Source of the DNA: Candidatus Chisholmbacteria bacterium
GTDB taxonomy: Bacteria; Patescibacteriota; Microgenomatia; UBA1400; Chisholmbacteraceae
Direction of reading: 5' to 3'
DNA length: 64,000 nucleotides
Assembly (NCBI GenBank): GCA_963704905.1
Contig: CAVPHZ010000002.1
Location: 292,537 to 356,536 of the forward strand
This document shows, in pieces, positions 1 through 64,000 of this stretch; positions within the stretch are counted from its first letter, which is position 1, and each line of letters starts with the position of its first letter. Made by a program: the position numbers and the translations under genes. The notes under the pieces are model-generated. The model did no database searches and was not told the DNA's origin. It saw only the letters and a list, made by a program, of their open reading frames with translations.

Positions 1-374
1 GTAACAACTCCCAGAAATATTGCCACATCAGCTATATTAAACAACGGCCCCGCACCCATACTCATAAAATCAACAATTCCACCTCGAAATGTTCGGTCAA
101 AGTAATTACTCAATCCACCGCCAAATATCATTCCAATCGATAAGTGAAAATCAGTATTACCTTTTGGTACTAAGGCAATAACGGCCAATATGGAAAGAAG
201 TACAGTTGTCAGTATCCATGCAATTTGAGGACTACTTGAAAGAAAACTGAACGCTACCCCCTGATTGAGAACAACTGGATAGCTCCAACGGATAAAAAGA
301 GTTTTGACAATCTGATCAACAACAATGATCAAAAAGCTAATGATGATAATTTTTCGATTGGAGAAAAGCCTCAC
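1..374 (-). CDS. lspA: lipoprotein signal peptidase II (LspA); its C-terminus runs off the window edge
   Basis: Hand translation of the minus strand from a GTG at 374 gives MRLFSNRKIIIISFLIIVVDQIVKT. That GTG overlaps the upstream stop as GTGA. The reverse complement of 1-59 gives ...PLFNIADVAIFLGVV, matching the LspA FN(L/I)AD catalytic-Asp region. It is absent from the ORF track because it is truncated. Confidence 0.6.
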   Translation of the reverse strand, partial: MRLFSNRKIIIISFLIIVVDQIVKTLFIRWSYPVVLNQGVAFSFLSSSPQIAWILTTVLLSILAVIALVPKGNTDFHLSIGMIFGGGLSNYFDRTFRGGIVDFMSMGAGPLFNIADVAIFLGVV

Positions 375-826
375 ACATTCCTCTTCTTCGCACAGCGCAT
401 GCAAAGCTCAGCCGTTGGATTTATTGCCAATCTATCAGTGTCAATCATTTTCCCACATGACTCACAAAGTCCGTATTTCCCAAACTTCATCTTTGTCAAA
501 GTTTTTCGGATGGTAATCAAACGTCGATCAACTTCCTGTCGGAGAGCTTCAACTCGATCATGACCAGAAATCTCCGCAGCATCGGCATCCGTAGCAGCGT
601 TGTCATTCACACGATCAGTATCAGAGAATGGATCCTCACTATCCAACTTCGTACGGCGCCTCTCAAGTCGTTTTTGCATCGAAACAAGATAATTTTTCAT
701 CGGTTTAAGAATATTTTTTGGTAAAAATGGTACTCGTTTCATAAAATAATATGTTTCAAAGTTAACTAACTTTTCTCTCCTGTTTGTTTTCGAATTCGTC
801 CACCCAATCGTGTAACAAATTGCCAA
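371..826 (-). CDS. DksA/TraR-family C4 zinc-finger protein
   Basis: The C-terminal CESCGKMIDTDRLAINPTAELCMRCA is the classic CxxC-x17-CxxC DksA/TraR finger. Its TGA stop overlaps the lspA start. Confidence 0.7.
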   Translation of the reverse strand: MAICYTIGWTNSKTNRREKLVNFETYYFMKRVPFLPKNILKPMKNYLVSMQKRLERRRTKLDSEDPFSDTDRVNDNAATDADAAEISGHDRVEALRQEVDRRLITIRKTLTKMKFGKYGLCESCGKMIDTDRLAINPTAELCMRCAKKRNV

Positions 827-1625
827 CTCGATTGTCGAATCTCTTGATAATCTTGAGTGACTGATCGTCCACTTCGTAGGTACAGACCAATGATTCCGAT
901 AAATACCATTCCAAATCCATAGTAAACTTCAATTGGGATCGAAAAAAAGTATACAGAAAAGTCAGTAAGCGGATCAACCACAAGGTGCAATGCTCCAGAA
1001 AACGTAAGGTATGAAAATGTTAAAAATCCAGGCTGTGCAGACGCACGCTTGTTCCGATACCATTCAAATGTACGGTACCGCTCCTCCACCCGCCACAGAA
1101 AAATAAAAATCAATAAGTAACCTATTATCCAAATAAACTGGATTGGAAGACGCGGAGCATCATAACCAACAAAAACGAAACCGAGAGACTGAAATTCACG
1201 ACCAACTCCAAATCCCGAAAAAAAGCTCCTATCCAACCCACACTCTGAGCCAATGCAAGACCTGTAACCGAAATATCGGCAATTGCATAATAACTCCACC
1301 GCTTTCTGCGGGAGATAAACCATAGTCCTATCGACCCAAGAAGCAATCCTCCAAATATTGATAATCCCGGAACCCGAAGAACCGATATCCAACGTAGGAA
1401 TGAAAGTTGAAATTGATCAAAATGAAACCCAATATAAGCTAAACGAGCTCCGATAAGCCCAAATAATGCTACGAGTATAAATGTATCAAAAATATCTTCT
1501 TCAGAAAAATGGTTTTCTACTCCCCTTTTCCAAACAACGAAACTTGCCATGACTAGAGCGATAAGTGAAAACACTCCAAAAGTATAGATCGTGACTGGTC
1601 CAAGAGAAATGAGAACTGGATACAT
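766..1625 (-). pseudogene. lgt: prolipoprotein diacylglyceryl transferase (Lgt)-like gene, split by a -1 frameshift at an A7 run and with substituted signature residues
   Basis: The N-terminal half (frame of ORF 1125..1736, from the internal Met MYPVLISLGPVTIYTFGVFSL) matches the Lgt N-terminus. The C-terminal half sits in the frame of ORF 766..1392 (RLPIQFIWIIGYLLIF...PGFLTFSYLTFSGALHLVVDP, compare E. coli RHPSQLYEFLLEG...[21 protein letters not shown]). The two frames join at the A7 tract 1218-1224. One extra A restores a continuous reading ...AQSVGWIGAFFSGFGVGREFQSLGFVF.... Confidence 0.55.
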
Positions 1626-1692
1626 AGTAAAACACCTCTCATTATACCCAAGGTTCGTTGACTTTCTACTACCGCTTCCGTACACTCCAAAT

Positions 1693-2130
1693 ATGCTTGC
1701 ATTAACCCACGCGATTGTTGGGGCAACCATTGCCAAAACCTCGTCTTCACCAACAACGGGCTATCTGCTCGCCTTTCTCTCTCATCCAGTTCTCGATTAT
1801 ATTCCCCACTGGGACATGCGCACACGCCATACGAAGCGTCCGTTAACTCATATCATCTTATTATCTCTTGCCGATGCCGCTGTGGGTTTTACGATTGGCT
1901 TCCTTCTCTTTGGCTCATCAGTTCCATTCGTTCAACTCACCATTACAATGTTCGCTGCACAAGCGATGGATTGGTTCGAAGCGCCATTCACAGTACTAAA
2001 CTGGAAATTCCCACCCTTCTCATGGATCAAGGCTTTTCAGCATAAGGTGCACACGAAAATGGGATTCCCAAATGGACTCTGGACTCAATTTATCCTAGTA
2101 TTCTTTCTACTTTTACTTTCTGCGCAATGA
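1693..2130 (+). CDS. hypothetical polytopic membrane protein with several His residues (possibly a YdjM-like membrane hydrolase)
   Basis: ORF 1591..2130 trimmed to Met35 (ATG at 1693) so that it no longer overlaps lgt. It has hydrophobic segments and an HPVLDYIPHWD motif. I see no confident homology. Confidence 0.35.
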   Translation: MLALTHAIVGATIAKTSSSPTTGYLLAFLSHPVLDYIPHWDMRTRHTKRPLTHIILLSLADAAVGFTIGFLLFGSSVPFVQLTITMFAAQAMDWFEAPFTVLNWKFPPFSWIKAFQHKVHTKMGFPNGLWTQFILVFFLLLLSAQ

Positions 2131-2131
2131 A

Positions 2132-2692
2132 TTAAGAAGTTCTTTCAATGTACTCACCTGTGCGAGTATCCACTCTAATCTTATCTCCCGCATTGATGAA
2201 TAGAGGCACACGGACTCGAATATTTGTCTCAAGAATAACATCTTTGGTAGCTCCCGCAACAGTATCCCCTTTCACTCCGGGGCTTGCTTCCTTCACTGTA
2301 AGGGAAACTTTTGGAGGGAGATCAATATCAATTGCCTTGTTTTCAAAAAGGAGAATAAAAATTGGTGTACCCTCAACAGCATATTTCGATACAGCTCCAG
2401 AAATAGACGCTGGGATGCTCACTTGCTCAAACGTTTCAGGATGCATAAATATGAGATGTTCCTCTTCTGGGTAAAGATACGTCATCGCTCGACGCTCTAC
2501 CTGAGCTTCCTGAACTTTATCACCCGATTTAAACGTATGTGCTTGCAAAGATCCAGTACGAAGATTTCTGGCTTTAATGGTAATCGTTCCAGAACCTCGG
2601 GATAAATGAACATGTTTATACTCAGTCACTCTCCACGGGTCATTGGCATACTCAAAAACAACACCAGTACGAAGCTTGGTTACACTCAACAT
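2132..2692 (-). CDS. efp: elongation factor P
   Basis: MLSVTKLRTGVVFEYANDPWRVTEYKHVHLSRGSGTITIKARNLRTGS...KGDTVAGATKDVILETN..VPLFINAGDKIRVDTRTGEYIER is typical EF-P. I chose the internal Met (ATG 2692) as the start; the longer ORF would overlap the tRNA. Confidence 0.9.
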   Translation of the reverse strand: MLSVTKLRTGVVFEYANDPWRVTEYKHVHLSRGSGTITIKARNLRTGSLQAHTFKSGDKVQEAQVERRAMTYLYPEEEHLIFMHPETFEQVSIPASISGAVSKYAVEGTPIFILLFENKAIDIDLPPKVSLTVKEASPGVKGDTVAGATKDVILETNIRVRVPLFINAGDKIRVDTRTGEYIERTS

Positions 2693-2757
2693 AGAAACGT
2701 ATTGTAAGAAATATTCTGATAAAATACCAGTGAAGCTCATCCTGAGCTTCTCCAAAA

Positions 2758-2843
2758 GCCGAGGTGGCGGAACTGGCAGACGCGTAGGTCTCAAAAACCT
2801 ATGAGGCTAATACCTCGTGCGGGTTCGACTCCCGCCCTCGGCA
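2758..2843 (+). tRNA. tRNA-Leu (anticodon CAA), class II with a long variable arm; CCA is not encoded
   Basis: Acceptor GCCGAGG pairs with CCTCGGC. U8 is present. The D-arm is GCG/CGC with a GG-containing loop. The anticodon stem is TAGGT/ACCTA with loop CTCAAAA, giving C34-A35-A36. The variable arm is a 17-nt hairpin (GAGG/CCTC). The T-arm is GCGGG-TTCGACT-CCCGC. The discriminator is A2843. Confidence 0.8.
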
Positions 2844-2857
2844 CAATATAAAGTTAA

Positions 2858-4174
2858 TTAACTCGAGCCTCTCCGCTTGTCCACCCCATAAAACCGAATC
2901 CGATCGCCTTTAAAGCGAAGGTTAATGATACGAAGCGGCCCATTTCGATGCTTGGCAATGGATAGCTTCATATTCTCTGTCTCCTCATCATCCTCACGAA
3001 ATAAAAACATTACAACATCAGCATCTTGTTCAATCGCTCCGGATTCTCGGAGGTCTGCCAACTGCGGTTGATTACCTCCTCGATGTTCTACTGCTCGTGA
3101 TAATTGTGAAAGTGCTAAAACTGGAATCTTTAATTCCCTGGCTAAATTTTTCATACCCTGACTAATCTCGGTCACTTCTTGAACACGGTTTTCAAGCCTT
3201 CGTCCAACAGCAAGTTGCAGATAATCAATAATAAGTATCCGTAATCCGACTTCACTCATCAGTCTTCGAGCTTTAGTACGCATCTCAAGAATTGACAGAC
3301 CTGGCGTATCATCGATATACAGAGGCGCCTCTGCAAGAACACCCATGGCATTTGAAAGTTTTTCAAAATCTTCAGGGCTTAACTTTCCGGTTTTCAAACG
3401 CCATGCATCGATATCCGCTTGTGATACCAAAAGTCTATCAACAACCTCTTCCTTGCTCATTTCAAGAGAAAAAAAGCCTACTGGTAAATTCATAGCTACC
3501 GCCATGTGCTGAGCCATGTTCAAAGCTAATGCGGTTTTTCCCGTACCAGGTCTCCCAGCGAGCACAAGCAAGTTCGAATCCTGCATGCCAGCTAAGGTAT
3601 TATCTAAGTCACGAAAGCCAGTAGGCACACCCCGTAAGCCCTCTGAAGCCTTGTGTAATTCGTCAAGACGATCAAAACTCTGTGCCAGAGCTTCTCGAAT
3701 TGGAATGAAAGCCTGTTTCGTTTGTTTTTGAGAAAGAGAAAATATCTCTCGCTCTGCCCGATCAACAACTTCATCAGCTGCCAAAGACTCATTAAATGCA
3801 TCCTCAACGAGTTGACTCGCAGAGGTGATAACCATCCTCTTGACTGCCTCAGAATGAACGATCTGCCCATAGTGAGCAACATGTGAGGCAGTTGGAACCG
3901 AAGACGCGAGTCTGGCAAGATAACTCGAACCGCCTATCTTTTTTAAACTTTTGTGTTTTTTAAGCCGATCCGAGAGTGTAACCAGATCAACCGGTTTTCC
4001 TTCCTCAAACAATTCGAGAACGCAGAGAAATATCGTTCCATGATATTCATTATAAAAATGCTCAGGTTTTAAAAATTCAATAACTTGAGTAATGGCTTCG
4101 CGATCTATGAGAAAAGATCCGAGCACAGATTGTTCTGCTTCATCGCTATGCGGAGGCACACGTCCTTGAGCCAT
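2858..4174 (-). CDS. dnaB: replicative DNA helicase DnaB
   Basis: N-terminal SDEAEQSVLGSFLID..., a Walker A GRPGTGKTALAL, and the RecA-like C-terminus are typical of DnaB. Confidence 0.9.
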   Translation of the reverse strand: MAQGRVPPHSDEAEQSVLGSFLIDREAITQVIEFLKPEHFYNEYHGTIFLCVLELFEEGKPVDLVTLSDRLKKHKSLKKIGGSSYLARLASSVPTASHVAHYGQIVHSEAVKRMVITSASQLVEDAFNESLAADEVVDRAEREIFSLSQKQTKQAFIPIREALAQSFDRLDELHKASEGLRGVPTGFRDLDNTLAGMQDSNLLVLAGRPGTGKTALALNMAQHMAVAMNLPVGFFSLEMSKEEVVDRLLVSQADIDAWRLKTGKLSPEDFEKLSNAMGVLAEAPLYIDDTPGLSILEMRTKARRLMSEVGLRILIIDYLQLAVGRRLENRVQEVTEISQGMKNLARELKIPVLALSQLSRAVEHRGGNQPQLADLRESGAIEQDADVVMFLFREDDEETENMKLSIAKHRNGPLRIINLRFKGDRIRFYGVDKRRGSS

Positions 4175-4204
4175 AATTAAGAAGATTATCTGGGCAGCAA
4201 CTAA

Positions 4205-4870
4205 CTAACTACCTAACACAACAACTTCCAATTCCTCTGGTAATTGTTGTCGTGTCATCGTAAGTTTTTCTTGAGGAGTGACATCATCAAAACCACCTTC
4301 TCGAAGAAATGCGTCAACCTCTGCAACTTCCTTAAATGCTTTAAGGTCATGTTTCTTGGTTTTGTAATGCATTGGAATGACAATCGATGGCTGAAGTTGG
4401 CTAATCACCTCAGTCGCTTCTTTCGGTCCAATCGTGTACACTCCTCCAACGGGCAGTAAAAGCACGTCAATTTCGCCTATTTCTTCAGTTTGCTGATCAG
4501 TCAAAACATGCCCAAGGTCACCCAGGTGAGCAATATTAAGATCGTCCACTCGCAGCACAAAAATAGTATTCACACCTCTCTCTGCACCCTCCTTTGCATC
4601 ATGATATGAAGCAATTCCAAATACTGAAATTCCGGCTACTTCATACTCTCCAGGATGCGCAATGACGAATGGTTCTTCACGCCTCGCTGTACCTGAGACT
4701 GCAGAAAAGTTATTATGGTCAAAGTGATCATGCGACACCGTCACCACATCGGAAGAAATACGGGAAAAAGGAAAGCCAACCTTAGAATCATAGGGATCAG
4801 TCACAACACTTGCATTTTTTCCCCGAAGTTTAAAAGACGCATGGCCAAGATATATGATATCCATAACCAA
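4205..4870 (-). CDS. UPF0173-type metallo-beta-lactamase-fold hydrolase
   Basis: YLGHASFKL...VSHDHFDHNN carries the HxHxDH metal-binding motif. Confidence 0.7.
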   Translation of the reverse strand: MVMDIIYLGHASFKLRGKNASVVTDPYDSKVGFPFSRISSDVVTVSHDHFDHNNFSAVSGTARREEPFVIAHPGEYEVAGISVFGIASYHDAKEGAERGVNTIFVLRVDDLNIAHLGDLGHVLTDQQTEEIGEIDVLLLPVGGVYTIGPKEATEVISQLQPSIVIPMHYKTKKHDLKAFKEVAEVDAFLREGGFDDVTPQEKLTMTRQQLPEELEVVVLGS

Positions 4871-4973
4871 CGAATGGTATCACAGCCAAGTTTTCTTGAC
4901 AATACGAGCCCTGTTTGTTAGAGTTACGCGCGAAACATAATCCTATATAATTTACTCTGCTTCAAAAAGAGGT

Positions 4974-5399
4974 ATGCGAAAAGAAGTGATCATCGTTATT
5001 CTCGTAGGAATTGCAATAGGTGCGATCGTCACCTTCGGCATCTATACAGCCCAAACGGCAATTCAGCGTCAGCAGGTCAAAATCGAACAATCTGAAAAAC
5101 CTGATACTACACCCTCTCCGGCAGACTCTTCTCACTTTCTTCAAATATTAGAGCCAGCCAATGAACTCGTAACTGAAGAAGAAGATATTTCTATTACAGG
5201 GCAAACAAGTCCAAACGCCGTTATTGCAATCATTGCACAAGAAAGTGAGTATCTCCTCACCGCCGATAATGAGGGTACATTCTCCGCACAAATATCGCTC
5301 TCCGGAGGGGCAAATCAAATTACTATCAGCAGCTTCGACGGAGAAGGAAATAAAGTTGAAGAAGCGCTGACAGTGGTATACTCAACCGCAGAGCTATGA
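4974..5399 (+). CDS. hypothetical signal-anchored protein
   Basis: An N-terminal TM helix (VIIVILVGIAIGAIVTFGIY) is followed by a Thr/Ser/Glu-rich ectodomain. Its end overlaps the next ORF by 4 nt. Confidence 0.5.
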   Translation: MRKEVIIVILVGIAIGAIVTFGIYTAQTAIQRQQVKIEQSEKPDTTPSPADSSHFLQILEPANELVTEEEDISITGQTSPNAVIAIIAQESEYLLTADNEGTFSAQISLSGGANQITISSFDGEGNKVEEALTVVYSTAEL

Positions 5400-6196
5400 T
5401 TGATTCCGACAATCACTCCTTTCTACCCCATGTACTCAAAAGTCTTCTTCTAGGCCATGCTTGTCTCATACTTCTTCTTGTATATACCACGACATTTTCA
5501 TACGCACAGAAAGACGCCACGAATTCCACCGTATCAGAAGAAACAATTAAAGAAAATCTGAAGGAACGACTCAAAAATGTGATACGAGACAACCAAGTTG
5601 AAAGAATAGTAACCAAGCGAGCTTGGGTTGGAAATTTAGCCTCTATAGCAAACAATACATTAACCATTGAAACCAGATATGGACCGAGGTTGGCAAGCGT
5701 CTCTGCCGAAACAACGTTTGTCCTCTTACCTAAACGGGCATCTATTTCAGCCGAAGATCTTGTTATCGGCTCACATACCATTGCAATGGGAGTTGTTAAC
5801 GAAAATCAGGTTCTTAATACAACTAGAGTTGTCATTGAAGAAGATCCTGAAGAAACCCCAAAGAGAGTTGCCCACTTTGTTCGCATAAGTCAGTTTAATG
5901 AAAAGACTGATGAATTAGAAGTTATTCTCACATCAGGAGAGGTTCAAACCCTCGAGATCACTAAAAAAACTGAGGTTTCACTAAATAATGACACTGAAAT
6001 TGAAAATGGATCTACAGATGATCTCGTCCAAGGAGAACATGCAATTATCATTGTTGAGATAAACATGGGCGCCAATGATGAAGAACGGTTACTCCTTCGC
6101 ATTCACTTGCTTGCCAAAAACGCTGAGGAAGACGTTGTAATCGGTCCTGAAATTGATCAATCAAGTCAAGAATCCACTCAATCTTCACATCAATAA
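5396..6196 (+). CDS. hypothetical secreted or membrane-anchored protein
   Basis: It has an N-terminal hydrophobic signal/anchor (LLLGHACLILLLVYTTTF) and acidic, T/N-rich repeat-like segments. It is translationally coupled to the preceding ORF. Confidence 0.5.
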   Translation: MIDSDNHSFLPHVLKSLLLGHACLILLLVYTTTFSYAQKDATNSTVSEETIKENLKERLKNVIRDNQVERIVTKRAWVGNLASIANNTLTIETRYGPRLASVSAETTFVLLPKRASISAEDLVIGSHTIAMGVVNENQVLNTTRVVIEEDPEETPKRVAHFVRISQFNEKTDELEVILTSGEVQTLEITKKTEVSLNNDTEIENGSTDDLVQGEHAIIIVEINMGANDEERLLLRIHLLAKNAEEDVVIGPEIDQSSQESTQSSHQ

Positions 6197-6537
6197 ATCA
6201 ATATTCGAAACAAGCTCCACTATGGTCACCTGAGCCTTTATCTCTTAAATACACCAAATATCTATTTTTACCAAATCGAATATCCAGATCTCGACCATAA
6301 AGAATAGATATCGATAGATATGGTGTTTGAGCAGTTCATACGGAGTTCCAAATTCCTCAACATCCACAGTTCTGGCTACTATCATCAGCTCAAGGAGCTA
6401 TTGATCCACTATTGGAATTGAATTTTGTCCAAAAACATTGGAGCGTAATATAAAACGTCAAATAAGGAAAAGAAGTTACAGAATACTATTCGGATCAAAC
6501 CTTGTTACCAGGCTAATCAAGTGATATCATAAGTTTT

Positions 6538-7818
6538 ATGGCAAGCAAAAAGACACTTCTTCAACCGCCAAAAGGTTTTCGTGATTTCCTCCCCCAGGAA
6601 GCCATGAAGCGAGGTTATGTCATTAGCGCAATGATTAGAACATTTGAGCTCTTTGGTTTCCAACCGCTTGAAACCCCTGCACTGGAATATGCATCGGTCT
6701 TAGAAGGCAAATATGGGGAGGAAGAAAAACTCATCTTCAAATTCGAAGATCGCGGCAAAAGAGAACTAGCTCTGCGCTTTGATCAAACCATTCCGACAGC
6801 TAGAGTTGTCGCCCAGTACGCAGATCAACTCCCTACTCCTTTCAAACGCTATCAGATTCAACCGGCATGGCGGGCAGAAAAACCACAAGCTGGCAGATTC
6901 CGAGAGTTTCTTCAATGTGATGCTGATATTATCGGCACCGACTCCCCCTTGGCAGATGCTGAAATTCTCGCTTTAGCTGACAAAGTCCTTCAAGTATTGG
7001 GCGTTAAGAAATACCTTATTTTGTTCAATGATCGTCGAGTGCTCTCAAGAATGATAAAATCTTCCGGCATTAAAGCAGAGCTTGAGTTACCAATTATCCG
7101 CATATTAGATAAACTTGAAAAAGTTGGTGAAGAAGCTGTCTTAACCGAACTCGAAAATATTGGTGTTGCATCGACAAAAATAGAACAACTCATGACGCTT
7201 CTTGGGAAACGACCAGTCCTCCCAGGAAAAAAGATACAGGAAGTGAGCCTAGAGGAGATCGAATCAATTACCCGAGAGCTAAAGAAATTTGGAGTATCAA
7301 GCAAAAAAGTACTGTATACCCCAACTCTTGCCAGAGGTTTAGATTACTACACCGGGCTAATCTTTGAGGTAACAATCAATGGGTACGAGGTAGGTTCAGT
7401 ATGTGGCGGAGGGAGATACGACAATCTCATTGGTATGTATGCAGGCAAGTCCATACCAGCTGTTGGCTTTGCCTTTGGTATAGATAGGATGATTGAGGCA
7501 CTTGATTTGCTTAATCTTTTTCCAGTTTCCAAAACACAGACAAAAGTACTTGTCACAATATTCAATCAAGAACTCGCAAACACATCTGCATCCCTCACAA
7601 CCGAGTTAAGAAACCAACAAATCAATGCCGAACTCTATCTGAATCCTTTCGAAAAACTCGATAAACAAATAAAATATGCCGACAAAAAAAGCATCCCGTT
7701 CGTGGTCATCATCGGCCCCGACGAAGCAGAAAACAATCAAGTGACTATCAAGAACCTCGACACGGAGATACAAGAAACCATTCCACAAGATCAGCTCCTT
7801 TCGCGTTTACAGAAATAA
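6538..7818 (+). CDS. hisS: histidyl-tRNA synthetase
   Basis: KGFRDFLP, the motif-2 region RFDQTIP..R, GGGRYDNL and the C-terminal anticodon-binding domain are all present. Confidence 0.9.
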   Translation: MASKKTLLQPPKGFRDFLPQEAMKRGYVISAMIRTFELFGFQPLETPALEYASVLEGKYGEEEKLIFKFEDRGKRELALRFDQTIPTARVVAQYADQLPTPFKRYQIQPAWRAEKPQAGRFREFLQCDADIIGTDSPLADAEILALADKVLQVLGVKKYLILFNDRRVLSRMIKSSGIKAELELPIIRILDKLEKVGEEAVLTELENIGVASTKIEQLMTLLGKRPVLPGKKIQEVSLEEIESITRELKKFGVSSKKVLYTPTLARGLDYYTGLIFEVTINGYEVGSVCGGGRYDNLIGMYAGKSIPAVGFAFGIDRMIEALDLLNLFPVSKTQTKVLVTIFNQELANTSASLTTELRNQQINAELYLNPFEKLDKQIKYADKKSIPFVVIIGPDEAENNQVTIKNLDTEIQETIPQDQLLSRLQK

Positions 7819-7827
7819 AAAGTCTCT

Positions 7828-8790
7828 ATGCCCACACGCCTAAAAGCCTATATCGCCCTACTCATAAACGTATCAATATGGGGTGCAGCGCTTCCAATAG
7901 TAAAACCAGCACTATCATTTGTTACACCCTATCAGTACCTTTTCTTTCGCTATCTCATCGCCGCTCCAATCTCGCTCCCCTTTCTTATCTACCTCATGAA
8001 AAAGCACAAACCATCGATAAAGGTATTAAGAAATACAGTTTTATTAGAATTCATCGGTGTGACAGGGTATCTTTCACTTCTCTATGAAGGACTCAGTCGT
8101 ACCACCTCAATCGAGGCAACCTTAATTGCCAATACCGCTTCCATCTTCATTATCTTGGGAGGAATATTTTTTCTCAAAGAACAAGAAGAACGGCATGAAC
8201 TTATCGGCCTAATAATGGCAATAGCAGGTGCGCTCCTCCTGACGTTCGAACCAATCATTACTGGAAGAAACCACCTTGGTTTAAGCTCACTTACTGGGAA
8301 TCTCCTAGTTTTAGCGGCCAATCTATTCTGGGCCTCATACATCCTCTTAGCGAAAAAACGATATAGAAATACTCCGAAACTTCTAGTTGGCTTCCTTAGC
8401 CCCTGGGTTGGTCTCATGAGCTTTTTTATCCTGGTCCTGCTCACAACTCCTGATCTCAGTGTTGCAGGGGTAGGTTCAATGATTACCTCTAGCTTGTCAA
8501 TCATTCAGGTCGCCAGTGCCGCAATCTACATGTCTCTACTCGGTTCTATTATTGCTGTTCCAGCCTATATCTATGGCAACGATCTTATCGAAGCTTCAGA
8601 AGCCTCGCTCTTTTCCTACCTTCAACCTGTAATTGCCATTCCCCTGGCAACCATTTGGCTCAAAGAACCAATTAACATCATCATGATCCTCGCCCTTTTG
8701 CTTACCACCTCAGGTGTCTATACTGCCGAGCGCAGAAAGAAAACGATAGCCACTGCCAAATCAGTTGCCATACACCCGACCGAAGAGTAA
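7828..8790 (+). CDS. EamA/DMT-superfamily permease (10 TM)
   Basis: Two EamA-like halves of hydrophobic helices. Confidence 0.7.
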   Translation: MPTRLKAYIALLINVSIWGAALPIVKPALSFVTPYQYLFFRYLIAAPISLPFLIYLMKKHKPSIKVLRNTVLLEFIGVTGYLSLLYEGLSRTTSIEATLIANTASIFIILGGIFFLKEQEERHELIGLIMAIAGALLLTFEPIITGRNHLGLSSLTGNLLVLAANLFWASYILLAKKRYRNTPKLLVGFLSPWVGLMSFFILVLLTTPDLSVAGVGSMITSSLSIIQVASAAIYMSLLGSIIAVPAYIYGNDLIEASEASLFSYLQPVIAIPLATIWLKEPINIIMILALLLTTSGVYTAERRKKTIATAKSVAIHPTEE

Positions 8791-8800
8791 AATCAGCCTA

Positions 8801-10003
8801 ATGAAAATATCAGATAGAGCGCTTAAAACTCCCCCCTCTCCGATTCGTAAACTCGTACCGTACGCCGAGCGAGCCAAGAAAAAAGGCATCCACATCTACA
8901 ATCTCAACATCGGTCAACCGGATATTAAATCACCCTCAGCTTTCCTGCGCGCCGTTAACACCTATTCCAGCACAACAGTTGCCTATGAAAACTCACTAGG
9001 AAACTCTCAGCTTCGACAAGACCTTGTCAAGTACTACCGGAAAAACGATATCGACGCGACCACTGACAACATTATCATCACGACAGGGGGAAGTGAGGCA
9101 ATCCTCTTCGCACTTCTGGCTACCTGTGACCCATCTGATGAATGTCTTGTATTCGAACCGTTCTATGCTAACTACGCGGGGTTTGCATCCATGGCCGGTG
9201 TCAACCTAAAAGCAGTAACGACCAAGCCTCAGGATGGATTTCACCTCCCTACCCGATCAGAAGTTGAAAGACAGATCACAAGCAAAACCAAAGCGATAGT
9301 TATTGTCAGTCCCAATAATCCAACTGGAACGGTACTCTCAAAGAGTGAACTCGAAACAATTGGGAAGATAGCCAACCAACACAACCTCTTCATTATCAGC
9401 GATGAAACCTATCGGGAATTTATCTACGATAATTTGACACACGTCAGCGCTTGGTCTCTCAAAGCAAACCAGAATCATGTCATCATCGTAGACAGCCTCT
9501 CAAAACGGTACAGTCTCTGTGGTGCTCGAATTGGTTGTTTGGTGACAAAAAACAAACTAGTGCTGGATGGTGTGACCAAATTTGCTCAGGCTCGTCTAGC
9601 CTCCCCAACCATCGAGCAAGTCGCTGCCATTGCAGCACTCAAAACTCCCGTGTCATACTTTAATAAAATTAAAGATGAGTATCAAAATCGAAGAAACACA
9701 CTTATTGAAGGCCTACAAGCTATTCCTGGTGTATACGTCCAAAAACCAAGCGGAGCCTTCTACTGTATTGCAAAGCTACCAGTAAAAAATGCCGAGGAAT
9801 ATGCGACCTGGTTACTCACTGACTATCAACAAGATAGAAAAACAGTCATGTTAGCACCAGCAGCAGGATTCTATCTTTCAAATAAGTTAGGAGCTGATGA
9901 AGTCCGTATCGCCTATGTACTCAATCAATCTGATTTAAAACAAGCAATCCAGATTCTTCACGACTCGTTAGCGGTGTACAAAAATACTGTGGGCAGCAAG
10001 TAA
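8801..10003 (+). CDS. class I/II PLP-dependent aminotransferase (aspartate/aromatic type)
   Basis: Contains NPTG, the SDETY region and the lysine-loop SKRYSLCGARIGC. The start is set at the ATG at 8801 (MKISDRALK) to avoid overlap with the upstream gene. Confidence 0.8.
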   Translation: MKISDRALKTPPSPIRKLVPYAERAKKKGIHIYNLNIGQPDIKSPSAFLRAVNTYSSTTVAYENSLGNSQLRQDLVKYYRKNDIDATTDNIIITTGGSEAILFALLATCDPSDECLVFEPFYANYAGFASMAGVNLKAVTTKPQDGFHLPTRSEVERQITSKTKAIVIVSPNNPTGTVLSKSELETIGKIANQHNLFIISDETYREFIYDNLTHVSAWSLKANQNHVIIVDSLSKRYSLCGARIGCLVTKNKLVLDGVTKFAQARLASPTIEQVAAIAALKTPVSYFNKIKDEYQNRRNTLIEGLQAIPGVYVQKPSGAFYCIAKLPVKNAEEYATWLLTDYQQDRKTVMLAPAAGFYLSNKLGADEVRIAYVLNQSDLKQAIQILHDSLAVYKNTVGSK

Positions 10004-10099
10004 CTAGTATAAATAACAATAAATTGATACAATACTGACCTTGAATGAGAGATAAATTCGATATCGTTCCGCTATTCAAATTCAATAATCTGCAATACC

Positions 10100-10414
10100 A
10101 TGAAATCAAAAATACATCCAGAATACTATAAAGAGGCAAAGGTCGCTTGTGCATGCGGAAATACCTTCACCACTGGATCCACGCTTCCTGAAATCACTCT
10201 TGATATCTGTAGCGCCTGTCACCCATTCTTCACTGGTGAGATGAGGCTTATCGATACTCAGGGAAGAATTGAAAAGTTTGAAGCCAGAAGAGCCAAAGCT
10301 GGCAAATCCACCACAAAGAAAAAAGCAAAGATTTCAAAACAAGAGCGTCCCAAATCGCTCAAAGAAATGCTTCACACGAAAGAAGAAGTTTCACAAGAAG
10401 CATCCCAGAAGTAA
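10100..10414 (+). CDS. rpmE: 50S ribosomal protein L31 with a Lys-rich C-terminal extension
   Basis: MKSKIHPEYY...CACGN...CSACHPFFTG is the L31 zinc ribbon. It is followed by a KKKAKISKQERPK tail. Confidence 0.85.
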   Translation: MKSKIHPEYYKEAKVACACGNTFTTGSTLPEITLDICSACHPFFTGEMRLIDTQGRIEKFEARRAKAGKSTTKKKAKISKQERPKSLKEMLHTKEEVSQEASQK

Positions 10415-10419
10415 TCAAC

Positions 10420-11316
10420 ATGTCACTCCAAGACGAACTCGCCCGGGTTGATAAAGAAATTCAAAAAAACCAAGCACTTGTAAACGACCCAGAAATCGCT
10501 CCCCTTGCCAAAGAGGAGTTAGAAACATTGCATCAGCAAAAACTCGCATTGGTAGCCTCAATTTCTGCAGAAAACAGTGCCGCACACGCGACTTCAACAG
10601 ATACCAATGATCCCTACGACCAGTCCAGCGCACTCCTCGAAATTCGAGGTGCTGCTGGAGGAGATGAGGCAAAATTATGGGCAGCTGACTTAAAGCGAAT
10701 GTATGTAAGATTCGCCAGCAATAACAACTATACAGCCCAAGAATTGGATGAAGGAACTATCAAATTGAAAGGCAAAGGAGCTTTCGGAGCTTTAAAGTTT
10801 GAATCTGGTGTTCATCGTGTTCAGCGTGTACCAACCACAGAAAAACAAGGAAGAATCCACACTTCAACCGCATCTGTTGCCGTTCTTCCAGAAATTCCTG
10901 AGTCTCATATTCAAATTAATTCTGACGACCTAGAGTGGCAATTCACTCGCGCCGGGGGCCATGGCGGACAAAACGTAAACAAAGTCAATTCGGCAGTACG
11001 ACTTACTCATAAACCAACTCAGCTTATGGTATCGGTTCGTCAAGAACGTAGCCAACAGCAAAATAAAGCCATTGCACTCGAAATACTTCGCTCAAAACTC
11101 TGGGAAAGTGAAGAAGAAAAAAGACAAAATACCATCGATAAAACTCGCCGTTCCGCTGTAGGCAGAGGCATGCGAGCCGAAAAAATCAGAACCTACAATT
11201 TTCCTCAAAACCGCGTTACCGACCATCGAGTAAAAAAATCTTGGATTAATCTAGAAGAAGTATTGAATGGCGACTTATCCAAAATATTCGCAAGCCTCAA
11301 TCAACACTACAACTAA
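10420..11316 (+). CDS. prfA: peptide chain release factor 1 (short form)
   Basis: Has a GGQ motif (GGHGGQNVNKVNSAVRLTH) and a PxT-type tripeptide context (RVQRVPTTE), which marks RF1 rather than the SPF of RF2. Confidence 0.85.
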   Translation: MSLQDELARVDKEIQKNQALVNDPEIAPLAKEELETLHQQKLALVASISAENSAAHATSTDTNDPYDQSSALLEIRGAAGGDEAKLWAADLKRMYVRFASNNNYTAQELDEGTIKLKGKGAFGALKFESGVHRVQRVPTTEKQGRIHTSTASVAVLPEIPESHIQINSDDLEWQFTRAGGHGGQNVNKVNSAVRLTHKPTQLMVSVRQERSQQQNKAIALEILRSKLWESEEEKRQNTIDKTRRSAVGRGMRAEKIRTYNFPQNRVTDHRVKKSWINLEEVLNGDLSKIFASLNQHYN

Positions 11317-11427
11317 CAAATCTTGCTTTCCCTGAAAATCGGTAAACTGCGATTATTTATCGTACACAATCTCGAAAGAATCCTCGACGGAATTCTGACA
11401 CATGTTCACGATCTACGTACCTAAGCA

Positions 11428-12579
11428 TTACTCCCCAGCCTCCTGAAGAGTCGATTGCACTTGCAAATATTCCCCAACTCTCCAAAGCTCGAGTTGAACC
11501 TGGTCACCTACTTTTTTCTTTCGGATGACTGCTGCTAATCCACCATTGTCTTCAGTGAGTTCAACACCATCTATTTTGGTCACAATATCACCTTTAGTAA
11601 TTCCTGCTACGGATGCTGCTGAATTTTCCACTACCTCAATAACATATGCCCCCTCGGGAACCTCATTCAATAACGCTGCCTCTTTAGAGATTGTTTGATA
11701 TCGGATACCCAGAAATGCTCTGGAAAAACGACCTGTTTGATTGAAGTTATCTAATGATTCCCTGACTATATCAATCGGAATAGCAAATCCGATGTTTTCC
11801 GCCCCACCAGCCACGGCAGCATTTACTCCAATAACTTGCCCCCCGCTGTTCAGCAGTGGGCCTCCAGAATTCCCGGGATTAATAGCAGCATCTGTTTGAA
11901 TGACATTGTCCAGCTGTTCAAACGACCCCGCAAACGGATCGCCTGCTTCAATCCCTCGTCCCAGTCCGGATATGACACCGGTTGTCACGGTATGCCGAAA
12001 CTCACCCAATGCCGTTCCAATTGCAATCACAAATTGCCCGACTTTAAGATTGGTAGAATCTCCAAGATCGACAGGTTTAAGTCCGTTTGTGTTATCTATC
12101 TGAAGTATTGCTAAATCATTCACCGGATCCCGATAGATCTTTTTCACTCCGAATTCTTCTCCGTTTTTAGTAACAACCTTATAGGTTGAGTCCAGATTAT
12201 CAACAACGTGCCGATTGGTCACCACCAACCCATCATCGCTGACGATGAAACCGGTTCCGATGTCCTGCTCAACCGGTTCGCTTCTGGATTGACCGGGAAA
12301 TTGGAATACACCAAAAGGATTTAAAAATGGATCAACAATCACGCGTTGTCGGGTTTCTGATACCGTAACTACCGAGGGGCTGACCCGCTCCGCAACGTCA
12401 ATGACGACTGACTCTTCAGTGAGTACTCGTTGTTGAAGTAGTTGCTCCGTTGCTGTCCGCTGAGGTGGAAAATATCGATCGAGAAGTGACAGTCCCCAAA
12501 GACGGTCCACAACTGCGCCCCCAAGAATGGCAACGATAAAAACAATCCCAACTGCAACTCCAATAATGAACTGTTTCAT
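11428..12579 (-). CDS. htrA: HtrA/DegP-family serine protease with a PDZ domain
   Basis: N-terminal TM, the catalytic-His region TNRHVV, GNSGGPL around the catalytic Ser, and a C-terminal PDZ. Confidence 0.85.
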   Translation of the reverse strand: MKQFIIGVAVGIVFIVAILGGAVVDRLWGLSLLDRYFPPQRTATEQLLQQRVLTEESVVIDVAERVSPSVVTVSETRQRVIVDPFLNPFGVFQFPGQSRSEPVEQDIGTGFIVSDDGLVVTNRHVVDNLDSTYKVVTKNGEEFGVKKIYRDPVNDLAILQIDNTNGLKPVDLGDSTNLKVGQFVIAIGTALGEFRHTVTTGVISGLGRGIEAGDPFAGSFEQLDNVIQTDAAINPGNSGGPLLNSGGQVIGVNAAVAGGAENIGFAIPIDIVRESLDNFNQTGRFSRAFLGIRYQTISKEAALLNEVPEGAYVIEVVENSAASVAGITKGDIVTKIDGVELTEDNGGLAAVIRKKKVGDQVQLELWRVGEYLQVQSTLQEAGE

Positions 12580-12628
12580 GGCAGAAAAATATTATAGCAC
12601 CATAAATGCATTGCTCAGGTGGCAACCA

Positions 12629-13918
12629 TCACTTGATGAGCTCAGCAATTGCTCTTTCAAGTTGCTCATCAATGCCTTCTTCATCATCCTCAAGGACTAC
12701 TTCAATATCAGGAGAAAGACCAACACTATTAATCTTAGACCCACTCGGAAGAACCCATTCTGCGGTAGTGACATGTAAACCCGCTCCGCTGGAGAGATCC
12801 TTGGCTTCTTGAACCGTCCCTTTACCAAATGTCTGCTCACCAATAAGAAGGGTATCGAGACGATCGCGCAAAGCACCAGCCAGAATTTCTGAAGCCGATG
12901 CACTCCCCTCATTTACCAATACCACCACCGGAATGCCAACCACACGACCACGCCGTTTCTCTGCAGTAAATGTCTGAGATTGGGATCGTCCTTGCTGTAC
13001 TACAACTGTTCCTTCAGTGAAAAAATCGCTGGCAAATTCTATTGCTCCGGATAAAAATCCTCCTGGATTATTTCTTAAATCCAGCACAATGCCATCGATA
13101 TCCGCCCGTCGAGTGACAATCTCACTCATAGCTTCATCCCACTCTTGCTTTGTCCTCTCGCCAAATTGAGACATGCGCAAATGAGCCACAATCGGTTGCT
13201 CGCTTTCCTCATCCACACCGAGTTTCGGAGGTATAAACTCAAGATTGACACTTGGAATGACGATCTCCTCTCGAACCAAATCAACCTCAAAAGGCTCTTC
13301 TGCTCCTTCTCGAAAGAGTGAAAGGCGTATACTCGATCCTTTTTCCCCTCGTATCAGTGAAACGGCCTCTGGTAACGTCATGTCTTGAGTTGACTTATCC
13401 ACACTCTTGGCTTCATCAATGATTCGCACGATATAGTCACCAGATTGAACACCGGCGCTGTAAGCTGGCATTCCATCCAAAGGAGCAACCACCGCTAGTC
13501 TCCGGTTCTTAAATCCAATTTGAATACCAACACCATAAAACGATCCCGACAAATTTTCTCTTGTCTGCTTATTATTACTTGGAGATAAGAACACGGTATA
13601 CGGATCACCAAGTGCGCTGGTCATTCCCGCAATCGCGCCATAGACCATCTTCTCGGGATCAATATCATCAGGCCGGAGGTAACTTGCCTCTAATTCTTCC
13701 CAAACTTGCCAGAACAATGAAAAATCAACATCTTTATGTCGATTCGGTTGAGCCCGATTAATCACAGTAACATCTGGTTTAAATTCAGAAAAATCAGCCT
13801 CAATCCGATGCTGTCCAAACCAATAGCCAGAGCCACCAATGAGAATAATAAAAGTAATGAAGAGTACAAAGTTCCGAATCTTTTGAAGAGATATGATCCG
13901 TCCAGAATTAAAAATCAT
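12629..13918 (-). CDS. ctpA: S41 carboxyl-terminal processing protease
   Basis: GIVLDLRNNPGG, GSASASEILAGAL and a PDZ segment, with an N-terminal TM. Confidence 0.8.
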   Translation of the reverse strand: MIFNSGRIISLQKIRNFVLFITFIILIGGSGYWFGQHRIEADFSEFKPDVTVINRAQPNRHKDVDFSLFWQVWEELEASYLRPDDIDPEKMVYGAIAGMTSALGDPYTVFLSPSNNKQTRENLSGSFYGVGIQIGFKNRRLAVVAPLDGMPAYSAGVQSGDYIVRIIDEAKSVDKSTQDMTLPEAVSLIRGEKGSSIRLSLFREGAEEPFEVDLVREEIVIPSVNLEFIPPKLGVDEESEQPIVAHLRMSQFGERTKQEWDEAMSEIVTRRADIDGIVLDLRNNPGGFLSGAIEFASDFFTEGTVVVQQGRSQSQTFTAEKRRGRVVGIPVVVLVNEGSASASEILAGALRDRLDTLLIGEQTFGKGTVQEAKDLSSGAGLHVTTAEWVLPSGSKINSVGLSPDIEVVLEDDEEGIDEQLERAIAELIK

Positions 13919-13997
13919 ACAAAATATACTAACCCAATTTACCGGAAATTACCAACAACACATCATCAAAGAAACCTACCGTCAGGGAAAAAAGGTA

Positions 13998-14234
13998 TTA
14001 CACCTGTTGAGTAAATGGAAGAAGTGCTAAGTACCGTGCTCGCTTGACTGCCTGAGCCAGCTGTCGCTGTTGTTTTGCCGAAAGTCCCGACCGGCTGCGT
14101 CCGAGAATTTTTCCTCGATCAGTGATGAATTTAAACAGAGCTGCCGGATCTTTATAGTTAAAAGTCAGATCAGACGGTGCTTTTGGAACAGGTTTTCTAC
14201 GAATACGTGGTTGAGTTGGTCTTCGTCTTGGCAT
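13998..14234 (-). CDS. rpsR: 30S ribosomal protein S18
   Basis: Typical S18 sequence. Confidence 0.9.
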
Positions 14235-14241
14235 AGGTTAC

Positions 14242-14826
14242 CTAAAAAGGTATGTCATCCTCTGAAACATCTTCTTTCTCCTTCTTGGCAGAGGTCACAC
14301 TTGCTTTTGGCGTAGGTATAGCTTTTGAAGATTTTGATGAAGTAGTTGGTGCTTGCTTTACTTTCGGCGCAGCTACAGCCACATCGTCTGCTGAAGAAAC
14401 AGCATCCTCCTTTGTACTAGTCGCTGGCTCCGCAAACTCAGCAGCAACATCATCAAAGTTCCCACTATTCTCGGCTGTACCAGGTTTGGGCGGACCTAAC
14501 GCAATCATTGAATCAATGACAATTTCCGTTGTCGTTCTCTCCTGCTCATCTTGACCAGTCCAAGTACGCGTTTGTAGCCGTCCTTCAACATATACTTTCC
14601 GTCCTTTATGCAAAATTTGCGAACAAATCTCCGCCAGCTTAGCCCAGGCAACAATGCGGTGAAACTCTACTTCTTCTTGACGTTCTCCCCCATCGGACGG
14701 AGTCCAAGAACGATTAGTGGCTACGCCAAATGTGCATACTGCCGTTCCTTGTGGTGTGTAACGGAGCTCTGGATCCCGGGTCAGATTACCTATTAACGTA
14801 ACTCTATTGAGTGATCGCGCAGACAT
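14242..14826 (-). CDS. ssb: single-stranded DNA-binding protein
   Basis: OB fold (RVTLIGNLTRDPELRYTPQG) with an acidic tail ending DDIPF. Confidence 0.9.
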   Translation of the reverse strand: MSARSLNRVTLIGNLTRDPELRYTPQGTAVCTFGVATNRSWTPSDGGERQEEVEFHRIVAWAKLAEICSQILHKGRKVYVEGRLQTRTWTGQDEQERTTTEIVIDSMIALGPPKPGTAENSGNFDDVAAEFAEPATSTKEDAVSSADDVAVAAPKVKQAPTTSSKSSKAIPTPKASVTSAKKEKEDVSEDDIPF

Positions 14827-14835
14827 ATATCTCCT

Positions 14836-15123
14836 TTAACTTTCTCGAATAAGTAGATAACGCATAATCCCCATACTCAATCTGAGAGCTGAAGTTAATT
14901 CCTTGATGCTCTTTCCGGGAATTTCGATCAGATAAAACCAATACACACCTTTGGTCTGCTTATCAATTTCATAGGCCAAATCCCGCGTACCCCAATCATC
15001 TTTCTTAACAAGCTTTCCCTCCCACTTCACAATCAGGTCCTCAACGGACTTTTGAGATTTTTTGAGATCAGTTGTGGATAGTTCCGGAGAAAATATCACC
15101 GTCAACTCGTATCGTCGCTTCAT
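14836..15123 (-). CDS. rpsF: 30S ribosomal protein S6
   Basis: RRYELTVIF... S6 signature. The gene order rpsF-ssb-rpsR is the classic arrangement. Confidence 0.9.
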   Translation of the reverse strand: MKRRYELTVIFSPELSTTDLKKSQKSVEDLIVKWEGKLVKKDDWGTRDLAYEIDKQTKGVYWFYLIEIPGKSIKELTSALRLSMGIMRYLLIRES

Positions 15124-15195
15124 CTGCAGTCAAATGGTTATTCGTTTTCTAAAAAGCTCGCGTAGTATAACACATCTCCCTACCTCTGGCTAGAC

Positions 15196-16272
15196 TTACA
15201 CAGCCGCTTTTACCTCAATCACATCCCCATCCCGCACAACGTACGCCTTCCCCTCTGTGCGTATCTTTCCATCATCACGTGCGGACTTCCAGCTTGAATG
15301 AGAAAGCAGAGTGTTAACATCGATAACTTCTGCAGTAACAAAACGCTTGGCAAAATCACTGTGAACAGTTTCCGCGGCATCCAGTACGGTCTTTCCTTGA
15401 CGTAATGACCAAGCCCGCACCTCTCCAGTTTTTCCTCCAGCACCTTTAACCGTATAAAACGTAATTAGCTGAAGTAACCCATAGGCTTTACTAATTAGCC
15501 GATCTAAACTCGCTCCACGCAGTCCCAACTCTCGTCGATAAGATGCCCGTTCCTTCTCATCAAGATCAATCAGCTCCTCTTCAAGCTTGGCACTTACCAC
15601 CACGCAATTATCGAGTTTTAATGACAGCTTTTTCACCTCATCCTTGAGCGACTCCAAGTCCCCTTCAGCAACATTCAGCACATAGAACATCGGTTTTACG
15701 CTGATTAGCTGCAAAGGCTGAATTGCCCCCCTCTCTTCTTGCGTAAGTGAAACGCTGTCTAGTTGTTCATTGCGGTCAAGTGCAGAGATCAGTTTCTCAG
15801 TCGCTGATTTGAGAGGTGGTGATACTTTCTTCGAGTCTTGTGCTCGTTCAAGAGTTTCAAGATCTTTAAGCATCAACTCTGTAAGAATAATCTCCTTATC
15901 ACGAAGTGGTTCAACGGTCTCCATCACATGCGTTACGCTTGGACTATCAAATTCCCGCACAACATGACATATCACATCCACACTACGGATGTGAGAGAGA
16001 AATTCATTTCCTAAACCCTCACCTTGATGAGCGCCTTTTACAAGCCCTGCAATATCAACAAACGTCACACTTGCCGGCGTCGTTTTCTCTGGTTTAATAT
16101 GCTTGGCAAGTTTTTCCAATCGGACATCAGGAAGACGAACCACACCAGTATTCGGCTTTACCGTTGTAAACGGATGCGAGCCCACCGGCGCCTGCCGACG
16201 AGAAAGCAATGCATTGAACATCGTCGACTTACCCACATTGGGGAGCCCTACAATTCCAACAGACAAACTCAT
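15196..16272 (-). CDS. ychF: ribosome-binding ATPase YchF (Obg family)
   Basis: GIVGLPNVGKST P-loop plus a C-terminal TGS domain. Confidence 0.9.
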   Translation of the reverse strand: MSLSVGIVGLPNVGKSTMFNALLSRRQAPVGSHPFTTVKPNTGVVRLPDVRLEKLAKHIKPEKTTPASVTFVDIAGLVKGAHQGEGLGNEFLSHIRSVDVICHVVREFDSPSVTHVMETVEPLRDKEIILTELMLKDLETLERAQDSKKVSPPLKSATEKLISALDRNEQLDSVSLTQEERGAIQPLQLISVKPMFYVLNVAEGDLESLKDEVKKLSLKLDNCVVVSAKLEEELIDLDEKERASYRRELGLRGASLDRLISKAYGLLQLITFYTVKGAGGKTGEVRAWSLRQGKTVLDAAETVHSDFAKRFVTAEVIDVNTLLSHSSWKSARDDGKIRTEGKAYVVRDGDVIEVKAAV

Positions 16273-16295
16273 AGTGTTGTTATTGTAGCAGACGT

Positions 16296-16694
16296 CTATT
16301 CTTCCTTCTCTTCAGATTCCACCTGAAAAGTGTCACTTGATCTGTTTCTCAACCACCCAACCAAAAGCGGCAGCGTAAATGCTAAGAAGTAGTAAAGATA
16401 AATATCGAGCTTGTAATACCCATCCTCTGGCTTGAAGGCAACCACAATAAAAACGTAATCCAAGACAATTGCCAAGACCATCCAAACCACCCCTATCACC
16501 AGATAACGACCAAGTGCTTCTGATTTTATTTTTCTAAAAAGCACCAAAAGCGTAGCCGCGATACCAAAAGGTGAAATAATCCAACCCAAAACATCTGGCG
16601 GAACAAAAGCAAATAAAAGAATCCCTAAGATATAGCCAAAAAGCCACAGGGCAAATCCCCATCCCAGTGTTTCTTTAAGAAGCTGTTTATCCAT
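16296..16694 (-). CDS. hypothetical 4-TM membrane protein
   Basis: I used the internal Met MDKQ as the start (ATG 16694). It overlaps the PspC-domain stop as TGATG. Confidence 0.45.
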   Translation of the reverse strand: MDKQLLKETLGWGFALWLFGYILGILLFAFVPPDVLGWIISPFGIAATLLVLFRKIKSEALGRYLVIGVVWMVLAIVLDYVFIVVAFKPEDGYYKLDIYLYYFLAFTLPLLVGWLRNRSSDTFQVESEEKEE

Positions 16695-16882
16695 CACTCC
16701 TCCGGAATCATAACCCAACAAATAATATACGGAATAATGCCAGGAGCGCCACCGGGAATCGCCAGAAATATCCAAAACAACCGTACCAAAACAATATCAA
16801 TGCCAAAGTAGTTTGCAAATGCCACGCAAACCCCGGCAATCTTTCTCCCCTTCTTCGGCCGACGTAGTTTTTTTACTTTCAT
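16694..16882 (-). CDS. PspC-domain protein
   Basis: MKVKKLRRPKKGRKIAGVCVAFANYFGIDIVLVRLFWIFLAI...WVMIPEE matches the PspC-domain consensus. Confidence 0.7.
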   Translation of the reverse strand: MKVKKLRRPKKGRKIAGVCVAFANYFGIDIVLVRLFWIFLAIPGGAPGIIPYIICWVMIPEE

Positions 16883-17553
16883 AATCGTTCCGTCAAATAC
16901 TCGCATTCTGGAAAACTCTTTAGAATTCTAGCAATACGTTTAAAATCCTCACCTTGTGTTCTCTTGCTTGCTAATCTGTAGATTTCCTGACCCTTGTCAC
17001 CATCAGCATGTTCTAGTCCCAAACCAATAAACACCGCCTGCACGGTTGTAAATCCGTCAGGGTTGCGCAAGTCCTGAGAGGTCTTTAGAACCGAAACATC
17101 AATTCCAATATTGTCTTTTAGAACTTGAGCAAGATTATCTCGTAACTTTCCGTGTGTCAAATATTCATCAAGTCGTTCCTGATTTCCATCAATCCCCAAG
17201 ATTGTCAGCCCACTTGTCCGAATCCATCGATTTACTAGCTCTGACTGGCTATCAACCTCTTTTGGTAGAATTGACAATTCGACAGCCACTGAAAATGCTT
17301 GTTCGGGGTCTATCTCCACTAGAAAAAAGAGATGCTCGTTGGCCTTATCCCAAATCTCACTTAGATTTGTTGCTTTTACATCTTGAGGTTCTGCTTCCAT
17401 CACCTCAAGACCGGCAGCAATTCTTGAATAGAGAATGGACAAAATATGCGAACGATCAAATGGATCATCAACATCCTTGAGTTTCGTGAACAGCTGATCA
17501 ACTCTAGACTCTGTCATACACACCTCTTTCAAATAACTAATGTATTTTATCAC
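16879..17553 (-). CDS. hypothetical soluble protein; the start could instead be Met13 at 17517
   Basis: No motif recognised. Its stop overlaps the PspC-domain start as ATGA. Confidence 0.45.
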   Translation of the reverse strand: MIKYISYLKEVCMTESRVDQLFTKLKDVDDPFDRSHILSILYSRIAAGLEVMEAEPQDVKATNLSEIWDKANEHLFFLVEIDPEQAFSVAVELSILPKEVDSQSELVNRWIRTSGLTILGIDGNQERLDEYLTHGKLRDNLAQVLKDNIGIDVSVLKTSQDLRNPDGFTTVQAVFIGLGLEHADGDKGQEIYRLASKRTQGEDFKRIARILKSFPECEYLTERL

Positions 17554-17581
17554 TAGAGAAATATTATTTTGAAGTTCTAAC

Positions 17582-18722
17582 TCACTTTTCTAGGAAAAAC
17601 TCAGCCGATCTCCCCATCGCATCGTTAAAACTTGAACCAATTAAATTATGCCCACCCGATGAGTACTCAAAAAGCTCATGGCGGATGCCAGAGCCATCCA
17701 GGAGGTGCATTAAGTTCCGGCTGTACTCGACGCTCACCACAGCGTCATCAACTGCATGATGAATCTGCACGTCTCCACCTACACCATCTAAATAAGTTAG
17801 TCGCAGACACCGCTTTCCAGAATTCGTTCTCCAAATCAAACTCTCCGTACGTTTCAAAGAGTTCCCTGCGCTTACGAGCCCTCTCTGAGTCCCCTTCTGG
17901 TGGCTGATAACTGCCATCCTGAATCCGGTATTGATCCCAATCGGAGTAGGAATACACCGCTCCTGACCAGATCACCACTTTAGGAATAGTTTTTGCCACG
18001 AAACTTCGAAACACCACATTTCCGGCCATACTATGTCCCCACAATCCCACCCGTGAACCATTAACAAAATCTGCCGTTTGCAACGCAGAGTATGCATTTA
18101 AAGTATCAATCACATAATCGCCTGAGTAATACGCTCCGCCTGGCTCTCCTTGTGACTGATCGTGACCTCGAAGGTCAATCTTAAACACCACCAGCCCTCG
18201 CCGAGCTAGAAAATCGACATAAGACACGTAATGCTCTCGGGTTCGATATTCTTTGGGTGGAATGTAGCCATGCACAAACACCACCGCTGGCCAGCCGCCA
18301 GAATCCGGCTCACCCTTAGGCACAGTCAGCAGTCCATTAATACGAATTCCATCCGAATTGTAATTTGTGACAAACGACGTATAGCTTTCATTTTCACCGA
18401 CCTGCCGAAGCTCTCCTAAATTGCTCTCATATGACCGGCCCCGTAAATACGGAATCGTAATTTCAGCAAATAGAATCGGTTCTCCCCCAGTAGTAACACC
18501 TAATGTTGAGGCGTTATTTGTGGATGAAATTATCGATTGGAAACCACCCTGGTTTGACAGTTGCTGATCCTGTCGCTTAGATATTACACTCAGTAAACCA
18601 ACACCCACTCCAAATCCGAGAATGAGGATTCCAACATGTTTAAGATACTTAGCGATCACTACTCCCTCCTCCTTCGAAAATCTGAATGCCGAAAGTCTAT
18701 CAAAACACCTAGTTTCGCACAA
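17582..18722 (-). pseudogene. alpha/beta-hydrolase (S9/dienelactone-hydrolase-like), interrupted by a single-base frameshift
   Basis: ORF 17748..18722 carries the nucleophile elbow GHSMAGN. ORF 17582..17917, in another frame, carries the catalytic Asp/His part (VQIHHAVDDAVV...YSSGGHN). The frames meet near 17789-17800; removing one T from TTATTTAG reads ...AVSATNLLDGVGGDVQIHH... Confidence 0.55.
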
Positions 18723-18796
18723 GATACGAGGGTGCCATTAAAGTCGTTTGAACCCACCGACCTTTTTCTCAGAATGCAATAGACTTTCTCCGCCAA

Positions 18797-18805
18797 ATCC
18801 CAACC
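18797..18805 (+). promoter_or_regulatory. candidate extended -10 element (TGTATAAT) about 15 nt upstream of the 18820 start
   Basis: Seen in sequence only. There is no clear -35 and no clear SD, so the transcript may have a short leader or be leaderless. Confidence 0.25.
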
Positions 18806-18819
18806 TGTAACAAATTACA

Positions 18820-19257
18820 ATGTATAATTTCTCTATGAGCTGGCTCGTATATGCACTTCTCTCCGCTGTGTTTGCTGCAATGACCACCATTCTTGCCAAG
18901 ATCGGTGTAAGAGATGTTGATTCAAATCTCGCCACAGCCATAAGAACCACAGTCATCCTCATCTTCACCTGGGGTATCGTCTTTGCTCAAAAAACGACCA
19001 CACAACTGCAAACAATCAATCGTAGTTCAATGCTGTTCTTAGTCCTCTCCGGCTTAGCGACTGGCTTATCTTGGCTGTTCTATTTCCGTGCCCTGCAAGT
19101 CGGCGAGGCAACCAAAGTCGTCCCCATTGATAAGCTGAGCTTGATATTAACCATCATTTTTGCTGCACTATTTCTCAAAGAACGCTTTACACTGTTTACC
19201 GCCATCGGTGCCGTTCTCATGATGGCAGGTGCTATAATGATTTCGCTAACAAAATAA
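18820..19257 (+). CDS. single-EamA-domain small membrane transporter (4-5 TM)
   Basis: Hydrophobic helices. The C-terminal half resembles an EamA repeat. Confidence 0.6.
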   Translation: MYNFSMSWLVYALLSAVFAAMTTILAKIGVRDVDSNLATAIRTTVILIFTWGIVFAQKTTTQLQTINRSSMLFLVLSGLATGLSWLFYFRALQVGEATKVVPIDKLSLILTIIFAALFLKERFTLFTAIGAVLMMAGAIMISLTK

Positions 19258-19274
19258 ATATAAATGGAGGCAGC

Positions 19275-19652
19275 ATGACAGGATATCACGGCCCGATCGA
19301 AGATCTTACACTAGACAATCACAATTTTCGCAAGGTGCTGTTTACCGGTTCGAATTTGCAGTTGGTGCTCATGAGCCTGAAGCCAGGTGAAGATATTGGT
19401 TTTGAAATACACGAAGAACATGATCAGTTTTTCCGCTTCGAAGGAGGCATTGGTGAAGTCATTATCGATGATAACCACTATGTGGTCAAAGACGGAGATG
19501 CGGTAGTTGTACCGGCTGGTTCCCGTCACAACGTCTCCAACACCTCAAAGACGGATTCACTCAGGCTCTATACTATCTACGCTCCTCCCGAGCATCCTGA
19601 CGGCACTGTTCACTCCACAAAAGAGGAAGCTGAGCAATCTCACCACAGCTAA
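19275..19652 (+). CDS. cupin-domain protein
   Basis: The cupin beta-barrel motifs G(x)5HxH-like (EIHEEHDQFF) and VVVPAGSRHNV are present. Confidence 0.65.
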   Translation: MTGYHGPIEDLTLDNHNFRKVLFTGSNLQLVLMSLKPGEDIGFEIHEEHDQFFRFEGGIGEVIIDDNHYVVKDGDAVVVPAGSRHNVSNTSKTDSLRLYTIYAPPEHPDGTVHSTKEEAEQSHHS

Positions 19653-19696
19653 CTTGCAATTCATATGGCTCCTTTGCTAGTTTAAGATGAACTTAT

Positions 19697-19954
19697 ATGG
19701 AAACAAAAGTCAGAAAACGAAACGGTTTGCTTGAAAATTTCGATTCAAACAAAATCATCCAGGTGGTTACAGCAGCTGGACTTGAAACTCAACAGGCAGA
19801 AAAACTCACTAAAACAATAGAAAATTGGCTAAAATCATTAAAGCAGCAAAGCATATCATCCCTCAAGATCAGAGATCAAGTAAGCCAGAATCTAAAAAGT
19901 ATCGATCCTCATGCCTATAACATGTATCGCCAATACCAACAATCGAAACAGTAG
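19697..19954 (+). CDS. stand-alone ATP-cone domain protein
   Basis: VRKRNGLLENFDSNKIIQVVTAAG..E.A..L matches the ATP-cone consensus (V.KR.G..E.F...KI). Confidence 0.5.
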   Translation: METKVRKRNGLLENFDSNKIIQVVTAAGLETQQAEKLTKTIENWLKSLKQQSISSLKIRDQVSQNLKSIDPHAYNMYRQYQQSKQ

Positions 19955-19960
19955 CCCAGA

Positions 19961-20287
19961 ATGACCAAGTACAAAGAGTACTACCAAAAGATGATCAGCA
20001 ACAATGAGAAGCTGTTTAAATCTTTTGAAGAAGTTCATGCTGCCTACGATTTACAACCAACCAAATGGCAAGCAGAGTTCAACCAGCTTGGAGAACAAGT
20101 ACTAGAACTTGTGAGAGAGTACGAAAACCGTCTTTGTGGTAGGTCTGAAGGTGGTGGATACGCTCAATACTCTAGCCGTCTGGCAGAAAAATTTCAGGCG
20201 GAAGTGAAAAAACATTTTCCAAAAATAGATTTTGTCGGGGTCACAGTTTCTAAACCATTTACCCTCCGTAAAATATTCTTCTCCTAG
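19961..20287 (+). CDS. hypothetical protein
   Basis: ORF only. It sits 7 nt downstream of the ATP-cone ORF. Confidence 0.35.
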   Translation: MTKYKEYYQKMISNNEKLFKSFEEVHAAYDLQPTKWQAEFNQLGEQVLELVREYENRLCGRSEGGGYAQYSSRLAEKFQAEVKKHFPKIDFVGVTVSKPFTLRKIFFS

Positions 20288-20472
20288 TCCACCTCCGTTC
20301 TACTTTTTATGGTGTGTGTGCTCTATCACAATGAAACTATCGCTACTATTGCTGATAGTATTGGAGTAAGGACTATTTTATCGACACCAACAGTGAGAGT
20401 GAGACGACTCAGAGACGATGCCGTGCAACTTCTATCAAATCTCACACTGTCAAAGTGAGTAGAATTGTCAAG

Positions 20473-20961
20473 TTAAGACTGTACAAAAAACTGAAGTTCA
20501 GTAAGCGGATTTTCTCCTTCTTCTAGATAGACTTCCGTTAACGGCCACGAAGTACGAATAGAATTAGCTTGAGTCACCTTTTCCAGATATCGAATTGCCA
20601 TACCTATGCGATCATAAGAACCGGTAACTTCCACACTTACCACTGTTACACCGGGATATTCACGAAATACAATATCTGCCGAACCTTGCAATATCAGTGG
20701 TACTGGTAAACAGGCATCCCAACGTATATTCTCGATACCAACCGTCTCTGGATTATCATAATACACACCAAAAGCCGGACCAGCTGGCCGTAATCCCCTT
20801 CCACTGATCAGCCATTTGAGACCTTGTACTTTTTCTTCAAACGACTGCCTTGGATCACCCTTCCCGCTGGTCAATATTGCTTTGATTCTTGGCCGAACTT
20901 TTACAATCGCTTGAGTAATGAAATTGGGTCGAACAATACTCAAATCATCAAGTTTTTTCAT
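20473..20961 (-). CDS. GyrI-like small-molecule-binding domain protein
   Basis: The length and pattern resemble AraC-effector-binding/GyrI-like proteins. Confidence is weak. Confidence 0.45.
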   Translation of the reverse strand: MKKLDDLSIVRPNFITQAIVKVRPRIKAILTSGKGDPRQSFEEKVQGLKWLISGRGLRPAGPAFGVYYDNPETVGIENIRWDACLPVPLILQGSADIVFREYPGVTVVSVEVTGSYDRIGMAIRYLEKVTQANSIRTSWPLTEVYLEEGENPLTELQFFVQS

Positions 20962-21036
20962 AGAAAATTGAAACTAACAAAATCGTAAATAAATTCAAAC
21001 ATCTTTAGGTTGAAGATGGGATTAACACCAATAGGG

Positions 21037-21369
21037 CTAATGGTAATCCGAACTATCACTTCTTTTAAGTCCAAAAAAACCAAAAAAACCGTAGAGTCCA
21101 AAAAACATTGGGCCGAATTGCGGTAGAAACCCAATCAAACCAAGCAAGCCAAGCCAACCAAGACTCCACAATTCAGCTAACGTACCCTTGCGCAGTGCAA
21201 CCAAGACTGTATAGAGCAAAAAACCGATAAAACTAAATCCAGAAATGAGAGCGAGTACAAAAAAGAAACCCCCCTCAACGTCTAGAATTGCACTTACGAC
21301 ATTGTGAAGAAAGGCAAAGAGTATAAATAGACCAAACAAGTAATAGATCCGTCGAATTGTATCCTTCAT
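21037..21369 (-). CDS. hypothetical small membrane protein (3 TM)
   Basis: Hydrophobicity only. Confidence 0.4.
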   Translation of the reverse strand: MKDTIRRIYYLFGLFILFAFLHNVVSAILDVEGGFFFVLALISGFSFIGFLLYTVLVALRKGTLAELWSLGWLGLLGLIGFLPQFGPMFFGLYGFFGFFGLKRSDSSDYH

Positions 21370-21463
21370 GGGTTCATTCTATCAGCGCTAAAGTCATGAA
21401 AGCAAGAAATCTGAATTATTGATCTGCGCTTACAAATAAAGCAGGTCAAGCGCATTGCTATCC

Positions 21464-22063
21464 TCACTGCACATGATCTCCTCTCAAACTAAATATTCCC
21501 AGCTCCTCTACTTCTGCAAACGCAATACCTCGCTCAACATCAATAGTTGTCGGTAAAGGGATCCAATGCAATGTAGCTGAATCCCACAAATACATTTGCA
21601 ACGTCTCTCGCCGAACCAGCTGCAATTCATCATGGGTGAACTGTTGAGCAACAACGATTGTCCTTTCAAAGCTTTCATTGCGTTGCCCCAGTGAATTCAC
21701 GCTCGAGAGCTTATAAATGTCATTCACTGGTCGGTGCAAAGTTGTAGTTCCAAACTGACGTTCAACGCGTTCAGCGCGGTAGGTACTCTTTGAAGCATCC
21801 TCGTCGTCAGAAACATAAACTGAAAAACGATCAAAAGAAGTTGTCCAAAGATCCTGGTCAAAGAGTTCAATAAATGTGAGTGACGCTGAATCATCCTTTT
21901 CCAGACCAACTTGGTTCTCAATCACAACATCCTCAGGCTCTGATGTTGATGCTGCCAGTTGTTGTTGTTGTTGTTGTAAAAAATAAGCAGTAAGAAGAAA
22001 GAAAACACTGAGTGTTATCGTAACGTACGCAATAAGAGTAGTGTTGTAGCGTCGTTGATACAC
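21464..22063 (-). CDS. hypothetical TM-anchored protein with a poly-Gln run
   Basis: N-terminal TM, followed by a Gln run encoded by the (TTG)n tract. Confidence 0.45.
   Translation of the reverse strand: MYQRRYNTTLIAYVTITLSVFFLLTAYFLQQQQQQLAASTSEPEDVVIENQVGLEKDDSASLTFIELFDQDLWTTSFDRFSVYVSDDEDASKSTYRAERVERQFGTTTLHRPVNDIYKLSSVNSLGQRNESFERTIVVAQQFTHDELQLVRRETLQMYLWDSATLHWIPLPTTIDVERGIAFAEVEELGIFSLRGDHVQ
21959..21973. repeat. (TTG)n trinucleotide microsatellite (n about 5-6), in frame, encoding poly-Gln
   Basis: cagttgttgttgttgttgtaaaaaa seen directly. Confidence 0.8.
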
Positions 22064-22132
22064 AACCCCATTGTTCCAAACACGATTTAAGAAGTCAAAG
22101 CAAGATCCAACTGAAATATAAACCGAAAAGAA

Positions 22133-22687
22133 TTAATCAAAGAAGCCTAATGAACCAGCCCCAAGAAAAGAAATTAGAAGATATTTAACCAGCTGTCCAG
22201 CAAAAGTAACAAGCAGAAACTGAACAATTGGAAGCTGTGCAACCCCAGCAGCAATACCAGCCATATCAAAAAAAGGGTTTGGAATCGATGCCAGAACAAA
22301 CAAACCGACTAGACCATATTGCTTAAGGGTTCTCTGAATTTGCTGAAACCGCTTCTGATCACCGATAATCGCTTGCCCACCATAACCGGCCAAATACCCA
22401 GTGAGTTCTCCAAGAGCCGCCCCTGCCGCACCAACGATCCCTACCAGCAGTGGAGAAAATATTCCCCCTCCAACAAATGCGGTCAAAATTCCTGGAACTG
22501 GTAAAAAGATTGTCGCATTCCCAAGAAGTGACAGAAAAAATATCCCAACGTAGCCATAATTCTTGAGATATATGAGCTCTTCCTGGTAAATCAGTGCAAC
22601 AAGTCCCACCACCAACGAAAGACCCACACCAATGATAGTTAACAGTATGGACTGACGTTTAAAACGATCCTTTTTTTCTTTGCCCAT
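22133..22687 (-). CDS. DedA/VTT-family membrane protein
   Basis: FFLSLLGNATIFLPVPG...G..GELTGYLAGY matches the DedA pattern. Confidence 0.75.
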   Translation of the reverse strand: MGKEKKDRFKRQSILLTIIGVGLSLVVGLVALIYQEELIYLKNYGYVGIFFLSLLGNATIFLPVPGILTAFVGGGIFSPLLVGIVGAAGAALGELTGYLAGYGGQAIIGDQKRFQQIQRTLKQYGLVGLFVLASIPNPFFDMAGIAAGVAQLPIVQFLLVTFAGQLVKYLLISFLGAGSLGFFD

Positions 22688-22730
22688 ATTGAAAAGGCAG
22701 CAATAGAGACCTAAAAATCAAACCTCGTAC

Positions 22731-23153
22731 TCAGTTGACAATAATCGTGCCAGATTGACTTGAATTCTTATGATTATGAAAACCCCACCTGCCAGCCGTA
22801 TTAAATGTGAACGTGTATGTTGAACCTTTGCCCACCGCTTGGAGTTGATCAAATCCTGGCAGCAGCTGATGAGAAGGGTGCTCATCAGAGGCAACCCACA
22901 TTGGCTCATCGCTCTCATTTCGAAAGGTCACCGCCTCACCTGTTTTAATGGTAACTGAATTGGGTGAGAATCCATCCGAGGTATAACCAACTACCGCAGT
23001 TTCATTCATCACCGCTCGGCTACTTGGAGAGGTTTCTTGACTCGATTCGTCGCTAGATACTGGCTGATTTGTCTGAACTGTGGGTTTTTTCACACACCCT
23101 GATACCGCTAATCCAAAAACAAAGACAATGAAAATCCATTTAATATTTGACAT
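22731..23153 (-). CDS. putative lipoprotein (lipobox VSGC), possibly cupredoxin-like
   Basis: MSNIKWIFIVFVFGLAVSGC is a signal peptide plus lipobox Cys. The remainder is small and beta-rich. Confidence 0.5.
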   Translation of the reverse strand: MSNIKWIFIVFVFGLAVSGCVKKPTVQTNQPVSSDESSQETSPSSRAVMNETAVVGYTSDGFSPNSVTIKTGEAVTFRNESDEPMWVASDEHPSHQLLPGFDQLQAVGKGSTYTFTFNTAGRWGFHNHKNSSQSGTIIVN

Positions 23154-23182
23154 ATGAATTCACCCCCTCTCCCAATTCTCTC

Positions 23183-23890
23183 CTACTCTACTCGAATACG
23201 AACGCGTGCATTCTCCATACTACCAGAGAAGTTAAGAGATGTACGCATCTGCACCCGATAGACCTTTGATCCAGACGGTAAAGAGAGATTTGATGAGCTG
23301 CTATATTGGGGTGAGTTTCCGTCACCGACCAGAGTACTTCCACCAATTTCATACCCATCAGTGGCATTAAACAAACGTGCCTCAACCTGCCCGGATTGGA
23401 TTGAAAGTACCGCATCAAAAGTCACATTCGTAACACTTGGATAGTTGGATAGATCGAGTAAAACTTCAACAGCAGTATTTGTCCAGCTATAGTCTGCAGT
23501 CTGAACATTCGCACTCCCAAGCGGAATGAAATAGTCACGTACGTGCGGTAACAGTGTAGGGGTTACGATTGCAACCTCAGAGACATCCTCAGATACATGA
23601 GTAGGTGTGGGAGATAGTTGGGTTATAGTCGGAAAAACAACGTCAATTTCACTACTTTCACTTGCGACTTGTTGAGAATAGTCCGCCAATCTCTGGGTTA
23701 ATGACCAAACTTGGCTCTCAACTGCATCAATTCGTTCTGCTGAAGAACTTTTTTGACTACCAAAAAACTGCCAGAAATCCACAACTCCAAGGTTTACGAT
23801 GAGAAATAAAATAATAACCCACAACACACGTTGCTTCCAACGATCTTTTGGTTCTTCAATGGTGATGGCAGGTAGTTCTTGAGAGTCCAT
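23183..23890 (-). CDS. hypothetical signal-anchored exported protein
   Basis: N-terminal TM, with a Ser/Thr-rich ectodomain. Confidence 0.45.
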   Translation of the reverse strand: MDSQELPAITIEEPKDRWKQRVLWVIILFLIVNLGVVDFWQFFGSQKSSSAERIDAVESQVWSLTQRLADYSQQVASESSEIDVVFPTITQLSPTPTHVSEDVSEVAIVTPTLLPHVRDYFIPLGSANVQTADYSWTNTAVEVLLDLSNYPSVTNVTFDAVLSIQSGQVEARLFNATDGYEIGGSTLVGDGNSPQYSSSSNLSLPSGSKVYRVQMRTSLNFSGSMENARVRIRVE

Positions 23891-23903
23891 ATATGGGGAA
23901 ATT

Positions 23904-25358
23904 TTATAGCTTTTTTACCTTAGTACCATCTGGGGTATCCTCAATTTCGTAACCGGAGCGGCTAATTGAATCACGAACTGTGTCAGCCTTATCAAATTCA
24001 CCTGCCGTTCGTAGCTCATCACGTTTTTGAATTAATTCTTGAACCTTCTTGGGTAGTTCATCATTGCGTAATAACGATGATTCCCAAGCACCCAAACCAA
24101 GACCGAGAACCTGGTCAAATTCCATCAAGAGATCAAACTTGTCATACCCTGGAATATTGCTTTTTACCACTTCCCAAACAATTCCCAATGCTTCAGGTAA
24201 ATGAAGATCTGTGGAGATCGCCTGTAAAAACCGCTGTTTGTATTTCTCAATTTTCTCCAACTTATCCTCAGAAAGAACGGTTCGTTCTTTCTCATGACGA
24301 AACTCAGTTACTGCGTTTCTCAAGCGCCCAAGAGCTTTGGCAGCTGAATCAAGCGACTCCCAAGTAAAATTGATCTGTTTTCGATAATGACCGGTAAGAA
24401 AAAAATATCTCAGTTCCATCGGTTCATACCCGTGCTTTTTAAGATCTTGAAGTTTATAGGCATTTCCAAGACTCTTACCCATGCGGCCGCCATCGATTTG
24501 CAAAAATGAACCATGTATCCAATAGTGTACAAACGGCGATTGACCTGTAGCCGCTTCTGACTGTGCAATTTCATTCGGGTGATGAGTGCTTCGAAGATCC
24601 TCTCCTCCGACATGGATGTCAAATTGCTTCCCTAAATACTTCATGCTCATTGCACTACACTCAATATGCCATCCAGGAAAACCTTTTACTTTACCCCGAG
24701 CACCAGGAGGGGCCCAGGGTGATTCCCATTCCATATCCCGCTTCTCTTTCTTTGGGCTAAACTTCCAAAGTGCAAAATCTCGTGGATCTTTTTTTTCAGG
24801 ATTCGGCTCAACCCGCGCACCTTCTTGGATCTGATCCAAAGTCGAGAGTTCTCCATAGGTATGACCGGTTTTCTCATACGCCCGGGTATCAAAATAAACT
24901 CCATCATTGATCAAATACGCAAATCCTCTCTTTTCAATTGCTTGTACTAGCTTGATCTGCTCAACAATATGATCAGTCGCTTTAGAGAATACTCGGGGCT
25001 CTGTGAGGTTCAGTTCTTTAAAACCTTGAAGAAAATCATCAGTATAAAACGTAGCTACCGCCCAGGCAGTCTTACCTTCCCGGCGTGCCCCTTTTTCAAG
25101 ACGATCTTCACCAGTATCAGCATCGCCGAGATTATCGCCGGTGAGATGTCCGACATCGGTAATATTCATGATGTAATCGACGTTATACCCCAAATACTGA
25201 AGAGTCCGTACTAAAAAATCACCAAGCGTATAGGTACGCCAGTTTCCAATAGTCATGTAGTCATACACCGTAGGACCACAAGTATAAATCCCAACTTTTG
25301 ACTTCGAGATTGGCGTAAAATCTTCAACAGTTCTGCTGAGCGAATTAAATATCTTCAT
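23904..25358 (-). CDS. cysS: cysteinyl-tRNA synthetase
   Basis: YTCGPTVYDYMTIGN (HIGH-region equivalent), the KMSKS-equivalent RMGKSLGN, and an anticodon-binding C-terminus. Confidence 0.9.
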   Translation of the reverse strand: MKIFNSLSRTVEDFTPISKSKVGIYTCGPTVYDYMTIGNWRTYTLGDFLVRTLQYLGYNVDYIMNITDVGHLTGDNLGDADTGEDRLEKGARREGKTAWAVATFYTDDFLQGFKELNLTEPRVFSKATDHIVEQIKLVQAIEKRGFAYLINDGVYFDTRAYEKTGHTYGELSTLDQIQEGARVEPNPEKKDPRDFALWKFSPKKEKRDMEWESPWAPPGARGKVKGFPGWHIECSAMSMKYLGKQFDIHVGGEDLRSTHHPNEIAQSEAATGQSPFVHYWIHGSFLQIDGGRMGKSLGNAYKLQDLKKHGYEPMELRYFFLTGHYRKQINFTWESLDSAAKALGRLRNAVTEFRHEKERTVLSEDKLEKIEKYKQRFLQAISTDLHLPEALGIVWEVVKSNIPGYDKFDLLMEFDQVLGLGLGAWESSLLRNDELPKKVQELIQKRDELRTAGEFDKADTVRDSISRSGYEIEDTPDGTKVKKL

Positions 25359-25591
25359 GAGTTGCGTGTAATCAAGTTTATATTGCTTTTTCTTTGAAGT
25401 AAATCATTTGCCATTTCACTTGCTTCACGAACCAGCTGGTCGTATCCGACACCATTCTTACAAATCGTGGTAATTTTATAAAGAGCGCTTCGATAATCAA
25501 CTTTCATTATCAGACTATTGCCACTTTTATCATTTAAATAGTAGTGCGCAACTCCTATATACAGTTCGTGAATAGATGAATATTTCATACC

Positions 25592-25616
25592 AAAAAAAAA
25601 CTCCCTTTATTGGGAG
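25592..25616 (-). terminator. rho-independent terminator after the 25839-30052 operon
   Basis: Read on the minus strand: CTCCC-AATAAA-GGGAG followed by a U9 run (plus-strand A9 at 25592-25600). Confidence 0.6.
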
Positions 25617-25838
25617 CGCTTTTATTAAATAAACAAGTGACTAGTTCACTACAAAGCCTCCCCGCATTCGGCGAGTTCACAGCAACAACGTTGTAAGGTA
25701 GTTTTGAAATTCATAATTCTAGAAGTATAAATCGAAAATGTTGTATTGTCAATCAATTTCGGTGTTCTCAAATTGCCGTTCTCTTGAGTATACACTCTCT
25801 AAGTGCGGAATACTAGATACCTCATACTAAATCTATAA

Positions 25839-26348
25839 TTATTTCGGTTTCTTCGGACCAAATTCCCCAGCTCCTTTGGCTCTTTTTGCAGCTGTTACAG
25901 CCAATGCCTCATCCTTCCTCTGCTGTTCAATAACAGCAACTTGCCGTTCCTGTTGTTTCTGCTTTTCCTCATCTTCTTGCATTTGTCGTAGTCGTCTAGC
26001 TTCGTCCGCCTGTTTCCGCACTCTCTCACTAGCCTGAAAAATATTTTTATGAAGAATATTTCTCATCCGTTTGAGCTTCGCATCTTTTTCCGCTTGATAT
26101 TTCTGTCTTTGCAGATCCGTTTGACCGTGTGGTTGCTTCTGTTGATGTTGCTGCATAGAGCTTACGCTACTATACCCTTGCTCTTTGGCTGCTTCCTCTT
26201 GATCTTTTTGTTCCTTTTTCTCCTCATCCGTTTTTTCTCCTACCATCCGTTGAAACACGGTCTTTGGCGCTTGCTTCATCGCCTGCCCAGTCTGCTTCCC
26301 TTGTTCAAGAAGTTGTTCTCCAATATCACGACCAATTTGCCTGACCAT
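25839..26348 (-). CDS. hypothetical low-complexity charged (K/E/Q-rich) protein
   Basis: ORF only. It is the last gene of the operon. Confidence 0.4.
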   Translation of the reverse strand: MVRQIGRDIGEQLLEQGKQTGQAMKQAPKTVFQRMVGEKTDEEKKEQKDQEEAAKEQGYSSVSSMQQHQQKQPHGQTDLQRQKYQAEKDAKLKRMRNILHKNIFQASERVRKQADEARRLRQMQEDEEKQKQQERQVAVIEQQRKDEALAVTAAKRAKGAGEFGPKKPK

Positions 26349-26406
26349 AGTTGTGTAGTAAGTATATCAGGGAAATGAAATCAGATAAAAGTAGGCAACA
26401 AATCCG

Positions 26407-26970
26407 TTATGAAGTCCGCTGTATATATTGCTTCGCTTCTTCGAGGATAAGTTCAACTAGCTCTTCAGGATCTGATGATCGTACAATAGAAGGTGGAGAT
26501 TTGTAGTTTTTTTCAATGATATCGTCTACAAGTTCCATTGTTCCCGATATTCCTGTTAATAGTCCAATTGGCTTTCTATGATCATAGGCAATCGTAAACT
26601 CGTTAAGCGTCCCTGTTCCTCCGCCAATGAAAATAACGGCATCAGATGATTGAACCAATAGGACATTCCTTCCCTTTAGTCCCAAACCTGTATAAATGAC
26701 ATATTTCCAGGCGTCCAGTGGTTTTTTAAATCGGGAAACATGCTCTTCCCTTCCTTCTGCGTGAGAAAAGCAAATGGATAAACCACCTACCAGCTTTGCG
26801 CCTTCGGCCGCCTCATACCCAACACCTCGCATTCCTCCGGTAATGACTGCGACACCCTGTTCTGCCAACAACCTTCCGATGGTTCTTGATACTTCTAGCG
26901 CCTTGCTTTCAAGTTTCTCGTCAGCAGAACCGCAAACACCGACCACGATGTTGTTTTGTAACTTAACCAT
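26407..26970 (-). CDS. LOG/TIGR00725-family (SLOG superfamily) Rossmann protein; predicted nucleotide phosphoribohydrolase-like
   Basis: ITGGMRGVG...AAEGA and IGGGTGTLNEF correspond to the LOG GGGxGxMG / PGGxGTxxE motifs. Confidence 0.6.
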   Translation of the reverse strand: MVKLQNNIVVGVCGSADEKLESKALEVSRTIGRLLAEQGVAVITGGMRGVGYEAAEGAKLVGGLSICFSHAEGREEHVSRFKKPLDAWKYVIYTGLGLKGRNVLLVQSSDAVIFIGGGTGTLNEFTIAYDHRKPIGLLTGISGTMELVDDIIEKNYKSPPSIVRSSDPEELVELILEEAKQYIQRTS

Positions 26971-26973
26971 ATA

Positions 26974-27588
26974 CTATCTTTGTATTTCCTTCAGCTGATT
27001 TCCGGTCTCATTGAGGTACTTTCGGTTCCGTAATAGATCCTCCTCAATCAGCTGTCGTAGAAAAACCGCTCGAGGTACTTTTCGCTCCTTTGATACCCAA
27101 TCAAGAAACGCGTCAATTTCACTTGAGATAAAAAAGTTAAAACGGGTATCCGCAGTGTCCTTGGCATATTCAATATAATCTGTGAGCACCTTCTTTAAAG
27201 TATTCTCATCGTATTCAGCCAAATGAAGATAGTCATCACCAACAGATTGTAATATATGGGGTTCCCGTCCTTTTAAGAAAAGAACAATCGTTGGCTTGTT
27301 ATGAGCAATAGCATAGGAAACTTCTTGACCAAGACTAATGCTAGGATAAGATGCTTCAACTACAACAATATCTGCTTGATGTTTCCAAGCAATCATCTTG
27401 CGGTGCAGGGCAATGACTTCTCCGGTATTCTCCCATTTCTTATCGAGAAATTGCTTTGCATATTTCCCAAACAGGTGCTCTGCTATGACCCGATGCCCCA
27501 AGTCTTTTAATGTCTGAGTAATCTTAAGATACAATTCTCGATGGCTTTTTGGAGCCGATGAAATAGATGCTGAAAAATAAATTTTCAT
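26974..27588 (-). CDS. DNPH1 / nucleoside 2-deoxyribosyltransferase-like protein with a C-terminal ribbon-helix-helix-like tail
   Basis: MKIYFSASISSAP...VIAEHL...QADIVVVEASYPSISLGQEVSYAIAHNKPTIVLF aligns with DNPH1 YFCGSIRGG...VLTEHV...ADVVVAEVTQPSLGVGYELGRAVAFNKRILCLF. The C-terminal tail is TRFNFFISSEIDAFLDWVSKERKVPRAVFLRQLIEE. Confidence 0.6.
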   Translation of the reverse strand: MKIYFSASISSAPKSHRELYLKITQTLKDLGHRVIAEHLFGKYAKQFLDKKWENTGEVIALHRKMIAWKHQADIVVVEASYPSISLGQEVSYAIAHNKPTIVLFLKGREPHILQSVGDDYLHLAEYDENTLKKVLTDYIEYAKDTADTRFNFFISSEIDAFLDWVSKERKVPRAVFLRQLIEEDLLRNRKYLNETGNQLKEIQR

Positions 27589-27594
27589 ACTAAT

Positions 27595-28356
27595 TCAAGA
27601 AAAAACCACATAACAATCAGCACATCTTGGCTCATAAATGACGCTAGCCGATGGTGGCAGCAGTTCTGGATCGCCCACTGATGGCGGCCGACCATTCACG
27701 AGCCGCTGGCCGATTATAGCATTCCTTCTCCCGCATTTTTGACAGGTTGCTTGAAGATGAAACACTTTATCCGCTCGCTCTATCATGAGAGACGAAAGTA
27801 AAAACTCAGTTCCCGGACCCGTATAGAGCAGACCCATACCGACAAACCATCCTCCCCGCTCTTTAAATCTCTCTACCTCTTTTAAAAAAAGACTTTGCAT
27901 TTTATACGGAATAAACATGACTTCATCAACAATAACAACGTCGTTTTCATCAAACAGCTTTTGAATCTCATCCCGATTACTGAATGTAGCTACTGGAACT
28001 TTAGTTCCATTCTTTGAATAAAAGTATCCTTCAACAACATCCGATCGATTAACTTTTGGTTGTGCCTGAATAAACGACCGCGTCTTTCCCAGATACTTCG
28101 TCAAAGCAATTCCAGCGAGTGTCTTGCCGCTATGTAGAGGTCCATAGATATAAATGATTCCCCCTTGATCAAGGTTTGATGTATTTATTGTCTCAGCAAT
28201 ACTTCGCGCCACTTGCTTGGAGCGCTCATAGATATAATCAAAAAGATGCTTTTGTTCAGCGGGGACAGGAAGTTTGTGCGGTGGAATATGAAGATTCTTA
28301 TCTGATATTTGTTTTCTGTGTGAACGTTTGACAGTAGGCATAGCTGACCACCTCAA
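27595..28356 (-). CDS. tdk: thymidine kinase (type II/TK1-like) with a ~60-aa N-terminal extension
   Basis: IYGPLHSGKT P-loop, VVIVDEVMF (compare DEAQFF), and the C-terminal zinc ribbon CQKCG...CADCY. Confidence 0.7.
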   Translation of the reverse strand: MRWSAMPTVKRSHRKQISDKNLHIPPHKLPVPAEQKHLFDYIYERSKQVARSIAETINTSNLDQGGIIYIYGPLHSGKTLAGIALTKYLGKTRSFIQAQPKVNRSDVVEGYFYSKNGTKVPVATFSNRDEIQKLFDENDVVIVDEVMFIPYKMQSLFLKEVERFKERGGWFVGMGLLYTGPGTEFLLSSLMIERADKVFHLQATCQKCGRRNAIIGQRLVNGRPPSVGDPELLPPSASVIYEPRCADCYVVFS

Positions 28357-28931
28357 CGCTTTCGAAATTCAGGATATTTTCGCATTTCTCTGCTGATGAG
28401 CTGTCGTAAATACACTGCCCGGGGAATTCTTCGTTTATTGGCAATCCAATCTAAATACGATGAGAGCTTACGAGAAATGAAGAAATTAAATCTGGTATCC
28501 ATTTGACCCGTGGCGTAGTCTATAAGTACCGGTATCTCGTTTTGGAGCTCGCTTGGATTATTGTAATTTACAACTTGAAACTTCTCATTTTGTTTGAGTG
28601 TAGTAAGTAAATGAGGGGTTTCCTCACCAGCATAAAAGGCTATTGTTGGTTTTCCGCTCTCAATAGCCACAGAAACCAAATAACCTACACTTGTACTTGT
28701 ATAAGATAAATCTGTAACTATCAGATCAGCAGATCTTATTCCAGCCAGAATTTGCTTATGAAACTTCACATCTCGAGAGTCATCCCAATTATCGATTTCG
28801 TCCTTTGTCACCCCCAATACATGATCTGCTTCAACAATATGGCCTTCATCCTGAAAATAACTCAATATTTGTTTATAATTTTTCTCGAATTTATCTTTAC
28901 CATGTATCGAAGCAATAAAAAATATCTTCAT
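28353..28931 (-). CDS. second DNPH1 / nucleoside 2-deoxyribosyltransferase-like paralogue with the same RHH-like tail
   Basis: MKIFFIASIHGKD...SADLIVTDLSYTSTSVGYLVSVAIESGKPTIAFY, then DTRFNFFISRKLSSYLDWIANKRRIPRAVYLRQLI. Its ATG overlaps the upstream stop (ATGA). Confidence 0.6.
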   Translation of the reverse strand: MKIFFIASIHGKDKFEKNYKQILSYFQDEGHIVEADHVLGVTKDEIDNWDDSRDVKFHKQILAGIRSADLIVTDLSYTSTSVGYLVSVAIESGKPTIAFYAGEETPHLLTTLKQNEKFQVVNYNNPSELQNEIPVLIDYATGQMDTRFNFFISRKLSSYLDWIANKRRIPRAVYLRQLISREMRKYPEFRKR

Positions 28932-30052
28932 TCCAACCACCTCAATCCGTGTGCCTGAATAAATTCACCCTCAAGTTGGTGAACGCGGTCAAATGCTATT
29001 TGACCTGCAATTCTGGGTGGGTTTCCAAGAACTAACCTTCCGTCAGTAGTTCGAAGCGAATCATTGCCATCTGGCTTATCTAAATCATGATACATTTCAT
29101 ATGTCACAATATTTACATTCATTTTAAATTGTTCCGCAACTTGAAGAACATTCTCAACACCCTGCTGAGCTACAACAGGAGCTATAATTTCGATCGAGGA
29201 CGGACGAACATCCTCTCTCGACCGCAGGAGGGTTAAAAACCCTATAGTTGTTTTGCCACTCACAATAGCTATCTCAAACATCCGCAGAGGTCCCTCTGAA
29301 GCACCAACGAGCAATCTGTCTACAGTAGGTCTAAAAGAGTCGCGCTGTAGGTTCATTCCTAATCCAAATTCACCGTTCATACGAGGAACTCTAGTACTGT
29401 TAATTGGAACGATACAACCGCTCGCAATATTTGGTAGTGCTTGCCGGGCACATAATGCAGCTCCCTTGAGAGGAACTAGAGTTGTTATACAATCAGCAAC
29501 AACATCATCATCACTCTCTAGTTTCTGTCTAGAGATATCTTGAGAAGATCCGTATGGTAGTGTGCTACTTAGTATTTCTAAGTACCTGATATATTTCTCA
29601 TGAATACCCATTGCCTGTAGTTGCTCTAAATCAGGGTCTGAAACATTTCTAGTGCTTTCCGCAATCTCAATTAACCCTGATAGTGCATACTTAGCGTCTT
29701 TCTCAAGACTCCTGGGAAGAACCCCAGGCTCCCTGGCTAGTATTCTAACCTGTTCGCTGCTATGTTTAATCCTTTTCTCTTCGGGAACACCTGATTGCTC
29801 ATACATACTACGAAAATTAAATCCTTCGAATTCGATGTATGAAAAAGTAAATACCTGAGGACTGTTTCTCGTTATATGTTCTTGAGAAGCATCACTGACT
29901 ACATGGGGAAACTCAGACGAAGCTTCAAAATACCGAAGAAGCTGAGTGTCGCTTATCCTAAATTCTTTTGGAAAATTTCCTTGATCTAACTCAGAACTTA
30001 GCGACGCAGTATGCTCTCTAAAAATCTGTTCGCTTTCAGTTTTTGTGCTCAA
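28928..30052 (-). CDS. fusion protein: unknown N-terminal domain of about 200 aa plus a C-terminal uracil-phosphoribosyltransferase-like (PRTase-fold) domain
   Basis: The C-terminal ~170 aa align with Upp: LVPLKGAALCARQAL to ILRAGLGM; IEIIAPVVAQQGVENV to IKVLVLVAAPEGI; RLVLGNPPRIAGQIA to YIIPGLGDAGDKIFG. The PRPP loop reads EIAIVSGKTTIG instead of IVDPMLATGG. Its start overlaps the recR stop. Confidence 0.5.
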   Translation of the reverse strand: MSTKTESEQIFREHTASLSSELDQGNFPKEFRISDTQLLRYFEASSEFPHVVSDASQEHITRNSPQVFTFSYIEFEGFNFRSMYEQSGVPEEKRIKHSSEQVRILAREPGVLPRSLEKDAKYALSGLIEIAESTRNVSDPDLEQLQAMGIHEKYIRYLEILSSTLPYGSSQDISRQKLESDDDVVADCITTLVPLKGAALCARQALPNIASGCIVPINSTRVPRMNGEFGLGMNLQRDSFRPTVDRLLVGASEGPLRMFEIAIVSGKTTIGFLTLLRSREDVRPSSIEIIAPVVAQQGVENVLQVAEQFKMNVNIVTYEMYHDLDKPDGNDSLRTTDGRLVLGNPPRIAGQIAFDRVHQLEGEFIQAHGLRWLE

Positions 30053-30663
30053 AACTCCCTCCTCCCTTCAAGTGATCGTGCCAATGTCACATCATCCGCG
30101 TACTCAATATCACCACCAACCGGCAAGCCACGGCCGATCCGGCTAATAGTCACCGAATGCTCGTTCTTCTCCATCTTTTCACGAACCATTTTTGCAATAA
30201 ACATCGCTGTTGCCTCCCCTTCCATGGTAGGGTTAGTTGCCAAAATTAGTTCAGAGATTTTACCATCTTCCAGACGGGGAAGCAATTCTCTGATATGTAG
30301 CTCATCAGGACCAATATTTCGAAGGGGTTCAATCCGGCCGTGTAAAACATGATAGAGACCGTTATACCCATCGCTGCGTTCGATCGCCATCACATCTAAA
30401 GGCTCCTCTACAATACACATGACTGTCTGGTCGCGAGACCTATCTGAGCAAATCTCACAGGGATCCTGCTCTCCCACATGGAAACAGACGGAGCAAACCT
30501 TCGTCTTTAGCTTCAACTCTTTCACAGCTTCAGAAAATTTTTCCAATTCTTTCTGAGGCACATGAAGAAGATAAAACGTGAGACGCTGGGCTGTCTTCGG
30601 ACCGATCCCGGGAAGCCGCTCAAAGGAGGAAATGAGTCGTTCTACCGCTTTAGGGACTTTCAT
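30049..30663 (-). CDS. recR: recombination protein RecR
   Basis: HhH (LPGIGPKTAQRL), a C4 zinc finger (CSVC...CEIC) and a Toprim C-terminus. Confidence 0.9.
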   Translation of the reverse strand: MKVPKAVERLISSFERLPGIGPKTAQRLTFYLLHVPQKELEKFSEAVKELKLKTKVCSVCFHVGEQDPCEICSDRSRDQTVMCIVEEPLDVMAIERSDGYNGLYHVLHGRIEPLRNIGPDELHIRELLPRLEDGKISELILATNPTMEGEATAMFIAKMVREKMEKNEHSVTISRIGRGLPVGGDIEYADDVTLARSLEGRREF

Positions 30664-30781
30664 TAATTATTTAAAAAGTTCTCGTGGCATTATAGCATGC
30701 AGAATTTGATTATGAAGTAACTGAAATTACAACATTCAGCGTTGTACCAATTGATACATTAACAGAACTAATGAATTTACT

Positions 30782-32050
30782 TTAGGTTCCCTCTTCCCAG
30801 CTTGTAAGATAGTTCTTCTGTTCCGCGGTCAGCGTATCAAAAGAAACACCCATTGCTCGAAGCTTTAACCTCGCCACACGTTTATCGATCCTCTGAGGAA
30901 GCTGGTACACCTGAGCTTGAAGTTTTCCTTTATTCAAAACAAAAAACTCGGCAGCCAACGCTTGATTAGCAAAACTCATATCCATCACTTCTGCTGGGTG
31001 CCCTTCAGCGGCAACTAAATTGACAAGTCGTCCTTCTCCAAGAACATAAATTCGTTTTCCAGAAGGCAGGGTAAATTCAGCCAAACTCTCCCGCAGCTCT
31101 CGCACTATTCGAGACTTCTTTCTCAGCTGTTCAACCTCAACCTCTACATTGAAGTGTCCGCTATTTGCGACAATCGCTCCATCCTTCATTCGCCGCATGT
31201 GAGTCATGCTAATGACACTTTTGTCTCCTGTTGCTGTGACAAAAACATCACCTAGCAGAGCGGCGTCCGCTATCGGCATCACCCGATACCCATCCATCAC
31301 CGCTTCAAGGGCTCGAACCGGATTAACTTCACAAATCACTACATTAGCACCCATTCCCTCTGCCCGCATGGCAATCCCTCGTCCACACCAACCATACCCG
31401 CACACAACAAACGTCTTGCCAGCAAGTAAGATATTTGTCGCGCGGAGAATCCCATCGATTGTCGATTGTCCGGTACCATAGCGATTATCAAACAAATGTT
31501 TGGTGTCACTATCATTGACAGCGATGACAGGAATCATAAGCGCCCCATCCTTCTCCATTGCTCGCAATCGAATAACTCCTGTGGTTGTCTCCTCGCTCGA
31601 TCCGATCACTTCAGTTAACTGTTTCTTCCGCTTAGTGTGCAGCATGCTGACTAAATCAGCGCCGTCATCCATCGTAATTTGTGGATGATAGTCCAAAACT
31701 TGGCGGATATGCTTGTAATATGTCGAATTATTCTCTCCATGGATGGAGTAGACTGGAACATTAAAGTCAACAACCAACGATGCGGCAACATCGTCTTGGG
31801 TGCTCAAAGGATTGCTGGCACACAGAGCCAGTTTTGCTCCCCCAGCCTTCAGTGCCAGCATCAAATTTGCCGTTTCACTTGTCACATGCAAACACGCACC
31901 AATGGTGAATCCTGAAAGCGGTTTCTGTTTGGAAAATCGTTTCTGAATCAATTGGAGTACAGGCATCTGTTGACCTGCCCACTCAATTTTCTTCTTTCCC
32001 GTACTGGCTAAGGAGCGGTCAAGGATATCGTATTGTGTTGAAACTGCCAT
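30782..32050 (-). CDS. ahcY: adenosylhomocysteinase
   Basis: NAD-binding GYGWCGRG and a conserved AhcY N-terminus. Confidence 0.9.
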
Positions 32051-32060
32051 AATGTATTAC

Positions 32061-33014
32061 CTACAAATGTAGTTGCTCGCCATAATTCTTCAAATAACGT
32101 TTTTCAAATTCCTGGACAGTAAACCGATGCGTCTGCGTACCGTGTTTTTCAACAGTATAGACCGCCGCAACGGAGCCCATTCTACCACACACAGTCAGAG
32201 GGTAACCGCGAACAAAACCAGCTATAAATCCAGCCCGATACGCATCCCCTGCCCCAGTAGGATCATTTGTATTTTTCGGTCTGGCCGGTGATATATCAAA
32301 CTTCTCTTTTCCTTGCCGCATCTGCGATCCCTTCGCTCCCAAAGTCGTAATCACAATGCGATCATCCGTAAAAAGCTGTGAAGATGTGAATTTCAACCGT
32401 TTTCGGAGTAGGCTAATTTCATAGTCATTCCCAATCACGACCAAAGCATGTGCAACTGCAAACCGTAGATCTGTAATGGAAAAATGAGGAATATTAAAGG
32501 CCGGGTCAAAGAGAAATGGCACCCGCAAGGATACAGCTTCTCGAACATAGCGCATCATCGCCGCTGGATCATTCGGTGCTATGACTAAAAACGTACGGGT
32601 TCCTAATTGTCTCCGCAGTGAAATCCCTCTGGATCGTTTCATCGCTCCTTCATAGAATCCCCAGATCTGATTGTCATCCTGATCGGTCATCACAAACCCA
32701 GCTGCAGTCGCCACAGTATCATGCTCGCGAATACCAGTAATGTTCAGGTGGGATAGTGAATGGAGATGTGCATGATATTCACCAAAATCATTTCCAACTG
32801 CTCCTATGAGATGAGTAGGAATAGTGAGAAGTGACAGTGAATACGCGATGTTTCCTCCCGTTCCCCCAAACTCACGCCGGAGTGTTTTCATGATAAAACT
32901 CACATTAATAATATGAAGTTTGTCAGGAAGGATGTGTTCTTTAAACCGTCCCGGCATAGACATGATTGTGTCATACGCTATCGATCCTGTGACAATGACG
33001 TTACGATATTTCAT
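32061..33014 (-). CDS. PfkB-family sugar/nucleoside kinase (adenosine kinase or ribokinase-like)
   Basis: GG motif GGTGGNIAY and the PfkB signature DPTGAGDAYRAGF. Confidence 0.8.
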   Translation of the reverse strand: MKYRNVIVTGSIAYDTIMSMPGRFKEHILPDKLHIINVSFIMKTLRREFGGTGGNIAYSLSLLTIPTHLIGAVGNDFGEYHAHLHSLSHLNITGIREHDTVATAAGFVMTDQDDNQIWGFYEGAMKRSRGISLRRQLGTRTFLVIAPNDPAAMMRYVREAVSLRVPFLFDPAFNIPHFSITDLRFAVAHALVVIGNDYEISLLRKRLKFTSSQLFTDDRIVITTLGAKGSQMRQGKEKFDISPARPKNTNDPTGAGDAYRAGFIAGFVRGYPLTVCGRMGSVAAVYTVEKHGTQTHRFTVQEFEKRYLKNYGEQLHL

Positions 33015-33242
33015 CAGAGCCCCCTATCCGAGTTTAAAAACTATACCTCTGCTTTTCGAAAGGCGTACCAAAACTCATTCAAAGAAATAGAGGTTTACGT
33101 ATCAAAGTAAAAAGCAAAGACAAAGACTCCAGCAACACAGTGGAAACCCGTTTATGGTTCCTGCTGCGGATAAGCAGAGCAATGGAACAAATAGATGCAG
33201 ATAGAGTCACAAGCTTTTCCGCACAAAGTAAATTACAAATTC

Positions 33243-33548
33243 CTACTGACTGCCCCCTCCCAGCAACCCACCAAGTCCACCTGAAAGTTCCTGCAGCTTC
33301 TTTGCTGCTATCTGCTGAGATTGTTGAATTGCTTTATTCAGTGCCGCAATTGCAGAATCACTCGAGTGCCCTTTCACTGAAAATTCTTTAATCTTTTGAT
33401 CTCCAGTGATGACAATCCGAATATCTCCTTCCTCAACCACTATTTCTTCTTTGGCAAGTTGTTTCTGAATCTGCATGGCTTGGTCTCGCATTTTCTTAAG
33501 ATCTCCAAGCTGTTTGAGTTTATCAATCATAACGCCTCCTTTCTTCAC
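33243..33548 (-). CDS. ybaB: nucleoid-associated protein YbaB/EbfC
   Basis: Typical YbaB length and a GGLGGLLGGG tail. Confidence 0.85.
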   Translation of the reverse strand: MKKGGVMIDKLKQLGDLKKMRDQAMQIQKQLAKEEIVVEEGDIRIVITGDQKIKEFSVKGHSSDSAIAALNKAIQQSQQIAAKKLQELSGGLGGLLGGGSQ

Positions 33549-33580
33549 AATTGACTACTTGGTAAATTGATTCAAGTCGC

Positions 33581-35239
33581 TCAATCACTCTCACTTCCAA
33601 ATATTTCTTCAGCTGCTTTCAAGATCTCATCATCCTCAACTGTACCACTAACATTCTCGTGTTCGACTTTCGTGGTCGGTTTTCGTGCTTGAGTTTTTCC
33701 TAAAATATACTGCAAACGCAAACCATCTGATAAAAGATGAGCAACAGCTTCTTCGACCATTGCACGATATCGAGGTAATTCTAACTGCTCCTTATGAAAC
33801 TGATACGCAACTTCTATGACAATCCTATCTTCTTCAAGCCTCAATGGACGAGCTGCCTTCAAAAGTGCCTCAACACTATGATTTTTCGGCCGTAATTTCG
33901 TGAGAATGTCCTGCCAACGTTGCTGTACATCTATAAATGTCACATCAGCTACTGAGCCCTTCTTTGCTGAACTCGCAACAGGTTGAGAATCATCCGTCTG
34001 TTCAGAACCCGATGGTAGATCATGATTACTTGGTTTATTTGATACTCGTTTTGAGGCTTTGCTACGCTCAGTTTTTTCCAACTCAAGTGTTGATTTGATA
34101 GTCGAAGCGTCCACACCATTTTTTCGATTGCTTTTATCTGCCCTAGGCGAACTCCGATCTAAATTATGTTCTAACCACTCTGCTGCAGCAAGTTCGAGCG
34201 GAAGTTCAGCGATCGGAGCGTTCCGCAACATTCGATGTGTATCAGAAAACAATCGGATGAGAACTTTAATATTTTGTAAATCAAACTGTCTCATCGCTTT
34301 TCCATCAAGTACGCCAACCTGCATCAGAAGTTGCCTGCGTAGATCCTCAAGCACTTCCCGAACAAACTGCTCTACAGAAAGCCCTTCGGAATGAATCTGA
34401 GCAATGATTGAAAAAGCCGTCTGTGCATCTGATTCTCCCAATGCAACAAGAAATTCCATCGCCTTTCCTTTTTCAAACATTCCAGAGATAGCCTGAACAT
34501 CAGCCAATGTAAGTTTCTGACGAGTTTTCTTATTAGCTGCTTTCCGCAATGAGAGCTGTTCGAGAATTTTCATTCCATCGCGAAAGCTTCCATCCACAGA
34601 CTTGGCAATCTCAGCCAGTACACCATCCTCTAAAAAGAGCTTTTCCGTCTTCGCGACCTTCGCAAGGCTATCAACAACTTCCTGGTTAGAAGCACGAGAG
34701 AACCGAATCACAGTACATCGAGAAACGATCGTATCTGGAACCCGTTCAATTTCAGTTGTGCACAATATGAACAGTGCATGACTCGGTGGTTCTTCAAGCG
34801 TCTTAAGGAGCGCATTAAATGCTTCCGTAGTTAACATATGTACTTCATCGATGATGTATACCTTATACGCAGCTTGCGAAGGAGCGAGCTTAATACGTTC
34901 TCGTAAGGCTCTGATATCATCAATTCCCCGATTGCTCGCAGCGTCTATTTCAAGCAGATCCAATGAGCTACCAGAAGCAAATGCGAGACAATTTTCACAC
35001 GTATTGCATGGTTCACCAAGTCCGCCAGTCTTACCTTTAATGACTGTTCTGTTCTTCTCACAATTAACTAATTTCGCTAAAATTCTGGCAGCTGAAGTCT
35101 TACCGGTTCCGCGTGGTCCTGCAAAAAGATACGCATGAGCGAATTGACCACTAGTCAAAATATGCCCAAGTTCCTCACGGACAGCTACTAAATCTAATTC
35201 CGAAATCGCCTGTGGTCGGTATGTAAGATAGAACGTCAT
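33581..35239 (-). CDS. dnaX: DNA polymerase III subunit tau/gamma
   Basis: AAA+ P-loop GPRGTGKTS, a zinc module CNTCENC, and domains III-V. Confidence 0.9.
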   Translation of the reverse strand: MTFYLTYRPQAISELDLVAVREELGHILTSGQFAHAYLFAGPRGTGKTSAARILAKLVNCEKNRTVIKGKTGGLGEPCNTCENCLAFASGSSLDLLEIDAASNRGIDDIRALRERIKLAPSQAAYKVYIIDEVHMLTTEAFNALLKTLEEPPSHALFILCTTEIERVPDTIVSRCTVIRFSRASNQEVVDSLAKVAKTEKLFLEDGVLAEIAKSVDGSFRDGMKILEQLSLRKAANKKTRQKLTLADVQAISGMFEKGKAMEFLVALGESDAQTAFSIIAQIHSEGLSVEQFVREVLEDLRRQLLMQVGVLDGKAMRQFDLQNIKVLIRLFSDTHRMLRNAPIAELPLELAAAEWLEHNLDRSSPRADKSNRKNGVDASTIKSTLELEKTERSKASKRVSNKPSNHDLPSGSEQTDDSQPVASSAKKGSVADVTFIDVQQRWQDILTKLRPKNHSVEALLKAARPLRLEEDRIVIEVAYQFHKEQLELPRYRAMVEEAVAHLLSDGLRLQYILGKTQARKPTTKVEHENVSGTVEDDEILKAAEEIFGSESD

Positions 35240-35317
35240 GCAAGAATCTTCCCTCTTCTTCTAACCAATAACAAGAACTGTATTGTAGGTCAATTTGAAG
35301 TTTGAGTCACGAGTAAT

Positions 35318-35713
35318 TCACTCTTGATTACCCATTAAGTTTTTTAACCCATGAATTGCCAGAGACTCTACCCGCTCATCCAAGAGCACATTCTCCTCAG
35401 CTGCTTGTTCGAGCGCGATAGGATAACAAATCACAATATCACCCAACTCAAATGGTGCATCAGGGTGAGTAACGAAACCTTGGTCACTCTCACCGAAAGT
35501 CTGCTGAGAAAATGCAAGCACATCTGTCGGACCAGTTTTTCCCATATAGTGGTTATGAAGGGTTGCCATTTTTCGGGTCCCAACAACCGCAACAGAAAGA
35601 TTTGCATCAGTTTGAAACTGAAAACCTTCCCATGCCCGCCCTAAAACCGCTCGTAAACGCTTACGATCAATGGGAAATTTTGAGTCGGCATGAATATCAA
35701 TTGTCAGGCCCAT
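35318..35713 (-). CDS. ybeY: YbeY-like rRNA maturation factor, with a degenerate and truncated H3xH5xH metal motif
   Basis: PTDVLAF, LGDIVICYP and AIHGLKNLMGNQE-stop, compared with the canonical HGLLHLLGYDH. Confidence 0.55.
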   Translation of the reverse strand: MGLTIDIHADSKFPIDRKRLRAVLGRAWEGFQFQTDANLSVAVVGTRKMATLHNHYMGKTGPTDVLAFSQQTFGESDQGFVTHPDAPFELGDIVICYPIALEQAAEENVLLDERVESLAIHGLKNLMGNQE

Positions 35714-35716
35714 AAG

Positions 35717-35905
35717 TCAAAATCTTGGCCGATGCTTTCTTCGTTCAAGCTCCTTTTTCCGTTCTTTTTTCTCCTCGCTGGGTTTCTTGTAATACTCTCG
35801 TTTTCGAAGTTCAGTAAGAATCTGACTTTCAAGTACTTTCTTCTTGAAACGACGAATGATACTATCAGCCTGTTCATCTGGTTTAGCTTTTACGACTGTA
35901 GCCAT
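35717..35905 (-). CDS. rpsU: 30S ribosomal protein S21
   Basis: IIRRFKKKVLESQILTELRKREYYKKPSE. Confidence 0.85.
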   Translation of the reverse strand: MATVVKAKPDEQADSIIRRFKKKVLESQILTELRKREYYKKPSEEKKERKKELERRKHRPRF

Positions 35906-35927
35906 AATTCACAACTCCCCTCCCTTC

Positions 35928-36353
35928 TTACAATCTCATCATCTCTTCTCTGAGACGTTGAGCAATATGATTCATTTCTTCCTCACTGCATACTTGTACA
36001 TCTGATAAATCTGGCAATGGGCCATGCTGATCATCCGTGTACCTTGGAAGCACCCTGATATGTGCATGCTCCACTTCATGTCCTATTGTAAAGTACTGTG
36101 TCCAGAGTGATGCAAAAGCACGTTGCGCTGCCTTGCCAACACGCTTCGCAACTTCAAAATAATCACCAAATTCCTCGACATCATCGACCCATCGAACATG
36201 TTTCTTTGGAATAACCAAACTATTTCCGCGTGTGAGCGGTCTGGTATCTAACAATGACAAAAACCGATCATCTTCATACACAATATGTGCGGGTGATTTT
36301 TTTACGGTAATCATACAAAAAATACAGTCATCCATACATAATCTGTACCACAC
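35928..36353 (-). CDS. HIT-family nucleotide hydrolase/transferase
   Basis: CIFCMI...PAHIVYEDD...LVIPKKH. The histidine-triad region reads EHAHIRV, so the third His is Arg. Confidence 0.75.
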   Translation of the reverse strand: MWYRLCMDDCIFCMITVKKSPAHIVYEDDRFLSLLDTRPLTRGNSLVIPKKHVRWVDDVEEFGDYFEVAKRVGKAAQRAFASLWTQYFTIGHEVEHAHIRVLPRYTDDQHGPLPDLSDVQVCSEEEMNHIAQRLREEMMRL

Positions 36354-36374
36354 ACGCTCAAACGGACGGTACTT

Positions 36375-36872
36375 CTATTTCAATTTATAACCAATATTTC
36401 GTAAAAATATTTTTCTTGCCCGCTGGTCATTCTGCGTTTCGACTCCTTTAGGAATCCCTCCATCAACCACACCCAAAATTGCTCTCCCCAATGATGTTTC
36501 TGCCACAATAATCTGCAATTGGTTAGCAGTTGCTACAAAAATGCTCACAACTTCAGCAACCTGCTTGAGCTTCGAAAGAATATTAATAGGATAGGCATCC
36601 TTCATAACGAGAAAAAAACTATGTCCGGCACCAACCGCCAAAGCATTGTTCTTAGCGATGGTGATCAAACGCTTCTGCGTTCCACTCGTACGAATGAGTT
36701 GTTCTCCAGATGCCTCACAAAATGCCAACCCAAACTGGGCCTGAGGAAGACTTGTTACCATCATTTCATGGATATCCTCAACTGTTTTAATAAAATGCGA
36801 CTGACCGATGATAATATTTAGATCTTCTGGTTTTTTTATTGATACAACTGACAATTCCATTGTGCTGTTCAT
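36375..36872 (-). CDS. PF04008-like (adenosine-specific kinase family) protein
   Basis: IIGQSHFIKTVEDIHE...FGLAFCEASG...GAGHSF...AETSLGRAILGVVDG matches my memory of the Adenosine_kin family. This is from memory and not verified. Confidence 0.45.
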   Translation of the reverse strand: MNSTMELSVVSIKKPEDLNIIIGQSHFIKTVEDIHEMMVTSLPQAQFGLAFCEASGEQLIRTSGTQKRLITIAKNNALAVGAGHSFFLVMKDAYPINILSKLKQVAEVVSIFVATANQLQIIVAETSLGRAILGVVDGGIPKGVETQNDQRARKIFLRNIGYKLK

Positions 36873-37702
36873 ACTGACTTTATAATATCAATCACCTCTT
36901 CCAGTGATAGCCGGGATGCTTTCATATCTGGATTCTTCGACGATCCATTCAGGATCAAGTGTTTACTCGGATGAAAATACCATGTAGCGTTCGAATCAGC
37001 TTCAGCTATTTTTTTATAGACATCCGTCAAATCAATTTCTGGATGAGGGGCAGCCTTAATTCGCACCATCCCGTTATGAGGATCTTTGCGAACAACAATT
37101 TGATGACCACTTTTAAGCGCATACTTTCCTGCCCCGGAATGGGAGGATAAAAGACCCAAAGACGATCCCCATTTGCTCTCAAACGTAAGTCCTTCTTTTA
37201 CTACTTCCTCAGCTGAAACTCGAAGGATGAAAGACATAAGTACCCCATCTAAACACTGCATCCCAAATCTCATAAGTTGCTCATCGTCAACAAAACCGCC
37301 CATCTTCATTCCATTCAGAACCTGATCAAGTGAAAAGAGATAGCGATCTTGTGTCGGTTCTGGCCAAAAAAACTCACGAAAATGATCGATATCGGTTATC
37401 AGGGCAATCATCCGCTCAAGTTCTACCTGATCCTTGATTTGATGTTTCGAAATGAGCCATTCCAGCACAAGAAGTGCTGCACAGGTATCAGTTTGTCCAA
37501 CATCTTCTTGATGATGGTCAAATTTCCCTAAACCCGTATCGACATGAACAGTGTTGTTGTCTTCATCCTTCAGGCGCTCTCCCGCTGGGACAAATGCAAA
37601 TGAAGCATGTTCAAATTCAGAACCACCGTACCGCACTAATAGCCATGCGGCAGTTATTGCATCTAAATCAGGATTAACATGGGTAACTATGGTCTTTGTC
37701 AC
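36869..37702 (-). CDS. DHH-family phosphoesterase (nanoRNase/pAp-phosphatase-like)
   Basis: THVNPDLDAITAAW (DHH motif I/II) and KFDHHQED (DHH motif III). It uses a GTG start with AAGAGGGG about 8 nt upstream, and overlaps the next gene by 4 nt. Confidence 0.65.
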   Translation of the reverse strand: MTKTIVTHVNPDLDAITAAWLLVRYGGSEFEHASFAFVPAGERLKDEDNNTVHVDTGLGKFDHHQEDVGQTDTCAALLVLEWLISKHQIKDQVELERMIALITDIDHFREFFWPEPTQDRYLFSLDQVLNGMKMGGFVDDEQLMRFGMQCLDGVLMSFILRVSAEEVVKEGLTFESKWGSSLGLLSSHSGAGKYALKSGHQIVVRKDPHNGMVRIKAAPHPEIDLTDVYKKIAEADSNATWYFHPSKHLILNGSSKNPDMKASRLSLEEVIDIIKSV

Positions 37703-37873
37703 TCACCATCCCCTCTTTTTCAATAACAAGTCCCCAGAATACCTACAAAGCACCTCTCCAAACACGAATGTGAGAGCTGCTAAGTAGCTGGGTAGTCCTT
37801 CCGGATTTCTACCGAATTGGTAGAAATATCGGGCCTAGTATAATTCTATACGAAGCAAGGAACAAGTACTAAT

Positions 37874-38881
37874 TTATGCCTCATTGAGATACTGATACAG
37901 TGCTCGAGCGAGTTTTTCAGAATCGTGTCGAACAATACTCCGTGTAAGTCGATCGCCTTTCACCTTACGGTGCATATGTTCTGAAATAAAGTCTCGCTTT
38001 ACGACGCGGTAAGGAACCTTCGACAGATTAATCTCAACTGGATGGGAGTGTTCCTTCGTATAAGAAGCCAGAACTGTGGCGGGAAAGTCAAAATTTCGAT
38101 TGACAAATACTGCATTAAGAATACTCGAGCCCAAATACTTCTCCACCTCATTAATATGATCCCGAGCGGAAAAACCATAGGTCTGACCCCATCGCGTCAT
38201 GAGATTCATGACATACACAACCCGACCCTTACTTTGTGCAATAGCTTGAGGTACTCCACCAATCACAACATCTGCTAATACGCTGGTATAAAGATCTCCA
38301 GGTCCCAGTACAATCAAATCAGCATTACGGAGTGCAGTGGCTGCATGAGTGTCAATAGTAGCGCGCGGCTTCGTCGAGAGTGAAACAATATGAAGCGATC
38401 CGTCATGCATTGGTTCGTCGATGTGATGCTCTCCAACGACTTTTCTCCCATCCTCATACTCGGCGACTAAATCAACAGCATCACTTGAAACAGGCAGGAT
38501 TTTCCCTCCTATGCGTAAGATTTTCCCTGTTTCTTCAATCGCATGCTCCTGAGAACCCAAGACATCTGCGAGGGCAGCCATAAATAAATTCCCGAATGTC
38601 ATTCCCGAAATACCTTTTCCTTGATGAAATCGATACATAAACAGCTTTCGTAAAATTTCGCTTTCCCCATTTGTCTCTGCCAATGCCACCATGCATTGAC
38701 GGATATCGCTGGTAGGAAGAAGCCCAAACTCATCCCTAATAACTCGATTACTGCCACCACTATCAGCCATTGAAACAATTGCAGTCAATTCAACGGGATA
38801 TTTCTTAAGACCTGTCAGGGCCACAAATGTCCCGGTCCCTCCTCCGATGACAACCACTTTTTTCTTTTTCTTGTTTTTCAT
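37874..38881 (-). CDS. YvcK/CofD-family (UPF0052) protein, gluconeogenesis-factor-like
   Basis: VVIGGGTGTF...SMADSGGS. Confidence 0.75.
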   Translation of the reverse strand: MKNKKKKKVVVIGGGTGTFVALTGLKKYPVELTAIVSMADSGGSNRVIRDEFGLLPTSDIRQCMVALAETNGESEILRKLFMYRFHQGKGISGMTFGNLFMAALADVLGSQEHAIEETGKILRIGGKILPVSSDAVDLVAEYEDGRKVVGEHHIDEPMHDGSLHIVSLSTKPRATIDTHAATALRNADLIVLGPGDLYTSVLADVVIGGVPQAIAQSKGRVVYVMNLMTRWGQTYGFSARDHINEVEKYLGSSILNAVFVNRNFDFPATVLASYTKEHSHPVEINLSKVPYRVVKRDFISEHMHRKVKGDRLTRSIVRHDSEKLARALYQYLNEA

Positions 38882-38930
38882 GAATTTTGAGATTTGTTAC
38901 ATGCGGCAGTGAGCAGAAGACAGTTGATTT

Positions 38931-40166
38931 CTACTGGAATTTCTTCAACCTGTCAATTACTGAAGAGATTGTCAGCATCGCTGATTTCTCTGTATTGCGC
39001 AATTTCCACTCTACAACATTTTTAGTCTTTTCAGAAACAACTAACCGAACCGGGATTCCAATTAAATCTGCATCCGCAAACTTCTCACCTGCCCCGACAT
39101 CACGATCATCATAGAGAACGTCAACACCGGCAGACTGAAGCTTCTGATAAACCTGCTCTGCCTTGTCTGCCTCACCGATTTTAAGTAAATGGCAGGTAAA
39201 AGGAGAAACATTCGGATGCCAAATGATACCTCGATCATCATGACTAGTTTCAACCAATGCCCCCATCACCCGCGTCGAACCGATACCATAGCTACCAAAA
39301 TACGGATAGGTTTGATTGCCATGATCATCAGTGAAACGAACCTTCATTTTTTCACTATAGTATGTTCCAAACGGAAAGATGTTTCCTACTTCAATCGAAC
39401 TTGATGTCGCAATCGTACCTTTCCCGCAACGTGGACAAACACCGCCAATTTTCCCTGAAAATATCTCTTTATTTTCACCCCAGTCACATCGATCGCAATA
39501 GTAAATAGTATCTTCCCCTCCATCAGAAATCACTTGAAATTCATGCGTACGATTTTCGGTAAACACCCCACCGGAAGCCTCGATAACCCGGATTTCAAAC
39601 CCAAGTCGTTTGAAAATAGTTAAATATGCCTCTTTCACCAGTTTGTAATACTTCAAAAAATCTTCCTCAGTCGCATGAAGACTATATAAGTCTTTCATCA
39701 TGAACTCTCTACCCCGCAAGATTCCACTTCGGGCTCGTGCTTCGTTACGAAATTTAGTTGAAAAATGATAAAGCGCAACCGGAAGATCTTTATAAGTGCG
39801 AAGATGCTTTCGAATGAGATCAAGTAAAATCTCCTCATGAGTAAACGAAAGGGCATACTCCTTACTTCTACTATCTTTAAATTGATACATCACTTCTCGA
39901 GCTGTCTCCCATCTTCCTGTTTCATTCCATATAGTCTTCGGATGCAAAAGCGGCATGAGTACCTCCTGAGCGCCTGTTTTATTCATTTCTTCCCGTATGA
40001 TGGCATTGATTTTTTCAACCACACGAAATCCCAATGGCAGTAGCGTCCAACTCCCAGCCATAAGTTGATCGATATATCCTCCCCGTACCAGGAGTTGATG
40101 ATTAATGCTTTCTGCACCCTGCGGCGCTTCTCGAATGGTAGATGGAAAAAGTGACTGCTGTTTCAT
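38931..40166 (-). CDS. proS: prolyl-tRNA synthetase (short form without an editing insertion)
   Basis: The N-terminal STIREAPQGAESINHQLL, class II motifs and SFTHEE are present. Confidence 0.85.
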   Translation of the reverse strand: MKQQSLFPSTIREAPQGAESINHQLLVRGGYIDQLMAGSWTLLPLGFRVVEKINAIIREEMNKTGAQEVLMPLLHPKTIWNETGRWETAREVMYQFKDSRSKEYALSFTHEEILLDLIRKHLRTYKDLPVALYHFSTKFRNEARARSGILRGREFMMKDLYSLHATEEDFLKYYKLVKEAYLTIFKRLGFEIRVIEASGGVFTENRTHEFQVISDGGEDTIYYCDRCDWGENKEIFSGKIGGVCPRCGKGTIATSSSIEVGNIFPFGTYYSEKMKVRFTDDHGNQTYPYFGSYGIGSTRVMGALVETSHDDRGIIWHPNVSPFTCHLLKIGEADKAEQVYQKLQSAGVDVLYDDRDVGAGEKFADADLIGIPVRLVVSEKTKNVVEWKLRNTEKSAMLTISSVIDRLKKFQ

Positions 40167-40172
40167 GCCAAA

Positions 40173-41291
40173 TTACACGGGCCGTTCAAACAAACCTCGC
40201 AAACTACTCAGGTCAAATCGCCTCACAATATCCTGTACTGTAATCGCCAACAGGAGTGCAAGTAAAAACGCCATCCCAACGGCATGCGTCATCCTCTCAA
40301 CCCGAGCATTAACCCGCTTTCCAATAACTGCCTCCAAAATCACAAACATCAATCTGCCTCCATCTAATGCAGGGATGGGAAGTAAATTAATAATTGCCAA
40401 ATTGACAGACAAGACTCCCACCAATTGAATAAGGGGAGTCAGACCCACATTGGCAACCTCTCGCACAAGAAAATAAATCTCAAATGGCCCACCAATATCG
40501 CGAGGAATTCTACCTGAAAAAACATTTACAATCATCAGCCACAAACCACTCAAAATACTCATCCCCCAATTCAACGCCTCACCCATCCCAAACCTAACAC
40601 CTCGAAACGGCATTTGCCAGATTGGGTAATGGACAAACTCAATTTTAGGTGCGATCACTACTCCCAACGATCCCTGACCCTCAGGAGGATCACGTCTTGG
40701 TAAGGCAACCGTCTCAATGTGCTCTCCACCTCTATCGACCAAGAAAGTTACTTCTTCTCCAACCTGAGCTTCTACTAAACTCTTAAACTCGTCGGTGAGC
40801 AGCACTTCTTCACCCCCAACTGCAATGATCACATCTTCCAGCTCAAAGGCATCGTGTGCAGGTGATTCTGGAGCGATGCCGATCACTTGAACTTTATCGA
40901 TCGGTGTCGGGATACCTAAAACTGAGTACAAACCGCTAAACAGCAGAATTCCCAAAAGAAAATTCATGATGACGCCTGCTGAAAGAACCGCTAAGCGAAT
41001 TCGTTTTGGTTGAGTAAAAAAAGCCACTTTTCGAAGTTCTTCGGTACCTTCAATTTTCTTGATCTGCTCTACATCCTCTGCCTCTTCTCCAAAAAGTCGA
41101 ACAAAGCCTCCTATTGGCAACAAATTTAATGAATAAATTGTCTCTCCAACTTTTTTTCCAATCAGTCGTGGTGGTAATCCAAAGCCAAATTCAAGAACAC
41201 GGATTCCAGCCCGCCTGGCAACAAAAAAATGTCCAGCCTCGTGAACAAAAACTAAAAGCGAAAGAATAGCAGTAAACAATAACAGATCCAT
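40173..41291 (-). CDS. rseP: RIP zinc metalloprotease RseP (site-2 protease, M50)
   Basis: HEAGHFF (HExxH), a PDZ segment and a C-terminal LDGG motif. Confidence 0.85.
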   Translation of the reverse strand: MDLLLFTAILSLLVFVHEAGHFFVARRAGIRVLEFGFGLPPRLIGKKVGETIYSLNLLPIGGFVRLFGEEAEDVEQIKKIEGTEELRKVAFFTQPKRIRLAVLSAGVIMNFLLGILLFSGLYSVLGIPTPIDKVQVIGIAPESPAHDAFELEDVIIAVGGEEVLLTDEFKSLVEAQVGEEVTFLVDRGGEHIETVALPRRDPPEGQGSLGVVIAPKIEFVHYPIWQMPFRGVRFGMGEALNWGMSILSGLWLMIVNVFSGRIPRDIGGPFEIYFLVREVANVGLTPLIQLVGVLSVNLAIINLLPIPALDGGRLMFVILEAVIGKRVNARVERMTHAVGMAFLLALLLAITVQDIVRRFDLSSLRGLFERPV

Positions 41292-41297
41292 AGCACC

Positions 41298-41855
41298 TTA
41301 AACGGTTCTGAGCTCCTCTCGTTTCCCTTCACCAAGTTCTTCGATGCGCTTCATAAACTCGTCAGTCGTTTTTTCAAGTTCTGCCATCTTACGATGAATA
41401 TCGTCCTCACTCACTCCCGGTTGACCTTTCATATCCTCGATCATTTTCTTGGTGTCTTGCCTTGCTTGTCGAAGCAGTACTCTCCCGCTTTCTAGCTTTT
41501 GGTTAACAAGTTTTACCAGCTCTTCCCTTCTCTCTTCAGATAGAGGTGGTATAGAAATTCGGATGATATTTCCATCAACAACCGGGCTTATGTACAAATT
41601 GCTTGAAGATATCGCCTTTGCAATGCTTTCCAAAATAGTATCATCCCAAGGTTGAACAACTAAGAGATGTGGATCTGGTGCGCTGATCGTTGCCAATTCA
41701 ATAATCGGCATACGAGATTCATAGACCTCAACTTGAACTTTTTCCAAAAGATCAGGCTTTGCCCTTCCTGTTTTCACCATTGCCAAATCGCCGGAAACAA
41801 TATCAATAACTGCCTCCATTTCTCCTCTGGAATTTTCGATTACGTCACCATCCAT
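41298..41855 (-). CDS. frr: ribosome recycling factor
   Basis: Typical RRF sequence. Confidence 0.9.
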   Translation of the reverse strand: MDGDVIENSRGEMEAVIDIVSGDLAMVKTGRAKPDLLEKVQVEVYESRMPIIELATISAPDPHLLVVQPWDDTILESIAKAISSSNLYISPVVDGNIIRISIPPLSEERREELVKLVNQKLESGRVLLRQARQDTKKMIEDMKGQPGVSEDDIHRKMAELEKTTDEFMKRIEELGEGKREELRTV

Positions 41856-41958
41856 ACAGAGACATTATATCGAATACCAGAACAAGTAACACCCCTATGC
41901 GTCATAAGTAAAATCAAATAAGCTAAACATGTTCGAAGGATATACTCTAAGCTCCAGT

Positions 41959-42426
41959 TTACTTTTCTCCTAGTTCCCAGCGGAGAAATCGTCCAATTTC
42001 AATTTTCTCACCTGTCTTGGCAACAGTTTCAGCAATCAGATCTTGGATTGATTTAGAACTATCACGAATATAGGTCTGCGAAAGAAGAGCTTTTACATCC
42101 GTAGGTTCCATTGAAGTAACCTGCATGGCAATTTCACGTCCTAGCGAGGCAAAATCATCAGTCCGTGCCACAAAGTCAGTCTCGCATTTCAGCTCCACAA
42201 ACGAAGCAATTTTTCCATTCTGGTGGACATATGATGCAATCAAACCCTCACTCGCGTCCTTGTCCGATCGCTTCTTCGCTTTCGCTAACCCCTTTTTTCG
42301 AATCCAATCCATTGCTTTTTTTTCATCTCCACCACTCTCCTCCAGTGCTCTCTTTACATCCATAACCCCAGCTCCTGACTTCTCACGAAGCTCTTTTATG
42401 ATCTCAATAGAAATAGTTTTTACCAT
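41959..42426 (-). CDS. tsf: elongation factor Ts (short, 155 aa)
   Basis: ELREKSGAGVMDVKRAL and TDFVARTDDF. Confidence 0.8.
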   Translation of the reverse strand: MVKTISIEIIKELREKSGAGVMDVKRALEESGGDEKKAMDWIRKKGLAKAKKRSDKDASEGLIASYVHQNGKIASFVELKCETDFVARTDDFASLGREIAMQVTSMEPTDVKALLSQTYIRDSSKSIQDLIAETVAKTGEKIEIGRFLRWELGEK

Positions 42427-42436
42427 CGTGTCTCCT

Positions 42437-43237
42437 TTACGACTTCTTATTGGTTATTTTTTTCGATTGCTTTGGTTTCACTTGTCTACTGCTTTTTTTC
42501 TCCGGCACTTGCTTATTGGTCACATCCTTTGGATCCGTCTTTTTTCCTTGTAATGCCTTCCCATCATTGTAAGCTCGGGCTATAGTCGATACCAATAGTT
42601 TAATGGACCGGACTGCATCATCATTAGCTGGAATTACATAGTCCACAACATCAGGATTAGTGTTAGTGTCAACTATCCCCACAACCTTGATATTAGCAAT
42701 TCTTGCTTCTGTCACAGCGACTACTTCTCGATGAGTATCGACGACAAACAGTGCATCAGGTGGTCTGTTTAGTGTCACGATTCCCCCAAAAAATCGTTCT
42801 AACCGACTTATTTCTCGATTGAGGAGCACATTCTCTTTCTTCGTGTATTTTGAATAGGCTCCCTCTTGCATATTCTTTCGCATTTCAAGAAGTCTGTCGA
42901 TACTCTTCTTAATTTGCTCCCAATTCGTTATGGTACCACCAAGCCATCGCTCCGCAACAAAGGGAGCACCTACCGCCTGAGCCTCCTCGCGAATTATCGC
43001 TTTTGCTTGTCGTTTCGTTCCGACCATTAAAAGCGTTCCCCCTCCGGCTACTAATTCTTTTACAAATGTTGCAGCAGCCTCCAAACCTTCAGCGGTTTTT
43101 GCCAAGTCAAAAATATGAACCCCATCCCGGTCTGTATAAATATACGGAGCCATTCGTGGATTCCAGCGTCGAACTTGGTGCCCAAAATGGCAACCAACTT
43201 CCAATAGTTCAGGTAACGTCACATAATAATCACTCAT
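42437..43237 (-). CDS. rpsB: 30S ribosomal protein S2
   Basis: LLEVGCHFGHQVRRWNP. Confidence 0.9.
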   Translation of the reverse strand: MSDYYVTLPELLEVGCHFGHQVRRWNPRMAPYIYTDRDGVHIFDLAKTAEGLEAAATFVKELVAGGGTLLMVGTKRQAKAIIREEAQAVGAPFVAERWLGGTITNWEQIKKSIDRLLEMRKNMQEGAYSKYTKKENVLLNREISRLERFFGGIVTLNRPPDALFVVDTHREVVAVTEARIANIKVVGIVDTNTNPDVVDYVIPANDDAVRSIKLLVSTIARAYNDGKALQGKKTDPKDVTNKQVPEKKSSRQVKPKQSKKITNKKS

Positions 43238-43401
43238 ATGATGTACTCCTTTAATCCTCGCTCTGGCATGTAAGTTTTCTTCAAGGAGTGTATTGCCGAG
43301 AGCTGTGTAATAGTCGGTATTGTACGCAACAAACTTGTTGAAATCAATAGTAAGGGTAAAGTGTTGCCATAAATGGAAATTCTAGCTAAGCTATTTATGT
43401 T

Positions 43402-43692
43402 ATGAGATCGAAAGCAGAAGGTGAAACAGCAATCGGAGAGGAAGCGATTGTTAACAATACACTTAAACCTGGTGAATTAGCCAGATGGGTGATAAATAAT
43501 TATCCTGAGGATGATAGCGTCGCTGGTCAGTATTTGTCTACAATTCGATTTCAATTATCAATTGCAGATACTGCCGTCTTACCAAAATCTCAGCTGGCTG
43601 CTCATCTCCTTAGTGCAGATGAAATTGTAGGTAGATTAGAAGTAGTTACCGGTACTAATCTCCGAGACAGAATGAAAGAACAAGAAGATTAA
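43402..43692 (+). CDS. hypothetical small protein
   Basis: ORF only. It is convergent with folD and overlaps folD by 4 nt. Confidence 0.3.
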   Translation: MRSKAEGETAIGEEAIVNNTLKPGELARWVINNYPEDDSVAGQYLSTIRFQLSIADTAVLPKSQLAAHLLSADEIVGRLEVVTGTNLRDRMKEQED

Positions 43693-44645
43693 AGGGTATC
43701 CAGCAAATTCTCAAATAACGACACAACCGTAACCGGACCAACTCCACCAGGAACGGGAGTAATGAAACTTGCTTTTTCACAAACTTGCTCAAAATCAACA
43801 TCAGCAAAAGGTTCCCCAACATCAATCACCACTGCTCCATTCTTTACCATCTCACCTGAGATCAGATGAAACTGACCGGTTGCACTAATGACTAGATCAG
43901 CACCGTACACCGCTTCTGGTAATTCCTCCAAACCATGTGTACCGCTGAATTGTTTCCCTTCGCTCACCATAGCCACTCCAGTGGACCCACACAATTTGAC
44001 ATGAAATCCACGCTGTGCCAGCACATGAGCCAGAGGTTTCCCAACCAATTCGCTCCTCCCAATCACAACCGCTTCTTTACCTTTAAGAAATATTTTTGCA
44101 CGATCAATGATGTTGAGCACAGCCCGAACAGTTGCGGGAACTAGAGTCCATTTCCCTCGATAAACTCGGTCAAGATTCACGTTAGTCAAACAATCAACAT
44201 CGCGAGCCGGATCAATCTCAAAGGTAAGCTTCCTCCACCAAGGATCGTATGCTGCATTTTCATCAGACAATGTTCCTACAAGTTCACTCAAATCCTTTAG
44301 CCAATTTCCTGACCGAATTGCCGGTTTCGACAGTGCGTCAGCAAATACCTGTCTTGATGGCTTTTGGATCACAAATCCCTGAATACGCTGATCATGTGAT
44401 TCCTCTCGAATGAAACGTTGGAGTTCGTGAAAGGGTTCAAGAAACGACCTATCTATTGCAGTAAATTGTATACCAATTCGATCTGCAGTAGCTTGCTTGA
44501 GCCTTGTGTACACCAAACTATGCTTATCTTCTTTGAAATAGATGCTTACTATCTGAGGTTGAGATGGAAGCGACAGAATCCTCTCTTTGAGCTTTTTTTC
44601 GATCTCTTTTGCAAACAGATTACCATTGAATAGTACGGCAGTCAT
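43689..44645 (-). CDS. folD: methylenetetrahydrofolate dehydrogenase/cyclohydrolase FolD
   Basis: GKEAVVIGRSELVGKP...GAVVIDVG...PVPGGVGPVTV. Confidence 0.85.
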   Translation of the reverse strand: MTAVLFNGNLFAKEIEKKLKERILSLPSQPQIVSIYFKEDKHSLVYTRLKQATADRIGIQFTAIDRSFLEPFHELQRFIREESHDQRIQGFVIQKPSRQVFADALSKPAIRSGNWLKDLSELVGTLSDENAAYDPWWRKLTFEIDPARDVDCLTNVNLDRVYRGKWTLVPATVRAVLNIIDRAKIFLKGKEAVVIGRSELVGKPLAHVLAQRGFHVKLCGSTGVAMVSEGKQFSGTHGLEELPEAVYGADLVISATGQFHLISGEMVKNGAVVIDVGEPFADVDFEQVCEKASFITPVPGGVGPVTVVSLFENLLDTL

Positions 44646-44654
44646 GAAACCCCC

Positions 44655-45968
44655 TCAAGCAGGAACAGAGTATTTTGAAGCAAATAATCTAACTTCCTTC
44701 TTAAGTGATTGTAGTTTCCTGTCTTTTTCCAATATCGTACGAAATCCCTTTACAAACCGTTGACGCTTCTCTTTTTCCTCAGGCATTGGCCATTGCTTGC
44801 TATGCTTAATGATTTCGATAATCCAACCGGCAATCTTTTTCATCTCCCGCTCTTTCATTCCGCGAGTCGTAATCGCTGGTGTCCCCATTCGTAGTCCCGA
44901 AGGATAAAATGGCGATCCAGTGTCATATGGAACGGTATTTCTATTCATAATGATGTTGGCATATTCTAAAGCCCAAGCAACAGTCCATCCGGTAAGCCCA
45001 ACACTTCGCAGATCAAGAAGAACTAAATGCTTATCTGTTCCCCCGCTGACCACATCCAAACCGGCGTTCATAAATTCTTTTGCCAAAACCGCAGCATTCC
45101 TTACAACCTGATGAGCATATGTTTCAAACCGTTTTGTCCCTGCCTCGCGAAGCGCAACAGCTATTCCAGCAATGGAATGTAAATGCGGTCCACCTTGTAC
45201 ACCGGGGATGATTGAACGATCAATGAAGGTTCCGAACCTTTTACGGCAAACGATCACCGCTCCACGCGGTCCCCGTAGTGTCTTATGTGTAGTAAACGTC
45301 ACAAAATCAGCCAACGGAAATGGCGATCTCATTGCTCCAGCCGCAATGAGCCCTGCCTCATGCGCAATATCTGCCATATAAAACGCTCCAACACTTTTTG
45401 CAATGTGTGCCATTTTTCTGTAGTTGATCTCTCTTGGATAGGCAGTCCCACCCGTAATGATCATTCTCGGTTTGACTCGCTTAGCTTGCTCAGCCAGCTT
45501 TTCATAATCAAAAACCCGAGTTTTCTTCTCAACATGATAGAAATGAACGTCAAAGATCTTGGAAACCAGCGTCACTTTTTTATCTCCAATATGCCAACCA
45601 TGCGATAGATGTCCCCCGTCAGGCAAAAACATCGACATGATTCGATCCCCGGGTTCTAACATCGCGTTGTATACCACCAGGTTTGCTTCACACCCCGAAT
45701 GCGGTTGTACATTCGCCTGCCAATGTGTTGCATCTAATCCAAATGCTTTTAGCACACGATTCTCACACAGCCGCTCAACCTCATCCACGATCTCATTCCC
45801 CTGGTAATAACGTCTCCCGGGATCACCTTCTGCATATTTATTCATCAGCACCGACCCAACCGCACGCATCACATCTTTCGATGCATAGTTCTCAGAGGGG
45901 ATCATCTGCAGCTGCTCTCGTTGCCGTTTCTTTTCTGCAGCAATAATTGAAAATATTTCATCATTCAT
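44655..45968 (-). CDS. glyA: serine hydroxymethyltransferase
   Basis: FTTHKTLRGPRG PLP-lysine motif. Confidence 0.9.
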   Translation of the reverse strand: MNDEIFSIIAAEKKRQREQLQMIPSENYASKDVMRAVGSVLMNKYAEGDPGRRYYQGNEIVDEVERLCENRVLKAFGLDATHWQANVQPHSGCEANLVVYNAMLEPGDRIMSMFLPDGGHLSHGWHIGDKKVTLVSKIFDVHFYHVEKKTRVFDYEKLAEQAKRVKPRMIITGGTAYPREINYRKMAHIAKSVGAFYMADIAHEAGLIAAGAMRSPFPLADFVTFTTHKTLRGPRGAVIVCRKRFGTFIDRSIIPGVQGGPHLHSIAGIAVALREAGTKRFETYAHQVVRNAAVLAKEFMNAGLDVVSGGTDKHLVLLDLRSVGLTGWTVAWALEYANIIMNRNTVPYDTGSPFYPSGLRMGTPAITTRGMKEREMKKIAGWIIEIIKHSKQWPMPEEKEKRQRFVKGFRTILEKDRKLQSLKKEVRLFASKYSVPA

Positions 45969-46179
45969 ACGTTCGCAAGTATATCACGCACATCACGGGT
46001 GTAAAGAAAAACTCACTGAAAAATTCTTCTCAAATAATCTTTATCTTCTTTTTTAAAAGCTATGAAATAAACCGCAATAATTACAGCATCCTTTCTCGCT
46101 ATGAAACCCAAGTACAATTGAAAAATAGAGTAGTCAAATTGTTAACAGAAATTTTTGAAAAAATACCCCACTAACATGG

Positions 46180-47715
46180 TTACTCCCACTCCATCGTCGC
46201 CGGTGGCTTGGAAGTAATGTCATACACCACCCGTGATATATCGGGAACTTCGTTCACTATTCTGGTTGATATCCGAGCCAGCACGTCTTCAGGCAACCGC
46301 ACCCAATCTGCTGTCATCCGGTCAGAGCTGCTAACAGCTCTCACCGCGACAACTTCGCCATAAAATCTGCTATCCCCTTTGATGGCAGTTGTGTTAGTCC
46401 CCGTCATCACTGACCAGCATTGAAACACCTTGGAGTACCAACCGGTTTTCTTCATCTCTTCAACGACTATTGAATCCGCTTCAATCTGCTGGGCTAAACG
46501 ATTTTTAGTAATTGCTCCAACAATCCTCACGGCATGACCCGGTCCTGGAAATGGCTGTTGATAGACAACACCTTTGGGTAACTTCAGTTTCAAGCCAATC
46601 TCCCTCACCTGATCTGTATAATAATATCGAAGAGGTTCTAAAAGCCTCAATTTCATTTTCTTAGGAAGACCGCCGACATTATGATGGCTTTTTATGTGAG
46701 CCGACCGCTTGCTACCCTGTGAATGAATAAAGTCAGCATACGTTGTTCCTTGAAGGAGATAGTTTACGTCTTTGATATTCTTCGTCTCCCTTTCAAATAA
46801 ATCAATGTAGAGCTTTCCAATCACTTTTCGCTTTTGCTCGGGATCCGAAACACCTCGTAACTTTTCTAAAAACTCATTCCTCGCTTTTACAACAGTAACA
46901 CGAACACCAAATAGTCTTGGGTATTCTTTCTCAACTCTCTCTAGGGTACCTTCACGCATCAATCCGCTGTCTATGTAGACAGGATGAAACTGTTTTCCAA
47001 TCGCTCTTGCCACAATGGCACCAGCAACAGAAGAATCAGTTCCGCCGGAAATCGCACCAATAACATGTTTGCTGCCGACTTTTTCTTTTATCTCTTGGAT
47101 CAAATGATCGACATCCAAAGATTTTGGTTGTAATGCCAGACTGCAAATGCGTGTAGTGAATTGACGCAAGATATCTATCCCATAGTCTGTATGACGAACT
47201 TCTGGATGAAACTGTACCCCAAACATGTTGTGCGGTCCTCTCACTGCAGCAAACTTGACACTCCCCGTATCCGCTAGTACTTCGAACCCATCAGGAACAG
47301 CAACAACAGTATCGCCATGCGATTCAAATACTCGAAATTGGTCTGGTAATCCATAGAAAACGTCATTAAAATCCTTCACTCTCAAATCGGTAGGTCCATA
47401 TTCCTTATTACCAGCTGTTACTTTCCCTCCCAGGAGATGTGCCATTAATTGCCATCCATAGCAAATACCTAAAATTGGAATACCAAGAGAAAAGATTCGT
47501 TTATCAATAGTAGGTGCATGGTCTTCATAGACACTGGCTGGTCCTCCGGAAAATATAATTCCCGCCGGACGATATTTCTTAGACAGAGCAACTGCCCTGC
47601 TGGGATCAACCAACTCAGCAGACATTCCAAGATCTCTCAATCGCCTCACGATGAGGTGTGCAGTCTGGCTGCCAAAATCAACTACTATAATCTGCATTTC
47701 GGATGATGATTTCAT
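46180..47715 (-). CDS. guaA: GMP synthase (glutamine-hydrolysing)
   Basis: GATase (GICYGWQ) plus the ATP-PPase SGGTDSSV motif and the C-terminal dimerisation domain. Confidence 0.9.
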   Translation of the reverse strand: MKSSSEMQIIVVDFGSQTAHLIVRRLRDLGMSAELVDPSRAVALSKKYRPAGIIFSGGPASVYEDHAPTIDKRIFSLGIPILGICYGWQLMAHLLGGKVTAGNKEYGPTDLRVKDFNDVFYGLPDQFRVFESHGDTVVAVPDGFEVLADTGSVKFAAVRGPHNMFGVQFHPEVRHTDYGIDILRQFTTRICSLALQPKSLDVDHLIQEIKEKVGSKHVIGAISGGTDSSVAGAIVARAIGKQFHPVYIDSGLMREGTLERVEKEYPRLFGVRVTVVKARNEFLEKLRGVSDPEQKRKVIGKLYIDLFERETKNIKDVNYLLQGTTYADFIHSQGSKRSAHIKSHHNVGGLPKKMKLRLLEPLRYYYTDQVREIGLKLKLPKGVVYQQPFPGPGHAVRIVGAITKNRLAQQIEADSIVVEEMKKTGWYSKVFQCWSVMTGTNTTAIKGDSRFYGEVVAVRAVSSSDRMTADWVRLPEDVLARISTRIVNEVPDISRVVYDITSKPPATMEWE

Positions 47716-47732
47716 AGTGATTATTTCTCCCG

Positions 47733-48809
47733 CTATTGAACCAATATGCTGTGCGGACTGGATTCATGAACACCTGCTCGCGAGATACGGATAAATTTGG
47801 CCTTCTCAGCCAACTCCTCAACATTGTGGGCTCCTAAATACGCCAGGCCTGATCGAAGACCGCCAAGCATCTGATGCAAGTGATCTTCAAGTCCCCCACG
47901 ATGCGGTACCAATCCTTCGACTCCTTCAGGAACTAAATTTTTCGTCTGTCCCTTCTTCCAAGTTTGTCCGTACCTGGCAGCACTACCCTCTTTCATCGCC
48001 GCAACCGATCCCATACCTCTGTAGGACTTGTACATTTTCCCTCCGACTTGGATTACATCACCTGGAGCCTCATCCGTCCCAGCCAGTAATGAGCCCAGCA
48101 TGACTGTAGAAGCACCTGCAGCCAATGCTTTAACAATATCACCGCTGGTCTTGATTCCACCATCAGCAATGATGTGGCGCTTAAATTCCCGAGCCGCACG
48201 TACTCCTTCCAAAACTGCAGTAAGTTGAGGTACACCCATCCCACTCATGACCCGGGTCGTACAGATTGATCCCGGTCCCATTCCTACCCGGACAACATCG
48301 GCACCGGCTGTGAATAAAGCCTTTGCCCCTTCATATGTCGCCACATTTCCAGATATGAGCTGGACTTTTGGAAAGCGCTTTTTGATATCACTCGTAGCTT
48401 CAACGACGTGTTTCGTATGACCATGACTGGAGTCTATACAAAGGATGCGTACACCAGCAGAAACAAGTTGTTTAACACGCTCGTCAAAATCATCCCCAAC
48501 TCCTATAGCGGCTCCAACTACTAAATCTTCCTCTATCACTTTTTTCACCTGAGCTGCCTGTTGTTCAATCGAAAGATTTCGGTGGATAATCCCAAGTCCA
48601 CCCAGCTGAGCCAAGGTTTTTGCCATTTGGTATTCCGTGACGGTATCCATTGGAGAAGAGATAATTGGGGTCAGCAGTCGAATCGTTGAACTCAGTTGTG
48701 TGGATAAGTCCGTTTTTGATGGCCGAACCTCAGAATAATTTGGCAATAAAAGGACATCATCATAGGTAAGATATTCATCCATTGATAAAAGATCTGATAA
48801 TTCAGTCAT
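47733..48809 (-). CDS. guaB: IMP dehydrogenase lacking the CBS (Bateman) subdomain
   Basis: [19 protein letters not shown], the catalytic loop [11 protein letters not shown], and the IMPDH-type C-terminus [15 protein letters not shown]. Confidence 0.8.
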
Positions 48810-49821
48810 TGGTTATAAAACTCGCTTTACGGGCAATCTCATTTACCCGGAGCAAATCCTCCTCTGTTAGTATGTTATTAACAATTAGTCTGCGATATTC
48901 TTCCCGAAGTGAAATCCGCTGCATTTCGGGTCCGTCGGTATTGATGGTAAAGGGAACGCTATGCTGCTTGAGTGTTGCGTATAATTCCCGCATCTGTTCA
49001 TAGTCTCGGAGAAGTTTGGTATTGAGATTCGATGTCGGACATGTCTCAAGCACTATATGATGATCCGCAAGATGTTTCATCAGTCTAGGATCAGTAATGC
49101 AGGCAATCCCATGCCCGATGCGTGCGGGCTCAAAAAGTTTTACAATCTCCCACATCTCCTCAACCGATGTCGCCTCGCCGGTATGCACAGTGACCCCCAG
49201 TCCGTGTTGCTTTGCCTTCTGCACCAAATCAGCAATATCTTTCGGTTCAAATCCTCGGCTCTTCTTGGTTCGTTTCACCGGACCTGCCAAATCAATCCCA
49301 ACCACTCCTCGATGGTGATATTTAATCGCTTTGTTAACTACAGCTTCATTTTCTCTGCGGGAAAAACGTCGATCCATCATCAAAATGATCCCAGCCCTAA
49401 CCGGATATTTGAGCATGGCCCGTTCCATACCCTGCAAAGAAAAAACAATCAGATGATCCAGATCGCGCTCCCCTTGCCGATTACGTAGGATAGGATTAAA
49501 CCGAAGTTCAATGGTCGTAATATTGTTCTTGCGGTATGCCCCGGAAATCGCAACCTGCATCGCCGTAAACAGCGCCTCAGGTGACGACTGAATTTTTTCT
49601 GTCAGATCATAGAGTTTCAGATATTCTTCATAGTCCTTCCGTTTATAAATTGTAATCATTCGCTCAAATTCCCAATAATCTTTAGTTGGCAAACGCAGTC
49701 CCTGTTCATGCGCCATCTCCCACATCATCGTCGGTGAAACAGAAAAACCGACATGCGCATGCAGCTCAGCCAGCTCAACTCCTTTGAGAAAGGAAAGCTC
49801 TTTTGGTAATTGGTTTGGCAT
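48802..49821 (-). CDS. add: adenosine deaminase
   Basis: ELHAHVGFS, HTGE and FTINTDGP zinc/catalytic motifs. Confidence 0.8.
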   Translation of the reverse strand: MPNQLPKELSFLKGVELAELHAHVGFSVSPTMMWEMAHEQGLRLPTKDYWEFERMITIYKRKDYEEYLKLYDLTEKIQSSPEALFTAMQVAISGAYRKNNITTIELRFNPILRNRQGERDLDHLIVFSLQGMERAMLKYPVRAGIILMMDRRFSRRENEAVVNKAIKYHHRGVVGIDLAGPVKRTKKSRGFEPKDIADLVQKAKQHGLGVTVHTGEATSVEEMWEIVKLFEPARIGHGIACITDPRLMKHLADHHIVLETCPTSNLNTKLLRDYEQMRELYATLKQHSVPFTINTDGPEMQRISLREEYRRLIVNNILTEEDLLRVNEIARKASFITND

Positions 49822-49847
49822 AGTATCTCCTTAGTAGTCCTCTACCT

Positions 49848-50624
49848 TCAGTCTTTGATAATCTCCTGTCTTTGCAAAGAAAATCCGACATCAAAACCGC
49901 CGAATTGAACGACTCCTCCATCCATCCGCTGAATATCGATGAAAGAAACAACTCGATCCCGTGGTAATCCTATCTGATCTGCAAGTTGTTCAACAACCGT
50001 TCTTCCTCCGGCATAACGTTTATCAACTGCATACGCACAGCCAACCAGCTTCGCCCCTGCTTGTTCTACGATGGAGTAAGCCGAGCTAGTCATTCGACCT
50101 GTATCTAGAAAATCATCAATCCACAGCACCTTATCATCTGGACGAAGTAACTGTTCAGCAACGGCCAAATCAACACCATGTCCACCGGTATACGAAACTG
50201 CATCAGTTCGAAAAGCACCGTTACGTTGTTGAATGATCGTCGGTTTCTTCGGAGCGTAAACAAGAGTTTGCACACCTAGCTGTGTACACATTTCATAGCC
50301 AACAGTGATACCTCCGGAAGCCGCAGTTAGTACAACATCCGGATTCACGTCGCCTAATTTTTCCTTCAGCTCAGACACCATCCCCTCCATGAGAGGAACA
50401 TCAACTCCGTGGTTTAAAAAATGAGCTACATCCAGAATGCACACTTCTCCATCTCCAAAATTATGCCAAAAGGCTGAGCCAAATCGGATAGTAAGCTCCA
50501 TAAATCGTCTTTGTGTTTCTGTCATCTTCGAGGACTCAACCATACTCAGCGCCTCACGAGAAGATACTATTGGCAGTGGTAGAATTCGCTCTTGTTCTGT
50601 TATTACCTGCTCGCTACTTACCAT
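49848..50624 (-). CDS. type I purine phosphoribosyltransferase (HPRT/XPRT-like) with an N-terminal extension
   Basis: PRPP-binding motif VLWIDDFLDTGRMTSS. Confidence 0.7.
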   Translation of the reverse strand: MVSSEQVITEQERILPLPIVSSREALSMVESSKMTETQRRFMELTIRFGSAFWHNFGDGEVCILDVAHFLNHGVDVPLMEGMVSELKEKLGDVNPDVVLTAASGGITVGYEMCTQLGVQTLVYAPKKPTIIQQRNGAFRTDAVSYTGGHGVDLAVAEQLLRPDDKVLWIDDFLDTGRMTSSAYSIVEQAGAKLVGCAYAVDKRYAGGRTVVEQLADQIGLPRDRVVSFIDIQRMDGGVVQFGGFDVGFSLQRQEIIKD

Positions 50625-50859
50625 ACATCACTAATAAAAAACCGCAGTCGTGCTGCGGTCCTTCTTAATTAAATTGAATAACTATATTGATTCGGGTATT
50701 TGTCATCTTCCAGATTTAGGTAGTAAAGAGAATAAAAAAAGGGCTTGTCCTCTGTGGCTTAAAAAGCAAAAGAGGGCTTTTTTTAAAGCCCTAACTATAA
50801 AGGAAAATATACGAAGTAAATGAATAGGTGTCAACCCTCAATTAGCATTACGGGCACGT

Positions 50860-51024
50860 TTATTGCTGCTCGGAGGAAGGTTCAGGTAACTCTGGAACAA
50901 TCTCCCAAGGCTCAACATCCCCCTCATGCTCCCAATGTTCATCGGGATTATATGGAACTGGTTCTCCTTCAGGCTGATCTCTAGGAGGATCGCCTCGATT
51001 AATATTAACCTCAATTGTAGTCAT
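50860..51024 (-). CDS. candidate small acidic protein (54 aa, MTTIEVNINRGDPPRDQPEGEPVPYNPDEHWEHEGDVEPWEIVPELPEPSSEQQ)
   Basis: Hand-translated; it is not in the ORF track, which starts at 60 aa. There is an AAAGGA about 10 nt upstream. It lies inside an otherwise empty 500-bp gap. Confidence 0.25.
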   Translation of the reverse strand: MTTIEVNINRGDPPRDQPEGEPVPYNPDEHWEHEGDVEPWEIVPELPEPSSEQQ

Positions 51025-51122
51025 TACTATATCCTTTCTATAATCATGAGTATGTTAATCTTGAATTGAGTTAACTGTGTATTGTAATACAAGTTCATTT
51101 ATTATCAAGTAATTAAATTAAA

Positions 51123-51899
51123 ATGGAAAAACTGAAAAACATGACGCTCTTAGTAAACAAGGTTCTAATAAACAACCCGCCCAAAACCGCTCTCATCCTC
51201 GGCAGCGGTTGGAATAAAGTAATCGATAAGGTCGACATCAAAAAGCGATGGTCATATCAAGAGCTATTCGGTGTCAAATCCTCAGTCCCGGGACACACTG
51301 GCAACCTGATCTATGGAATCTTATCAGAAAAACCCATCTTGATCATGAATGGCCGTTTCCACATCTATGAAGGCCACTCTCCCAAAAAAGCTACAGAACC
51401 GATTCGGTTTCTCTCCAATCTCGGCATAAAGACCCTCATTGCCACTGCTGCCTGCGGCGCCTTGAACCCCAAATTCAAAGTTGGCGACTTCGTTATTCTC
51501 AAAGACATGATCACCATGTTTCTCCATAGCCCATTGGAGGGACCGGAGTTTCAGGATCTTTCCCAAGCTTTCGATCCCAAACTTGTAGTATTAGCACAAA
51601 AATTTGCTATAAAACTAAATCTCCCCTATCAACAAGGAATCTACGCCTATGTCCGCGGTCCGCATTTCGAAACTCCGGCAGACAAACGTCTGCTTTGGAA
51701 ATTAGGTGCCGATGTTGTCGGCATGAGTACCGTTCCTGAAACCATTCAGGCTAATGCACTAGGAATGAAGGTGCTTGGTCTAGCCTTCGTCACTAACCTC
51801 GCTTTTGTCAAACACGACCACAAAGATGTCCTCACCCAAGCGAAAAAGGCATCTCGAAAAATGTCTGCGCTCATCGAATCAATTCTAAAAAAACTCTGA
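51123..51899 (+). CDS. purine nucleoside phosphorylase (PNP/MTAP family)
   Basis: GSGW..., the phosphate site SVPGHTG, GMSTVPE, and the base-binding region VTNLA. Confidence 0.8.
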   Translation: MEKLKNMTLLVNKVLINNPPKTALILGSGWNKVIDKVDIKKRWSYQELFGVKSSVPGHTGNLIYGILSEKPILIMNGRFHIYEGHSPKKATEPIRFLSNLGIKTLIATAACGALNPKFKVGDFVILKDMITMFLHSPLEGPEFQDLSQAFDPKLVVLAQKFAIKLNLPYQQGIYAYVRGPHFETPADKRLLWKLGADVVGMSTVPETIQANALGMKVLGLAFVTNLAFVKHDHKDVLTQAKKASRKMSALIESILKKL

Positions 51900-51968
51900 A
51901 ATAGTTCATATCTCTATGAGTCAGCTTTCTTGACAACCTTTAGGCTCTACAATAAAGTGAAAGGATAA

Positions 51969-53426
51969 ATGAAAGAAATCCCACTTACCCTTGGCTTCGC
52001 AGACATCCTCTTGAAACCACAATTCTCAGACATTCGCTCACGGTATAGTGATGAGATTAGCCTTGACACTCACTTCGCCCGGGGAATGCCGGAACTTCGT
52101 CTACCTATAGTCTCCGCAAACATGGACACAGTTACCGAAGGTTCGATGGCCGAGGCCATGGCGCTAAGTGGCGGCTTAGGCATCATCCATCGCAACTTTT
52201 CCATCCAACAACAAACCCACGAAGTTCGAATAGTCAAAGAAAGAACCCGCATCATTGAAGAACACCCTCCAACCTTAAATGAGCTAGCTACTATTCAAGA
52301 CGCTCTAGGCCTGTTACAGAGTAGTAACCGTGGGTATGTCATCGTCCACACAGGAGAAAGTTTTAACGGGTCATTTTCTGGAATCGCAACCACCAGAGAT
52401 TTCCTCGCAAAGCCAGTTGACATGCCCATCTCTGCAGTAATGACGCCGAATCAACAAGAAAGGCTGATAACCGTCCCGCAAGGAACTACGCTTGAACAAG
52501 CCGCCCTATTAATGAGACAAATGCGGGTCGAGAAAGTTCCTGTGATAAATGAAGCAGGACTCCTTATAGGCGTCTATTCACTTAAGGACTACGACTTACA
52601 GCAATTACTTCCCAGCGCAGCTATCGATAACCAAGGACGGTTAATGGTCGGAGCGGCTATTGGGGTGAGTAACCAGGAAATGGAGGTCGAACGGGCTCAT
52701 GCACTCATTGATGCTGGTGTGGATGCACTGGTCTTGGATATTGCCCACGGTCATCATCAATACATCCGCGAAATGCTTTACAGATTAAAAGTAATAGAAA
52801 AAATCAGCACACCAATTATTGCCGGGAATGTAGCCACTGCAGAAGGAACGGAATTTCTTGTTGATGAAGGTGCAGATGGAGTCAAAATTGGCATCGGTCC
52901 CGGACTAACCTGCGAAACCCGGGATATCGCTGGCACAGGTGTGGGACAGGTAAGTGCTATCCTCGACGCCGTTGAAGCGATGCAGAAAAAACAAGAGCAA
53001 GTACCAATCATTGCCGATGGTGGAATACGCAAACCGCACGACATCGACGTTGCCTTAGGTGCTGGAGCTGACACAGTCATGATCGGATCACTCTTTGCCG
53101 GAACTGAGGAAAGCCCAGGAGAAACTGTAGTGATCGATGGACATCGGTTTAAGGAAGTCAGAGGAATGGCCTCAAAACGCGCCCAACAGACCCGCAGTGA
53201 ACTCGGTGCAACCACAACAGACTCGAAGCGCTATGTACCAGAAGGGAGGGTCACCCGAGTCCCTCACCGAGGAGATGTCACGGAGATATTAGAAGAATAT
53301 GCTGGTGGACTCCGATCCGCTATGAGCTATTCAGGTTCTCATACAATCAGAGAATTCCACCAAAAAGCTGAGCTAAGACGCGTCACCCCCGCAGCAGCCA
53401 ATGAACAGAAACGTCCATTGGGATAA
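51969..53426 (+). CDS. IMPDH-family paralogue with a CBS pair and a divergent catalytic loop
   Basis: [11 protein letters not shown], two CBS domains, and a Cys loop IGIGPGLTCETRD (canonical [11 protein letters not shown]). The C-terminus lacks the ES-PH motif. Confidence 0.75.
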   Translation: MKEIPLTLGFADILLKPQFSDIRSRYSDEISLDTHFARGMPELRLPIVSANMDTVTEGSMAEAMALSGGLGIIHRNFSIQQQTHEVRIVKERTRIIEEHPPTLNELATIQDALGLLQSSNRGYVIVHTGESFNGSFSGIATTRDFLAKPVDMPISAVMTPNQQERLITVPQGTTLEQAALLMRQMRVEKVPVINEAGLLIGVYSLKDYDLQQLLPSAAIDNQGRLMVGAAIGVSNQEMEVERAHALIDAGVDALVLDIAHGHHQYIREMLYRLKVIEKISTPIIAGNVATAEGTEFLVDEGADGVKIGIGPGLTCETRDIAGTGVGQVSAILDAVEAMQKKQEQVPIIADGGIRKPHDIDVALGAGADTVMIGSLFAGTEESPGETVVIDGHRFKEVRGMASKRAQQTRSELGATTTDSKRYVPEGRVTRVPHRGDVTEILEEYAGGLRSAMSYSGSHTIREFHQKAELRRVTPAAANEQKRPLG

Positions 53427-53464
53427 AAGTTACTTCTCTTCTGAGCAATAGTATGTATTTTTCA

Positions 53465-55048
53465 TTATCGATACGGAGCCCGTCGTGCTTCTTCAGGGGA
53501 TGAGATCGAATCATAACATTTATAAGGCAAGAATTGCTTAATCTGGTCACCTTTTTCTACCGTAAGAAAGGCTGCATTGCAGAGAATCTCATGAAGCGCA
53601 CGAAACATCTCTCCGACATACTCTCGATCTTCTTTTGAGTACCCGCGCAGTTTTCCCCGAAGTGCCTGTCGCAACTGCTCATACTCCTGGGCAATTTTTT
53701 GGAAAGGAGGATACAACTGCTCATACACAGGAAAACTCCTTGCCTGGAGTGCATCTTTTGCAATCCGCTCCTTATCCAGATATGAGCCCGCATTGATCAC
53801 TTTTTTTACATCTCCTTTTCTTACCTTAGCCCGGCGCATGGCCTTAAACAAAATATCTTCGTTTCTTTTTTGAAATATTTGTTCAACTCCGTCAAGATTT
53901 CCCTCCATAAGTCCGTTAAAAATGGCAGCCGCTTGTCGGGCTGCAACAATTCCATTCTTAGAAAATCGTTTATTCATCCATTCACTTCCGGCAGACGGCA
54001 ATTGTCGCCCTAGCTCATATATTTTTCGTTCGACATCACTGGAAAATTCATACTTAGGGTCGTCGATTGACAGGATGCGAAGCACTTCAGCGAGTGGTGT
54101 GCGTTCACCTGCCTGATGTTCATAAATCGGACGATCTTTCGCAGGCCCTGCAAGAAACGTCCGCACTGTAGCTAAATCACCGGGAAAAATACTTTCTGCC
54201 TTATCTGCAAAACCGAAAAGGACAGAATATCGTTTAAGAGCCATCAGTGATTCGCTGGTAAATCCTTGAGTAAGCGGACGAGAATTTTCTCGAAAATCAT
54301 CTACGGTAAGAAGGTATTCATCCCGCATATGCTCTGGTAAAAACTGTGCATCCGCTATCGCTGAGGCATATAACTCTGCTGGAGAGACAGTTGTAACACC
54401 CATCCCCAACCCCTCTAATTGCTCCGGGTTCGAATGATGATGAACAATAATTGCTGCACCGCGCAGATACAGCTCAGCCTCCTCTTTGGGTATATTGAAG
54501 GCCTTGGCAAGTTTATCCGTCTGACTCAGTAACCATAGCTCAGCCAGTTCACTATGAGAGTCCTTTTTTCCACTGATGAGCTGAATACTGTCATGGAATC
54601 GGTTCGCCAAATACAGTGAAGGAAGCCAAAAGCGGTTGATCCATTCACCATGGCGGATATTCGGTGTGTTGAGAAGTGCAGCTTCTATCCATTCCTCATT
54701 TCTGCGGATATGAGGATAACCATGATCGCCCTTCTCTGCATCCTCCATATCCTTTTTGAGCTGTTGCCCAATTGAACTGTTTGGATCATGTGTTACTTGA
54801 TGGTAAAACTCATTGACCGCCATGTCTGCCCGCTTCATGTTCTCAGCAAAACGCAGGCCTTCTTCTACATGTTGCGGAAGGCGCTCTATGCCCGCGTGCA
54901 TAATGCCAATAACAGAATCCTTAGCGGTACGGCGATCCCGATTCCAATAATTACCATATGCCAGTAAACCTTGAACAACCACCGTTGGTATTTCGAGTTG
55001 ATTGACTTCCTTATACTGTTCTATCTGTGAATCCGGTTTTTCTACCAT
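53465..55048 (-). CDS. hypothetical 527-aa protein, possibly an HD-domain-like phosphohydrolase
   Basis: The spacing of H(IRHGEW)...HD(RFHDS)...HHH(IIVHHHSNPE)...D loosely fits an HD metal-binding pattern. Confidence is weak. Confidence 0.4.
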   Translation of the reverse strand: MVEKPDSQIEQYKEVNQLEIPTVVVQGLLAYGNYWNRDRRTAKDSVIGIMHAGIERLPQHVEEGLRFAENMKRADMAVNEFYHQVTHDPNSSIGQQLKKDMEDAEKGDHGYPHIRRNEEWIEAALLNTPNIRHGEWINRFWLPSLYLANRFHDSIQLISGKKDSHSELAELWLLSQTDKLAKAFNIPKEEAELYLRGAAIIVHHHSNPEQLEGLGMGVTTVSPAELYASAIADAQFLPEHMRDEYLLTVDDFRENSRPLTQGFTSESLMALKRYSVLFGFADKAESIFPGDLATVRTFLAGPAKDRPIYEHQAGERTPLAEVLRILSIDDPKYEFSSDVERKIYELGRQLPSAGSEWMNKRFSKNGIVAARQAAAIFNGLMEGNLDGVEQIFQKRNEDILFKAMRRAKVRKGDVKKVINAGSYLDKERIAKDALQARSFPVYEQLYPPFQKIAQEYEQLRQALRGKLRGYSKEDREYVGEMFRALHEILCNAAFLTVEKGDQIKQFLPYKCYDSISSPEEARRAPYR

Positions 55049-55077
55049 AGAAAAAGCAATTAGAAAAGAAAGGGTTT

Positions 55078-55102
55078 AAAAAAAGTCTTCGCGTGCGAAG
55101 AC
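55078..55102 (-). terminator. rho-independent terminator after the 835-aa gene
   Basis: GTCTTCG-CGTG-CGAAGAC is a perfect 7-bp stem. On the minus strand it is followed by U7 (plus-strand A7 at 55078-55084). Confidence 0.6.
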
Positions 55103-55203
55103 TATAAGACCTATAATATTAATATAGTATACACATTAATTACTTATCTGTCAACAAATGGCAGGGGCATCCTGCAATAAAATATGAGTTGTGATGCTCA
55201 TGA

Positions 55204-57711
55204 TTAATCCTCCTTCTTCTCTTCAGATATCCTCGCTGCAAATTCTCGCAATAATTGGAATAAGAATGCTATAGAATACCGTTCTTTCCTAACCCTGGCT
55301 GAGTCAGTTGCATATAGCTGAAGAAACTTTTCAGGTGGTCGTCCGGTAAACCAAAGAATATCTGCATGCTCGAGATAGATATGAGGAGGGTTAAACAAGT
55401 TATATAAAACCGGCTGGTCTGGGTGGCCTGGCTCCGGCTCGGTAATCCTTCGATACGCATATCCTCCCAGCGCATCATCCTGAATCTTTTCATGATGTCC
55501 CCAGAGGATGTCTTCATATGGAGTTCCCTCAAAACTGTCAAATGGATAAAAGATCAGTTCCTCTGAATACTCTTTTCCCTTCTCGTCATGAAGTACAACA
55601 TAATATTTTTTGCGGATAATGAAATCAGACATGCTTCCGGGACGCTTTCCTTTCATCGACTGTTCCTCAAATTCTTTTCTGAGCTGTTCAGGTGATTTCT
55701 CAAGCTGAGAAAATTTATCTTTTTCTTCGATAAAATCAACTGTCCACCCAGGTTTCTGTTCGCCGAATTCCTGTAAAAATGCTTCTTTCACTCGATCAGC
55801 TATCGTATTCACTCGTGCAATCATTCGTCTCGAATAGTCTTGAAAATCATCATTCGTCATCTGCTCATATCTCCCAGATTCACCAGCGTTATCTTGAACA
55901 AGAACGATGTTCCTTGAAAAGACATCATGTATTTCATCAAGCGGTTCATAGAATGACTTTCGTAAAAAAGAGAAAAACGGTTTGACAATTTTTGCATCGA
56001 CAAAAACATGTTGCCTCTTTCCCTCAACATCAAACAACAGCTCGCGATGGGTAACGGTATACTGAAGCCCGCCCCGGTTCACGCGTTCATCATGTTGGGC
56101 TGAGGAAAAGATATTTCCGCTCAATATTGCCTCATGATGGTTATTTCCGTTATCTAAAAGTTCCCGATATCTTCGATAAGCGGGTATCCCATGGCCAAGA
56201 AATGCCAGCTTCCGCAGTGCCTCATACCTCCGCTGATCCTCAAAACGCTGCGATTCTTTGCCAGTAGAGGTCTGTGGAATAAATGGATATAACCCATTCG
56301 CAGTCAGAAAAATCCGTCCCATACCGGCATTCACAACTTCATTCATCAATTTTGTCGGCTGGAACAGTTCTTTAAAGTCTGGATTGAGGCTGAGGCTCTC
56401 ATCGTACAAATTGTTGAAATATTCATCGATTTCTCTTTGAACTTCCAGGATAAATTCTGGAGAAACATGTCGGCGTCTCGCATATGCCTCAAGCATCAGA
56501 GCGTCAAGCTTTTCGATGTATGTCGATCGTTCGCTCGGACTCATTGCAATGAATTTCTCACGGAGTGCTTCTATGCTCAGCTGATCTTTTAGAATTTTAA
56601 CTTGCTCCTTACGTAATTTATCATCCTCAGGAGGGATCTGCTCTTTCTCAAAGGCAAGGTACGCCTGTCGGAAGGACTGGACAAAATGTCGCATATTTTC
56701 TTGAATATTTTGTGTAGGAGCTTCATACAAAAAAGATGACAAGTCTTCAGATCGAACATCACGTCCTGAAAGGAACCAGACAAACTTTAGGAGATCGAGT
56801 CCTGGTGGAGGTTTCTCGCTCTCAACTTCACGCTTCTGCTCATCATGCAAAATCCATCGAGCTTGAACTCTTCCATAAGCTCGAATAATCTCCTCGGTAG
56901 GACAGTTATCAATATTCTGCACAGGTTCTAAACGCTGGCGGATTCGCTCCTGATTGAGATCTTCAATCACCTCACTGTGGATTAGCATTTCAAAAGAGTA
57001 AACCCGTGCGGAAACTGCATCCATTACTTCATGCTGGTTCACTCGCTGATCAGAAGTAAGAAAAACATCTGGAGCTGTTACTTTCGTAAAGTGACCGGCC
57101 ATAGTTGAACTCGAGATTGAGAAAAAATCCGGCAGTTTCCCGCTGTCCTCCAGAGATCGTTCAACTTTACCCCGATTAATCAATTCAGAAAATTCAGCAG
57201 GAGTGTATGAATTGAACGACTCAATCTTGGAAACATCAGGATTTCGTGGTTTAAGAAGTGTATACTCTGGAGGAATAACCACAAAAGGAACAGTGTGAAC
57301 GGTGCGGGGTTCAGCAGGAACACGTTTCGCTTTCTTCTTCCCGATAATGTAATAGGTAAACGTAGCCTCAATTGATCGGAAGATCTCTTCATTCTCCCAC
57401 CACTCTCCCATGGAAAACAGGAGCGACTCATCCCGAAGCTTTCGCCGTGCACCTTGAAGAGCGGACTCACCTTCCAACATTTTTCCGCCGAGTGGCATTG
57501 ACAGACCATGACTGGTCTCACTCTCCTGGCTTTTTTTCGTCAGAATGATCCGTGTAAACTCCACATCATCCTTATGAGCAGCTGAGTCAAGATCATCCTT
57601 GATTTGATCAAGGGAACGGAACGTAAACGGCAGAACCCGGACAATATTTAGCGGTTCTGAAGCTAAACGTTCTGGATTCCCTCTTGCCGTTTCGGTTTCT
57701 CCTCTTGCCAT
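55204..57711 (-). CDS. hypothetical 835-aa protein with an N-terminal Nudix-fold domain and a degenerate Nudix box
   Basis: MPLGGKMLEGESALQGARRKLRDESLLF aligns to the Nudix box GX5EX7REUXEEXGU (compare GETPEEAAIRELKEETGL), but RE becomes RK and EE becomes DE. I see no recognisable motif in the remaining ~650 aa. Confidence 0.5.
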   Translation of the reverse strand: MARGETETARGNPERLASEPLNIVRVLPFTFRSLDQIKDDLDSAAHKDDVEFTRIILTKKSQESETSHGLSMPLGGKMLEGESALQGARRKLRDESLLFSMGEWWENEEIFRSIEATFTYYIIGKKKAKRVPAEPRTVHTVPFVVIPPEYTLLKPRNPDVSKIESFNSYTPAEFSELINRGKVERSLEDSGKLPDFFSISSSTMAGHFTKVTAPDVFLTSDQRVNQHEVMDAVSARVYSFEMLIHSEVIEDLNQERIRQRLEPVQNIDNCPTEEIIRAYGRVQARWILHDEQKREVESEKPPPGLDLLKFVWFLSGRDVRSEDLSSFLYEAPTQNIQENMRHFVQSFRQAYLAFEKEQIPPEDDKLRKEQVKILKDQLSIEALREKFIAMSPSERSTYIEKLDALMLEAYARRRHVSPEFILEVQREIDEYFNNLYDESLSLNPDFKELFQPTKLMNEVVNAGMGRIFLTANGLYPFIPQTSTGKESQRFEDQRRYEALRKLAFLGHGIPAYRRYRELLDNGNNHHEAILSGNIFSSAQHDERVNRGGLQYTVTHRELLFDVEGKRQHVFVDAKIVKPFFSFLRKSFYEPLDEIHDVFSRNIVLVQDNAGESGRYEQMTNDDFQDYSRRMIARVNTIADRVKEAFLQEFGEQKPGWTVDFIEEKDKFSQLEKSPEQLRKEFEEQSMKGKRPGSMSDFIIRKKYYVVLHDEKGKEYSEELIFYPFDSFEGTPYEDILWGHHEKIQDDALGGYAYRRITEPEPGHPDQPVLYNLFNPPHIYLEHADILWFTGRPPEKFLQLYATDSARVRKERYSIAFLFQLLREFAARISEEKKED

Positions 57712-57736
57712 ATGTTTTTTTTAAATAAAAAAGAAA

Positions 57737-57753
57737 ACGGCGTAGTATGCCGT
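57737..57753 (-). terminator. weak hairpin plus U-rich tract immediately upstream of the 835-aa ORF start; an attenuator or partial terminator candidate
   Basis: ACGGC-GTAGTAT-GCCGT. On the minus strand it is followed by UUUCUUUUUUAUUUAAAAAAA, only about 25 nt before the ATG at 57711. Confidence 0.3.
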
Positions 57754-57845
57754 CTTCACAAGTATTATAGGTCGAAAGTATAATGCTTTCTAATCTTGAA
57801 GTCAAATGCTAAGTCCTTCTCACACTCCCCAAAATAGTATTAGTC

Positions 57846-58481
57846 TCATTTAAAAATCTTTCGTTTCGTGATAACCTCCCAAATTTCCTCTTCAATATCT
57901 TCAACGTATTGCCGTGCATCAATTATCACCCAGCGCTTCCGATCGTCATTCTTTACCAAATTGAGGTACGCTGCCCGCACCTTCTCATGAAACTCCTTTG
58001 TCTCCATATCCAAACGATCCATTTTCTCACTTTTGTTTCTTCGCGAGAGACCCGCTTCAACAGGAATATCAAGAAGAATGGTCAAATCTGGGTAGGTAGA
58101 CTCTGTAGAGAAGTCGTTCAACTGCTCGATAAGCTTTCTCCCAAATCCCCGGACAATACCTTGGTAAACCACAGAACTGTCCCTGGTTCGATCCGCTAAT
58201 ACATACTTCCCCAATTTTAGGGACGGATTGATAATTTCCCGGTAAATCTGCGATCGAGCTGCCTGGAAAAGAAGAACTTCGGTTGTATATGCCATCCCGG
58301 TATTCTTTGGTGAAAGTACAATTTGGCGGATTTTCTCGGATATCACTGACCCTCCAGGTTCACGAACCACAACCACATTCTTTCCCCGAGCAGACAACCG
58401 GTCGCGTAGGCGCTTGACCTGAACGGACTTTCCAGCTCCCTCTCCCCCTTCAAAACTGATGAGTTTTCCACGCCTAGGCAT
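57846..58481 (-). CDS. tmk: thymidylate kinase
   Basis: ISFEGGEGAGKS P-loop, the DRY-like region LADR, and the lid. Confidence 0.85.
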   Translation of the reverse strand: MPRRGKLISFEGGEGAGKSVQVKRLRDRLSARGKNVVVVREPGGSVISEKIRQIVLSPKNTGMAYTTEVLLFQAARSQIYREIINPSLKLGKYVLADRTRDSSVVYQGIVRGFGRKLIEQLNDFSTESTYPDLTILLDIPVEAGLSRRNKSEKMDRLDMETKEFHEKVRAAYLNLVKNDDRKRWVIIDARQYVEDIEEEIWEVITKRKIFK

Positions 58482-58585
58482 AAAGTTATATTACATGAAC
58501 AATTTCCCTCCTAAATCATACACGCTTGGCAGACTGATATCAGCAGCAGTCAGTTATTCTAGCGCCCCCGCATCCACAATGTACA

Positions 58586-59455
58586 TTAATCAACATGATG
58601 GTCAAATGTTTCAGCTTGCTTGGGAGAAAACAAAGCGAAGTGCTCCGCACATGACGAACGGTAATAATCGCCTGCCAGCACACCTTTTCCGGCACCGACG
58701 AGGACCACAGGGTCATCGCTACTCGCCGGTCTCTCCCGGCCATCCTCCAAAATAACTGTCCTGCTTGTCATCCACGCAGGATATGAACAATCCATGCATT
58801 GAGCTGCCAAAACAATGCCGCTATCCGCTTCGGAGAGAATCGTTCCGGTATTTTCCCAAGGAGTTCCAAGAAATGACAGATCAAGACCTAAGAGAAGTGC
58901 TTTCATCTGACGCTTTTTAAGCCATACGGACCATTCCCTCAGCTCACCTCGATTCAAATTGCTAAACTGGATCTCATCAGCGATAACCACGCCATTTGCT
59001 GTCGCTGCTACAGCCGTTGATAGCTCTGAAAAAGAATCATAGATCTTAGTCTGAACGTCAGTACGATACCAGCCGCCGCCTTTTTCTTTAATTGCAAGTT
59101 CTTCGATATTTGTGCGGACAAAACCTAATTGATGTTGAAATACCTGCGCCCGTTGGCCTAATATGCCTGCAACTATAGCTGCGGTCGCGCTCTTCCCTCC
59201 CCACATAGGCGCAAAAACAAAAAACACAGTCCCCTCTCTATCAAACATATCACGGGAAAGAAACTCAGCTGCTTGGACTTGGTTTACATTGTAGTTCGTA
59301 ATATCCGGGTGAGGAACAGCATTCGGAAAAAAATGGACCTTACGTTGAGCATACAAACGTTCGTAAGTACTCTCGAGAGGCTCCACATGTGGCAATTCCC
59401 AGTTTTCTACACGGAGAAAGTTCTGCCGCACAAGTTCTTTGTATTGAATTGACAT
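58586..59455 (-). CDS. second thymidine-kinase-like (TK1-type) paralogue with a ~90-aa N-terminal extension
   Basis: FAPMWGGKS P-loop, VVIADEIQF, and the zinc ribbon CMDCSYPAWMTSR...GDYYRSSCAEHF. Confidence 0.65.
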   Translation of the reverse strand: MSIQYKELVRQNFLRVENWELPHVEPLESTYERLYAQRKVHFFPNAVPHPDITNYNVNQVQAAEFLSRDMFDREGTVFFVFAPMWGGKSATAAIVAGILGQRAQVFQHQLGFVRTNIEELAIKEKGGGWYRTDVQTKIYDSFSELSTAVAATANGVVIADEIQFSNLNRGELREWSVWLKKRQMKALLLGLDLSFLGTPWENTGTILSEADSGIVLAAQCMDCSYPAWMTSRTVILEDGRERPASSDDPVVLVGAGKGVLAGDYYRSSCAEHFALFSPKQAETFDHHVD

Positions 59456-59498
59456 CTCAGAAATCCTATTTGTTCGACAGACTATGAATTAACAAGGA

Positions 59499-60167
59499 TT
59501 AGTCATTTGAAAAAGCAGAGCGAATCTCATTCAAAACAGTAACAGCCCCGTTCCCATTGACCCAATCTATTGCTCCTGAATTAACGCTCACCAAACGACC
59601 TGTCTGGTCTTCTCTGAGTTGGTGTTCCCAATAATTGATCTGACGCGCCCAATAGTCGGAATCAATATGCATCTCATTTTGACGCTCAGGACTCTGAGAT
59701 GCCCGGGAAACAATTCTGCCAATCAGAGTATCCAGATTAACTGACATAACCAGTGTAATTTCTGGTTCAATGATCGTTCCAACCAGAGCTTGATATGTTC
59801 TTTCATACAATTCAAAATCGTCATCACTCATAATCCCCTGTTCGTGTGCGAGAACCGCATACATTCGGTGGCCGGCAGGAGGAACATCCCAAACCGCACC
59901 TCGAAAATCTGATCCGATCGTAGTCTTCCCTTGTTCGACGGAGGCAAGGAGAAAATGAAGCTGGGAGTGATACGCCCATTTAGACGGAAGCGAACTATTG
60001 TGAATATCTTTGTAGTATCGATCCAGGTACGGATTGTCTTCAGGAAGTTCCAAATACGTCCGAAAACCAAGGAGCCTCCCCAGCTCACGCGTAAGGGAAG
60101 TTTTTCCTGAACCGGTTGGACCTACAACACCGATTGTTAATTCCCGCTCATTAAATGCTATTCCCAT
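59499..60167 (-). CDS. deoxynucleoside kinase (dCK/dGK family)
   Basis: IGVVGPTGSGKTS, ELPEDNPYLDRYY and SQLHFL are typical of the dNK family. Confidence 0.75.
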   Translation of the reverse strand: MGIAFNERELTIGVVGPTGSGKTSLTRELGRLLGFRTYLELPEDNPYLDRYYKDIHNSSLPSKWAYHSQLHFLLASVEQGKTTIGSDFRGAVWDVPPAGHRMYAVLAHEQGIMSDDDFELYERTYQALVGTIIEPEITLVMSVNLDTLIGRIVSRASQSPERQNEMHIDSDYWARQINYWEHQLREDQTGRLVSVNSGAIDWVNGNGAVTVLNEIRSAFSND

Positions 60168-60634
60168 AATCAGTTTTTTAGAAAAAGCAAGCTATTTTCA
60201 CAAATAATGCCAGACAGCCTTCGGCTCGAAAGTGTCTCAACCTCCCTTTCTGAATATAGTCAATCATCCCATCCCGGTTCCACATTCAACCAATCACAAT
60301 AGGTACCCACTCCCAAGCTTTCCATAGCAAAAAAGATGCCGTTTTGATTTAAACTGAAGATGACCCTCAGTAACTGTAAAAGCATCGTGAACCACAACAG
60401 AGTTTTCAGAAAAAAAGACGATCTGTCGACAAGAACCTCTTGAATATAAACAAAAAATGCAAGAACTACGACCTCTCCTCATGATGCGTTTCCTTATTTA
60501 AAAATCAACTAGTAACTCTGAGCAGAAAGATCCTCTCGAAAAGTTATCTGTGAAATACATTAGTACAATCCACGCGACAAGGTCAATAACTGATTTTGAA
60601 TATGAAATCACACAAAGAAGAAAATACGCAGAGT

Positions 60635-62212
60635 TTAAGCAGGATCTTGGGAGTATCCACCTCCGCGAACAATGGCTTCTTCAGCCTTTTGAAGTTCAAT
60701 CCCAATATACATGATGTGTCCAGGGTCCCGCAGATAACCCCAGTCGGTGATCTGCCAGGCGACTTCTTGAGATGTACGGCCCTCAAATATTTTAATCGGT
60801 GCACCACCATCCGGTGCAAACATGGTTGCTCGAATAAGCTTTCCCGCATTCCGTCCCCGCTTCGGTATCCGTTTCAGTGTTTGTGAAACTGCATATGGAA
60901 CCGCCTCATTTTCGTATCGCGAAGAAAAATCAGCCCACACCATTGCATCTTTACGACTGATAACTTCAACCACCACATTCCCTCTCGGATCAAAGTTAAA
61001 ATGAACCGCTGGGGTATACCCAAGCTCCTTCTCATAATGTTTCATGATCAGCTCTTCAACTAAGAGAAAATCATCACTATAGATATGCGCACTGTGGGTG
61101 ATGATGCTCAGTGGACCAAGTGGATAGCCAGTTTCATGAGAAATTTCGTACTGAAGTTTGCGCAGCGCAAAGGCATTCCTTGGCCATCCATGCACCATAT
61201 CCTGGCTGCGAAAATGAGCTGTTAAGTGAAATTTATTTCCATAAATACTGCCGTTGAGTTGGGTCAAGCACGGTGTGTCACCTTTATGCACAGCTCCCCA
61301 ATCCCGTTTGACATCGACAGTGAAGGCTGCCATTTTCTTCGATGCTGGCCGTTTTTTTATCAGTTCCTTAATCTTTTCAATCTGATCAACGCCGAGCTCC
61401 TTACGCAACCTCCGTCCATAGTTGTACGCAACTCCAGGAATCTTTCGGTCAGTCAAAAGTTCAGCATAATACGCTTCCAACTCTATACGACTAAACGGTA
61501 AATACTGAGGAAAATAAATCTCATCCGGATCTTCATCAGTGACCACCGAAGTAAGATTAAGCACCTCTCGAATCTCGTTATCCTTACTGTAACGCGTATG
61601 CTTTGGCATACCATACTTATAAACTTCATTGAGAATCTTCAGCCAAGTCTTAGCTACTGAGGTTGCTGAAACCCGAAACCCAACTGTTTCACTCGGCAGC
61701 ACAGAAAACTTCGGTTGCGCTTTGGGAAACGTTTTCGGTTTTCGAGCAAACGGAACAGATTTTTCCGATGAAAGAACTTTAACAGTTTCTATCAGCACAT
61801 CCTTATTCCTTCCCCTAAGATCAACAACCTGAACCTTCTTACGAAATAGCTCAATCGCCACATCAGTAATTTCTTCTTCGATCTCCCCTCGTCCTTTCTT
61901 TATAGACCGATCCTTGTTTACTCCTTCCTGTATAAACATCAGTAGTGAGTGCCCTGAAAGGCTCATCTCCGAACCCCACAACACGATCGTCCTCAGTGCA
62001 GGATTGGCAAAAATGTTTCGCATCATTGCGTTAATTCCTTGTGCGCTGTAGAGGTTTCCAATCAGGTTGTACTTTGTTCCGGATAAAATTTTCTTCACTA
62101 CTTGGCGTTCAGTCCATAAGCAACACACCCCAACATGATGATCAGGATCATTGACCAGCAGAATATCTTTGTAGTAAAGCGGCCAGCCTCGCGTCCGTAC
62201 ACTCATAGGCAT
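60635..62212 (-). CDS. thymidylate-synthase-family (ThyA-like) catalytic domain embedded in a 525-aa protein with ~185-aa N-terminal and ~120-aa C-terminal extensions
   Basis: Residues ~190-400 align with ThyA: HTRYSKDNEIREVLNL to DRTGTGT; YGRRLR to YGKQWR; KRPASKKMAAFTV to NDPDSRRIIVSAW; nucleophile PCL; FRSQDM..GWPRNAFA to YQRSCD..GLPFNIAS, where Asn implies dUMP specificity; HSAHIY to GDTHLY. Confidence 0.6.
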   Translation of the reverse strand: MPMSVRTRGWPLYYKDILLVNDPDHHVGVCCLWTERQVVKKILSGTKYNLIGNLYSAQGINAMMRNIFANPALRTIVLWGSEMSLSGHSLLMFIQEGVNKDRSIKKGRGEIEEEITDVAIELFRKKVQVVDLRGRNKDVLIETVKVLSSEKSVPFARKPKTFPKAQPKFSVLPSETVGFRVSATSVAKTWLKILNEVYKYGMPKHTRYSKDNEIREVLNLTSVVTDEDPDEIYFPQYLPFSRIELEAYYAELLTDRKIPGVAYNYGRRLRKELGVDQIEKIKELIKKRPASKKMAAFTVDVKRDWGAVHKGDTPCLTQLNGSIYGNKFHLTAHFRSQDMVHGWPRNAFALRKLQYEISHETGYPLGPLSIITHSAHIYSDDFLLVEELIMKHYEKELGYTPAVHFNFDPRGNVVVEVISRKDAMVWADFSSRYENEAVPYAVSQTLKRIPKRGRNAGKLIRATMFAPDGGAPIKIFEGRTSQEVAWQITDWGYLRDPGHIMYIGIELQKAEEAIVRGGGYSQDPA

Positions 62213-62260
62213 GAAATTATCATAAGTGATTGAAAAATGACAAGTTGATTTGGCAGAATT

Positions 62261-62788
62261 CTAATCTATACCAAGATGCGATGGGGTAAACGGACGAGGC
62301 ATAAGCGTTTTAAGAGAAGTAGTATGCTGGAGTTTCCCTTCCAAATCAAAAACTAAGATTAACGCATTATCACAGTGCTCAATGATATGCTGCAAACAAA
62401 TTCCGCATGGACCTGACCAGTTATCTCCCCCACCTTCCTCATGTGCAACTGCAACTGCTTTTACAAACTTCCTACCGCTTTTTATATGTTCATCATCATC
62501 CATAGCTCTCCACACAGCTTTGTTTTCGGCATGACCGCTCCCATCCCAAACAACCACCTCAGCATTAAATGACCCATACATTTCTCCTGAATCGCAGAGA
62601 ACGGCAGCACCGACAGGGTATCCAGAGTATTCCTTATACGCGCTCCCGGCCTTCTTCACAGCTATCTCACCCATTTCCATCACTGTATCATCACCAATTT
62701 CAAGAACCTGCTGTGTAATCCACTCTCGCTCAGCCTCAACCTCCTCTGGACTTATAACCCAAATAGTTTGTAGAACCTCTGTTTTCAT
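62261..62788 (-). CDS. cdd: cytidine deaminase (tetrameric type) with an N-terminal extension
   Basis: YPVGAAVL, the zinc ligands HAE and PCGICLQ. Confidence 0.75.
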   Translation of the reverse strand: MKTEVLQTIWVISPEEVEAEREWITQQVLEIGDDTVMEMGEIAVKKAGSAYKEYSGYPVGAAVLCDSGEMYGSFNAEVVVWDGSGHAENKAVWRAMDDDEHIKSGRKFVKAVAVAHEEGGGDNWSGPCGICLQHIIEHCDNALILVFDLEGKLQHTTSLKTLMPRPFTPSHLGID

Positions 62789-63342
62789 TTCCCAAAATCC
62801 TTCCAGATCTTACTTGCTGTTGGAGGTTCTTGATCCTGATATTTACTCCCCCGCTTTCCATACGGTTTTTTAACAGGTGAGCTAACAGTTGAAAACGAAA
62901 TCTGTGCCACCCGCATTCCCGCATAGAGTTTGATGGGAAGATTAGAAAGGTTAGTCATCTCAAAGGTAAGATGCCCCTCAAATCCTGGGGGGATATGTGA
63001 AGCAGTTGCATGCACAATCAAACCCAAACGTCCTAGAGAAGACCGTCCCTCTAAAATTCCAACCAAATCATCCGGTAGTCCAATTCGCTCAAACGTGCTC
63101 GCCAAAACAAATTCCCGTGGATGGATAACAAACGGCGCACCTTCCTTAACTTTCACCAATTCAGTCACGTCAAACTCCTTGCTGACATCAACATGAGTTA
63201 CAGAGGACTTGTGAAACACACGGAAATTTCGGTGCAAGCGCAGATCATACGATGCCGGCTCAAGATGCTTTGGCTCAAACGGCGTAATGACGATCTTACC
63301 TATTTTAATTCGCTTCAATATATCGGTATCGGAAAGATACAT
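62785..63342 (-). CDS. dcd: dCTP deaminase
   Basis: ASYDLRL, GILEGRSSLGRLGL and the EMTNLS region. Its stop overlaps the cdd start by 4 nt. Confidence 0.85.
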   Translation of the reverse strand: MYLSDTDILKRIKIGKIVITPFEPKHLEPASYDLRLHRNFRVFHKSSVTHVDVSKEFDVTELVKVKEGAPFVIHPREFVLASTFERIGLPDDLVGILEGRSSLGRLGLIVHATASHIPPGFEGHLTFEMTNLSNLPIKLYAGMRVAQISFSTVSSPVKKPYGKRGSKYQDQEPPTASKIWKDFGK

Positions 63343-63389
63343 AGATGTGATACTTAGGATACCATGATGATCAACATAGAGTTGAAAAA

Positions 63390-63971
63390 TTAATTTTGAA
63401 GTTGACGGTCTTCAATTTGATCATAAATTGATATGGGGAGATCAGCCAAAACATAACGCTCGTTCTCAAATTCAGCTGATTCAAGTAAATTCCCAAGATC
63501 ATCAAACCGATGCGCTACAAAATGATTACCCTCAAGAAATAGATCCACAGCTACGGAATTCTTCTGATTAGTATCAGAGTGAATTAACAAAACTCCTACC
63601 ATCTCACTGACTCGGATTGATTGCTCTGGAGTTTCATTCCCATCTTCTTCTTGGAATCTAAAAGGCACAGAGCGAGCTTCTGGCTGACCATGCTCATCTA
63701 GAAACTGTATCCGGTATGGTCTTCCATTGTAGAGCACCGGTCCTATTTGACGAGATCCTTTCGACTTTCCTGCCGGAGGTGCAGTACTTTCCTCCTCCTG
63801 ATTATCCGTATTGTTAGGCAATCCACTTCTGGTTGTGCCAATAATAGTAATTTTGGAAGGTTCACCCTCATGAAGGTTATGTATGGTCCATCCAAGTTTC
63901 AATTCCGCTGGAAGCTCCTCAGCCAACTGTACAGCGCCTTCATTGCCGACTGTTGTAATCTCTTTGGTCAT
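63390..63971 (-). CDS. hypothetical protein
   Basis: ORF only. The start of the upstream gene is beyond the window. Confidence 0.35.
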   Translation of the reverse strand: MTKEITTVGNEGAVQLAEELPAELKLGWTIHNLHEGEPSKITIIGTTRSGLPNNTDNQEEESTAPPAGKSKGSRQIGPVLYNGRPYRIQFLDEHGQPEARSVPFRFQEEDGNETPEQSIRVSEMVGVLLIHSDTNQKNSVAVDLFLEGNHFVAHRFDDLGNLLESAEFENERYVLADLPISIYDQIEDRQLQN

Positions 63972-64000
63972 ACGTATGCAAAAAAATAAACAGCTCTCCA

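What the first reader, a model, noticed from the sequence alone, without database searches (positions are those of the whole stretch)
766..1736. Lgt homologue is frameshifted at an A7 tract and has lost its signature catalytic residues, while lspA next door looks intact
The two halves of an Lgt-like protein lie in different frames joined at AAAAAAA (1218-1224), so one extra A restores the reading frame. Independently, the residues corresponding to E. coli His103, Arg143 and Asn146 are Phe, Trp and Ala: SIFGG versus SFHGG, and GWIGAFF versus GRWGNFF.

Three explanations fit:
- an assembly homopolymer error on top of a very divergent Lgt;
- a decaying lipoprotein pathway;
- a slippage-regulated gene.

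lspA retains FNIAD, and a lipobox lipoprotein candidate exists at 22731-23153, which makes complete loss surprising.
Basis: seen in the sequence. Interest (0 to 1): 0.5.

Follow-up and report, generated by a model that had tools for sequence, protein, structure and literature searches.

The report
One-base break in divergent Lgt gene
A membrane-enzyme gene of an uncultured "candidate phyla" bacterium is split by one missing base in a run of T's (a sequencing slip or a very fresh mutation), while its missing catalytic residues are normal for its whole bacterial lineage and not a sign of decay here.

Summary
An Lgt-family gene on the minus strand (ATG 1625, stop 766) changes frame at T7 (A7 on +, 1218-1224). 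Adding one T gives a 286-aa protein whose junction, GAFFSGFGVGRE, matches intact orthologues. The model folds confidently and matches only E. coli Lgt (5AZB).

The break looks trivial.
- The downstream half keeps 26 of 26 columns that are invariant among orthologues.
- No other gene in the 64 kb is frameshifted.
- About 20 other A7/T7/T8 runs inside genes are in frame.
- 42 of 43 orthologous loci are unbroken; the one broken locus has an unrelated 8-nt deletion.
- No frameshift stimulator was found.

It is therefore either a homopolymer undercall or a very young T8-to-T7 mutation. Reads are needed to tell which.

The "lost" residues (Y26, H103, R143, N146, E151, R239, E243) are absent from the whole clade. 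This is a Microgenomates (CPR) Lgt subfamily with a 12-residue YRTFEWYR insertion. It sits upstream of lspA in 29 of 42 loci. That argues against local decay.

Whether the subfamily still lipidates proteins, and whether it is the only Lgt in these genomes, could not be tested. The frameshift is of low interest. The subfamily is of moderate interest.

The parts
766..1625 (-). Reconstructed Lgt-family gene (286 codons if one T is added at the tract). It is the orthologue of intact 282-305-aa genes of Microgenomates/CPR.
   Evidence: AF2 model pLDDT 92.9. The only significant PDB match is 5AZB, E 3e-11, TM 0.67.
1125..1625 (-). Upstream reading frame as it stands: 136 Lgt residues (TM1-TM4), then 30 out-of-frame residues and a stop. 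This equals the public 166-aa ORF P0014.
   Evidence: Pfam LGT 80.2 bits over profile positions 1-132.
1218..1224 (-). T7 run (A7 on +) where the frame changes. An intact gene needs GCT TTT TTT TCG (T8), encoding A-F-F-S.
   Evidence: Orthologues L046 and L047 read GCG TTT TTT TCx in frame. There is a single gap in the window in the DNA alignment.
766..1217 (-). Downstream part in the -1 frame (150 codons plus stop). It covers the short head, TM5-TM7, the clade-specific insert RVEERYRTFEWYR, and the C-terminal RSGR motif with a basic helix.
   Evidence: 163 bits to the family HMM. 26/26 orthologue-invariant columns are kept. Secondary structure.
1641..1668 (-). Best promoter-like site of the region (TAGAAA, 16 nt, TATAAT), 16 nt upstream of ATG 1625.
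   Evidence: 10 of 12 matches. The total number of sites in the region is at chance level, so this is a consensus match only.
371..751 (-). DksA/TraR-type C4 zinc-finger gene (126 aa) between the Lgt-like gene and lspA. A gene of the same family sits in the same position in Chisholmbacteria.
   Evidence: Pfam PF01258, 44.5 bits. Synteny.
1..374 (-). lspA (signal peptidase II). The first 124 codons are present and the gene is cut by the window edge. Both catalytic-Asp motifs are present (NYFDR, FNIAD).
   Evidence: (PF01252, 70.1 bits).
1693..2130 (+). Divergently oriented 145-aa membrane ORF of unknown function. It is a conserved neighbour and is not known to be part of the pathway.
   Evidence: No Pfam hit. 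55% identity to the ORF in the same position in L002.
22731..23153 (-). The only credible lipobox ORF in the window (MSNIKWIFIVFVFGLAVSGC...), a cupredoxin-like protein.
   Evidence: PF13473 is precomputed for P0210. Two of its three homologues lack the Cys.

Best explanation
This is one gene, not two. It is this organism's copy of an Lgt-family seven-helix membrane protein that is conserved in Microgenomates (CPR/Patescibacteria), usually just upstream of lspA.

The deposited sequence has T7 where an intact gene needs T8 (GCT TTT TTT TCG, coding A-F-F-S). Translation as written therefore stops after 166 residues. The missing base is either a homopolymer undercall in the assembly or a very recent, possibly polymorphic, replication-slippage deletion. 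It is not a conserved recoding signal and not the visible end of long decay.

The absence of the canonical Lgt residues is an old, clade-wide property that arose within a fast-evolving CPR Lgt lineage.

Inferred, not shown: the family still acts with LspA in lipoprotein maturation, and it binds its lipid donor differently from E. coli Lgt.
For: Shown:
- A +1 T repair gives GAFFSGFGVGRE, the same length and residues as the intact orthologues P0001-P0013. The DNA alignment puts one gap at the run. Orthologues L046 and L047 have an in-frame T7 at the same codons, so the run is a by-product of coding A-F-F-S.
- There is no decay downstream. 26/26 orthologue-invariant columns are kept. The C-half to N-half identity ratio is 0.94, against 0.89 among intact pairs. 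The C-half scores 163 bits to the family HMM. From base composition, an open 150-codon frame by chance has a probability of about 1e-4 (my estimate).
- The repaired protein folds as one domain (pLDDT 92.9, pTM 0.86) and matches only 5AZB.
- Sequence quality is otherwise good. No other broken gene was found among about 75. About 20 other A7/T7/T8 runs inside genes are in frame.
- Synteny is conserved: dnaB, efp, an unknown ORF, the lgt-like gene, a dksA-like gene and lspA appear in the same order in Chisholmbacteria. lspA lies downstream on the same strand in 29 of 42 unique loci.
- The residue losses are clade-wide. Intact orthologues also fail the TIGR00544 cutoff (55-68 bits against 118.9), while a canonical control passes at 169.
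- Relatives in the same profile family still keep R143 and/or R239. These include insert-bearing members (P0073 has both; P0100 and P0113 have R143). This points to vertical descent with secondary loss.
Against: - There are no reads and no close relative (the best is 55% identity). An error cannot be separated from a real T7 allele.
- The rest of the window shows no homopolymer errors. That lowers the prior for an assembly artefact somewhat.
- The functional inference is weak. Five of the six residues reported as essential in E. coli (PMC13251419) are replaced.
- Only about 3 credible lipobox ORFs were found among 512 ORFs sampled. The window's one lipobox is not conserved in two of its three homologues.
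- I could not check whether a canonical lgt exists elsewhere in these genomes.
Confidence: 0.75

Rival explanations
1. This is a true pseudogene within a decaying lipoprotein pathway. T7 is the fixed state, the protein is lost, and lspA and the lipobox proteins will follow.
For: - The frame is broken in the only available sequence.
- The family already lacks the canonical catalytic residues.
- Lipobox ORFs are rare, about 3 in 512.
- In Collierbacteria-type loci the neighbouring LspA has lost its first catalytic Asp. Erosion of the pathway therefore does occur somewhere in this radiation.
Against: - There is a single lesion only. 26/26 invariant columns are kept downstream and no stop occurs in 150 codons.
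- lspA in the window keeps both Asp motifs.
- Orthologues are intact in 42 of 43 unique loci.
- If the mutation is real it must be very young, which is not the same as a decaying pathway.
Confidence: 0.15
2. The full-length protein is produced, or regulated, by slippage. This could be -1 ribosomal frameshifting on U_UUU_UUU, insertion of an extra U by RNA polymerase, or phase variation of the tract length.
For: - The heptamer is in the correct X_XXY_YYZ phase. A -1 slip gives exactly the conserved A-F-F-S-G sequence.
- Any real T7 allele would probably leak a small amount of full-length product by these routes. This rests on general knowledge of slippery U and A runs, not on a test made here.
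Against: - No orthologue needs a shift at this site.
- The downstream hairpin is weak and starts directly after the run (-10.6 kcal/mol, z = -1.7, with 11 of 200 shuffles folding as well).
- The only Shine-Dalgarno-like GGAG abuts the run instead of lying 10-14 nt upstream, and it encodes conserved Gly-Ala.
- The next zero-frame codon, CGG, is not rare (184 of 927 Arg codons). Five other T7 or A7 heptamers in the same phase lie in ordinary genes.
- Seven bases is shorter than the runs of 9 or more typical of known transcriptional-slippage genes (my knowledge).
Confidence: 0.07
3. At the family level, the subfamily is no longer a prolipoprotein diacylglyceryl transferase. It would be a pseudoenzyme or scaffold, or it would have another lipid-related activity, and a canonical Lgt elsewhere in the genome would do the lipidation.
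For: - Y26, H103, R143, N146 and R239 are all replaced and only G154 is kept. These are essential in E. coli (PMC13251419).
- The new conserved motifs, the YRTFEWYR insert and RSGR, lie in loops predicted to be cytoplasmic by analogy with E. coli Lgt topology (plus inference). They therefore cannot replace the periplasmic-side active site.
- Non-functional or weak second Lgt copies are known, for example M. smegmatis MSMEG_5408 (cited in PMC12462473 and PMC13251419).
Against: - No second lgt was found in the 64-kb window or within 4 kb of the gene in 43 loci.
- Operon-like linkage to lspA holds in 29 of 42 loci.
- The family grades into members that keep R143 and R239. That pattern fits an orthologue, not an extra paralogue.
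- R73, G99, D129, G154, P197 and Q199 are retained.
Confidence: 0.35

Closest known systems
E. coli Lgt (phosphatidylglycerol:prolipoprotein diacylglyceryl transferase, PDB 5AZB/5AZC, PF01790)
   Same: - Same Pfam family, matched over the whole profile.
- Same seven-helix fold, with 5AZB as the only significant PDB match.
- R73, G99, D129, G154, P197 and Q199 are retained.
- It is linked to the next enzyme of the pathway, LspA.
   Different: - Y26F, H103F, R143W, N146A and E151F, with no R239, E243 or R246.
- The head domain is much shorter.
- A 12-residue insert follows TM5, and there is a long basic C-terminal helix.
- It scores far below the TIGR00544 equivalog cutoff.
[quoted passage not shown] 2026, PMC13251419)
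   Same: These are PF01790 proteins that depart strongly from the Lgt motif and lack both arginines. The authors suggest a different acyl substrate or a different mechanism.
   Different: - The taxa differ. CPR is not mentioned in that paper.
- I could not compare sequences, so it is unknown whether the two groups are related.
- The CPR clade has its own YRTFEWYR insert and is linked to lspA.
M. smegmatis MSMEG_5408, a second Lgt homologue with altered essential residues
   Same: It is an Lgt homologue with substitutions at essential positions (Y26H, N146C) and presumed low activity (PMC13251419, PMC12462473).
   Different: That protein is an extra copy beside a functional Lgt, and it keeps the arginines. 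Here many more residues are replaced and no canonical copy was seen nearby.
Programmed -1 frameshift sites (dnaX, IS3 orfAB)
   Same: There is a slippery heptamer in the right phase, and the -1 frame carries the conserved continuation.
   Different: There is no conservation of the shift, no significant stimulatory structure, and no Shine-Dalgarno-like element at the right distance.

Membership tests
Lgt (PF01790 / TIGR00544, EC 2.5.1.145) | Pfam PF01790 match above the gathering score, over the whole domain | tested here: met
   87.9 bits against 24.9, profile positions 1-238 of 240, for the repaired protein
Lgt (PF01790 / TIGR00544, EC 2.5.1.145) | Score above the NCBIfam/TIGRFAM equivalog cutoff | tested here: not met
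   TIGR00544 gives 42 bits against 118.9. Intact orthologues score 55-68. The canonical control P0037 scores 169.
Lgt (PF01790 / TIGR00544, EC 2.5.1.145) | Seven-transmembrane Lgt fold | tested here: met
   AF2 pLDDT 92.9, pTM 0.86. Foldseek match to 5AZB: E 3e-11, probability 1.00, TM 0.67.
Lgt (PF01790 / TIGR00544, EC 2.5.1.145) | Essential residues Y26, H103, R143, N146, G154 and R239 (PMC13251419) | tested here: not met
   Only G154 is kept. The others are F, F, W and A, with no Arg at R239. The R239 column depends on the alignment, but no Arg is conserved in TM6 in the clade.
Lgt (PF01790 / TIGR00544, EC 2.5.1.145) | Signature motif G142-R-x-G-N-F-x-N-G-E | tested here: not met
   The window has G-W-I-G-A-F-F-S-G-F. 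The clade consensus is GWLGAFFSG.
Lgt (PF01790 / TIGR00544, EC 2.5.1.145) | Uninterrupted reading frame | tested here: not met
   One base is missing at 1218-1224.
Lgt (PF01790 / TIGR00544, EC 2.5.1.145) | Transfers diacylglycerol from phosphatidylglycerol to the lipobox Cys | not testable with these tools
   This needs biochemistry or genetics.
Programmed -1 ribosomal frameshift site | Slippery heptamer X_XXY_YYZ in the zero frame | tested here: met
   GC-U UUU UUU-CGG. A -1 slip reads UCG next.
Programmed -1 ribosomal frameshift site | Stimulatory downstream structure 5-9 nt after the heptamer, and/or a Shine-Dalgarno-like element 10-14 nt upstream | tested here: not met
   The hairpin starts at +0, at -10.6 kcal/mol and z = -1.67. 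GGAG abuts the run.
Programmed -1 ribosomal frameshift site | The shift requirement is conserved in orthologues | tested here: not met
   42 of 43 unique loci have a single open frame. The one exception is an unrelated 8-nt deletion on a 1.2-kb contig.
Transcriptional-slippage or phase-variable homopolymer locus | A long run (typically 9 or more A/T) or tract-length variation among reads or strains | tested here: inconclusive
   The run is 7 nt. 36 runs of exactly 7 and 4 longer runs of A or T occur in the window, so the run is not unusual. Read-level variation cannot be examined.

The most novel reading that the evidence does not exclude
In Microgenomates (CPR bacteria that depend on scavenged lipids), this insert-bearing protein would be the only Lgt homologue, and it would still lipidate lipobox proteins for the LspA encoded next to it. 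It would do so although five of the six residues essential in E. coli Lgt, including both phosphate-binding arginines, are replaced. That implies a different lipid donor or a different catalytic arrangement. On this reading the T7 allele in this genome would be a leaky or freshly broken copy.
Probability: 0.3. Interest if true: 0.6.

Novelty: new variant of a known kind. Interest (0 to 1): 0.3.

Why it matters
The frameshift itself matters only for annotation. The public record holds a 166-aa fragment (P0014) where a 286-aa gene should be called or flagged.

The wider point is that Lgt has been described as carrying a signature of invariant essential residues (PMC13251419). Here a sizeable CPR subfamily is conserved and operon-linked to lspA yet lacks nearly all of those residues. 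About 66 of the 164 family sequences examined carry the insert, and 307 representatives score at E <= 1e-30.

If that subfamily is active, it constrains models of the Lgt mechanism. It also bears on how lipid-scavenging ultrasmall bacteria anchor surface proteins. If it is inactive, it is a conserved pseudoenzyme whose role next to LspA needs explaining.

Tried and rejected
- **Close relatives for the T7/T8 state.** I looked for the same or a closely related organism. The metagenome scan with the protein found nothing. The scan with the clade alignment gave only relatives at 49-54% identity. The GTDB species scan did not contain the window's own genome. P0014 is not indexed for contig look-up.
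- **Second lgt.** A search for a second, canonical lgt found none in the window or within 4 kb of the gene in the 43 loci. Whole genomes could not be scanned.
- **Other frameshifts as a sign of an error-prone assembly.** The only long same-strand overlap (18811-19649) is two separate genes. Other abutting ORFs are complete, distinct families.
- **Frameshift stimulators.** The downstream folds are not significant. CGG is not a rare codon.
- **Lipobox counting.** There were too few ORFs, and the pattern gives false positives on antisense ORFs and on LspA itself. The window's lipobox is not conserved in its few homologues, so this line is uninformative.
- **Literature on Lgt in CPR/Patescibacteria.** Nothing relevant was found.
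- **Split-gene idea.** I rejected expression of the C-half from its own start. No orthologue is split, and the only upstream starts in that frame lie in out-of-frame sequence.
Full report
**What is in the sequence**

The feature lies on the minus strand. From ATG 1625 an open frame encodes MYPVLISLGPVTIY... It runs through GGA GCT TTT TTT CGG (T7, which is A7 on the + strand at 1218-1224) and stops at 1125 after 166 codons. The -1 frame continues from the run to a stop at 766.

Inserting one T gives a 286-aa protein. A -1 slip on U_UUU_UUU gives the same product. This protein matches Pfam LGT over profile positions 1-238 of 240 at 87.9 bits. The N-half alone scores 80.2 bits, and the C-half alone matches nothing in Pfam. 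All orthologues begin M-x-P-V-L, and the best promoter-like match (TAGAAA, 16 nt, TATAAT) ends 16 nt before ATG 1625.

**Is it one gene?**

Yes. One of them is from Candidatus Chisholmbacteria. The search also found the exact 166-aa fragment P0014, from a 508,777-bp public contig.

Across the junction the repaired protein reads GWIGAFFSGFGVGRE. The orthologues read GW[LIV]GAFF[SA]G.G.G[RK], with the same spacing. A DNA alignment with four intact orthologues places exactly one gap in the window, at the run.

Two orthologues read GCG TTT TTT TCx, which is an in-frame T7 at the same codons. The run is therefore a by-product of coding Ala-Phe-Phe-Ser. With a GCT alanine codon the intact window gene would have T8.

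An AlphaFold2 model of the repaired protein is confident as one domain (pLDDT 92.9, pTM 0.86). Its only significant PDB match is E. coli Lgt, 5AZB (E 3e-11, TM 0.67 over 288 columns).

**How old is the break?**

It has left no other trace.
- Among the 13 close orthologues, 26 columns downstream of the junction are invariant, and the window keeps all 26. Upstream it keeps 28 of 29.
- The ratio of C-half to N-half identity is 0.94 for the window, against 0.89 on average among intact orthologue pairs.
- The downstream frame scores 163 bits against the family HMM.
- From the base composition, 150 codons staying open by chance has a probability of roughly 1e-4 (my estimate).

The shift is therefore an artefact, or extremely recent, or bypassed.

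**Is the assembly error-prone?**

It does not appear to be.
- A six-frame map of the 64 kb shows about 75 compact genes and no other pair of abutting half-genes.
- The one long same-strand overlap (18811-19649) is a small transporter followed by a cupin.
- Other abutting ORFs are complete, distinct families: RecR, dCTP deaminase, GuaA, IMPDH and adenosine deaminase.
- About 20 other A7/T7 runs and two T8 runs lie inside genes in frame.

This argues against a generally bad homopolymer consensus. It does not exclude one residual error.

**Is it programmed?**

No support was found.
- The heptamer is in the right phase, but no orthologue needs a shift. All 40 GTDB species loci and the other loci have a single open frame. 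The only exception is a 1.2-kb contig with an unrelated 8-nt deletion.
- The downstream hairpin starts directly after the run and is not significant (z = -1.5 and -1.7).
- The only Shine-Dalgarno-like GGAG abuts the run and encodes conserved Gly-Ala.
- The next zero-frame codon, CGG, is common.
- Five other same-phase T7 or A7 heptamers sit in ordinary genes.

**The 'lost' catalytic residues**

Its numbering reproduces Y26, R73, G99, H103, D129, R143, N146, E151, G154, H196, Y235, R239, E243 and R246.

The window protein has F, R, G, F, D, W, A, F, G and L at the first ten of these positions. It has no Arg or Glu at the last three. Legood et al. (mBio 2026, PMC13251419) report Y26, H103, R143, N146, G154 and R239 as absolutely required in E. 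coli. Five of the six are replaced here.

The same is true of every close orthologue and of the more distant Woesebacteria-type members. Intact orthologues also fail the TIGR00544 equivalog cutoff (55-68 bits against 118.9), while a control with the canonical motif passes at 169. The substitutions are therefore a property of the lineage, not damage in this genome.

**What the lineage is**

The clade shares a 12-residue insertion (R-V-E-E-R-Y-R-T-F-E-W-Y-R) after TM5 and a C-terminal RSGR motif followed by a long basic helix. By analogy with E. coli Lgt topology, both are cytoplasmic. That is an inference.

A pattern built from the insertion found 40 species-level genomes. All are CPR or Microgenomates types: Chisholm-, Woese-, Collier- and Pacebacteria, and 'Patescibacteria group'. 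Several carry implausible record titles.

A profile search of 1.84 billion representatives gave 307 proteins at E <= 1e-30. Of the 164 family sequences I aligned, 66 carry the insert and 66 carry RSGR. R73, G99, D129 and G154 are nearly invariant, while positions 26, 103, 143, 146, 151 and 239 vary freely.

Some members of the same profile family still have GR.G at R143 and R...E in TM6. These include insert-bearing ones: P0073 has both, and P0100 and P0113 have R143. I read this as vertical descent from a canonical Lgt with secondary loss, which is an inference.

**Context**

The order dnaB, tRNA-Leu, efp, a 145-aa membrane ORF on the opposite strand, the lgt-like gene, a dksA/TraR-like gene and lspA is the same in the window and in Chisholmbacteria.

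lspA lies just downstream on the same strand in 29 of 42 unique loci. That count includes four cases where the stop-to-stop ORFs overlap. The window's LspA fragment and most neighbours keep both catalytic Asp motifs. Three Collierbacteria-type loci have lost the first one.

No canonical lgt is present in the window or within 4 kb of the gene in the other loci.

Lipobox ORFs are few. There is one in the window (22731-23153), and two of its three homologues lack the Cys. About three credible ones occur among 512 ORFs in 408 kb of related DNA. The sample is small and biased.

**Mechanism, with confidence**

*Shown:*
- One gene is broken by one missing base in a coding T run.
- It has the Lgt fold.
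- The canonical residues are lost across the clade.
- It is linked to lspA.

*Inferred:*
- (a) The missing base is an undercall or a fresh slippage deletion. I cannot separate the two, and give them roughly equal weight within a combined 0.75.
- (b) The family is the lineage's Lgt orthologue and still works with LspA using a different donor-binding mode. My probability for this is about 0.3-0.5. The alternative is a pseudoenzyme or a changed function, with or without a canonical Lgt elsewhere.

If T7 is real, some full-length protein would probably still arise by ribosomal or RNA-polymerase slippage on U7. That would be leakage, not design.

**Comparison with what is known**

The protein is a PF01790 member by sequence and by fold. 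It does not meet the residue-level or equivalog definition of Lgt.

[quoted passage not shown] A different substrate or mechanism was suggested for it (PMC13251419). CPR is not mentioned there, and I found no paper on Lgt in CPR.

The M. smegmatis second copy MSMEG_5408 is a milder precedent.

**Verdict**

The frameshift is ordinary and should be settled by looking at the reads. The residue loss is not decay but the hallmark of a CPR-specific Lgt variant that deserves a whole-genome and biochemical check. Overall interest is 0.3.

Noticed in passing
L030 5084-5515, L040 3436-3948, L042 2547-2966: In Collierbacteria-type loci the LspA homologue downstream of the Lgt-like gene reads NIFYR, NVFAR or NLLPR where others have N-x-x-D-R. 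It therefore lacks the first catalytic Asp, but keeps FNLSD. Both enzymes of the pathway may be changing together in that lineage.
   Followed up: partly
L048 516-1212: A 1.2-kb metagenome contig of the Chisholmbacteria species has an independent frameshift a few codons upstream of the window's T run. It is an 8-nt deletion between TTGGG repeats in the GWLG codons. It is probably a low-coverage assembly error.
   Followed up: partly
window 1693-2130 (+): A 145-aa membrane ORF with no Pfam match is oriented divergently from the Lgt-like gene. It is 55% identical to the 144-aa ORF in the same position in Chisholmbacteria and has a conserved HP-x-LD-x-x-PHWD motif.
   Followed up: partly
window 2758-2844 (+): tRNA-Leu(CAA) lies between efp (minus strand) and dnaB (minus strand), on the opposite strand.
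   Followed up: no
loci L006-L044 (record titles): Many GTDB records that carry this CPR-type gene are titled 'uncultured Pseudomonadales', 'Limisphaerales', 'Methylococcaceae' or 'Spirochaetia'. The titles look taxonomically mislabelled.
   Followed up: no
L022 3275-3952 (-): In a Woesebacteria genome a lipobox ORF (…LLMTVSVTTAC…) sits directly upstream of the Lgt-like gene and is oriented divergently from it.
   Followed up: no
window 22731-23153 (-): This cupredoxin-like ORF (PF13473) is the only credible lipobox protein in the window. Its nearest homologues P0211 and P0212 have an uncleaved-looking anchor without Cys, and P0213 has AAAC.
   Followed up: yes

Follow-up and report, generated by a model that had tools for sequence, protein, structure and literature searches.

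A divergent uracil phosphoribosyltransferase-like protein with a conserved PRPP-binding loop, encoded in a nucleotide salvage operon of Patescibacteria

The open reading frame considered here, referred to as X, was verified exactly at positions 28928-30052 of the minus strand; all coordinates are those of the window, i.e. the whole 64,000-nt stretch of DNA which was analysed. X encodes 374 amino acids from a TTG start codon, with an AGGAGG 5 nt upstream, and is translationally coupled to the preceding recR gene (30049-30663, minus strand), whose stop overlaps the start of X in the tetranucleotide TTGA. At the other end, the stop of X overlaps the ATG of the following gene in an ATGA. Profile matches assign to this latter gene (28353-28931, minus strand), hereafter the partner, a DNPH1/Rcl-like domain with a C-terminal ribbon-helix-helix (RHH)-like tail. 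A salvage cluster (26407-28356) then follows on the same strand, encoding a thymidine kinase (27595-28356), a second DNPH1-like protein with RHH tail in which the catalytic Glu is kept (26974-27588) and a SLOG/LOG-like protein (26407-26970). The operon is composed of tightly overlapping nucleoside/nucleotide salvage genes in the order recR, X, DNPH1-like, thymidine kinase, DNPH1-like and LOG-like, and genes for an adenosine-kinase-like protein and an SAH hydrolase are located upstream of it. A promoter-like site, TTCATA-16-TGCTATAAT, lies upstream of recR (30689-30716, minus strand), and L014, the closest relative, has the core GCATGCTATAAT of this site ahead of its own recR. Loci L001-L004, L012, L013 and L020 show the same succession of recR and X.

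In related genomes, a PfkB-family kinase gene is found at the place of X, with recR on one side and the DNPH1-like gene on the other. The reading frames at this place in L014, L016 and L017 were considered as ultra-divergent homologues of X and rejected; they gave no HMM match and resemble, by sequence, a methyltransferase-like protein and PfkB kinases. Elsewhere in the window, a weak tblastn match to E. coli Upp at 19775-20002 was treated as chance and not as a phosphoribosyltransferase (PRTase), because the reading frames there are small and bear no PRTase resemblance.

The closest known system is the uracil phosphoribosyltransferase (UPRTase) Upp (PF14681; PDB 2ehj, 1i5e, 1vst, 1bd3 and 1o5o), which is found in Bacteria, archaea and protozoa. 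Alignment of the X family profile to a four-sequence Upp alignment with hhalign gave an E-value of 6.4e-6 and paired residues 118-344 of X with residues 9-207 of E. coli Upp. The homologous region as a whole spans residues 118-374 (28931-29701, minus strand), and includes an insertion of low confidence (residues 169-189) and, at its C-terminal end, a helical tail (residues 345-367). With X alone, the match to PF14681 is marginal (14.4 bits, cut-off 27 bits, E 0.027) and does not reach the curated threshold for UPRTases; 16 of 31 family members are matched, the best of them only at E 1.1e-4. NCBIfam returned no upp match for X, and searches of PDB sequences with X alone, A1 and A2 returned noise, the best UPRTase match having an E-value of 0.5. 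As judged from the profile alignments, the UPRTase resemblance put forward in the original prediction is real and well beyond chance. The check by structure bore out the fold as well: the structural neighbours of X share the type I PRTase architecture, with its five-stranded alpha/beta core and hood, and the closest of them, covering the full length, are UPRTases. X is longer than Upp by about 90-117 residues at the N-terminus and by about 25 helical residues at the C-terminus.

The PRPP (5-phosphoribosyl) loop of X, PLRMF-E260-IAIV-S265-G266-K267-T268-T269 (29246-29290, minus strand), is in register with the Upp segment ALIV-D-PMLA-T-G-G-S, such that E260-x4-S265-G266-K267-T268 corresponds to D-x4-T-G-G-S. 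Three of three hhalign runs placed FEIAIVSGKT opposite VDPMLATGGS, and the predicted secondary structure agrees, with a strand at 255-259, then E260, and a helix from residue 267. It had initially been proposed, from a pairing of IVDPMLATGGS with IAIVSGKTTIG, that the acid of this loop is lost; that pairing is three residues out of register, and with the correct register the acid is kept as Glu260, in place of the Asp of Upp. The strand, the acid and an [ST]-G-x-[ST] turn at the helix N-terminus constitute the PRPP-binding motif of type I PRTases. Conservation was counted across 31 family members with a mean identity of about 23%, and among these homologues the acid-x4-[ST]-G-x-[ST] motif is intact, contradicting the supposed loss: E260 and T268 are invariant (31/31), position 265 is Ser or Thr in every member and G266 is present in 29. 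The description of the loop as rewritten holds only for the proline of the UPRTase Asp-Pro pair, which in X is replaced by E260-I261; across the family, position 261 is Val in 22 members, Ile in four, Ala in two, Leu in two and Asp in one, and never Pro. This proline is reported to be important for catalysis in UPRTases (Lundegaard & Jensen 1999, as cited in PMC3570474).

Two further elements of the PRPP site are retained. The PPi loop, V193-P-L-K196-G-A198 (29459-29476, minus strand), is equivalent to VPILRAG of Upp, with K196 paired by hhalign to Upp Arg78 (Mt Arg77; numbering of PMC3570474). Position 196 is Arg in 18 members and Lys in nine (27/31), G197 is found in 29/31 and P194 in 28/31. 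The beta-hairpin or 'flexible loop', residues 214-234 (IVPINSTRVPRMNGEFGLGMN; 29351-29413, minus strand), contains R221 and G232, both invariant (31/31). R221 would correspond to Upp Arg102 in an ungapped reading of the strand and the predicted hairpin, which was adopted because hhalign aligned this segment poorly. In the Mt UPRT, Arg77 (ILRAG) and Arg102 (YR) are the PRPP-binding and catalytic arginines (PMC3570474), and K196 and R221 appear to be their counterparts. At the neighbouring position X has T220, where 29/31 relatives carry Lys. With the PRPP motif intact and K196 and R221 kept, the earlier argument from a modified phosphate loop to a sensor or an N-glycosidase falls.

The base-binding end has a different character. 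The remodelled segment at residues 322-349, HDLDKPDGN-D331-SLRTTDGRLVL-G343-NPPRIA (29006-29089, minus strand), includes the near-invariant D331 (30/31) and lacks the UPRTase motif GLGDAGD(R), reading GNPPRIA from G343. GDAGD is kept only in two outlying family members, P0035 and P0038, while position 344 is Asp in 11 members, Ser in 10, Asn in four, Lys in three and Arg in three. The Asp of GLGDAGD, part of the uracil-binding motif, is the proposed catalytic residue (Asp198 in Mt, PMC3570474; Asp200 in B. caldolyticus); alignments disagree on its counterpart in X, hhalign pairing it with D331 and MAFFT with N344. Sites 196, 221, 331 and the 260-268 loop lie in the regions of Arg77, Arg102, Asp198 and the PRPP loop of the characterised UPRTs, respectively (PMC3570474). 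According to these alignments, what is really rewritten in X is the base-binding C-terminal motif, together with the proline next to the acid of the PRPP loop. The view that X is not a standard Upp is borne out.

Conservation and predicted structure delimit a family-specific N-terminal part, residues 1-117 (29702-30052, minus strand). Residues 1-27 are poorly conserved and of low confidence, and residues 28-110 are predicted with high confidence to form a beta-rich module, in which F68 of the motif VFTFSYIEF (family consensus FNYxxxDF) is invariant (31/31) and R94 is Arg in 18/31. The module has no relative in Pfam, NCBIfam or PDB sequences, in line with the original prediction of an N-terminus devoid of recognisable motifs; the length of ~200 residues given there was too great, since the UPRTase-homologous part begins near residue 118 and leaves about 90-117 residues unexplained. 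X has a short or disordered linker where Upp has its internal hood hairpin (residues about 48-70), and the N-terminal module, with its invariant F68, is the probable substitute for that hairpin.

An exhaustive HMMER search among 1.84 billion representatives recovered 45 clusters of homologues, of which 35 lie below 1e-10, and the contigs with an organism name which carry the family belong to Patescibacteria. The family is rare, without annotation and invisible to Pfam and NCBIfam, and no description of it was found in the literature. A word-indexed homologue search gave two matches with the X protein and three with the 31-sequence profile, while a scan of GTDB representative genomes with A1 found no relative and missed the source genome itself too. 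X diverges far faster than its neighbours, which is unusual for a housekeeping salvage enzyme: identity with the L002 orthologue is 33%, while the partner, RecR and the SAH hydrolase reach 61%, 64% and 70%, respectively. Syntenic orthologues at about 30% identity have invariant active-site residues. A distant member which keeps GDAGD adjoins pyrG and another PRTase gene. Defence and mobile-element readings of X were rejected, as PADLOC gave no defence-system match for X or the partner, tblastn against 50,697 phage records gave no match and BFVD yielded nothing beyond a weak and generic match to HGPRT.

Comparison of the partner family profile with DNPH1/Rcl chains gave an E-value of 4e-16 across the complete catalytic domain, and the N-terminal S-I-x-G phosphate motif is shared. 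Mammalian DNPH1 has been deposited in the PDB as a 5-hydroxymethyl-dUMP N-hydrolase. Differently from DNPH1, the partner has Leu in place of the nucleophile Glu (SVGYLVS instead of GVGYELG), lacks the general-acid Asp (HEQDL) and carries an extra RHH-like tail of about 55 residues (DTRFNFFIS...PRAVYLRQLI). Leu occupies the nucleophile position in every X-adjacent partner, whereas every non-adjacent paralogue or orthologue has Glu; by this loss of the nucleophile, the partner is predicted to be a catalytically dead DNPH1-like protein. The full Pfam model RHH_3 matches the tail in four of five sequences at E 0.016-0.05, below threshold, and fusions of DNPH1 with RHH were not found described in the literature. 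In eight of the nine core-family loci with downstream sequence the partner directly follows X, and the pairs are found in three genomic contexts, namely recR, UvrD and pilin neighbourhoods. A comparison of 8-mers shared between the upstream regions of nine loci and the window revealed no conserved operator for the RHH partner, the only shared element being the recR promoter core common with L014.

X most likely represents a very divergent member of the UPRTase lineage of type I PRTases which is still catalytic, and the proposal that it acts as a PRPP-dependent pyrimidine-base transferase in a salvage operon is considered to have a little better than an even chance of being correct. In such an enzyme, three elements would bind PRPP-Mg: the PPi loop (K196-G197), the closing beta-hairpin through its invariant Arg221, and the PRPP loop. 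In the last of these, Glu260 would stand in for the Asp of UPRTases, and S265-G266-K267-T268, at the N-terminal end of the helix, would clamp the 5'-phosphate. A pyrimidine-type base would attack C1'; uracil is the default guess, with the preference uncertain. A remodelled hood would cover the base, made up of the C-terminal hairpin with the near-invariant Asp331 and probably also of the N-terminal beta module, and the reaction would yield a nucleoside 5'-monophosphate and PPi. Patescibacteria are commonly regarded as dependent on scavenged nucleobases and nucleosides, and X would recapture bases within the coupled salvage operon of its host. Against an active Upp-like enzyme stand the absence of GLGDAGD, the loss of Pro at I261 and T220 in the place of the common Lys; moreover, simple salvage does not explain the pairing with a dead DNPH1-like/RHH protein.

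A comparable situation is found in animal UPRTs, where, as in X, the PRPP site is conserved and the region that binds uracil is altered. Human UPRT, in which two glycines are missing, shows no activity in vitro, while Drosophila krishah acts on 4-thiouracil in vivo, and a base-presenting helper has been proposed (PMC4536494). The animal proteins are, however, clear members of the UPRTases by sequence, with all four active-site regions kept, whereas X is bacterial, far more divergent and equipped with a different N-terminal module.

Conservation of the PRPP site also occurs in non-catalytic regulators with the PRTase fold, such as PurR of B. subtilis. X may also be read as a non-catalytic sensor of PRPP or of a pyrimidine nucleotide, forming with the partner a two-protein regulator of the salvage genes. 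This would be a likeness to PurR or PyrR, in which the PRTase fold serves to sense PRPP or UMP, with the nucleic-acid-binding module moved to a separate polypeptide, and it is considered unlikely. The constancy of the pair across its three contexts, the Leu/Glu contrast between adjacent and non-adjacent copies, the RHH_3 matches, the fast evolution of X and the loss of both the catalytic Asp motif and the hallmark Pro would all suit a regulator. However, B. subtilis PurR (PDB 1o57) has its own winged-helix DNA-binding domain and PyrR (PDB 1w30) binds RNA directly, whereas X has no DNA- or RNA-binding module in its polypeptide, which sets it outside this regulator class; structurally it is much closer to the UPRTases, and the only candidate nucleic-acid-binding module is on the neighbouring protein, where the RHH assignment is below threshold. 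Furthermore, the comparison of the upstream regions gave no conserved operator-like motif, the pair lies inside the recR operon and not at a promoter, and conservation of the hairpin (K/T220-R221-x-P223 ... G232) and of D331 equals that of the PRPP loop, a pattern which catalysis would lead one to expect and which binding as such does not require.

An active enzyme with a task other than uracil salvage is likewise judged improbable. The base could be thymine, 5-hydroxymethyluracil, cytosine or another heterocycle, or the reaction could run mainly in the reverse or hydrolytic direction, from NMP to base and PRPP or ribose-5-phosphate, the latter being the N-glycosidase idea of the original prediction. 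The whole base-recognition end is altered, with GNPPRIA in place of GLGDAGD, the new Asp331 and the extra module bearing F68, and the gene is linked to DNPH1-like proteins, thymidine kinase and a homologue of LOG-like nucleotide phosphoribohydrolases. Yet nothing positive names another substrate, and the distant GDAGD-bearing member next to pyrG sits in a pyrimidine context. Since UPRTases recognise uracil largely through backbone atoms, loss of the motif is no proof of a changed specificity. As for hydrolysis, the intact PPi loop favours PRPP/PPi chemistry, and to our knowledge PRTases do not act as hydrolytic N-glycosidases. Finally, the small yield of the word-indexed search and a poor first AF2 model, built from a two-sequence alignment (pLDDT 36), might suggest a decaying or spurious gene, or a UPRTase resemblance created by structure prediction. 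This is effectively refuted and retains next to no probability: the 374 codons are intact and translationally coupled on both sides, the exhaustive search recovered the homologous clusters described above, the syntenic orthologues keep their active-site residues and a profile comparison based on sequence alone independently reaches Upp.

Should X be simply a divergent Upp, the outcome would be a modest improvement in annotation. A wider reading, held only tentatively and with considerable doubt, is that X and its dead DNPH1-like/RHH partner constitute a previously undescribed two-protein module. In one version, X could be specific for a base other than uracil, e.g. a pyrimidine which is modified or of deoxy origin and is set free by N-glycosidases of the DNPH1/LOG type; in another, a PurR-like regulator could be split over the two proteins, with X sensing the ligand and the partner binding DNA. 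The pair is in this respect a lead to a new nucleotide-responsive regulator or to a new enzyme-helper pair, and it recalls the problem of how the animal homologues of UPRT function with their defective uracil site. As an instance of drift in the UPRTase scaffold, X would have kept the PRPP site with Glu for Asp while losing Pro and GDAGD, and a hood rebuilt from an N-terminal add-on would indicate how far this scaffold can change. Many salvage steps in Patescibacteria are assigned to 'hypothetical proteins', and the X family would supply a missing PRTase step among them. If the two-protein module is real, it would represent a new way in which ultra-small symbiotic bacteria scavenge nucleotides or control this scavenging.

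The gene for the divergent uracil phosphoribosyltransferase (UPRTase, Upp)-like protein, hereafter X, occupies positions 28928-30052 of the minus strand and comprises 374 codons, as the original prediction had it. Translation starts from the TTG at 30052, with AGGAGG 5 nt upstream; this codon shares bases with the recR stop (TTGA), and at the other end the TGA stop runs into the ATG of the following gene (ATGA). The neighbours all lie on the same strand and are spaced by few-base overlaps or gaps, with dnaX, ybaB, a PfkB-family kinase, an SAH hydrolase and recR upstream, and a DNPH1-like gene, a thymidine kinase, a second DNPH1-like gene and a SLOG/LOG-like gene downstream. Upstream of recR, a promoter-like site includes an extended -10 (TGCTATAAT); its core is found at the equivalent place in L014, the closest relative among the loci compared. 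The host belongs to the Patescibacteria (CPR), and the CysRS of the window shares 56-68% identity with CysRS sequences from 'Patescibacteria group', Microgenomates and WWE3 MAGs.

The distal part of this gene group holds further observations. The SLOG cluster-4/TIGR00725 (LOG-like) protein at 26407-26970 (minus strand), part of the same operon, gave weak matches to PsyrA in PADLOC (E 2.6e-6) and to models of cytokinin-riboside-5'-monophosphate phosphoribohydrolase; it is probably a salvage protein of the nucleotide N-glycosidase type, not a defence gene. The operon ends with a 169-aa protein (25839-26348, minus strand) of very high Lys, Glu and Gln content and without family assignment, which is kept at 53% identity in L014 (8729-9238). 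Beyond it, a strong promoter-like site (25752-25724, TTGACA-17-TATACT, 11 of 12 matches) is followed by the mini-ORF MNFKTTLQRCCCELAECGEAL, in which three Cys codons stand in a row, by an intrinsic terminator at 25617-25600 (GCTCCCAATAAAGGGAGT and a T9 run) and by orf77/cysS (23904-25588). GGGGAG just past the Cys codons could pair with the CUCCC 5' arm of the terminator, forming a candidate antiterminator, and Cys-rich mini-ORFs also precede cysS in L017 (MNILSCCTCPCDEGECTC), L020 (MKNLSCCPCDDGEGECSC) and possibly L016. The region upstream of cysS had no Rfam match; the minus-strand segment 25600-25752 looks like a candidate leader-peptide attenuator sensing tRNA-Cys charging. Elsewhere in the window, a tblastn match of E. 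coli Upp (E 0.006) within 19697-20287 (plus strand) was rejected as a second PRTase, being a chance match in a region of two small ORFs (85 and 108 aa), the first of which looks ATP-cone-type by eye.

Taken alone, X would offer marginal sequence evidence of a UPRTase resemblance: PF14681 matches it with E 0.027 and 14.4 bits (cut-off 27) over residues 263-325 only, no match was obtained in NCBIfam or PDB sequence searches, and a word-indexed homology search recovered X itself and a single relative (29% identical). When 1.84 billion cluster representatives were scanned exhaustively with HMMER, 45 relatives emerged with E < 1e-3, 35 of them below 1e-10 and typically 290-320 aa long, which shows that the family is real but rare. 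Sub-threshold PF14681 matches occur in 16 of the 31 aligned members, and hhalign of the family profile against Upp, represented by four sequences drawn from PDB alignments, placed residues 118-344 opposite Upp 9-207 (probability 85%, E 6.4e-6). Moreover, AlphaFold2 run on the 31-sequence alignment produced a confident single-body model (pLDDT 88.7, pTM 0.88), whose top 25 Foldseek matches in the PDB are all UPRTases (E 1e-7 to 2e-4). The resemblance first noticed by eye is thus borne out, and an artefact is effectively excluded; on the hhalign, AlphaFold2 and Foldseek results the assignment to the UPRTase fold is secure, and the lineage is UPRTase-like specifically, beyond PRTase-like in general.

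The PRPP site was originally described as rewritten, on a pairing of IAIVSGKTTIG with IVDPMLATGGS in which the acidic residue is lost. All three profile comparisons give another register, in which F-E260-I-A-I-V-S265-G266-K267-T268 stands opposite V-D-P-M-L-A-T-G-G-S. The predicted secondary structure agrees, with a beta-strand (255-259) leading up to the acid, a two-residue bridge and a helix from 267, which in the model is the standard PRPP loop geometry. The 31 members share 17-30% identity with the window X, and all of them have E260, T268 and either S or T at position 265; G266 occurs in 29. Also kept are the PPi loop V-P-L-[RK]-G-G, with K196 in the window X (R in 18 and K in 9 of the 31), and the closing hairpin, where invariant Arg221 ends the first strand and is followed by P223 and invariant G232. 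Position 196, Arg221 and the E260-T268 loop correspond to Arg77, Arg102 and the PRPP loop of the M. tuberculosis enzyme, listed as PRPP-binding or catalytic (PMC3570474). In register, the PRPP motif is therefore intact, the very outcome that the original prediction had named as its refutation; this overturns the supposed loss of the acid and leaves the loop-based suggestion of a sensor or N-glycosidase unsupported; the sensor idea persists on independent grounds.

X departs from UPRTases at several other points. The residue after the acid is Ile in X and V (22), I (4), A (2), L (2) or D (1) across the 31 members, never the UPRTase Pro, which matters for catalysis according to Lundegaard & Jensen 1999, as cited in PMC3570474. 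The C-terminal GLGDAGD, whose Asp is the proposed activator of uracil (M. tuberculosis Asp198, B. caldolyticus Asp200; PMC3570474), is missing from the window X, which instead has G343-N-P-P-R-I-A; GDAGD is kept only in P0035 and P0038, two outlying members of the 31. The counterpart of this Asp is D331 by hhalign, a residue present in 30 of 31 members within the hairpin preceding the G343 segment, and position 344 by MAFFT. Furthermore, the hood hairpin of Upp (about 48-70) has no in-sequence counterpart, and a low-confidence linker (residues 169-189) lies there. The N-terminal domain of some 200 aa in the original prediction is indeed without known relatives, having none by sequence in Pfam, NCBIfam or PDB, but is shorter, at about 90-117 aa: residues 1-117 fall outside the UPRTase alignment, and 118-189 are the UPRTase N-terminal helices. 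Residues 28-110 are confidently predicted as a beta-rich module in which Phe68 never varies (consensus FNYxxxDF) and Arg94 is frequent, and we infer that this module may replace the missing hood element above the base pocket.

The gene immediately downstream (28353-28931, minus strand) encodes a clear DNPH1/Rcl homologue (profile E 4e-16 against PDB) fused to a ribbon-helix-helix (RHH)-like tail at the C-terminus, some 55 residues long, DTRFNFF[IV]S...PRAV[YF]LR.LI, which matched the full Pfam RHH_3 model in four of five sequences (E 0.016-0.05). The family was also seen at 26974-27588 (minus strand) and in L001, L002, L005, L008, L012-L014, L016, L017 and L020. When all 15 genes from the window and the compared loci were aligned with rat Rcl, the nucleophile Glu was replaced by Leu (SVGYL) in all eight copies directly downstream of X. 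The Glu is kept in six copies not adjoining X (26974-27588, L001b, L014a, L014b, L016 and L017), among them those of L014, L016 and L017, loci without X; in L014c, the last of the copies not adjoining X, the motif is AIGQL and the Glu is likewise missing. Both Leu and Glu forms lack the general-acid Asp of DNPH1. Such a protein may be a nucleotide-sensing DNA-binding protein, and a literature search found no paper describing a DNPH1-RHH-type fusion.

The order recR-X-partner recurs in L001-L004, L012, L013 and L020, with X about 30% identical, and the X-partner pair is also found in unrelated settings, beside type IV pilin genes (L005-L007) and a UvrD-like helicase (L008). Among related Patescibacteria the content of the slot from recR to the DNPH1-like gene varies: judged by sequence, L016 (7694-8662) and L017 (6657-7586) have a PfkB-family kinase there in place of X, and L014 (4647-5714) a methyltransferase-like ORF. 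The PfkB kinase of the window, like its SAH hydrolase, lies upstream of recR, outside this slot. The rate at which X evolves exceeds by far that of every neighbouring gene: a comparison of the window with L002 gives 33% identity for X, against 61% for the partner, 64% for RecR, 58% for PfkB, 70% for SAHH and 50% for CysRS. The 30 other members average about 17% identity to the window X over the N-terminal module and about 30% over the PRTase core. PADLOC, BFVD and phage tblastn searches gave no sign that X is linked to defence or mobility. In L011 (contig k141_903575), a stretch of about 1 kb at 4900-5900, downstream of the family member P0047 and at the expected partner position, contains no ORF above about 145 aa in either direction, and may represent a degraded region or a structured RNA.

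Since the PRPP-binding elements and the closing hairpin are conserved at an identity of otherwise about 23%, a working PRPP-dependent transferase is the simplest explanation, and a salvage role fits both the operon and the slot shared with nucleoside kinases. Uracil is the default acceptor on account of the UPRTase lineage and the pyrG-linked relatives, a distant GDAGD-keeping member adjoining pyrG and another PRTase; it is nevertheless uncertain, because the base pocket has been rebuilt. On balance, the alignments and gene context lean towards an active pyrimidine-base PRTase with uracil as the most likely acceptor. An active enzyme that uses another base, or runs in another direction, is improbable. 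Similarly improbable is a non-catalytic PRPP or nucleotide sensor that would form, together with its RHH-bearing partner, a split counterpart of PurR.

The family is unannotated and falls below curated UPRTase models. Two hallmark motifs and the domain make-up set it apart from UPRTases, yet it is still a recognisable branch of a well-known enzyme fold. Of greatest interest is that X is strictly coupled to a DNPH1-like protein that lacks the nucleophile and carries an RHH-like tail.

Follow-up and report, generated by a model that had tools for sequence, protein, structure and literature searches.

Does a run of pyrimidine deoxynucleotide genes that encodes a dCTP deaminase (Dcd) and a thymidylate synthase-like (ThyA) fusion, with no dUTPase gene (dut) among them, leave a gap between dUTP and dUMP, and if so, do two large proteins encoded alongside fill it? 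We addressed this question in a stretch of 64 kb (henceforth the window) from a member of the Patescibacteria, small-genome representatives of which largely import their nucleosides.

The pyrimidine island and its supply of dUMP

The gene order, strands and gene calls of the initial annotation were borne out for all eight open reading frames (ORFs) of the island. These lie on the minus strand in the order dcd, cdd, ThyA fusion, dNK, TK-like gene, tmk, 835-aa ORF and 527-aa ORF, and are listed here in that order, together with the adjoining region:

62785..63342, minus strand: Dcd (185 aa), of the dCTP deaminase family (TIGR02274, E 5e-63, 212 bits)
62261..62788, minus strand: Cdd-like cytidine/deoxycytidine deaminase, 175 aa (Pfam dCMP_cyt_deam_1, E 1.8e-7; HAE...PCGIC)
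60635..62212, minus strand: ThyA fusion, 525 aa (Pfam and NCBIfam)
59499..60167, minus strand: dNK, deoxynucleoside kinase, 222 aa (Pfam dNK, E 2e-18)
58586..59455, minus strand: divergent TK1-type thymidine kinase, 289 aa (Pfam TK, E 7.6e-12)
57846..58481, minus strand: Tmk, dTMP kinase, 211 aa (TIGR00041, E 1e-49)
55204..57711, minus strand: 835-aa protein, belonging over its full length to a family of about 80 clusters
53465..55048, minus strand: 527-aa orphan protein, no match in any library
43689..53426, mixed strands: remaining genes of the cluster for salvage and one-carbon metabolism (Pfam and NCBIfam)

A cluster of about 20 kb devoted to nucleotide salvage and one-carbon metabolism extends from FolD to Dcd, and the island forms its pyrimidine end. 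The rest of this cluster carries FolD, SHMT, GuaA, a GMP-reductase-like protein, adenosine deaminase and XPRT on the minus strand, and PNP and IMPDH on the plus strand (IMPDH being named by a tblastn match to the IMPDH gene of locus L004, one of the related loci compared below). The 10 kb past the right edge of the window encode MreB, MreC, PBP2, DprA, TopA and unknowns. Its two large uncharacterised proteins and its unusual Dcd aside, the island is ordinary.

The absence of dut from the island, as originally reported, held in phmmer and Pfam scans. Of the genome-wide search that the initial annotation proposed, we covered about 74 kb (the window and 10 kb past its right edge) out of a 509-kb contig, and found no dut-like gene there. 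Specifically, the dUTPase superfamily (PF00692 / TIGR00576) was matched by Dcd alone in Pfam and NCBIfam, with no separate Dut ORF; phmmer searches with E. coli Dut (an approximate sequence) and the window Dcd as queries returned nothing besides Dcd from the six-frame translation; and Pfam scans revealed no dut, MazG, HD or additional Nudix domain in the remaining ORFs (minimum length 120 aa). A dUTPase is either encoded elsewhere on the remaining ~435 kb or missing, as it is from many prokaryotes (PMC5122711).

We then considered where dUMP could come from without dUTP. Cdd would convert dC to dU, which the dNK and TK-like kinases would phosphorylate to dUMP; this route would be the main source for the ThyA fusion, with Dcd as a possible additional contributor. 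Because such salvage would supply dUMP, no dUTPase would be required inside the island. There is a precedent for the route from Cdd and TK to dUMP (PMC6686228).

Several of these enzymes are divergent. The Cdd-like protein and the TK-like protein (which has an N-terminal extension of ~75 aa) both score under the family cutoffs of their NCBIfam matches (cyt_deam_tetra, E 4.5e-19, and thymidine kinase, E 2.8e-13, respectively). The fusion consists of an MtrA-like domain (aa 8-145), an archaeal-type ThyA domain (aa 181-394) and a pterin-binding DUF4346 domain (aa 408-523), with MtrA (5laa) and ThyA (1bko) as PDB matches. Its central domain matches archaeal-type thymidylate synthase (TIGR03283, thy_syn_methano, 115 bits; Pfam Thymidylat_synt, E 2e-11), and its translation has the catalytic Cys (TPCLTQ), the RSxD motif (HFRSQD) and the uracil-specifying Asn (PRNAF), while the domains on either side resemble MtrA and DUF4346 proteins. 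Unlike typical members of these three families, however, all three domains score under the equivalog cutoffs, and 'DUF4346' and 'thymidylate synthase' occurred together in none of the papers searched.

The joint explanation that we favour, tentatively and with a little less than even confidence, is that dUMP is supplied by salvage, that the 835-aa protein does not stand in for a dUTPase, and that the 527-aa protein is an HD-like phosphohydrolase feeding PNP.

Dcd and its motif III

The alternatives to this explanation depend in part on what Dcd releases. If Dcd is monofunctional, dUTP is made and a dUTP-removing activity is needed, making the two orphans positional candidates; if it is a bifunctional dCTP deaminase:dUTPase like that of M. 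tuberculosis, it releases dUMP directly and there is no pathway gap. The best PDB matches of Dcd, and its nearest characterised homologues, are indeed structures of M. tuberculosis DCD-DUT (2qxx/2qlp; E 1e-53, 48.9% identity over the full length), with the monofunctional E. coli Dcd far behind (E 5e-33). Moreover, M. smegmatis with a catalytically dead Dut grows on Dcd:dut alone (PMC5519681). The window protein also has in common with the M. tuberculosis enzyme the Ser/Arg/Glu deaminase residues (retained in the alignment to 2qxx) and Ala115. Nevertheless, similarity predicts bifunctionality poorly, given that the bifunctional enzymes of M. jannaschii (1ogh) and B. halodurans (4xjc) are more distant from the window Dcd than is the monofunctional E. 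coli protein.

We found a further argument against bifunctionality in motif III. Where M. tuberculosis DCD-DUT has Asp119 (IDPGF), the window Dcd has Pro118 (IPPGF; nt 62989-62991, in the DNA context atc ccc cca). By contrast, [IV]DPG is present in 15 of the 16 comparison sequences, the window Dcd is alone among the 17 aligned sequences in having Pro at this position, and all 15 closer relatives compared keep the Asp. Hydrolysis by dUTPases uses the motif-III Asp, and the replaced residue, which falls at the motif-III position in the alignment to the Pfam dUTPase profile, is homologous to it. The equivalent change in M. tuberculosis Dut, D83N, brings efficiency down to 0.0002 (PMC5519681), which together with the Asp-to-Pro replacement makes the hydrolytic half-reaction of the window Dcd doubtful. 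Considering this, we downgraded a bifunctional Dcd from the main explanation to an alternative that is unlikely, albeit still worth weighing. Since Dcd is without the Asp that dUTPases use, the gap between dUTP and dUMP to which the initial annotation drew attention may be real.

Domains and neighbourhoods of the 835-aa protein

The 835-aa protein belongs to a family with 82 representatives (at E<1e-3), which are mostly 750-800 aa long and align end to end, and whose named members are all from Patescibacteria. Its AF2 model (pLDDT 88, pTM 0.87) has three domains, i.e., a Nudix-fold, a helical and a C-terminal alpha/beta domain. The domains and the element that precedes the gene are as follows:

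57733..57805, minus strand: promoter-like -35/-10, then GC hairpin and T-run, immediately before the 835-aa ORF
57097..57654, minus strand: Nudix-fold domain, aa 20-205
57418-57486, minus strand: Nudix box, aa 76-98, reading GKMLEGESALQGARRKLRDESLL
56107..57054, minus strand: helical domain, aa 220-535 (AF2 secondary structure), with conserved Q451, N457 and E497
55342..56094, minus strand: C-terminal alpha/beta domain, aa 540-790, carrying all invariant residues

The -35/-10 sequences ahead of the ORF are kept in L004, and L005 and L006 have hairpins. A riboswitch or leader RNA was considered and rejected, as Rfam gave no match at E<=1 anywhere in the island, this element included.

The Pfam NUDIX match of the protein is weak and short (E 0.007, aa 54-98 only), while structure prediction and family-level HMM matches confirm the alpha/beta/alpha Nudix fold, in agreement with the first description of the protein as Nudix-like. 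That description also held for its non-canonical motif. The Nudix box consensus, GX5EX7REUXEEXGU, contains three catalytic, metal-binding Glu; the window protein departs from it (G76..E82..R90-K91-L-R-D94-E95), the first Glu being replaced by Lys and the second by Asp (RKLRDE). Among the four members of the window clade (see below) the first catalytic Glu is lost in all and the second varies, and a full E-E-E box was found in 21 of 46 family members and in none of these four (it is degenerate in 25 of the 46). The 835-aa protein therefore has a degenerate Nudix domain that has lost catalytic glutamates, in contrast to the intact boxes of Nudix hydrolases such as MutT and the CoA diphosphatases NUDT7, AtNUDT11 and D. 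radiodurans DR1184. It further differs from the Nudix hydrolase superfamily in that the domain accounts for just a fifth of the protein and the conserved core lies outside it. Catalytically inactive Nudix domains that read a ligand or a base are known from NrtR regulators and from the C-terminal domain of MutY, and by analogy the domain studied here may be a nucleotide-binding or sensor module that reads a ligand, although its partners are a helical domain and an alpha/beta module rather than a winged-helix DNA-binding domain (NrtR) or a glycosylase (MutY).

The C-terminal domain, not the Nudix domain, forms the conserved core of the family. All residues invariant across the family fall there (K577, D596, R690, S693, R700, E718, P723 and R755), and most belong to an invariant charged cluster of K577, K585, D596, R690, S693, R700, K702, E718, K742, D745 and R755. 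This domain has no Pfam or NCBIfam family, and its profile found no sequence match in the PDB at E<=10; the helical domain has no credible Pfam or NCBIfam match, only several weak HTH matches to a single segment. The matches listed in a fold search with the whole model were Nudix structures, which could mask a moderate match of the C-terminal domain. In this lineage-restricted family, a degenerate Nudix domain is thus linked to a module of ~600 residues that is well modelled and has no recognisable relatives. Under the explanation that we favour, the charged cluster would be a catalytic centre, most plausibly for metal-dependent phosphoryl- or nucleotidyl-transfer on a nucleotide.

A different account would place the 835-aa protein outside deoxynucleotide metabolism altogether, its position in the island being a clade-specific relocation and its true partners AspRS and RecJ (tRNA or nucleic-acid processing). 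Position after Tmk is confined to the window clade (the window, L004, L005 and L006; 39-46% identity), where the 835-aa homologue follows Tmk in all four loci, directly in three, including L004 and L005, and with a 102-aa ORF between them in L006. Distant members adjoin AspRS and RecJ and not nucleotide genes: at five independent loci the gene is immediately next to AspRS, after which comes an S11 peptidase, with RecJ on the other side in three of the five (L007, L010/L011 and L013/L014), and this adjacency is kept despite a tandem or divergent orientation. On the other hand, shared gene order in related small genomes need not reflect functional coupling, the place after Tmk has been maintained at 39-46% identity, and the presence of a Nudix domain points to a ligand of the nucleotide type. 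We therefore regard this account as distinctly unlikely.

The C-terminal domain could also be a RelA/SpoT-like pyrophosphokinase of the NTase fold, which with the Nudix domain would pair a synthetase with a hydrolase or sensor of a nucleotide messenger, as an analogue of long RSH proteins. Its K577-x3-S-x2-RK ... D596-x2-S-x-N pattern is spaced like RSH Syn1/Syn2 (RxKxxxSxxRK ... DxxGxR), and the order of AF2 elements fits a beta-alpha-beta-alpha-beta-beta-beta-alpha NTase-like core. In hhalign, a 7-sequence RSH profile (six sequences checked against PDB alignments, RelSeq by score only) aligned exactly the Syn1-Syn2-like stretch, with P 0.0027 vs 0.4 for the reversed control. However, the hhalign probability was 11% and concerned Syn1-Syn2 only, and the test is partly circular because the hypothesis was picked from the same motif, read by eye. 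A 4-sequence SAS profile did no better than the reversed control, Pfam RelA_SpoT (PF04607) matched neither the 46 members nor their consensus, and the RSH motifs GYxSxH and EhQIRT were not recovered. Whereas RSH synthetases have guanine-stacking and EhQIRT motifs, the C-terminal domain is without both and carries insertions of ~90 residues, with no HMM match and no structural match among those listed. Given the negative Pfam, NCBIfam and PDB profile searches, we keep this reading as no more than a minor rival, which we consider improbable. We would give similarly little weight to the broader proposal that the ~600-residue helical and alpha/beta module is an enzyme not described before, perhaps a remote pyrophosphokinase of the RelA/SpoT type, which with the Nudix domain makes, senses or destroys a nucleotide signal or controls the dNTP pool in Patescibacteria, and which was recruited beside Tmk in this clade, where Dcd is without the dUTPase-type Asp.

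The 527-aa orphan and the proposed substitute dUTPase

The 527-aa ORF is preceded by a promoter-like element of its own:

55084..55154, minus strand: TTGACA, 17 nt, TATACT, then hairpin and T-run

Only two homologues of the protein were found, making a family of three that further searches did not enlarge, and at each of its three known loci (the window, L001 and L002) the gene is near those for PNP and SHMT. The protein is predicted to be all-alpha (AF2 from three sequences, with a low-confidence pLDDT of 49), and the three-sequence alignment has H109, H113, H133, H152-D153, H165, H205 and D282 as invariant residues. None of the three members matched Pfam or NCBIfam, or Pfam HD at E<=10; the top NCBIfam match of the family consensus was cas3_HD (E 0.027, 14.5 bits vs a cutoff of 43). 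In hhalign, comparisons with YfbR, SAMHD1, RelSeq HD and CCA-enzyme HD stayed at background (probabilities <1%), and MazG (an approximate sequence), with a probability of 0.1%, did not surpass the reversed control. HMM and profile comparisons revealed no similarity to dUTPase profiles, and a search against PHROGs returned nothing. The PDB matches RbcX and DotZ, from single-sequence and profile searches, were discarded as chance-level.

With HD phosphohydrolases (the 5'-deoxynucleotidase YfbR, SAMHD1/dGTPase and Cas3 HD) the protein shares an invariant H...HD...H...D pattern, and it is likewise predicted to be all-alpha, is encoded among genes of nucleotide metabolism and has the weak cas3_HD match, whereas a plain HD domain is about half its size. 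The motif, read by eye, and the one sub-threshold match are thus consistent with a putative metal-dependent (HD-like) nucleotide phosphohydrolase, which would pass nucleosides to PNP.

The least probable account, and one we think very unlikely, is that the initial annotation was right to suggest by position that the 835-aa or the 527-aa protein carries out the step from dUTP to dUMP, as a non-orthologous dUTP pyrophosphatase that takes up the dUTP made by Dcd, supplies dUMP and keeps dUTP low. The lack of dut in the island, window and 10-kb flank, the Pro of Dcd with its D83N precedent (PMC5519681), and the place of the 835-aa gene after Tmk across the clade would all suit such an enzyme. For the 835-aa protein, however, they are outweighed by the degenerate Nudix box, by invariant residues that lie outside the Nudix domain, and by AspRS/RecJ neighbours, unlinked to nucleotide genes, outside the clade; for the 527-aa protein, by a family unlike HD, MazG or dUTPase profiles, the only hint being cas3_HD. 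Furthermore, L004 has a homologue of the 835-aa protein and none of the 527-aa protein, and dUMP is also obtainable from Cdd and the kinases. HMM, profile and fold comparisons assigned no biochemical function to either large protein, and the fallback offered in the initial annotation, an unknown nucleotide-related function, may apply to them.

Patescibacteria depend on scavenged nucleotides, which makes the balancing of dNTP pools central to their biology, and how these pools are balanced and cleaned is poorly known. Three oddities of the locus bear on this: a confidently modelled family of ~800 aa, restricted to one lineage, in which the conserved domain looks catalytic and resembles nothing described; an orphan family of three members, encoded near PNP and SHMT wherever it is known; and a Dcd without a residue that is normally kept in the dUTPase superfamily. 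An activity for any one of the three would fill a gap in CPR metabolic maps.

Gene content of the deoxynucleotide island and its surroundings

Scans against Pfam and NCBIfam confirmed the family assignments of the eight minus-strand ORFs that the initial annotation had placed at 53465-63342, and all eight stand at the positions predicted for them. We found the following genes in the island (first eight lines) and next to it.

Genes of the island and of the neighbouring region (Pfam/NCBIfam assignments unless stated otherwise)
62785-63342 (-): Dcd, 185 aa (TIGR02274, E 5e-63)
(-): Cdd-like deaminase, scoring under the family cutoffs
60635-62212 (-): 525-aa fusion of three domains, MtrA-like, archaeal-type ThyA and DUF4346 (pterin-binding)
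59499-60167 (-): dNK, family assignment holds
(-): divergent TK, family assignment holds
(-): Tmk, family assignment holds
55204-57711 (-): 835-aa ORF, sole match a sub-threshold NUDIX hit at aa 54-98
53465-55048 (-): 527-aa ORF, zero family matches
51969-53426 (+): IMPDH (tblastn match to the IMPDH gene of L004, the locus of a close relative of the 835-aa protein)
51123-51899 (+): PNP
49848-50624: XPRT
48802-49821: adenosine deaminase
47733-48809: GMP-reductase-like gene
46180-47715: GuaA
44655-45968: SHMT
43689-44645: FolD

The island is an ordinary salvage cluster and the end of a longer nucleotide-salvage supercluster in a small CPR genome. In translation, the ThyA domain retains the catalytic Cys (TPCLTQ), the RSxD motif and the uracil-specifying Asn, and the enzyme therefore needs dUMP, as had been supposed. 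A DHFR gene did not turn up in the window, and a literature search did not find DUF4346 and thymidylate synthase in one paper.

Several further features of the window were recorded. The ThyA fusion and dNK are separated by 467 bp, within which a 62-aa ORF (60294-60482 (-), MRRGRSSCIFC...VTEGHLQFKSKRH) resembles what is left of the N-terminus of a HIT-family protein, the HxHxH motif being absent; the window also has a complete HIT gene (35928-36353 (-)). Two more ORFs without a family match (63390-63971 (-) and a 523-aa ORF just past the window edge) separate TopA from the island, directly upstream of Dcd. The segment 26407-28940 (-) contains another divergent TK-like gene (27595-28356), on either side of which is an ORF without a Pfam match (26974-27588 and 28353-28940); these two ORFs are paralogous and have in common the C-terminal segment 'TRFNFFIS..LDW....R.IPRAV.LRQLI', and a SLOG/LOG-like gene (26407-26970) adjoins this group. 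Additional purine-salvage and methyl-cycle genes are scattered on the minus strand, namely an adenosine-specific kinase (PF04008; 36375-36872), a PfkB kinase (32061-33014) and an AdoHcy hydrolase (30782-32050). Almost every gene of the window is on the minus strand and GC skew is negative in all 2-kb bins (-0.05 to -0.24 over 1-64000), which together amount to a strong strand asymmetry.

Supply of dUMP

The absence of dut from the island was borne out, and it extends to the whole window and to the 10-kb right flank (a scope of ~74 kb of the 508,777-bp contig). Specifically, when the six-frame translation was searched with phmmer for a separate dUTPase, the queries E. coli Dut and the window Dcd matched Dcd alone; dut, MazG, HD and further Nudix domains were absent from the Pfam matches of the remaining window ORFs of at least 120 aa; and the gene list for the 10 kb past the right edge (MreB, MreC, PBP2, DprA, TopA and unknowns) contains no dut.

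Among characterised proteins, the window Dcd is closest to the bifunctional M. tuberculosis dCTP deaminase:dUTPase (2QLP/2QXX; E 1e-53, 48.9% identity), compared with E 5e-33 for the monofunctional E. coli Dcd, and in M. smegmatis with a catalytically dead Dut, Dcd:dut alone supports growth (PMC5519681). Our initial answer, that Dcd is bifunctional and so no dUTPase is missing, was put in doubt by motif III, where codon 118 (62989-62991; in-frame context atc ccc cca) encodes Pro, giving IPPGF instead of the IDPGF of the M. tuberculosis enzyme. This position aligns with the catalytic motif-III Asp of dUTPases. It is Asp in 15 of 16 comparison sequences (M. tuberculosis, E. coli and 14 IMG/VR homologues), Asn in one divergent sequence, and Pro in the window Dcd only. 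Since the corresponding D83N change lowers the efficiency of M. tuberculosis Dut to 0.0002 (PMC5519681), the hydrolytic half-reaction of the window enzyme is doubtful; the Ser/Arg/Glu deaminase residues are intact. The enzyme may thus release dUTP or dUMP, or may be inactive.

Independently of Dcd, dUMP could be made by a route that bypasses dUTP, in which Cdd would convert dC to dU and the TK-like and dNK kinases would convert dU to dUMP. PMC6686228 describes a CDA-based route of this kind in T. brucei, and known dUTPases are absent from many prokaryotes (PMC5122711). The initial annotation had proposed that the Nudix-like or the HD-like protein could replace dut. None of the evidence from motifs, family or neighbourhood supports this; in view of the anomalous Dcd it is nevertheless kept as a reading of low probability.

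The 527-aa protein

A search of 5.8 billion clusters yielded two relatives of the 527-aa protein only, one on a Logan contig (48% identity) and one from Beckwithbacteria (35% identity); scanning genome and metagenome contigs did not enlarge the family. Both relatives adjoin PNP or a PNP remnant and are themselves directly upstream of SHMT, and one of the two is also preceded by GuaA and dNK. The window gene has PNP and IMPDH as its immediate downstream neighbours, with SHMT 7.5 kb beyond. At L001, the locus of one relative, only a 60-aa C-terminal PNP fragment (1743-1922 (-)) remains between the homologue and SHMT, which suggests that PNP has decayed there.

The three sequences have in common the motifs DHGxPHxRRxEEW, RxHD, HHSxPE and ADKA, and their invariant residues (H113, H152-D153, H165, H205, D282) look like an HD pattern. 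The sole positive HD hint from profiles was the top NCBIfam match of the family consensus, cas3_HD (E 0.027), a match that spans aa 188-285 and with them H205 and D282. The protein had zero matches in Pfam, NCBIfam, PHROGs and PDB, hhalign of the family against YfbR, SAMHD1, RelSeq HD, CCA-enzyme HD and MazG gave probabilities below 1%, and the AF2 model is all-alpha with low confidence (pLDDT 49). The protein may be an HD-like nucleotide phosphohydrolase that supplies nucleosides to PNP.

The 835-aa family

While a word-indexed search with the 835-aa protein returned only itself, an exhaustive HMMER search (E<1e-3) returned 82 representatives, the majority of which are 750-800 aa long and align over their full length, which establishes the family as real. 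Source-named homologues of this and the 527-aa protein come from Patescibacteria, including one Candidatus Beckwithbacteria genome.

The AlphaFold2 model (46-sequence alignment; pLDDT 88, pTM 0.87) has three parts: Nudix-like (aa 20-205), helical (aa 220-535) and alpha/beta (aa 540-790). The Nudix assignment held up: 23 members of the 46-sequence alignment match Pfam NUDIX, with E 1.6e-8 at best, and so does the N-terminal consensus (E 7e-13); Foldseek with the whole model against PDB and BFVD gave Nudix proteins only among the matches listed. The box consensus is canonical (GGx5Ex7REUxEE); all three glutamates are kept in only 21/46 members, and the first is missing in all four members of the window clade. 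The window protein reads R90-K91-L-R-D94-E95, in agreement with the non-canonical motif reported earlier, and the box is unconserved as a catalytic site.

The invariant columns of the family all fall in the C-terminal domain (K577, D596, R690, S693, R700, E718, P723, R755; near-invariant K585, K702, K742, D745, Y751). Pfam identified no family in the helical or C-terminal domain of any of the 46 members, their consensus sequences gave nothing credible in Pfam or NCBIfam, and the C-terminal profile had zero matches to PDB sequences at E<=10. By eye, the C-terminal motifs (VDEKPxKxxxSxxRKS ... IxDxFSxNxVL) recall RelA/SpoT Syn1/Syn2, and the strand/helix order is compatible with a RelA/SpoT synthetase. 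With hhalign, four SAS sequences scored at background, while seven RSH sequences (six checked against printed PDB alignments, the RelSeq segment by score only) aligned at exactly the Syn1/Syn2-like stretch (P 0.0027 vs 0.4 for the reversed profile; probability 11%). We regard this likeness as no more than a lead. Separately, one ~30-residue segment of the helical domain (~aa 395-430) drew several independent weak helix-turn-helix Pfam matches from the consensus (DeoR, sigma-70 r3, GntR, HTH_11; E 0.002-0.1).

In each of the three close relatives (39-46% identity) the gene comes after Tmk.

Gene order at the loci of close relatives
L004: Tmk, homologue, convergent IMPDH; no 527-aa homologue
L005: Tmk, homologue
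L006: Tmk, 102-aa ORF, homologue, 238-aa ORF, SHMT

At all five independent distant loci (~25% identity; L007, L009, L010/L011, L012, L013/L014), the gene adjoins AspRS, in tandem or divergent orientation; an S11 peptidase comes after AspRS, and in three loci RecJ is on the other side of the gene. Linkage to deoxynucleotide genes is thus a trait of the window clade and not of the family in general.

Upstream of each large gene (57733-57805 and 55084-55154 (-)) there is a good sigma-70-like promoter and, between it and the start codon, a GC hairpin with a T-run; these leaders, for which no Rfam match was found, are possibly of the attenuator type. For the 835-aa gene, the -35/-10 elements are kept in L004 and hairpins in L005 and L006.

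The Nudix domain could serve as the nucleotide-binding part, and the C-terminal Lys/Arg/Asp/Glu cluster may form a metal-dependent phosphoryl- or nucleotidyl-transfer site. The 835-aa family is the most interesting item here, as it joins an often degenerate Nudix domain to a ~600-residue module without described relatives that is strictly conserved and confidently modelled.

Follow-up and report, generated by a model that had tools for sequence, protein, structure and literature searches.

Patescibacteria (CPR) are host-dependent for nucleotides, and their tiny genomes contain many conserved genes to which no function is assigned. In the stretch of DNA analysed here (64,000 nt of a Candidatus Chisholmbacteria contig, hereafter the window), an open reading frame of 835 aa plus stop codon (55204..57711; all features given by coordinates lie on the minus strand) starts with an ATG, has full-length homologues at 24–46% identity and opens with a Nudix fold of which the catalytic box is degenerate. 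The question raised by this locus is what such a protein does, and with which of its parts.

The Nudix fold and the two domains behind it

The structure predicted for the 835-aa protein (pLDDT 87.2, pTM 0.86; an AF2 model computed from the single sequence was of no use, with a pLDDT of 34) consists of an N-terminal Nudix-fold domain (residues 18–204, 57100..57660), an all-helical middle domain (residues 205–534, 56110..57099; conserved Q451, N457, N461, E497 and R500) and a C-terminal alpha/beta domain (residues 535–795, 55327..56109) that holds the invariant residues of the family. The remaining tail (residues 796–835, 55207..55326) is modelled with low confidence, and most homologues align only up to about residues 780–790. 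The protein is cytoplasmic. A fold search with the predicted structure confirmed the alpha/beta/alpha sandwich of the Nudix domain, as a preliminary description of this DNA had proposed from the letters alone, and its matches were scattered evenly across all Nudix specificities (among the matches listed). By sequence, the resemblance is fainter: Pfam NUDIX (PF00293) covers only residues 54–98 of the window protein and scores 16.7 bits (E 0.0073), below its gathering threshold of 21.1, while NCBIfam and PHROGs gave no useful match and the single protein used as a query against PDB sequences gave none at all.

The box itself (GKMLEGESALQGARRKLRDESLL, residues 76–98, 57418..57486) falls on the signature G-x5-E-x7-R-E-U-x-E-E-x-G-U with G76, E82, R90, K91, L92, R93, D94, E95, S96 and L97. 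The reading R-K-L-R-D-E of the preliminary description, within a quoted peptide that corresponds to residues 75–98, is therefore correct, and its statement that the catalytic glutamates are replaced holds for the first (Lys) and the second (Asp) glutamate of RE-xx-EE, while the third (E95) is kept; the trailing Gly is a Leu. As the first and third glutamates matter most for catalysis according to MutT mutagenesis, E91K would be severely disabling.

Spread and conservation of the family

A word-indexed search of 5.8 billion clusters, with either the single protein or the 42-sequence alignment as the query, returned the query alone, while an exhaustive scan with HMMER, covering 1.84 billion representatives, recovered 82 proteins at E up to 0.001 (query included), 55 of them at E up to 1e-10; the family is thus visible only with the exhaustive search. 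These relatives are mostly 750–860 aa long and align end to end, three of them at 40–46% identity to the window protein and the others at 28% or less, so that the family has been maintained over deep divergence, with identities as low as about 20%. Four species-representative genomes contain relatives (titled Patescibacteria group, Candidatus Saccharimonadales, Limnocylindrales MAG and Gammaproteobacteria MAG), six further relatives come from metagenome contigs, and the family is conserved in Saccharimonadia-type Patescibacteria. None was found in the viral contigs of IMG/VR, and a viral origin was rejected on this ground. The family has not been described before: the literature that we searched on Nudix proteins in Saccharibacteria, on ppGpp in Patescibacteria and on small alarmone synthetases (SAS) associated with Nudix domains holds no description of it.

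In the alignment of 42 members, the consensus box is canonical (P-x-GG-x5-E-x4-AA-x-RE-xx-EE-T), and 21 members individually match Pfam NUDIX at E up to 0.01 (best E 1.6e-08). Among PDB sequences, the family profile likewise retrieves MutT, CoA pyrophosphatase and MTH1 (E 2e-4 to 1e-3), with matches restricted to profile positions of about 56–113. RE-xx-EE is intact in 17 members and degenerate in the other 25; among the latter are all four members of the clade that unites the window protein with its three nearest relatives (R-K or R-I). A neighbour-joining tree computed from residues 205–795 intermixes members with intact boxes and members with degenerate ones, and at least nine box-state changes are required by Fitch parsimony. 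Hence, as judged from the aligned sequences, the Nudix active site is optional across the family and has decayed repeatedly, and the degenerate box that the preliminary description had taken as the defining feature is not one. The family instead provides a clean natural experiment, in which the Nudix active site was lost at least about nine times while the partner domain stayed invariant.

That partner is the C-terminal domain, where six residues (K577, D596, R690, S693, R700 and E718) are identical in 42/42 members, and six more (S581, K585, N601, K702, K742 and D745) are conserved in most of them. They cluster in three motifs: KPFFSFLRKSFYEPLDEIHDVFSRN (motif 1, 55909..55983; K577, S581, R584, K585, D596, N601), GKRPGS...IIRKKYYVV...EELIFYP (motif 2, 55543..55650; G688, R690, S693, R700, K702, E718, P723) and WGHHEKIQDDALGGYAYRR (motif 3, 55447..55503; W737, E741, K742, D745, D746, Y751, R755). 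Mean pairwise identity is highest in the C-terminal domain (28.5%, against 24.6% in the Nudix and 20.3% in the middle domain) and reaches 36–37% in two of its motif cores. Since the invariant residues lie there and the Nudix box is intact in just 17 of the 42 members, we infer that the C-terminal domain is the indispensable catalytic module of the family. Moreover, its set of invariant or nearly invariant residues, basic (K577, K585, R690, R700, K702, K742, R755) and acidic (D596, E718, D745), is what would be expected of a site that binds polyphosphate and metal ions.

No known family accounts for this domain. The C-terminal domains of 12 members have no Pfam match at E up to 10, RelA_SpoT (PF04607) included; NCBIfam and PHROGs do not match the domain either, and a search of PDB sequences with the C-terminal profile returned 0 matches. 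The preliminary description had seen a helical middle and a remainder without assignable motifs, and both observations are borne out, by the structural model and by the searches of Pfam, NCBIfam, PHROGs, PADLOC and PDB sequences, none of which places the protein in a well-known family. While the ordinary Nudix fold of the N-terminal domain is already known, as are pseudo-Nudix domains (NrtR), what appears to be new is the family as a whole, i.e., some 600 conserved residues unmatched in four profile libraries and among PDB sequences, joined to a Nudix domain that decays repeatedly.

Gene neighbourhoods in the window and beyond

The gene is flanked by hairpins of its own, as had been noticed beforehand. 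Between the tmk stop codon and the start of the frame, a GC hairpin followed by a T-run (57733..57757, -13.2 kcal/mol) ends 22 nt before the ATG and is probably the tmk terminator; upstream of it lies a sigma-70-like promoter match (TTGACT-17-TATACT, 57777..57805), identified by its consensus only. At the other end, a second GC hairpin, followed by T7 (55084..55103, -10.0 kcal/mol), stands 100 nt past the stop codon and is probably the terminator of the 835-aa gene. The layout is thus monocistronic-looking, and neither flank, 5' or 3', contains a riboswitch or another known RNA according to Rfam (E up to 1).

Upstream, on the same strand, are tmk (57846–58481), a TK-like gene, a deoxynucleoside kinase, a ThyA-like fusion, a dCMP deaminase and a dCTP deaminase. 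Downstream, a 527-aa ORF without any family match (and not a paralogue, a possibility rejected at a BLASTP E of 2.7) is followed by IMPDH, PNP, a phosphoribosyltransferase, an adenosine deaminase, a GMP-reductase-like gene, GuaA and SHMT. The window gene therefore has tmk on one side and purine-salvage genes on the other, within a cluster of more than 15 kb devoted to nucleotide metabolism, which agrees with the location given by the preliminary description.

At face value, this location argues for a pseudo-Nudix protein dedicated to deoxynucleotide metabolism, e.g., one that senses dNTPs or channels them for tmk, TK or ThyA, the more so as the adjacency to a tmk homologue is kept in the closest other locus (L005, 39% identity), where tmk lies directly upstream and is 65% identical to that of the window. 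However, co-transcription with tmk is not indicated in either locus: the L005 orthologue, which has no 5' hairpin, also has its own promoter-like site (11/12 matches) and a strong terminator. Moreover, L005 is the sole locus recovered from the near clade, and no tmk, TK or ThyA is found near the family gene in the loci of the more distant relatives (24–27% identity), so that the association with deoxynucleotide genes is local to the clade of the window and does not extend to the family, contrary to the link initially proposed. Considering also that the conserved chemistry lies in the C-terminal domain rather than in the Nudix domain, we regard a dedicated deoxynucleotide role as decidedly unlikely.

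The five more distant loci share another arrangement: recJ, the family gene, a class II aaRS, a D-Ala-D-Ala carboxypeptidase, an unknown gene and GluRS, with a CCA-adding enzyme beyond recJ. In L001, the family gene stands beside a serine recombinase. An action on RNA ends could be imagined for such a protein, the Nudix domain recognising or decapping 5' ends like RppH or Dcp2 and the C-terminal transferase modifying the 3' ends of RNA or tRNA; toxSAS enzymes do pyrophosphorylate the CCA end of tRNA. Yet, the neighbours are 45–66% identical across these loci, and in L002 and L007 the family gene occupies the same place in reverse orientation, and for this reason the recJ–aaRS order resembles an inherited synteny of housekeeping genes more than a functional operon. 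Pfam revealed no RNA-binding domain in the window protein and the 42 members, and the fold matches of the Nudix domain, even over all specificities among those listed, do not single out RNA either. Such an action on RNA ends strikes us as decidedly improbable.

Another conceivable identity is that of a nucleotidyltransferase of an anti-phage or toxin type, similar to AbiEii or toxSAS, to which a Nudix domain has been fused. The PADLOC profile for AbiEii weakly matches the window protein (E 0.0016, residues 559–677, profile positions 153–270 of 290), a defence-candidate model (PDC-S07) weakly matches eight of the 42 members, and the recombinase neighbour of L001 would fit as well. Nonetheless, the AbiEii match occurs in a single member out of 42 and on the non-catalytic half of the profile, which led us to reject an AbiEii/DUF1814 identity as chance. 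In addition, relatives are missing from the viral contigs, no antitoxin-like partner was seen, and the gene keeps its chromosomal place among housekeeping genes even in divergent genomes. A function in defence or as a toxin is, in our opinion, highly improbable.

Likeness to RelA/SpoT synthetases and other known systems

If neither the neighbours nor the profile libraries identify the C-terminal domain, its residue spacing may still do so in part. Motif 1 reads K577-x3-S581-x2-R584-K585-(10)-D596-x4-N601-x-V, a spacing similar to that of RPK-HIY-S-IW-RK-(12)-D-VRAV-R-IV in E. coli RelA, and the register of K577, S581, R584-K585, D596 and N601 onto RelA was predicted by eye before any hhalign comparison. 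[quoted passage not shown] The long-RSH segments come from the “phages” collection and comprise four Rel-type sequences (Listeria, Staphylococcus and human-gut contigs), while the L017 segment is identical to E. coli SpoT.

Against this alignment, the top hhalign alignment of the C-terminal family profile is in the predicted register (score 25.5, P 0.0055, probability 6.6%), with K577, S581, R584-K585, D596 and N601 on RPK-HIY-S-IW-RK...D-VRAV-R of RelA. The reversed alignment scores 14.6, and 100 column shuffles score 12.8 on average (sd 2.1, maximum 20.2); control comparisons with a CCA-adding-enzyme profile, RecJ and aaRS gave P values of 0.15–0.4. The K/S/K helix is recovered in the same register with the long-RSH-only (P 0.0029) and the SAS-only (P 0.063) sub-profiles. 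In these comparisons, hhalign tentatively places K577, S581, K585, D596 and N601 on the ATP-phosphate-binding helix and the Mg-binding strand of RSH enzymes (R-x-K-x3-S-x3-K and D-x2-G-x-R; motif 1 aligns with the segment R-x-K-x3-S-x2-(R)K ... D-x4-R), at an hhalign probability of only 7–11%. A protein-kinase-like reading of D596-x4-N601 was rejected by reasoning, as the motif directly follows the first helix and does not lie in a C-lobe catalytic loop.

The signal is confined to about 40 residues and appears only with the diverse RSH alignment; the single E. coli RelA sequence gave nothing. The acceptor-binding G-Y-x-S-x-H and the catalytic E-I-Q-I-R-T strands were not recovered in segment comparisons of the second half, where one match (P 0.022) is in an unpredicted register and another (P 0.09) lies within or near the shuffle range. 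With a local RSH HMM, the best score reached by a family member was 8.3 bits (E 0.0099; 84 sequences compared), which we do not regard as meaningful. Likewise, the helical middle is not a pseudo-HD domain, a reading that we rejected for lack of similarity to the RSH HD domain (P 0.64). The predicted order of elements in the C-terminal domain (strand, helix, strand, helix, strand, insert, strand, strand, helix) would match the synthetase topology of the RelQ and Rel structures, if residues 666–698 are an insertion. Altogether, these comparisons give partial, moderate support to an RSH-like or nucleotidyltransferase-type beta-alpha-beta core in the C-terminal domain, but they do not suffice to place this domain in the RSH family.

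It is possible, and only slightly less probable than the reading preferred below, that this domain instead has a new or unrecognised fold acting on a phosphorylated substrate (e.g., a kinase, a phosphatase or a ligase unrelated to RSH enzymes and nucleotidyltransferases) and that the RSH-like motif is convergent or due to chance. The lack of matches in Pfam, NCBIfam, PHROGs, PADLOC and PDB sequences would then be natural, as would the brevity and low hhalign probability of the RSH-like segment and the failure of the second-half motifs, while the invariant charged residues would still speak for catalysis. Against it stands a register that was predicted beforehand, recovered with two independent RSH sub-profiles and scored above all 100 shuffles.

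We thus lean, tentatively, towards a composite protein, in which a RelA/SpoT-like C-terminal transferase is joined to a Nudix domain that binds or hydrolyses a related nucleotide and has become a pseudo-enzyme in the window protein. The C-terminal domain, with a core likest the beta-alpha-beta unit of RelA/SpoT-type (nucleotidyltransferase-fold) pyrophosphokinases, would bind a polyphosphate-bearing nucleotide with Mg2+ and carry out phosphoryl, pyrophosphoryl or nucleotidyl transfer. The Lys and Ser at the start of the helix would hold the phosphates, and the Asp of the next strand and the Glu of a later strand the metal. The Nudix domain would bind the same or a related nucleotide and hydrolyse it where the box is intact, the two forming a synthetase/hydrolase pair analogous to that of Rel/SpoT, except that a Nudix would stand in for the HD hydrolase. 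With E91K and E94D, the window protein would retain its Nudix half as a pseudo-enzyme serving in binding or regulation, as RelA does with its dead hydrolase domain. If the RelA/SpoT-like reading holds, the family would be a pointer to nucleotide-status sensing and signalling in Patescibacteria; if not, the C-terminal domain is a candidate for a new enzyme fold.

A bolder version of the composite protein, which we consider unlikely, is a hitherto unrecognised bifunctional nucleotide-messenger enzyme of ultra-small bacteria: an alarmone-type nucleotide would be produced by a RelA/SpoT-like pyrophosphokinase that has diverged very far, and degraded by the fused Nudix domain instead of the usual HD domain. 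The repeated decay of the Nudix half into a sensor would parallel the passage from Rel to RelA. If true, Patescibacteria would have their own version of stringent-type signalling.

Compared with known systems, the window protein differs from the Nudix superfamily (MutT/MTH1, NUDT17, ADP-ribose pyrophosphatases, RppH; PF00293) in that its Nudix domain accounts for under a quarter of the whole length and in that the catalytic residues are dispensable across its family, its own box reading R-K-L-R-D-E with Leu for the following Gly. NrtR-type regulators also use a non-catalytic Nudix domain as a ligand sensor, but they join it to a winged-helix DNA-binding domain, whereas the effector is here a module of about 600 residues, helical and alpha/beta, with enzyme-like invariant residues; Pfam detects no HTH or wHTH in the window protein, and a single member out of 42 has a weak Sigma70_r4 match. 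Thermus Ndx8 (PMC3153485) and Bacillus NahA (PMC7584652) are (p)ppGpp-degrading Nudix enzymes and provide examples of Nudix as the hydrolase arm of alarmone metabolism, but unlike the present family they are single-domain proteins, and the likeness is that of the general Nudix fold. From RSH enzymes (Rel, RelA, SpoT, RelP, RelQ), the family departs by the lack of HMM-level similarity, of recognisable G-Y-x-S-x-H and E-I-Q-I-R-T, and of TGS and ACT domains, by a Nudix instead of an HD domain and by a helical insert of about 35 residues with G-K-R-x-G-S. A putative beta-alpha-beta segment with K-x3-S-x2-RK followed by D-x4-[R/N]-hydrophobic nevertheless aligns, at low hhalign probability, in register with their ATP- and Mg-binding segment, and the layout of the family is analogous to that of long RSH enzymes, with a hydrolase-type domain, helices and a synthetase-type domain, the hydrolase half being repeatedly inactivated as in RelA.

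Detection of the family and origin of its relatives

The word-indexed protein search recovered the query alone, even when the alignment of 42 family members (A1) was supplied as input; an exhaustive HMMER search found 82 family proteins. Families such as that of the 835-aa target (window 55204..57711, minus strand) are invisible to the word-indexed protein search. Weak matches to PDC-S07, a “phage defence candidate” model in PADLOC, were obtained for 8 of the 42 members of A1 (best E 9e-4) and may simply reflect the Nudix domain.

Two of the loci carrying target homologues bear unexpected taxonomic labels in their records: L001 (CAZLSZ010000022.1) is titled as a Gammaproteobacteria MAG and L003 (DATLDE010000005.1) as a Limnocylindrales MAG. 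The target homologue of L001 is 66% identical to that of L002, a Patescibacteria locus, while the gene order of L003 is that of the Patescibacteria and metagenome loci, with neighbouring proteins 52–67% identical to theirs. Homologue identity in the first case, and gene order together with neighbour identity in the second, suggest that both contigs are mis-binned or mislabelled.

Genes surrounding the target

Upstream of the target, a 525-aa ORF (window 60635-62212, minus strand) combines three parts: its N-terminus is MtrA-like (PF04208, residues 8-136), residues 265-394 give a partial match to thymidylate synthase (PF00303), and a PterinBD-DUF4346 domain occupies the C-terminal residues 408-523. 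It is an unusual fusion of ThyA-like and pterin-binding modules. The thymidine-kinase-like protein of 289 aa (window 58586-59455, minus strand) matches the Pfam TK model weakly (E 7.6e-12) over residues 76-273, so that about 75 residues at its N-terminus form an extension outside that model.

For the 527-aa ORF directly downstream of the target (window 53465-55048, minus strand), Pfam, NCBIfam, PHROGs and PADLOC all gave no match; it is unrelated to the target, and its 90% cluster has a single member, itself. Two paralogues of the IMPDH/GMP-reductase family lie inside a 6-kb stretch of the window, i.e., a GMP-reductase-like protein of 358 aa devoid of CBS domains (window 47733-48809, minus strand) and a protein of 485 aa with CBS domains (window 51969-53426, plus strand).

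Translation starts and hairpin elements

No recognisable Shine-Dalgarno sequence (GGAGG-like) was present within 25 nt upstream of the ATG for any of the six consecutive genes examined (start codons at window positions 57711, 55048, 58481, 59455, 60167 and 62212, minus strand), the upstream regions of which are A/T-rich.

The nucleotide gene cluster also features, three times on the minus strand, a promoter match and a GC hairpin with a T-run, in this order, ahead of the next gene (window 57805..57733, 55154..55084 and 50834..~50775). All three promoter matches are near-consensus and sigma-70-like (TTGACA or TTGACT, 17 nt, TATACT or TATATT), and the hairpin with its T-run follows at a distance of 12-25 nt, so that a terminator-like element stands between promoter match and start codon. 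These elements could be 5' leaders or attenuators; alternatively, the hairpins could be terminators of the upstream genes, the promoter matches being due to chance. In the orthologue at L005, the closest locus (39% identity), the promoter match is likewise present, but without such a hairpin.
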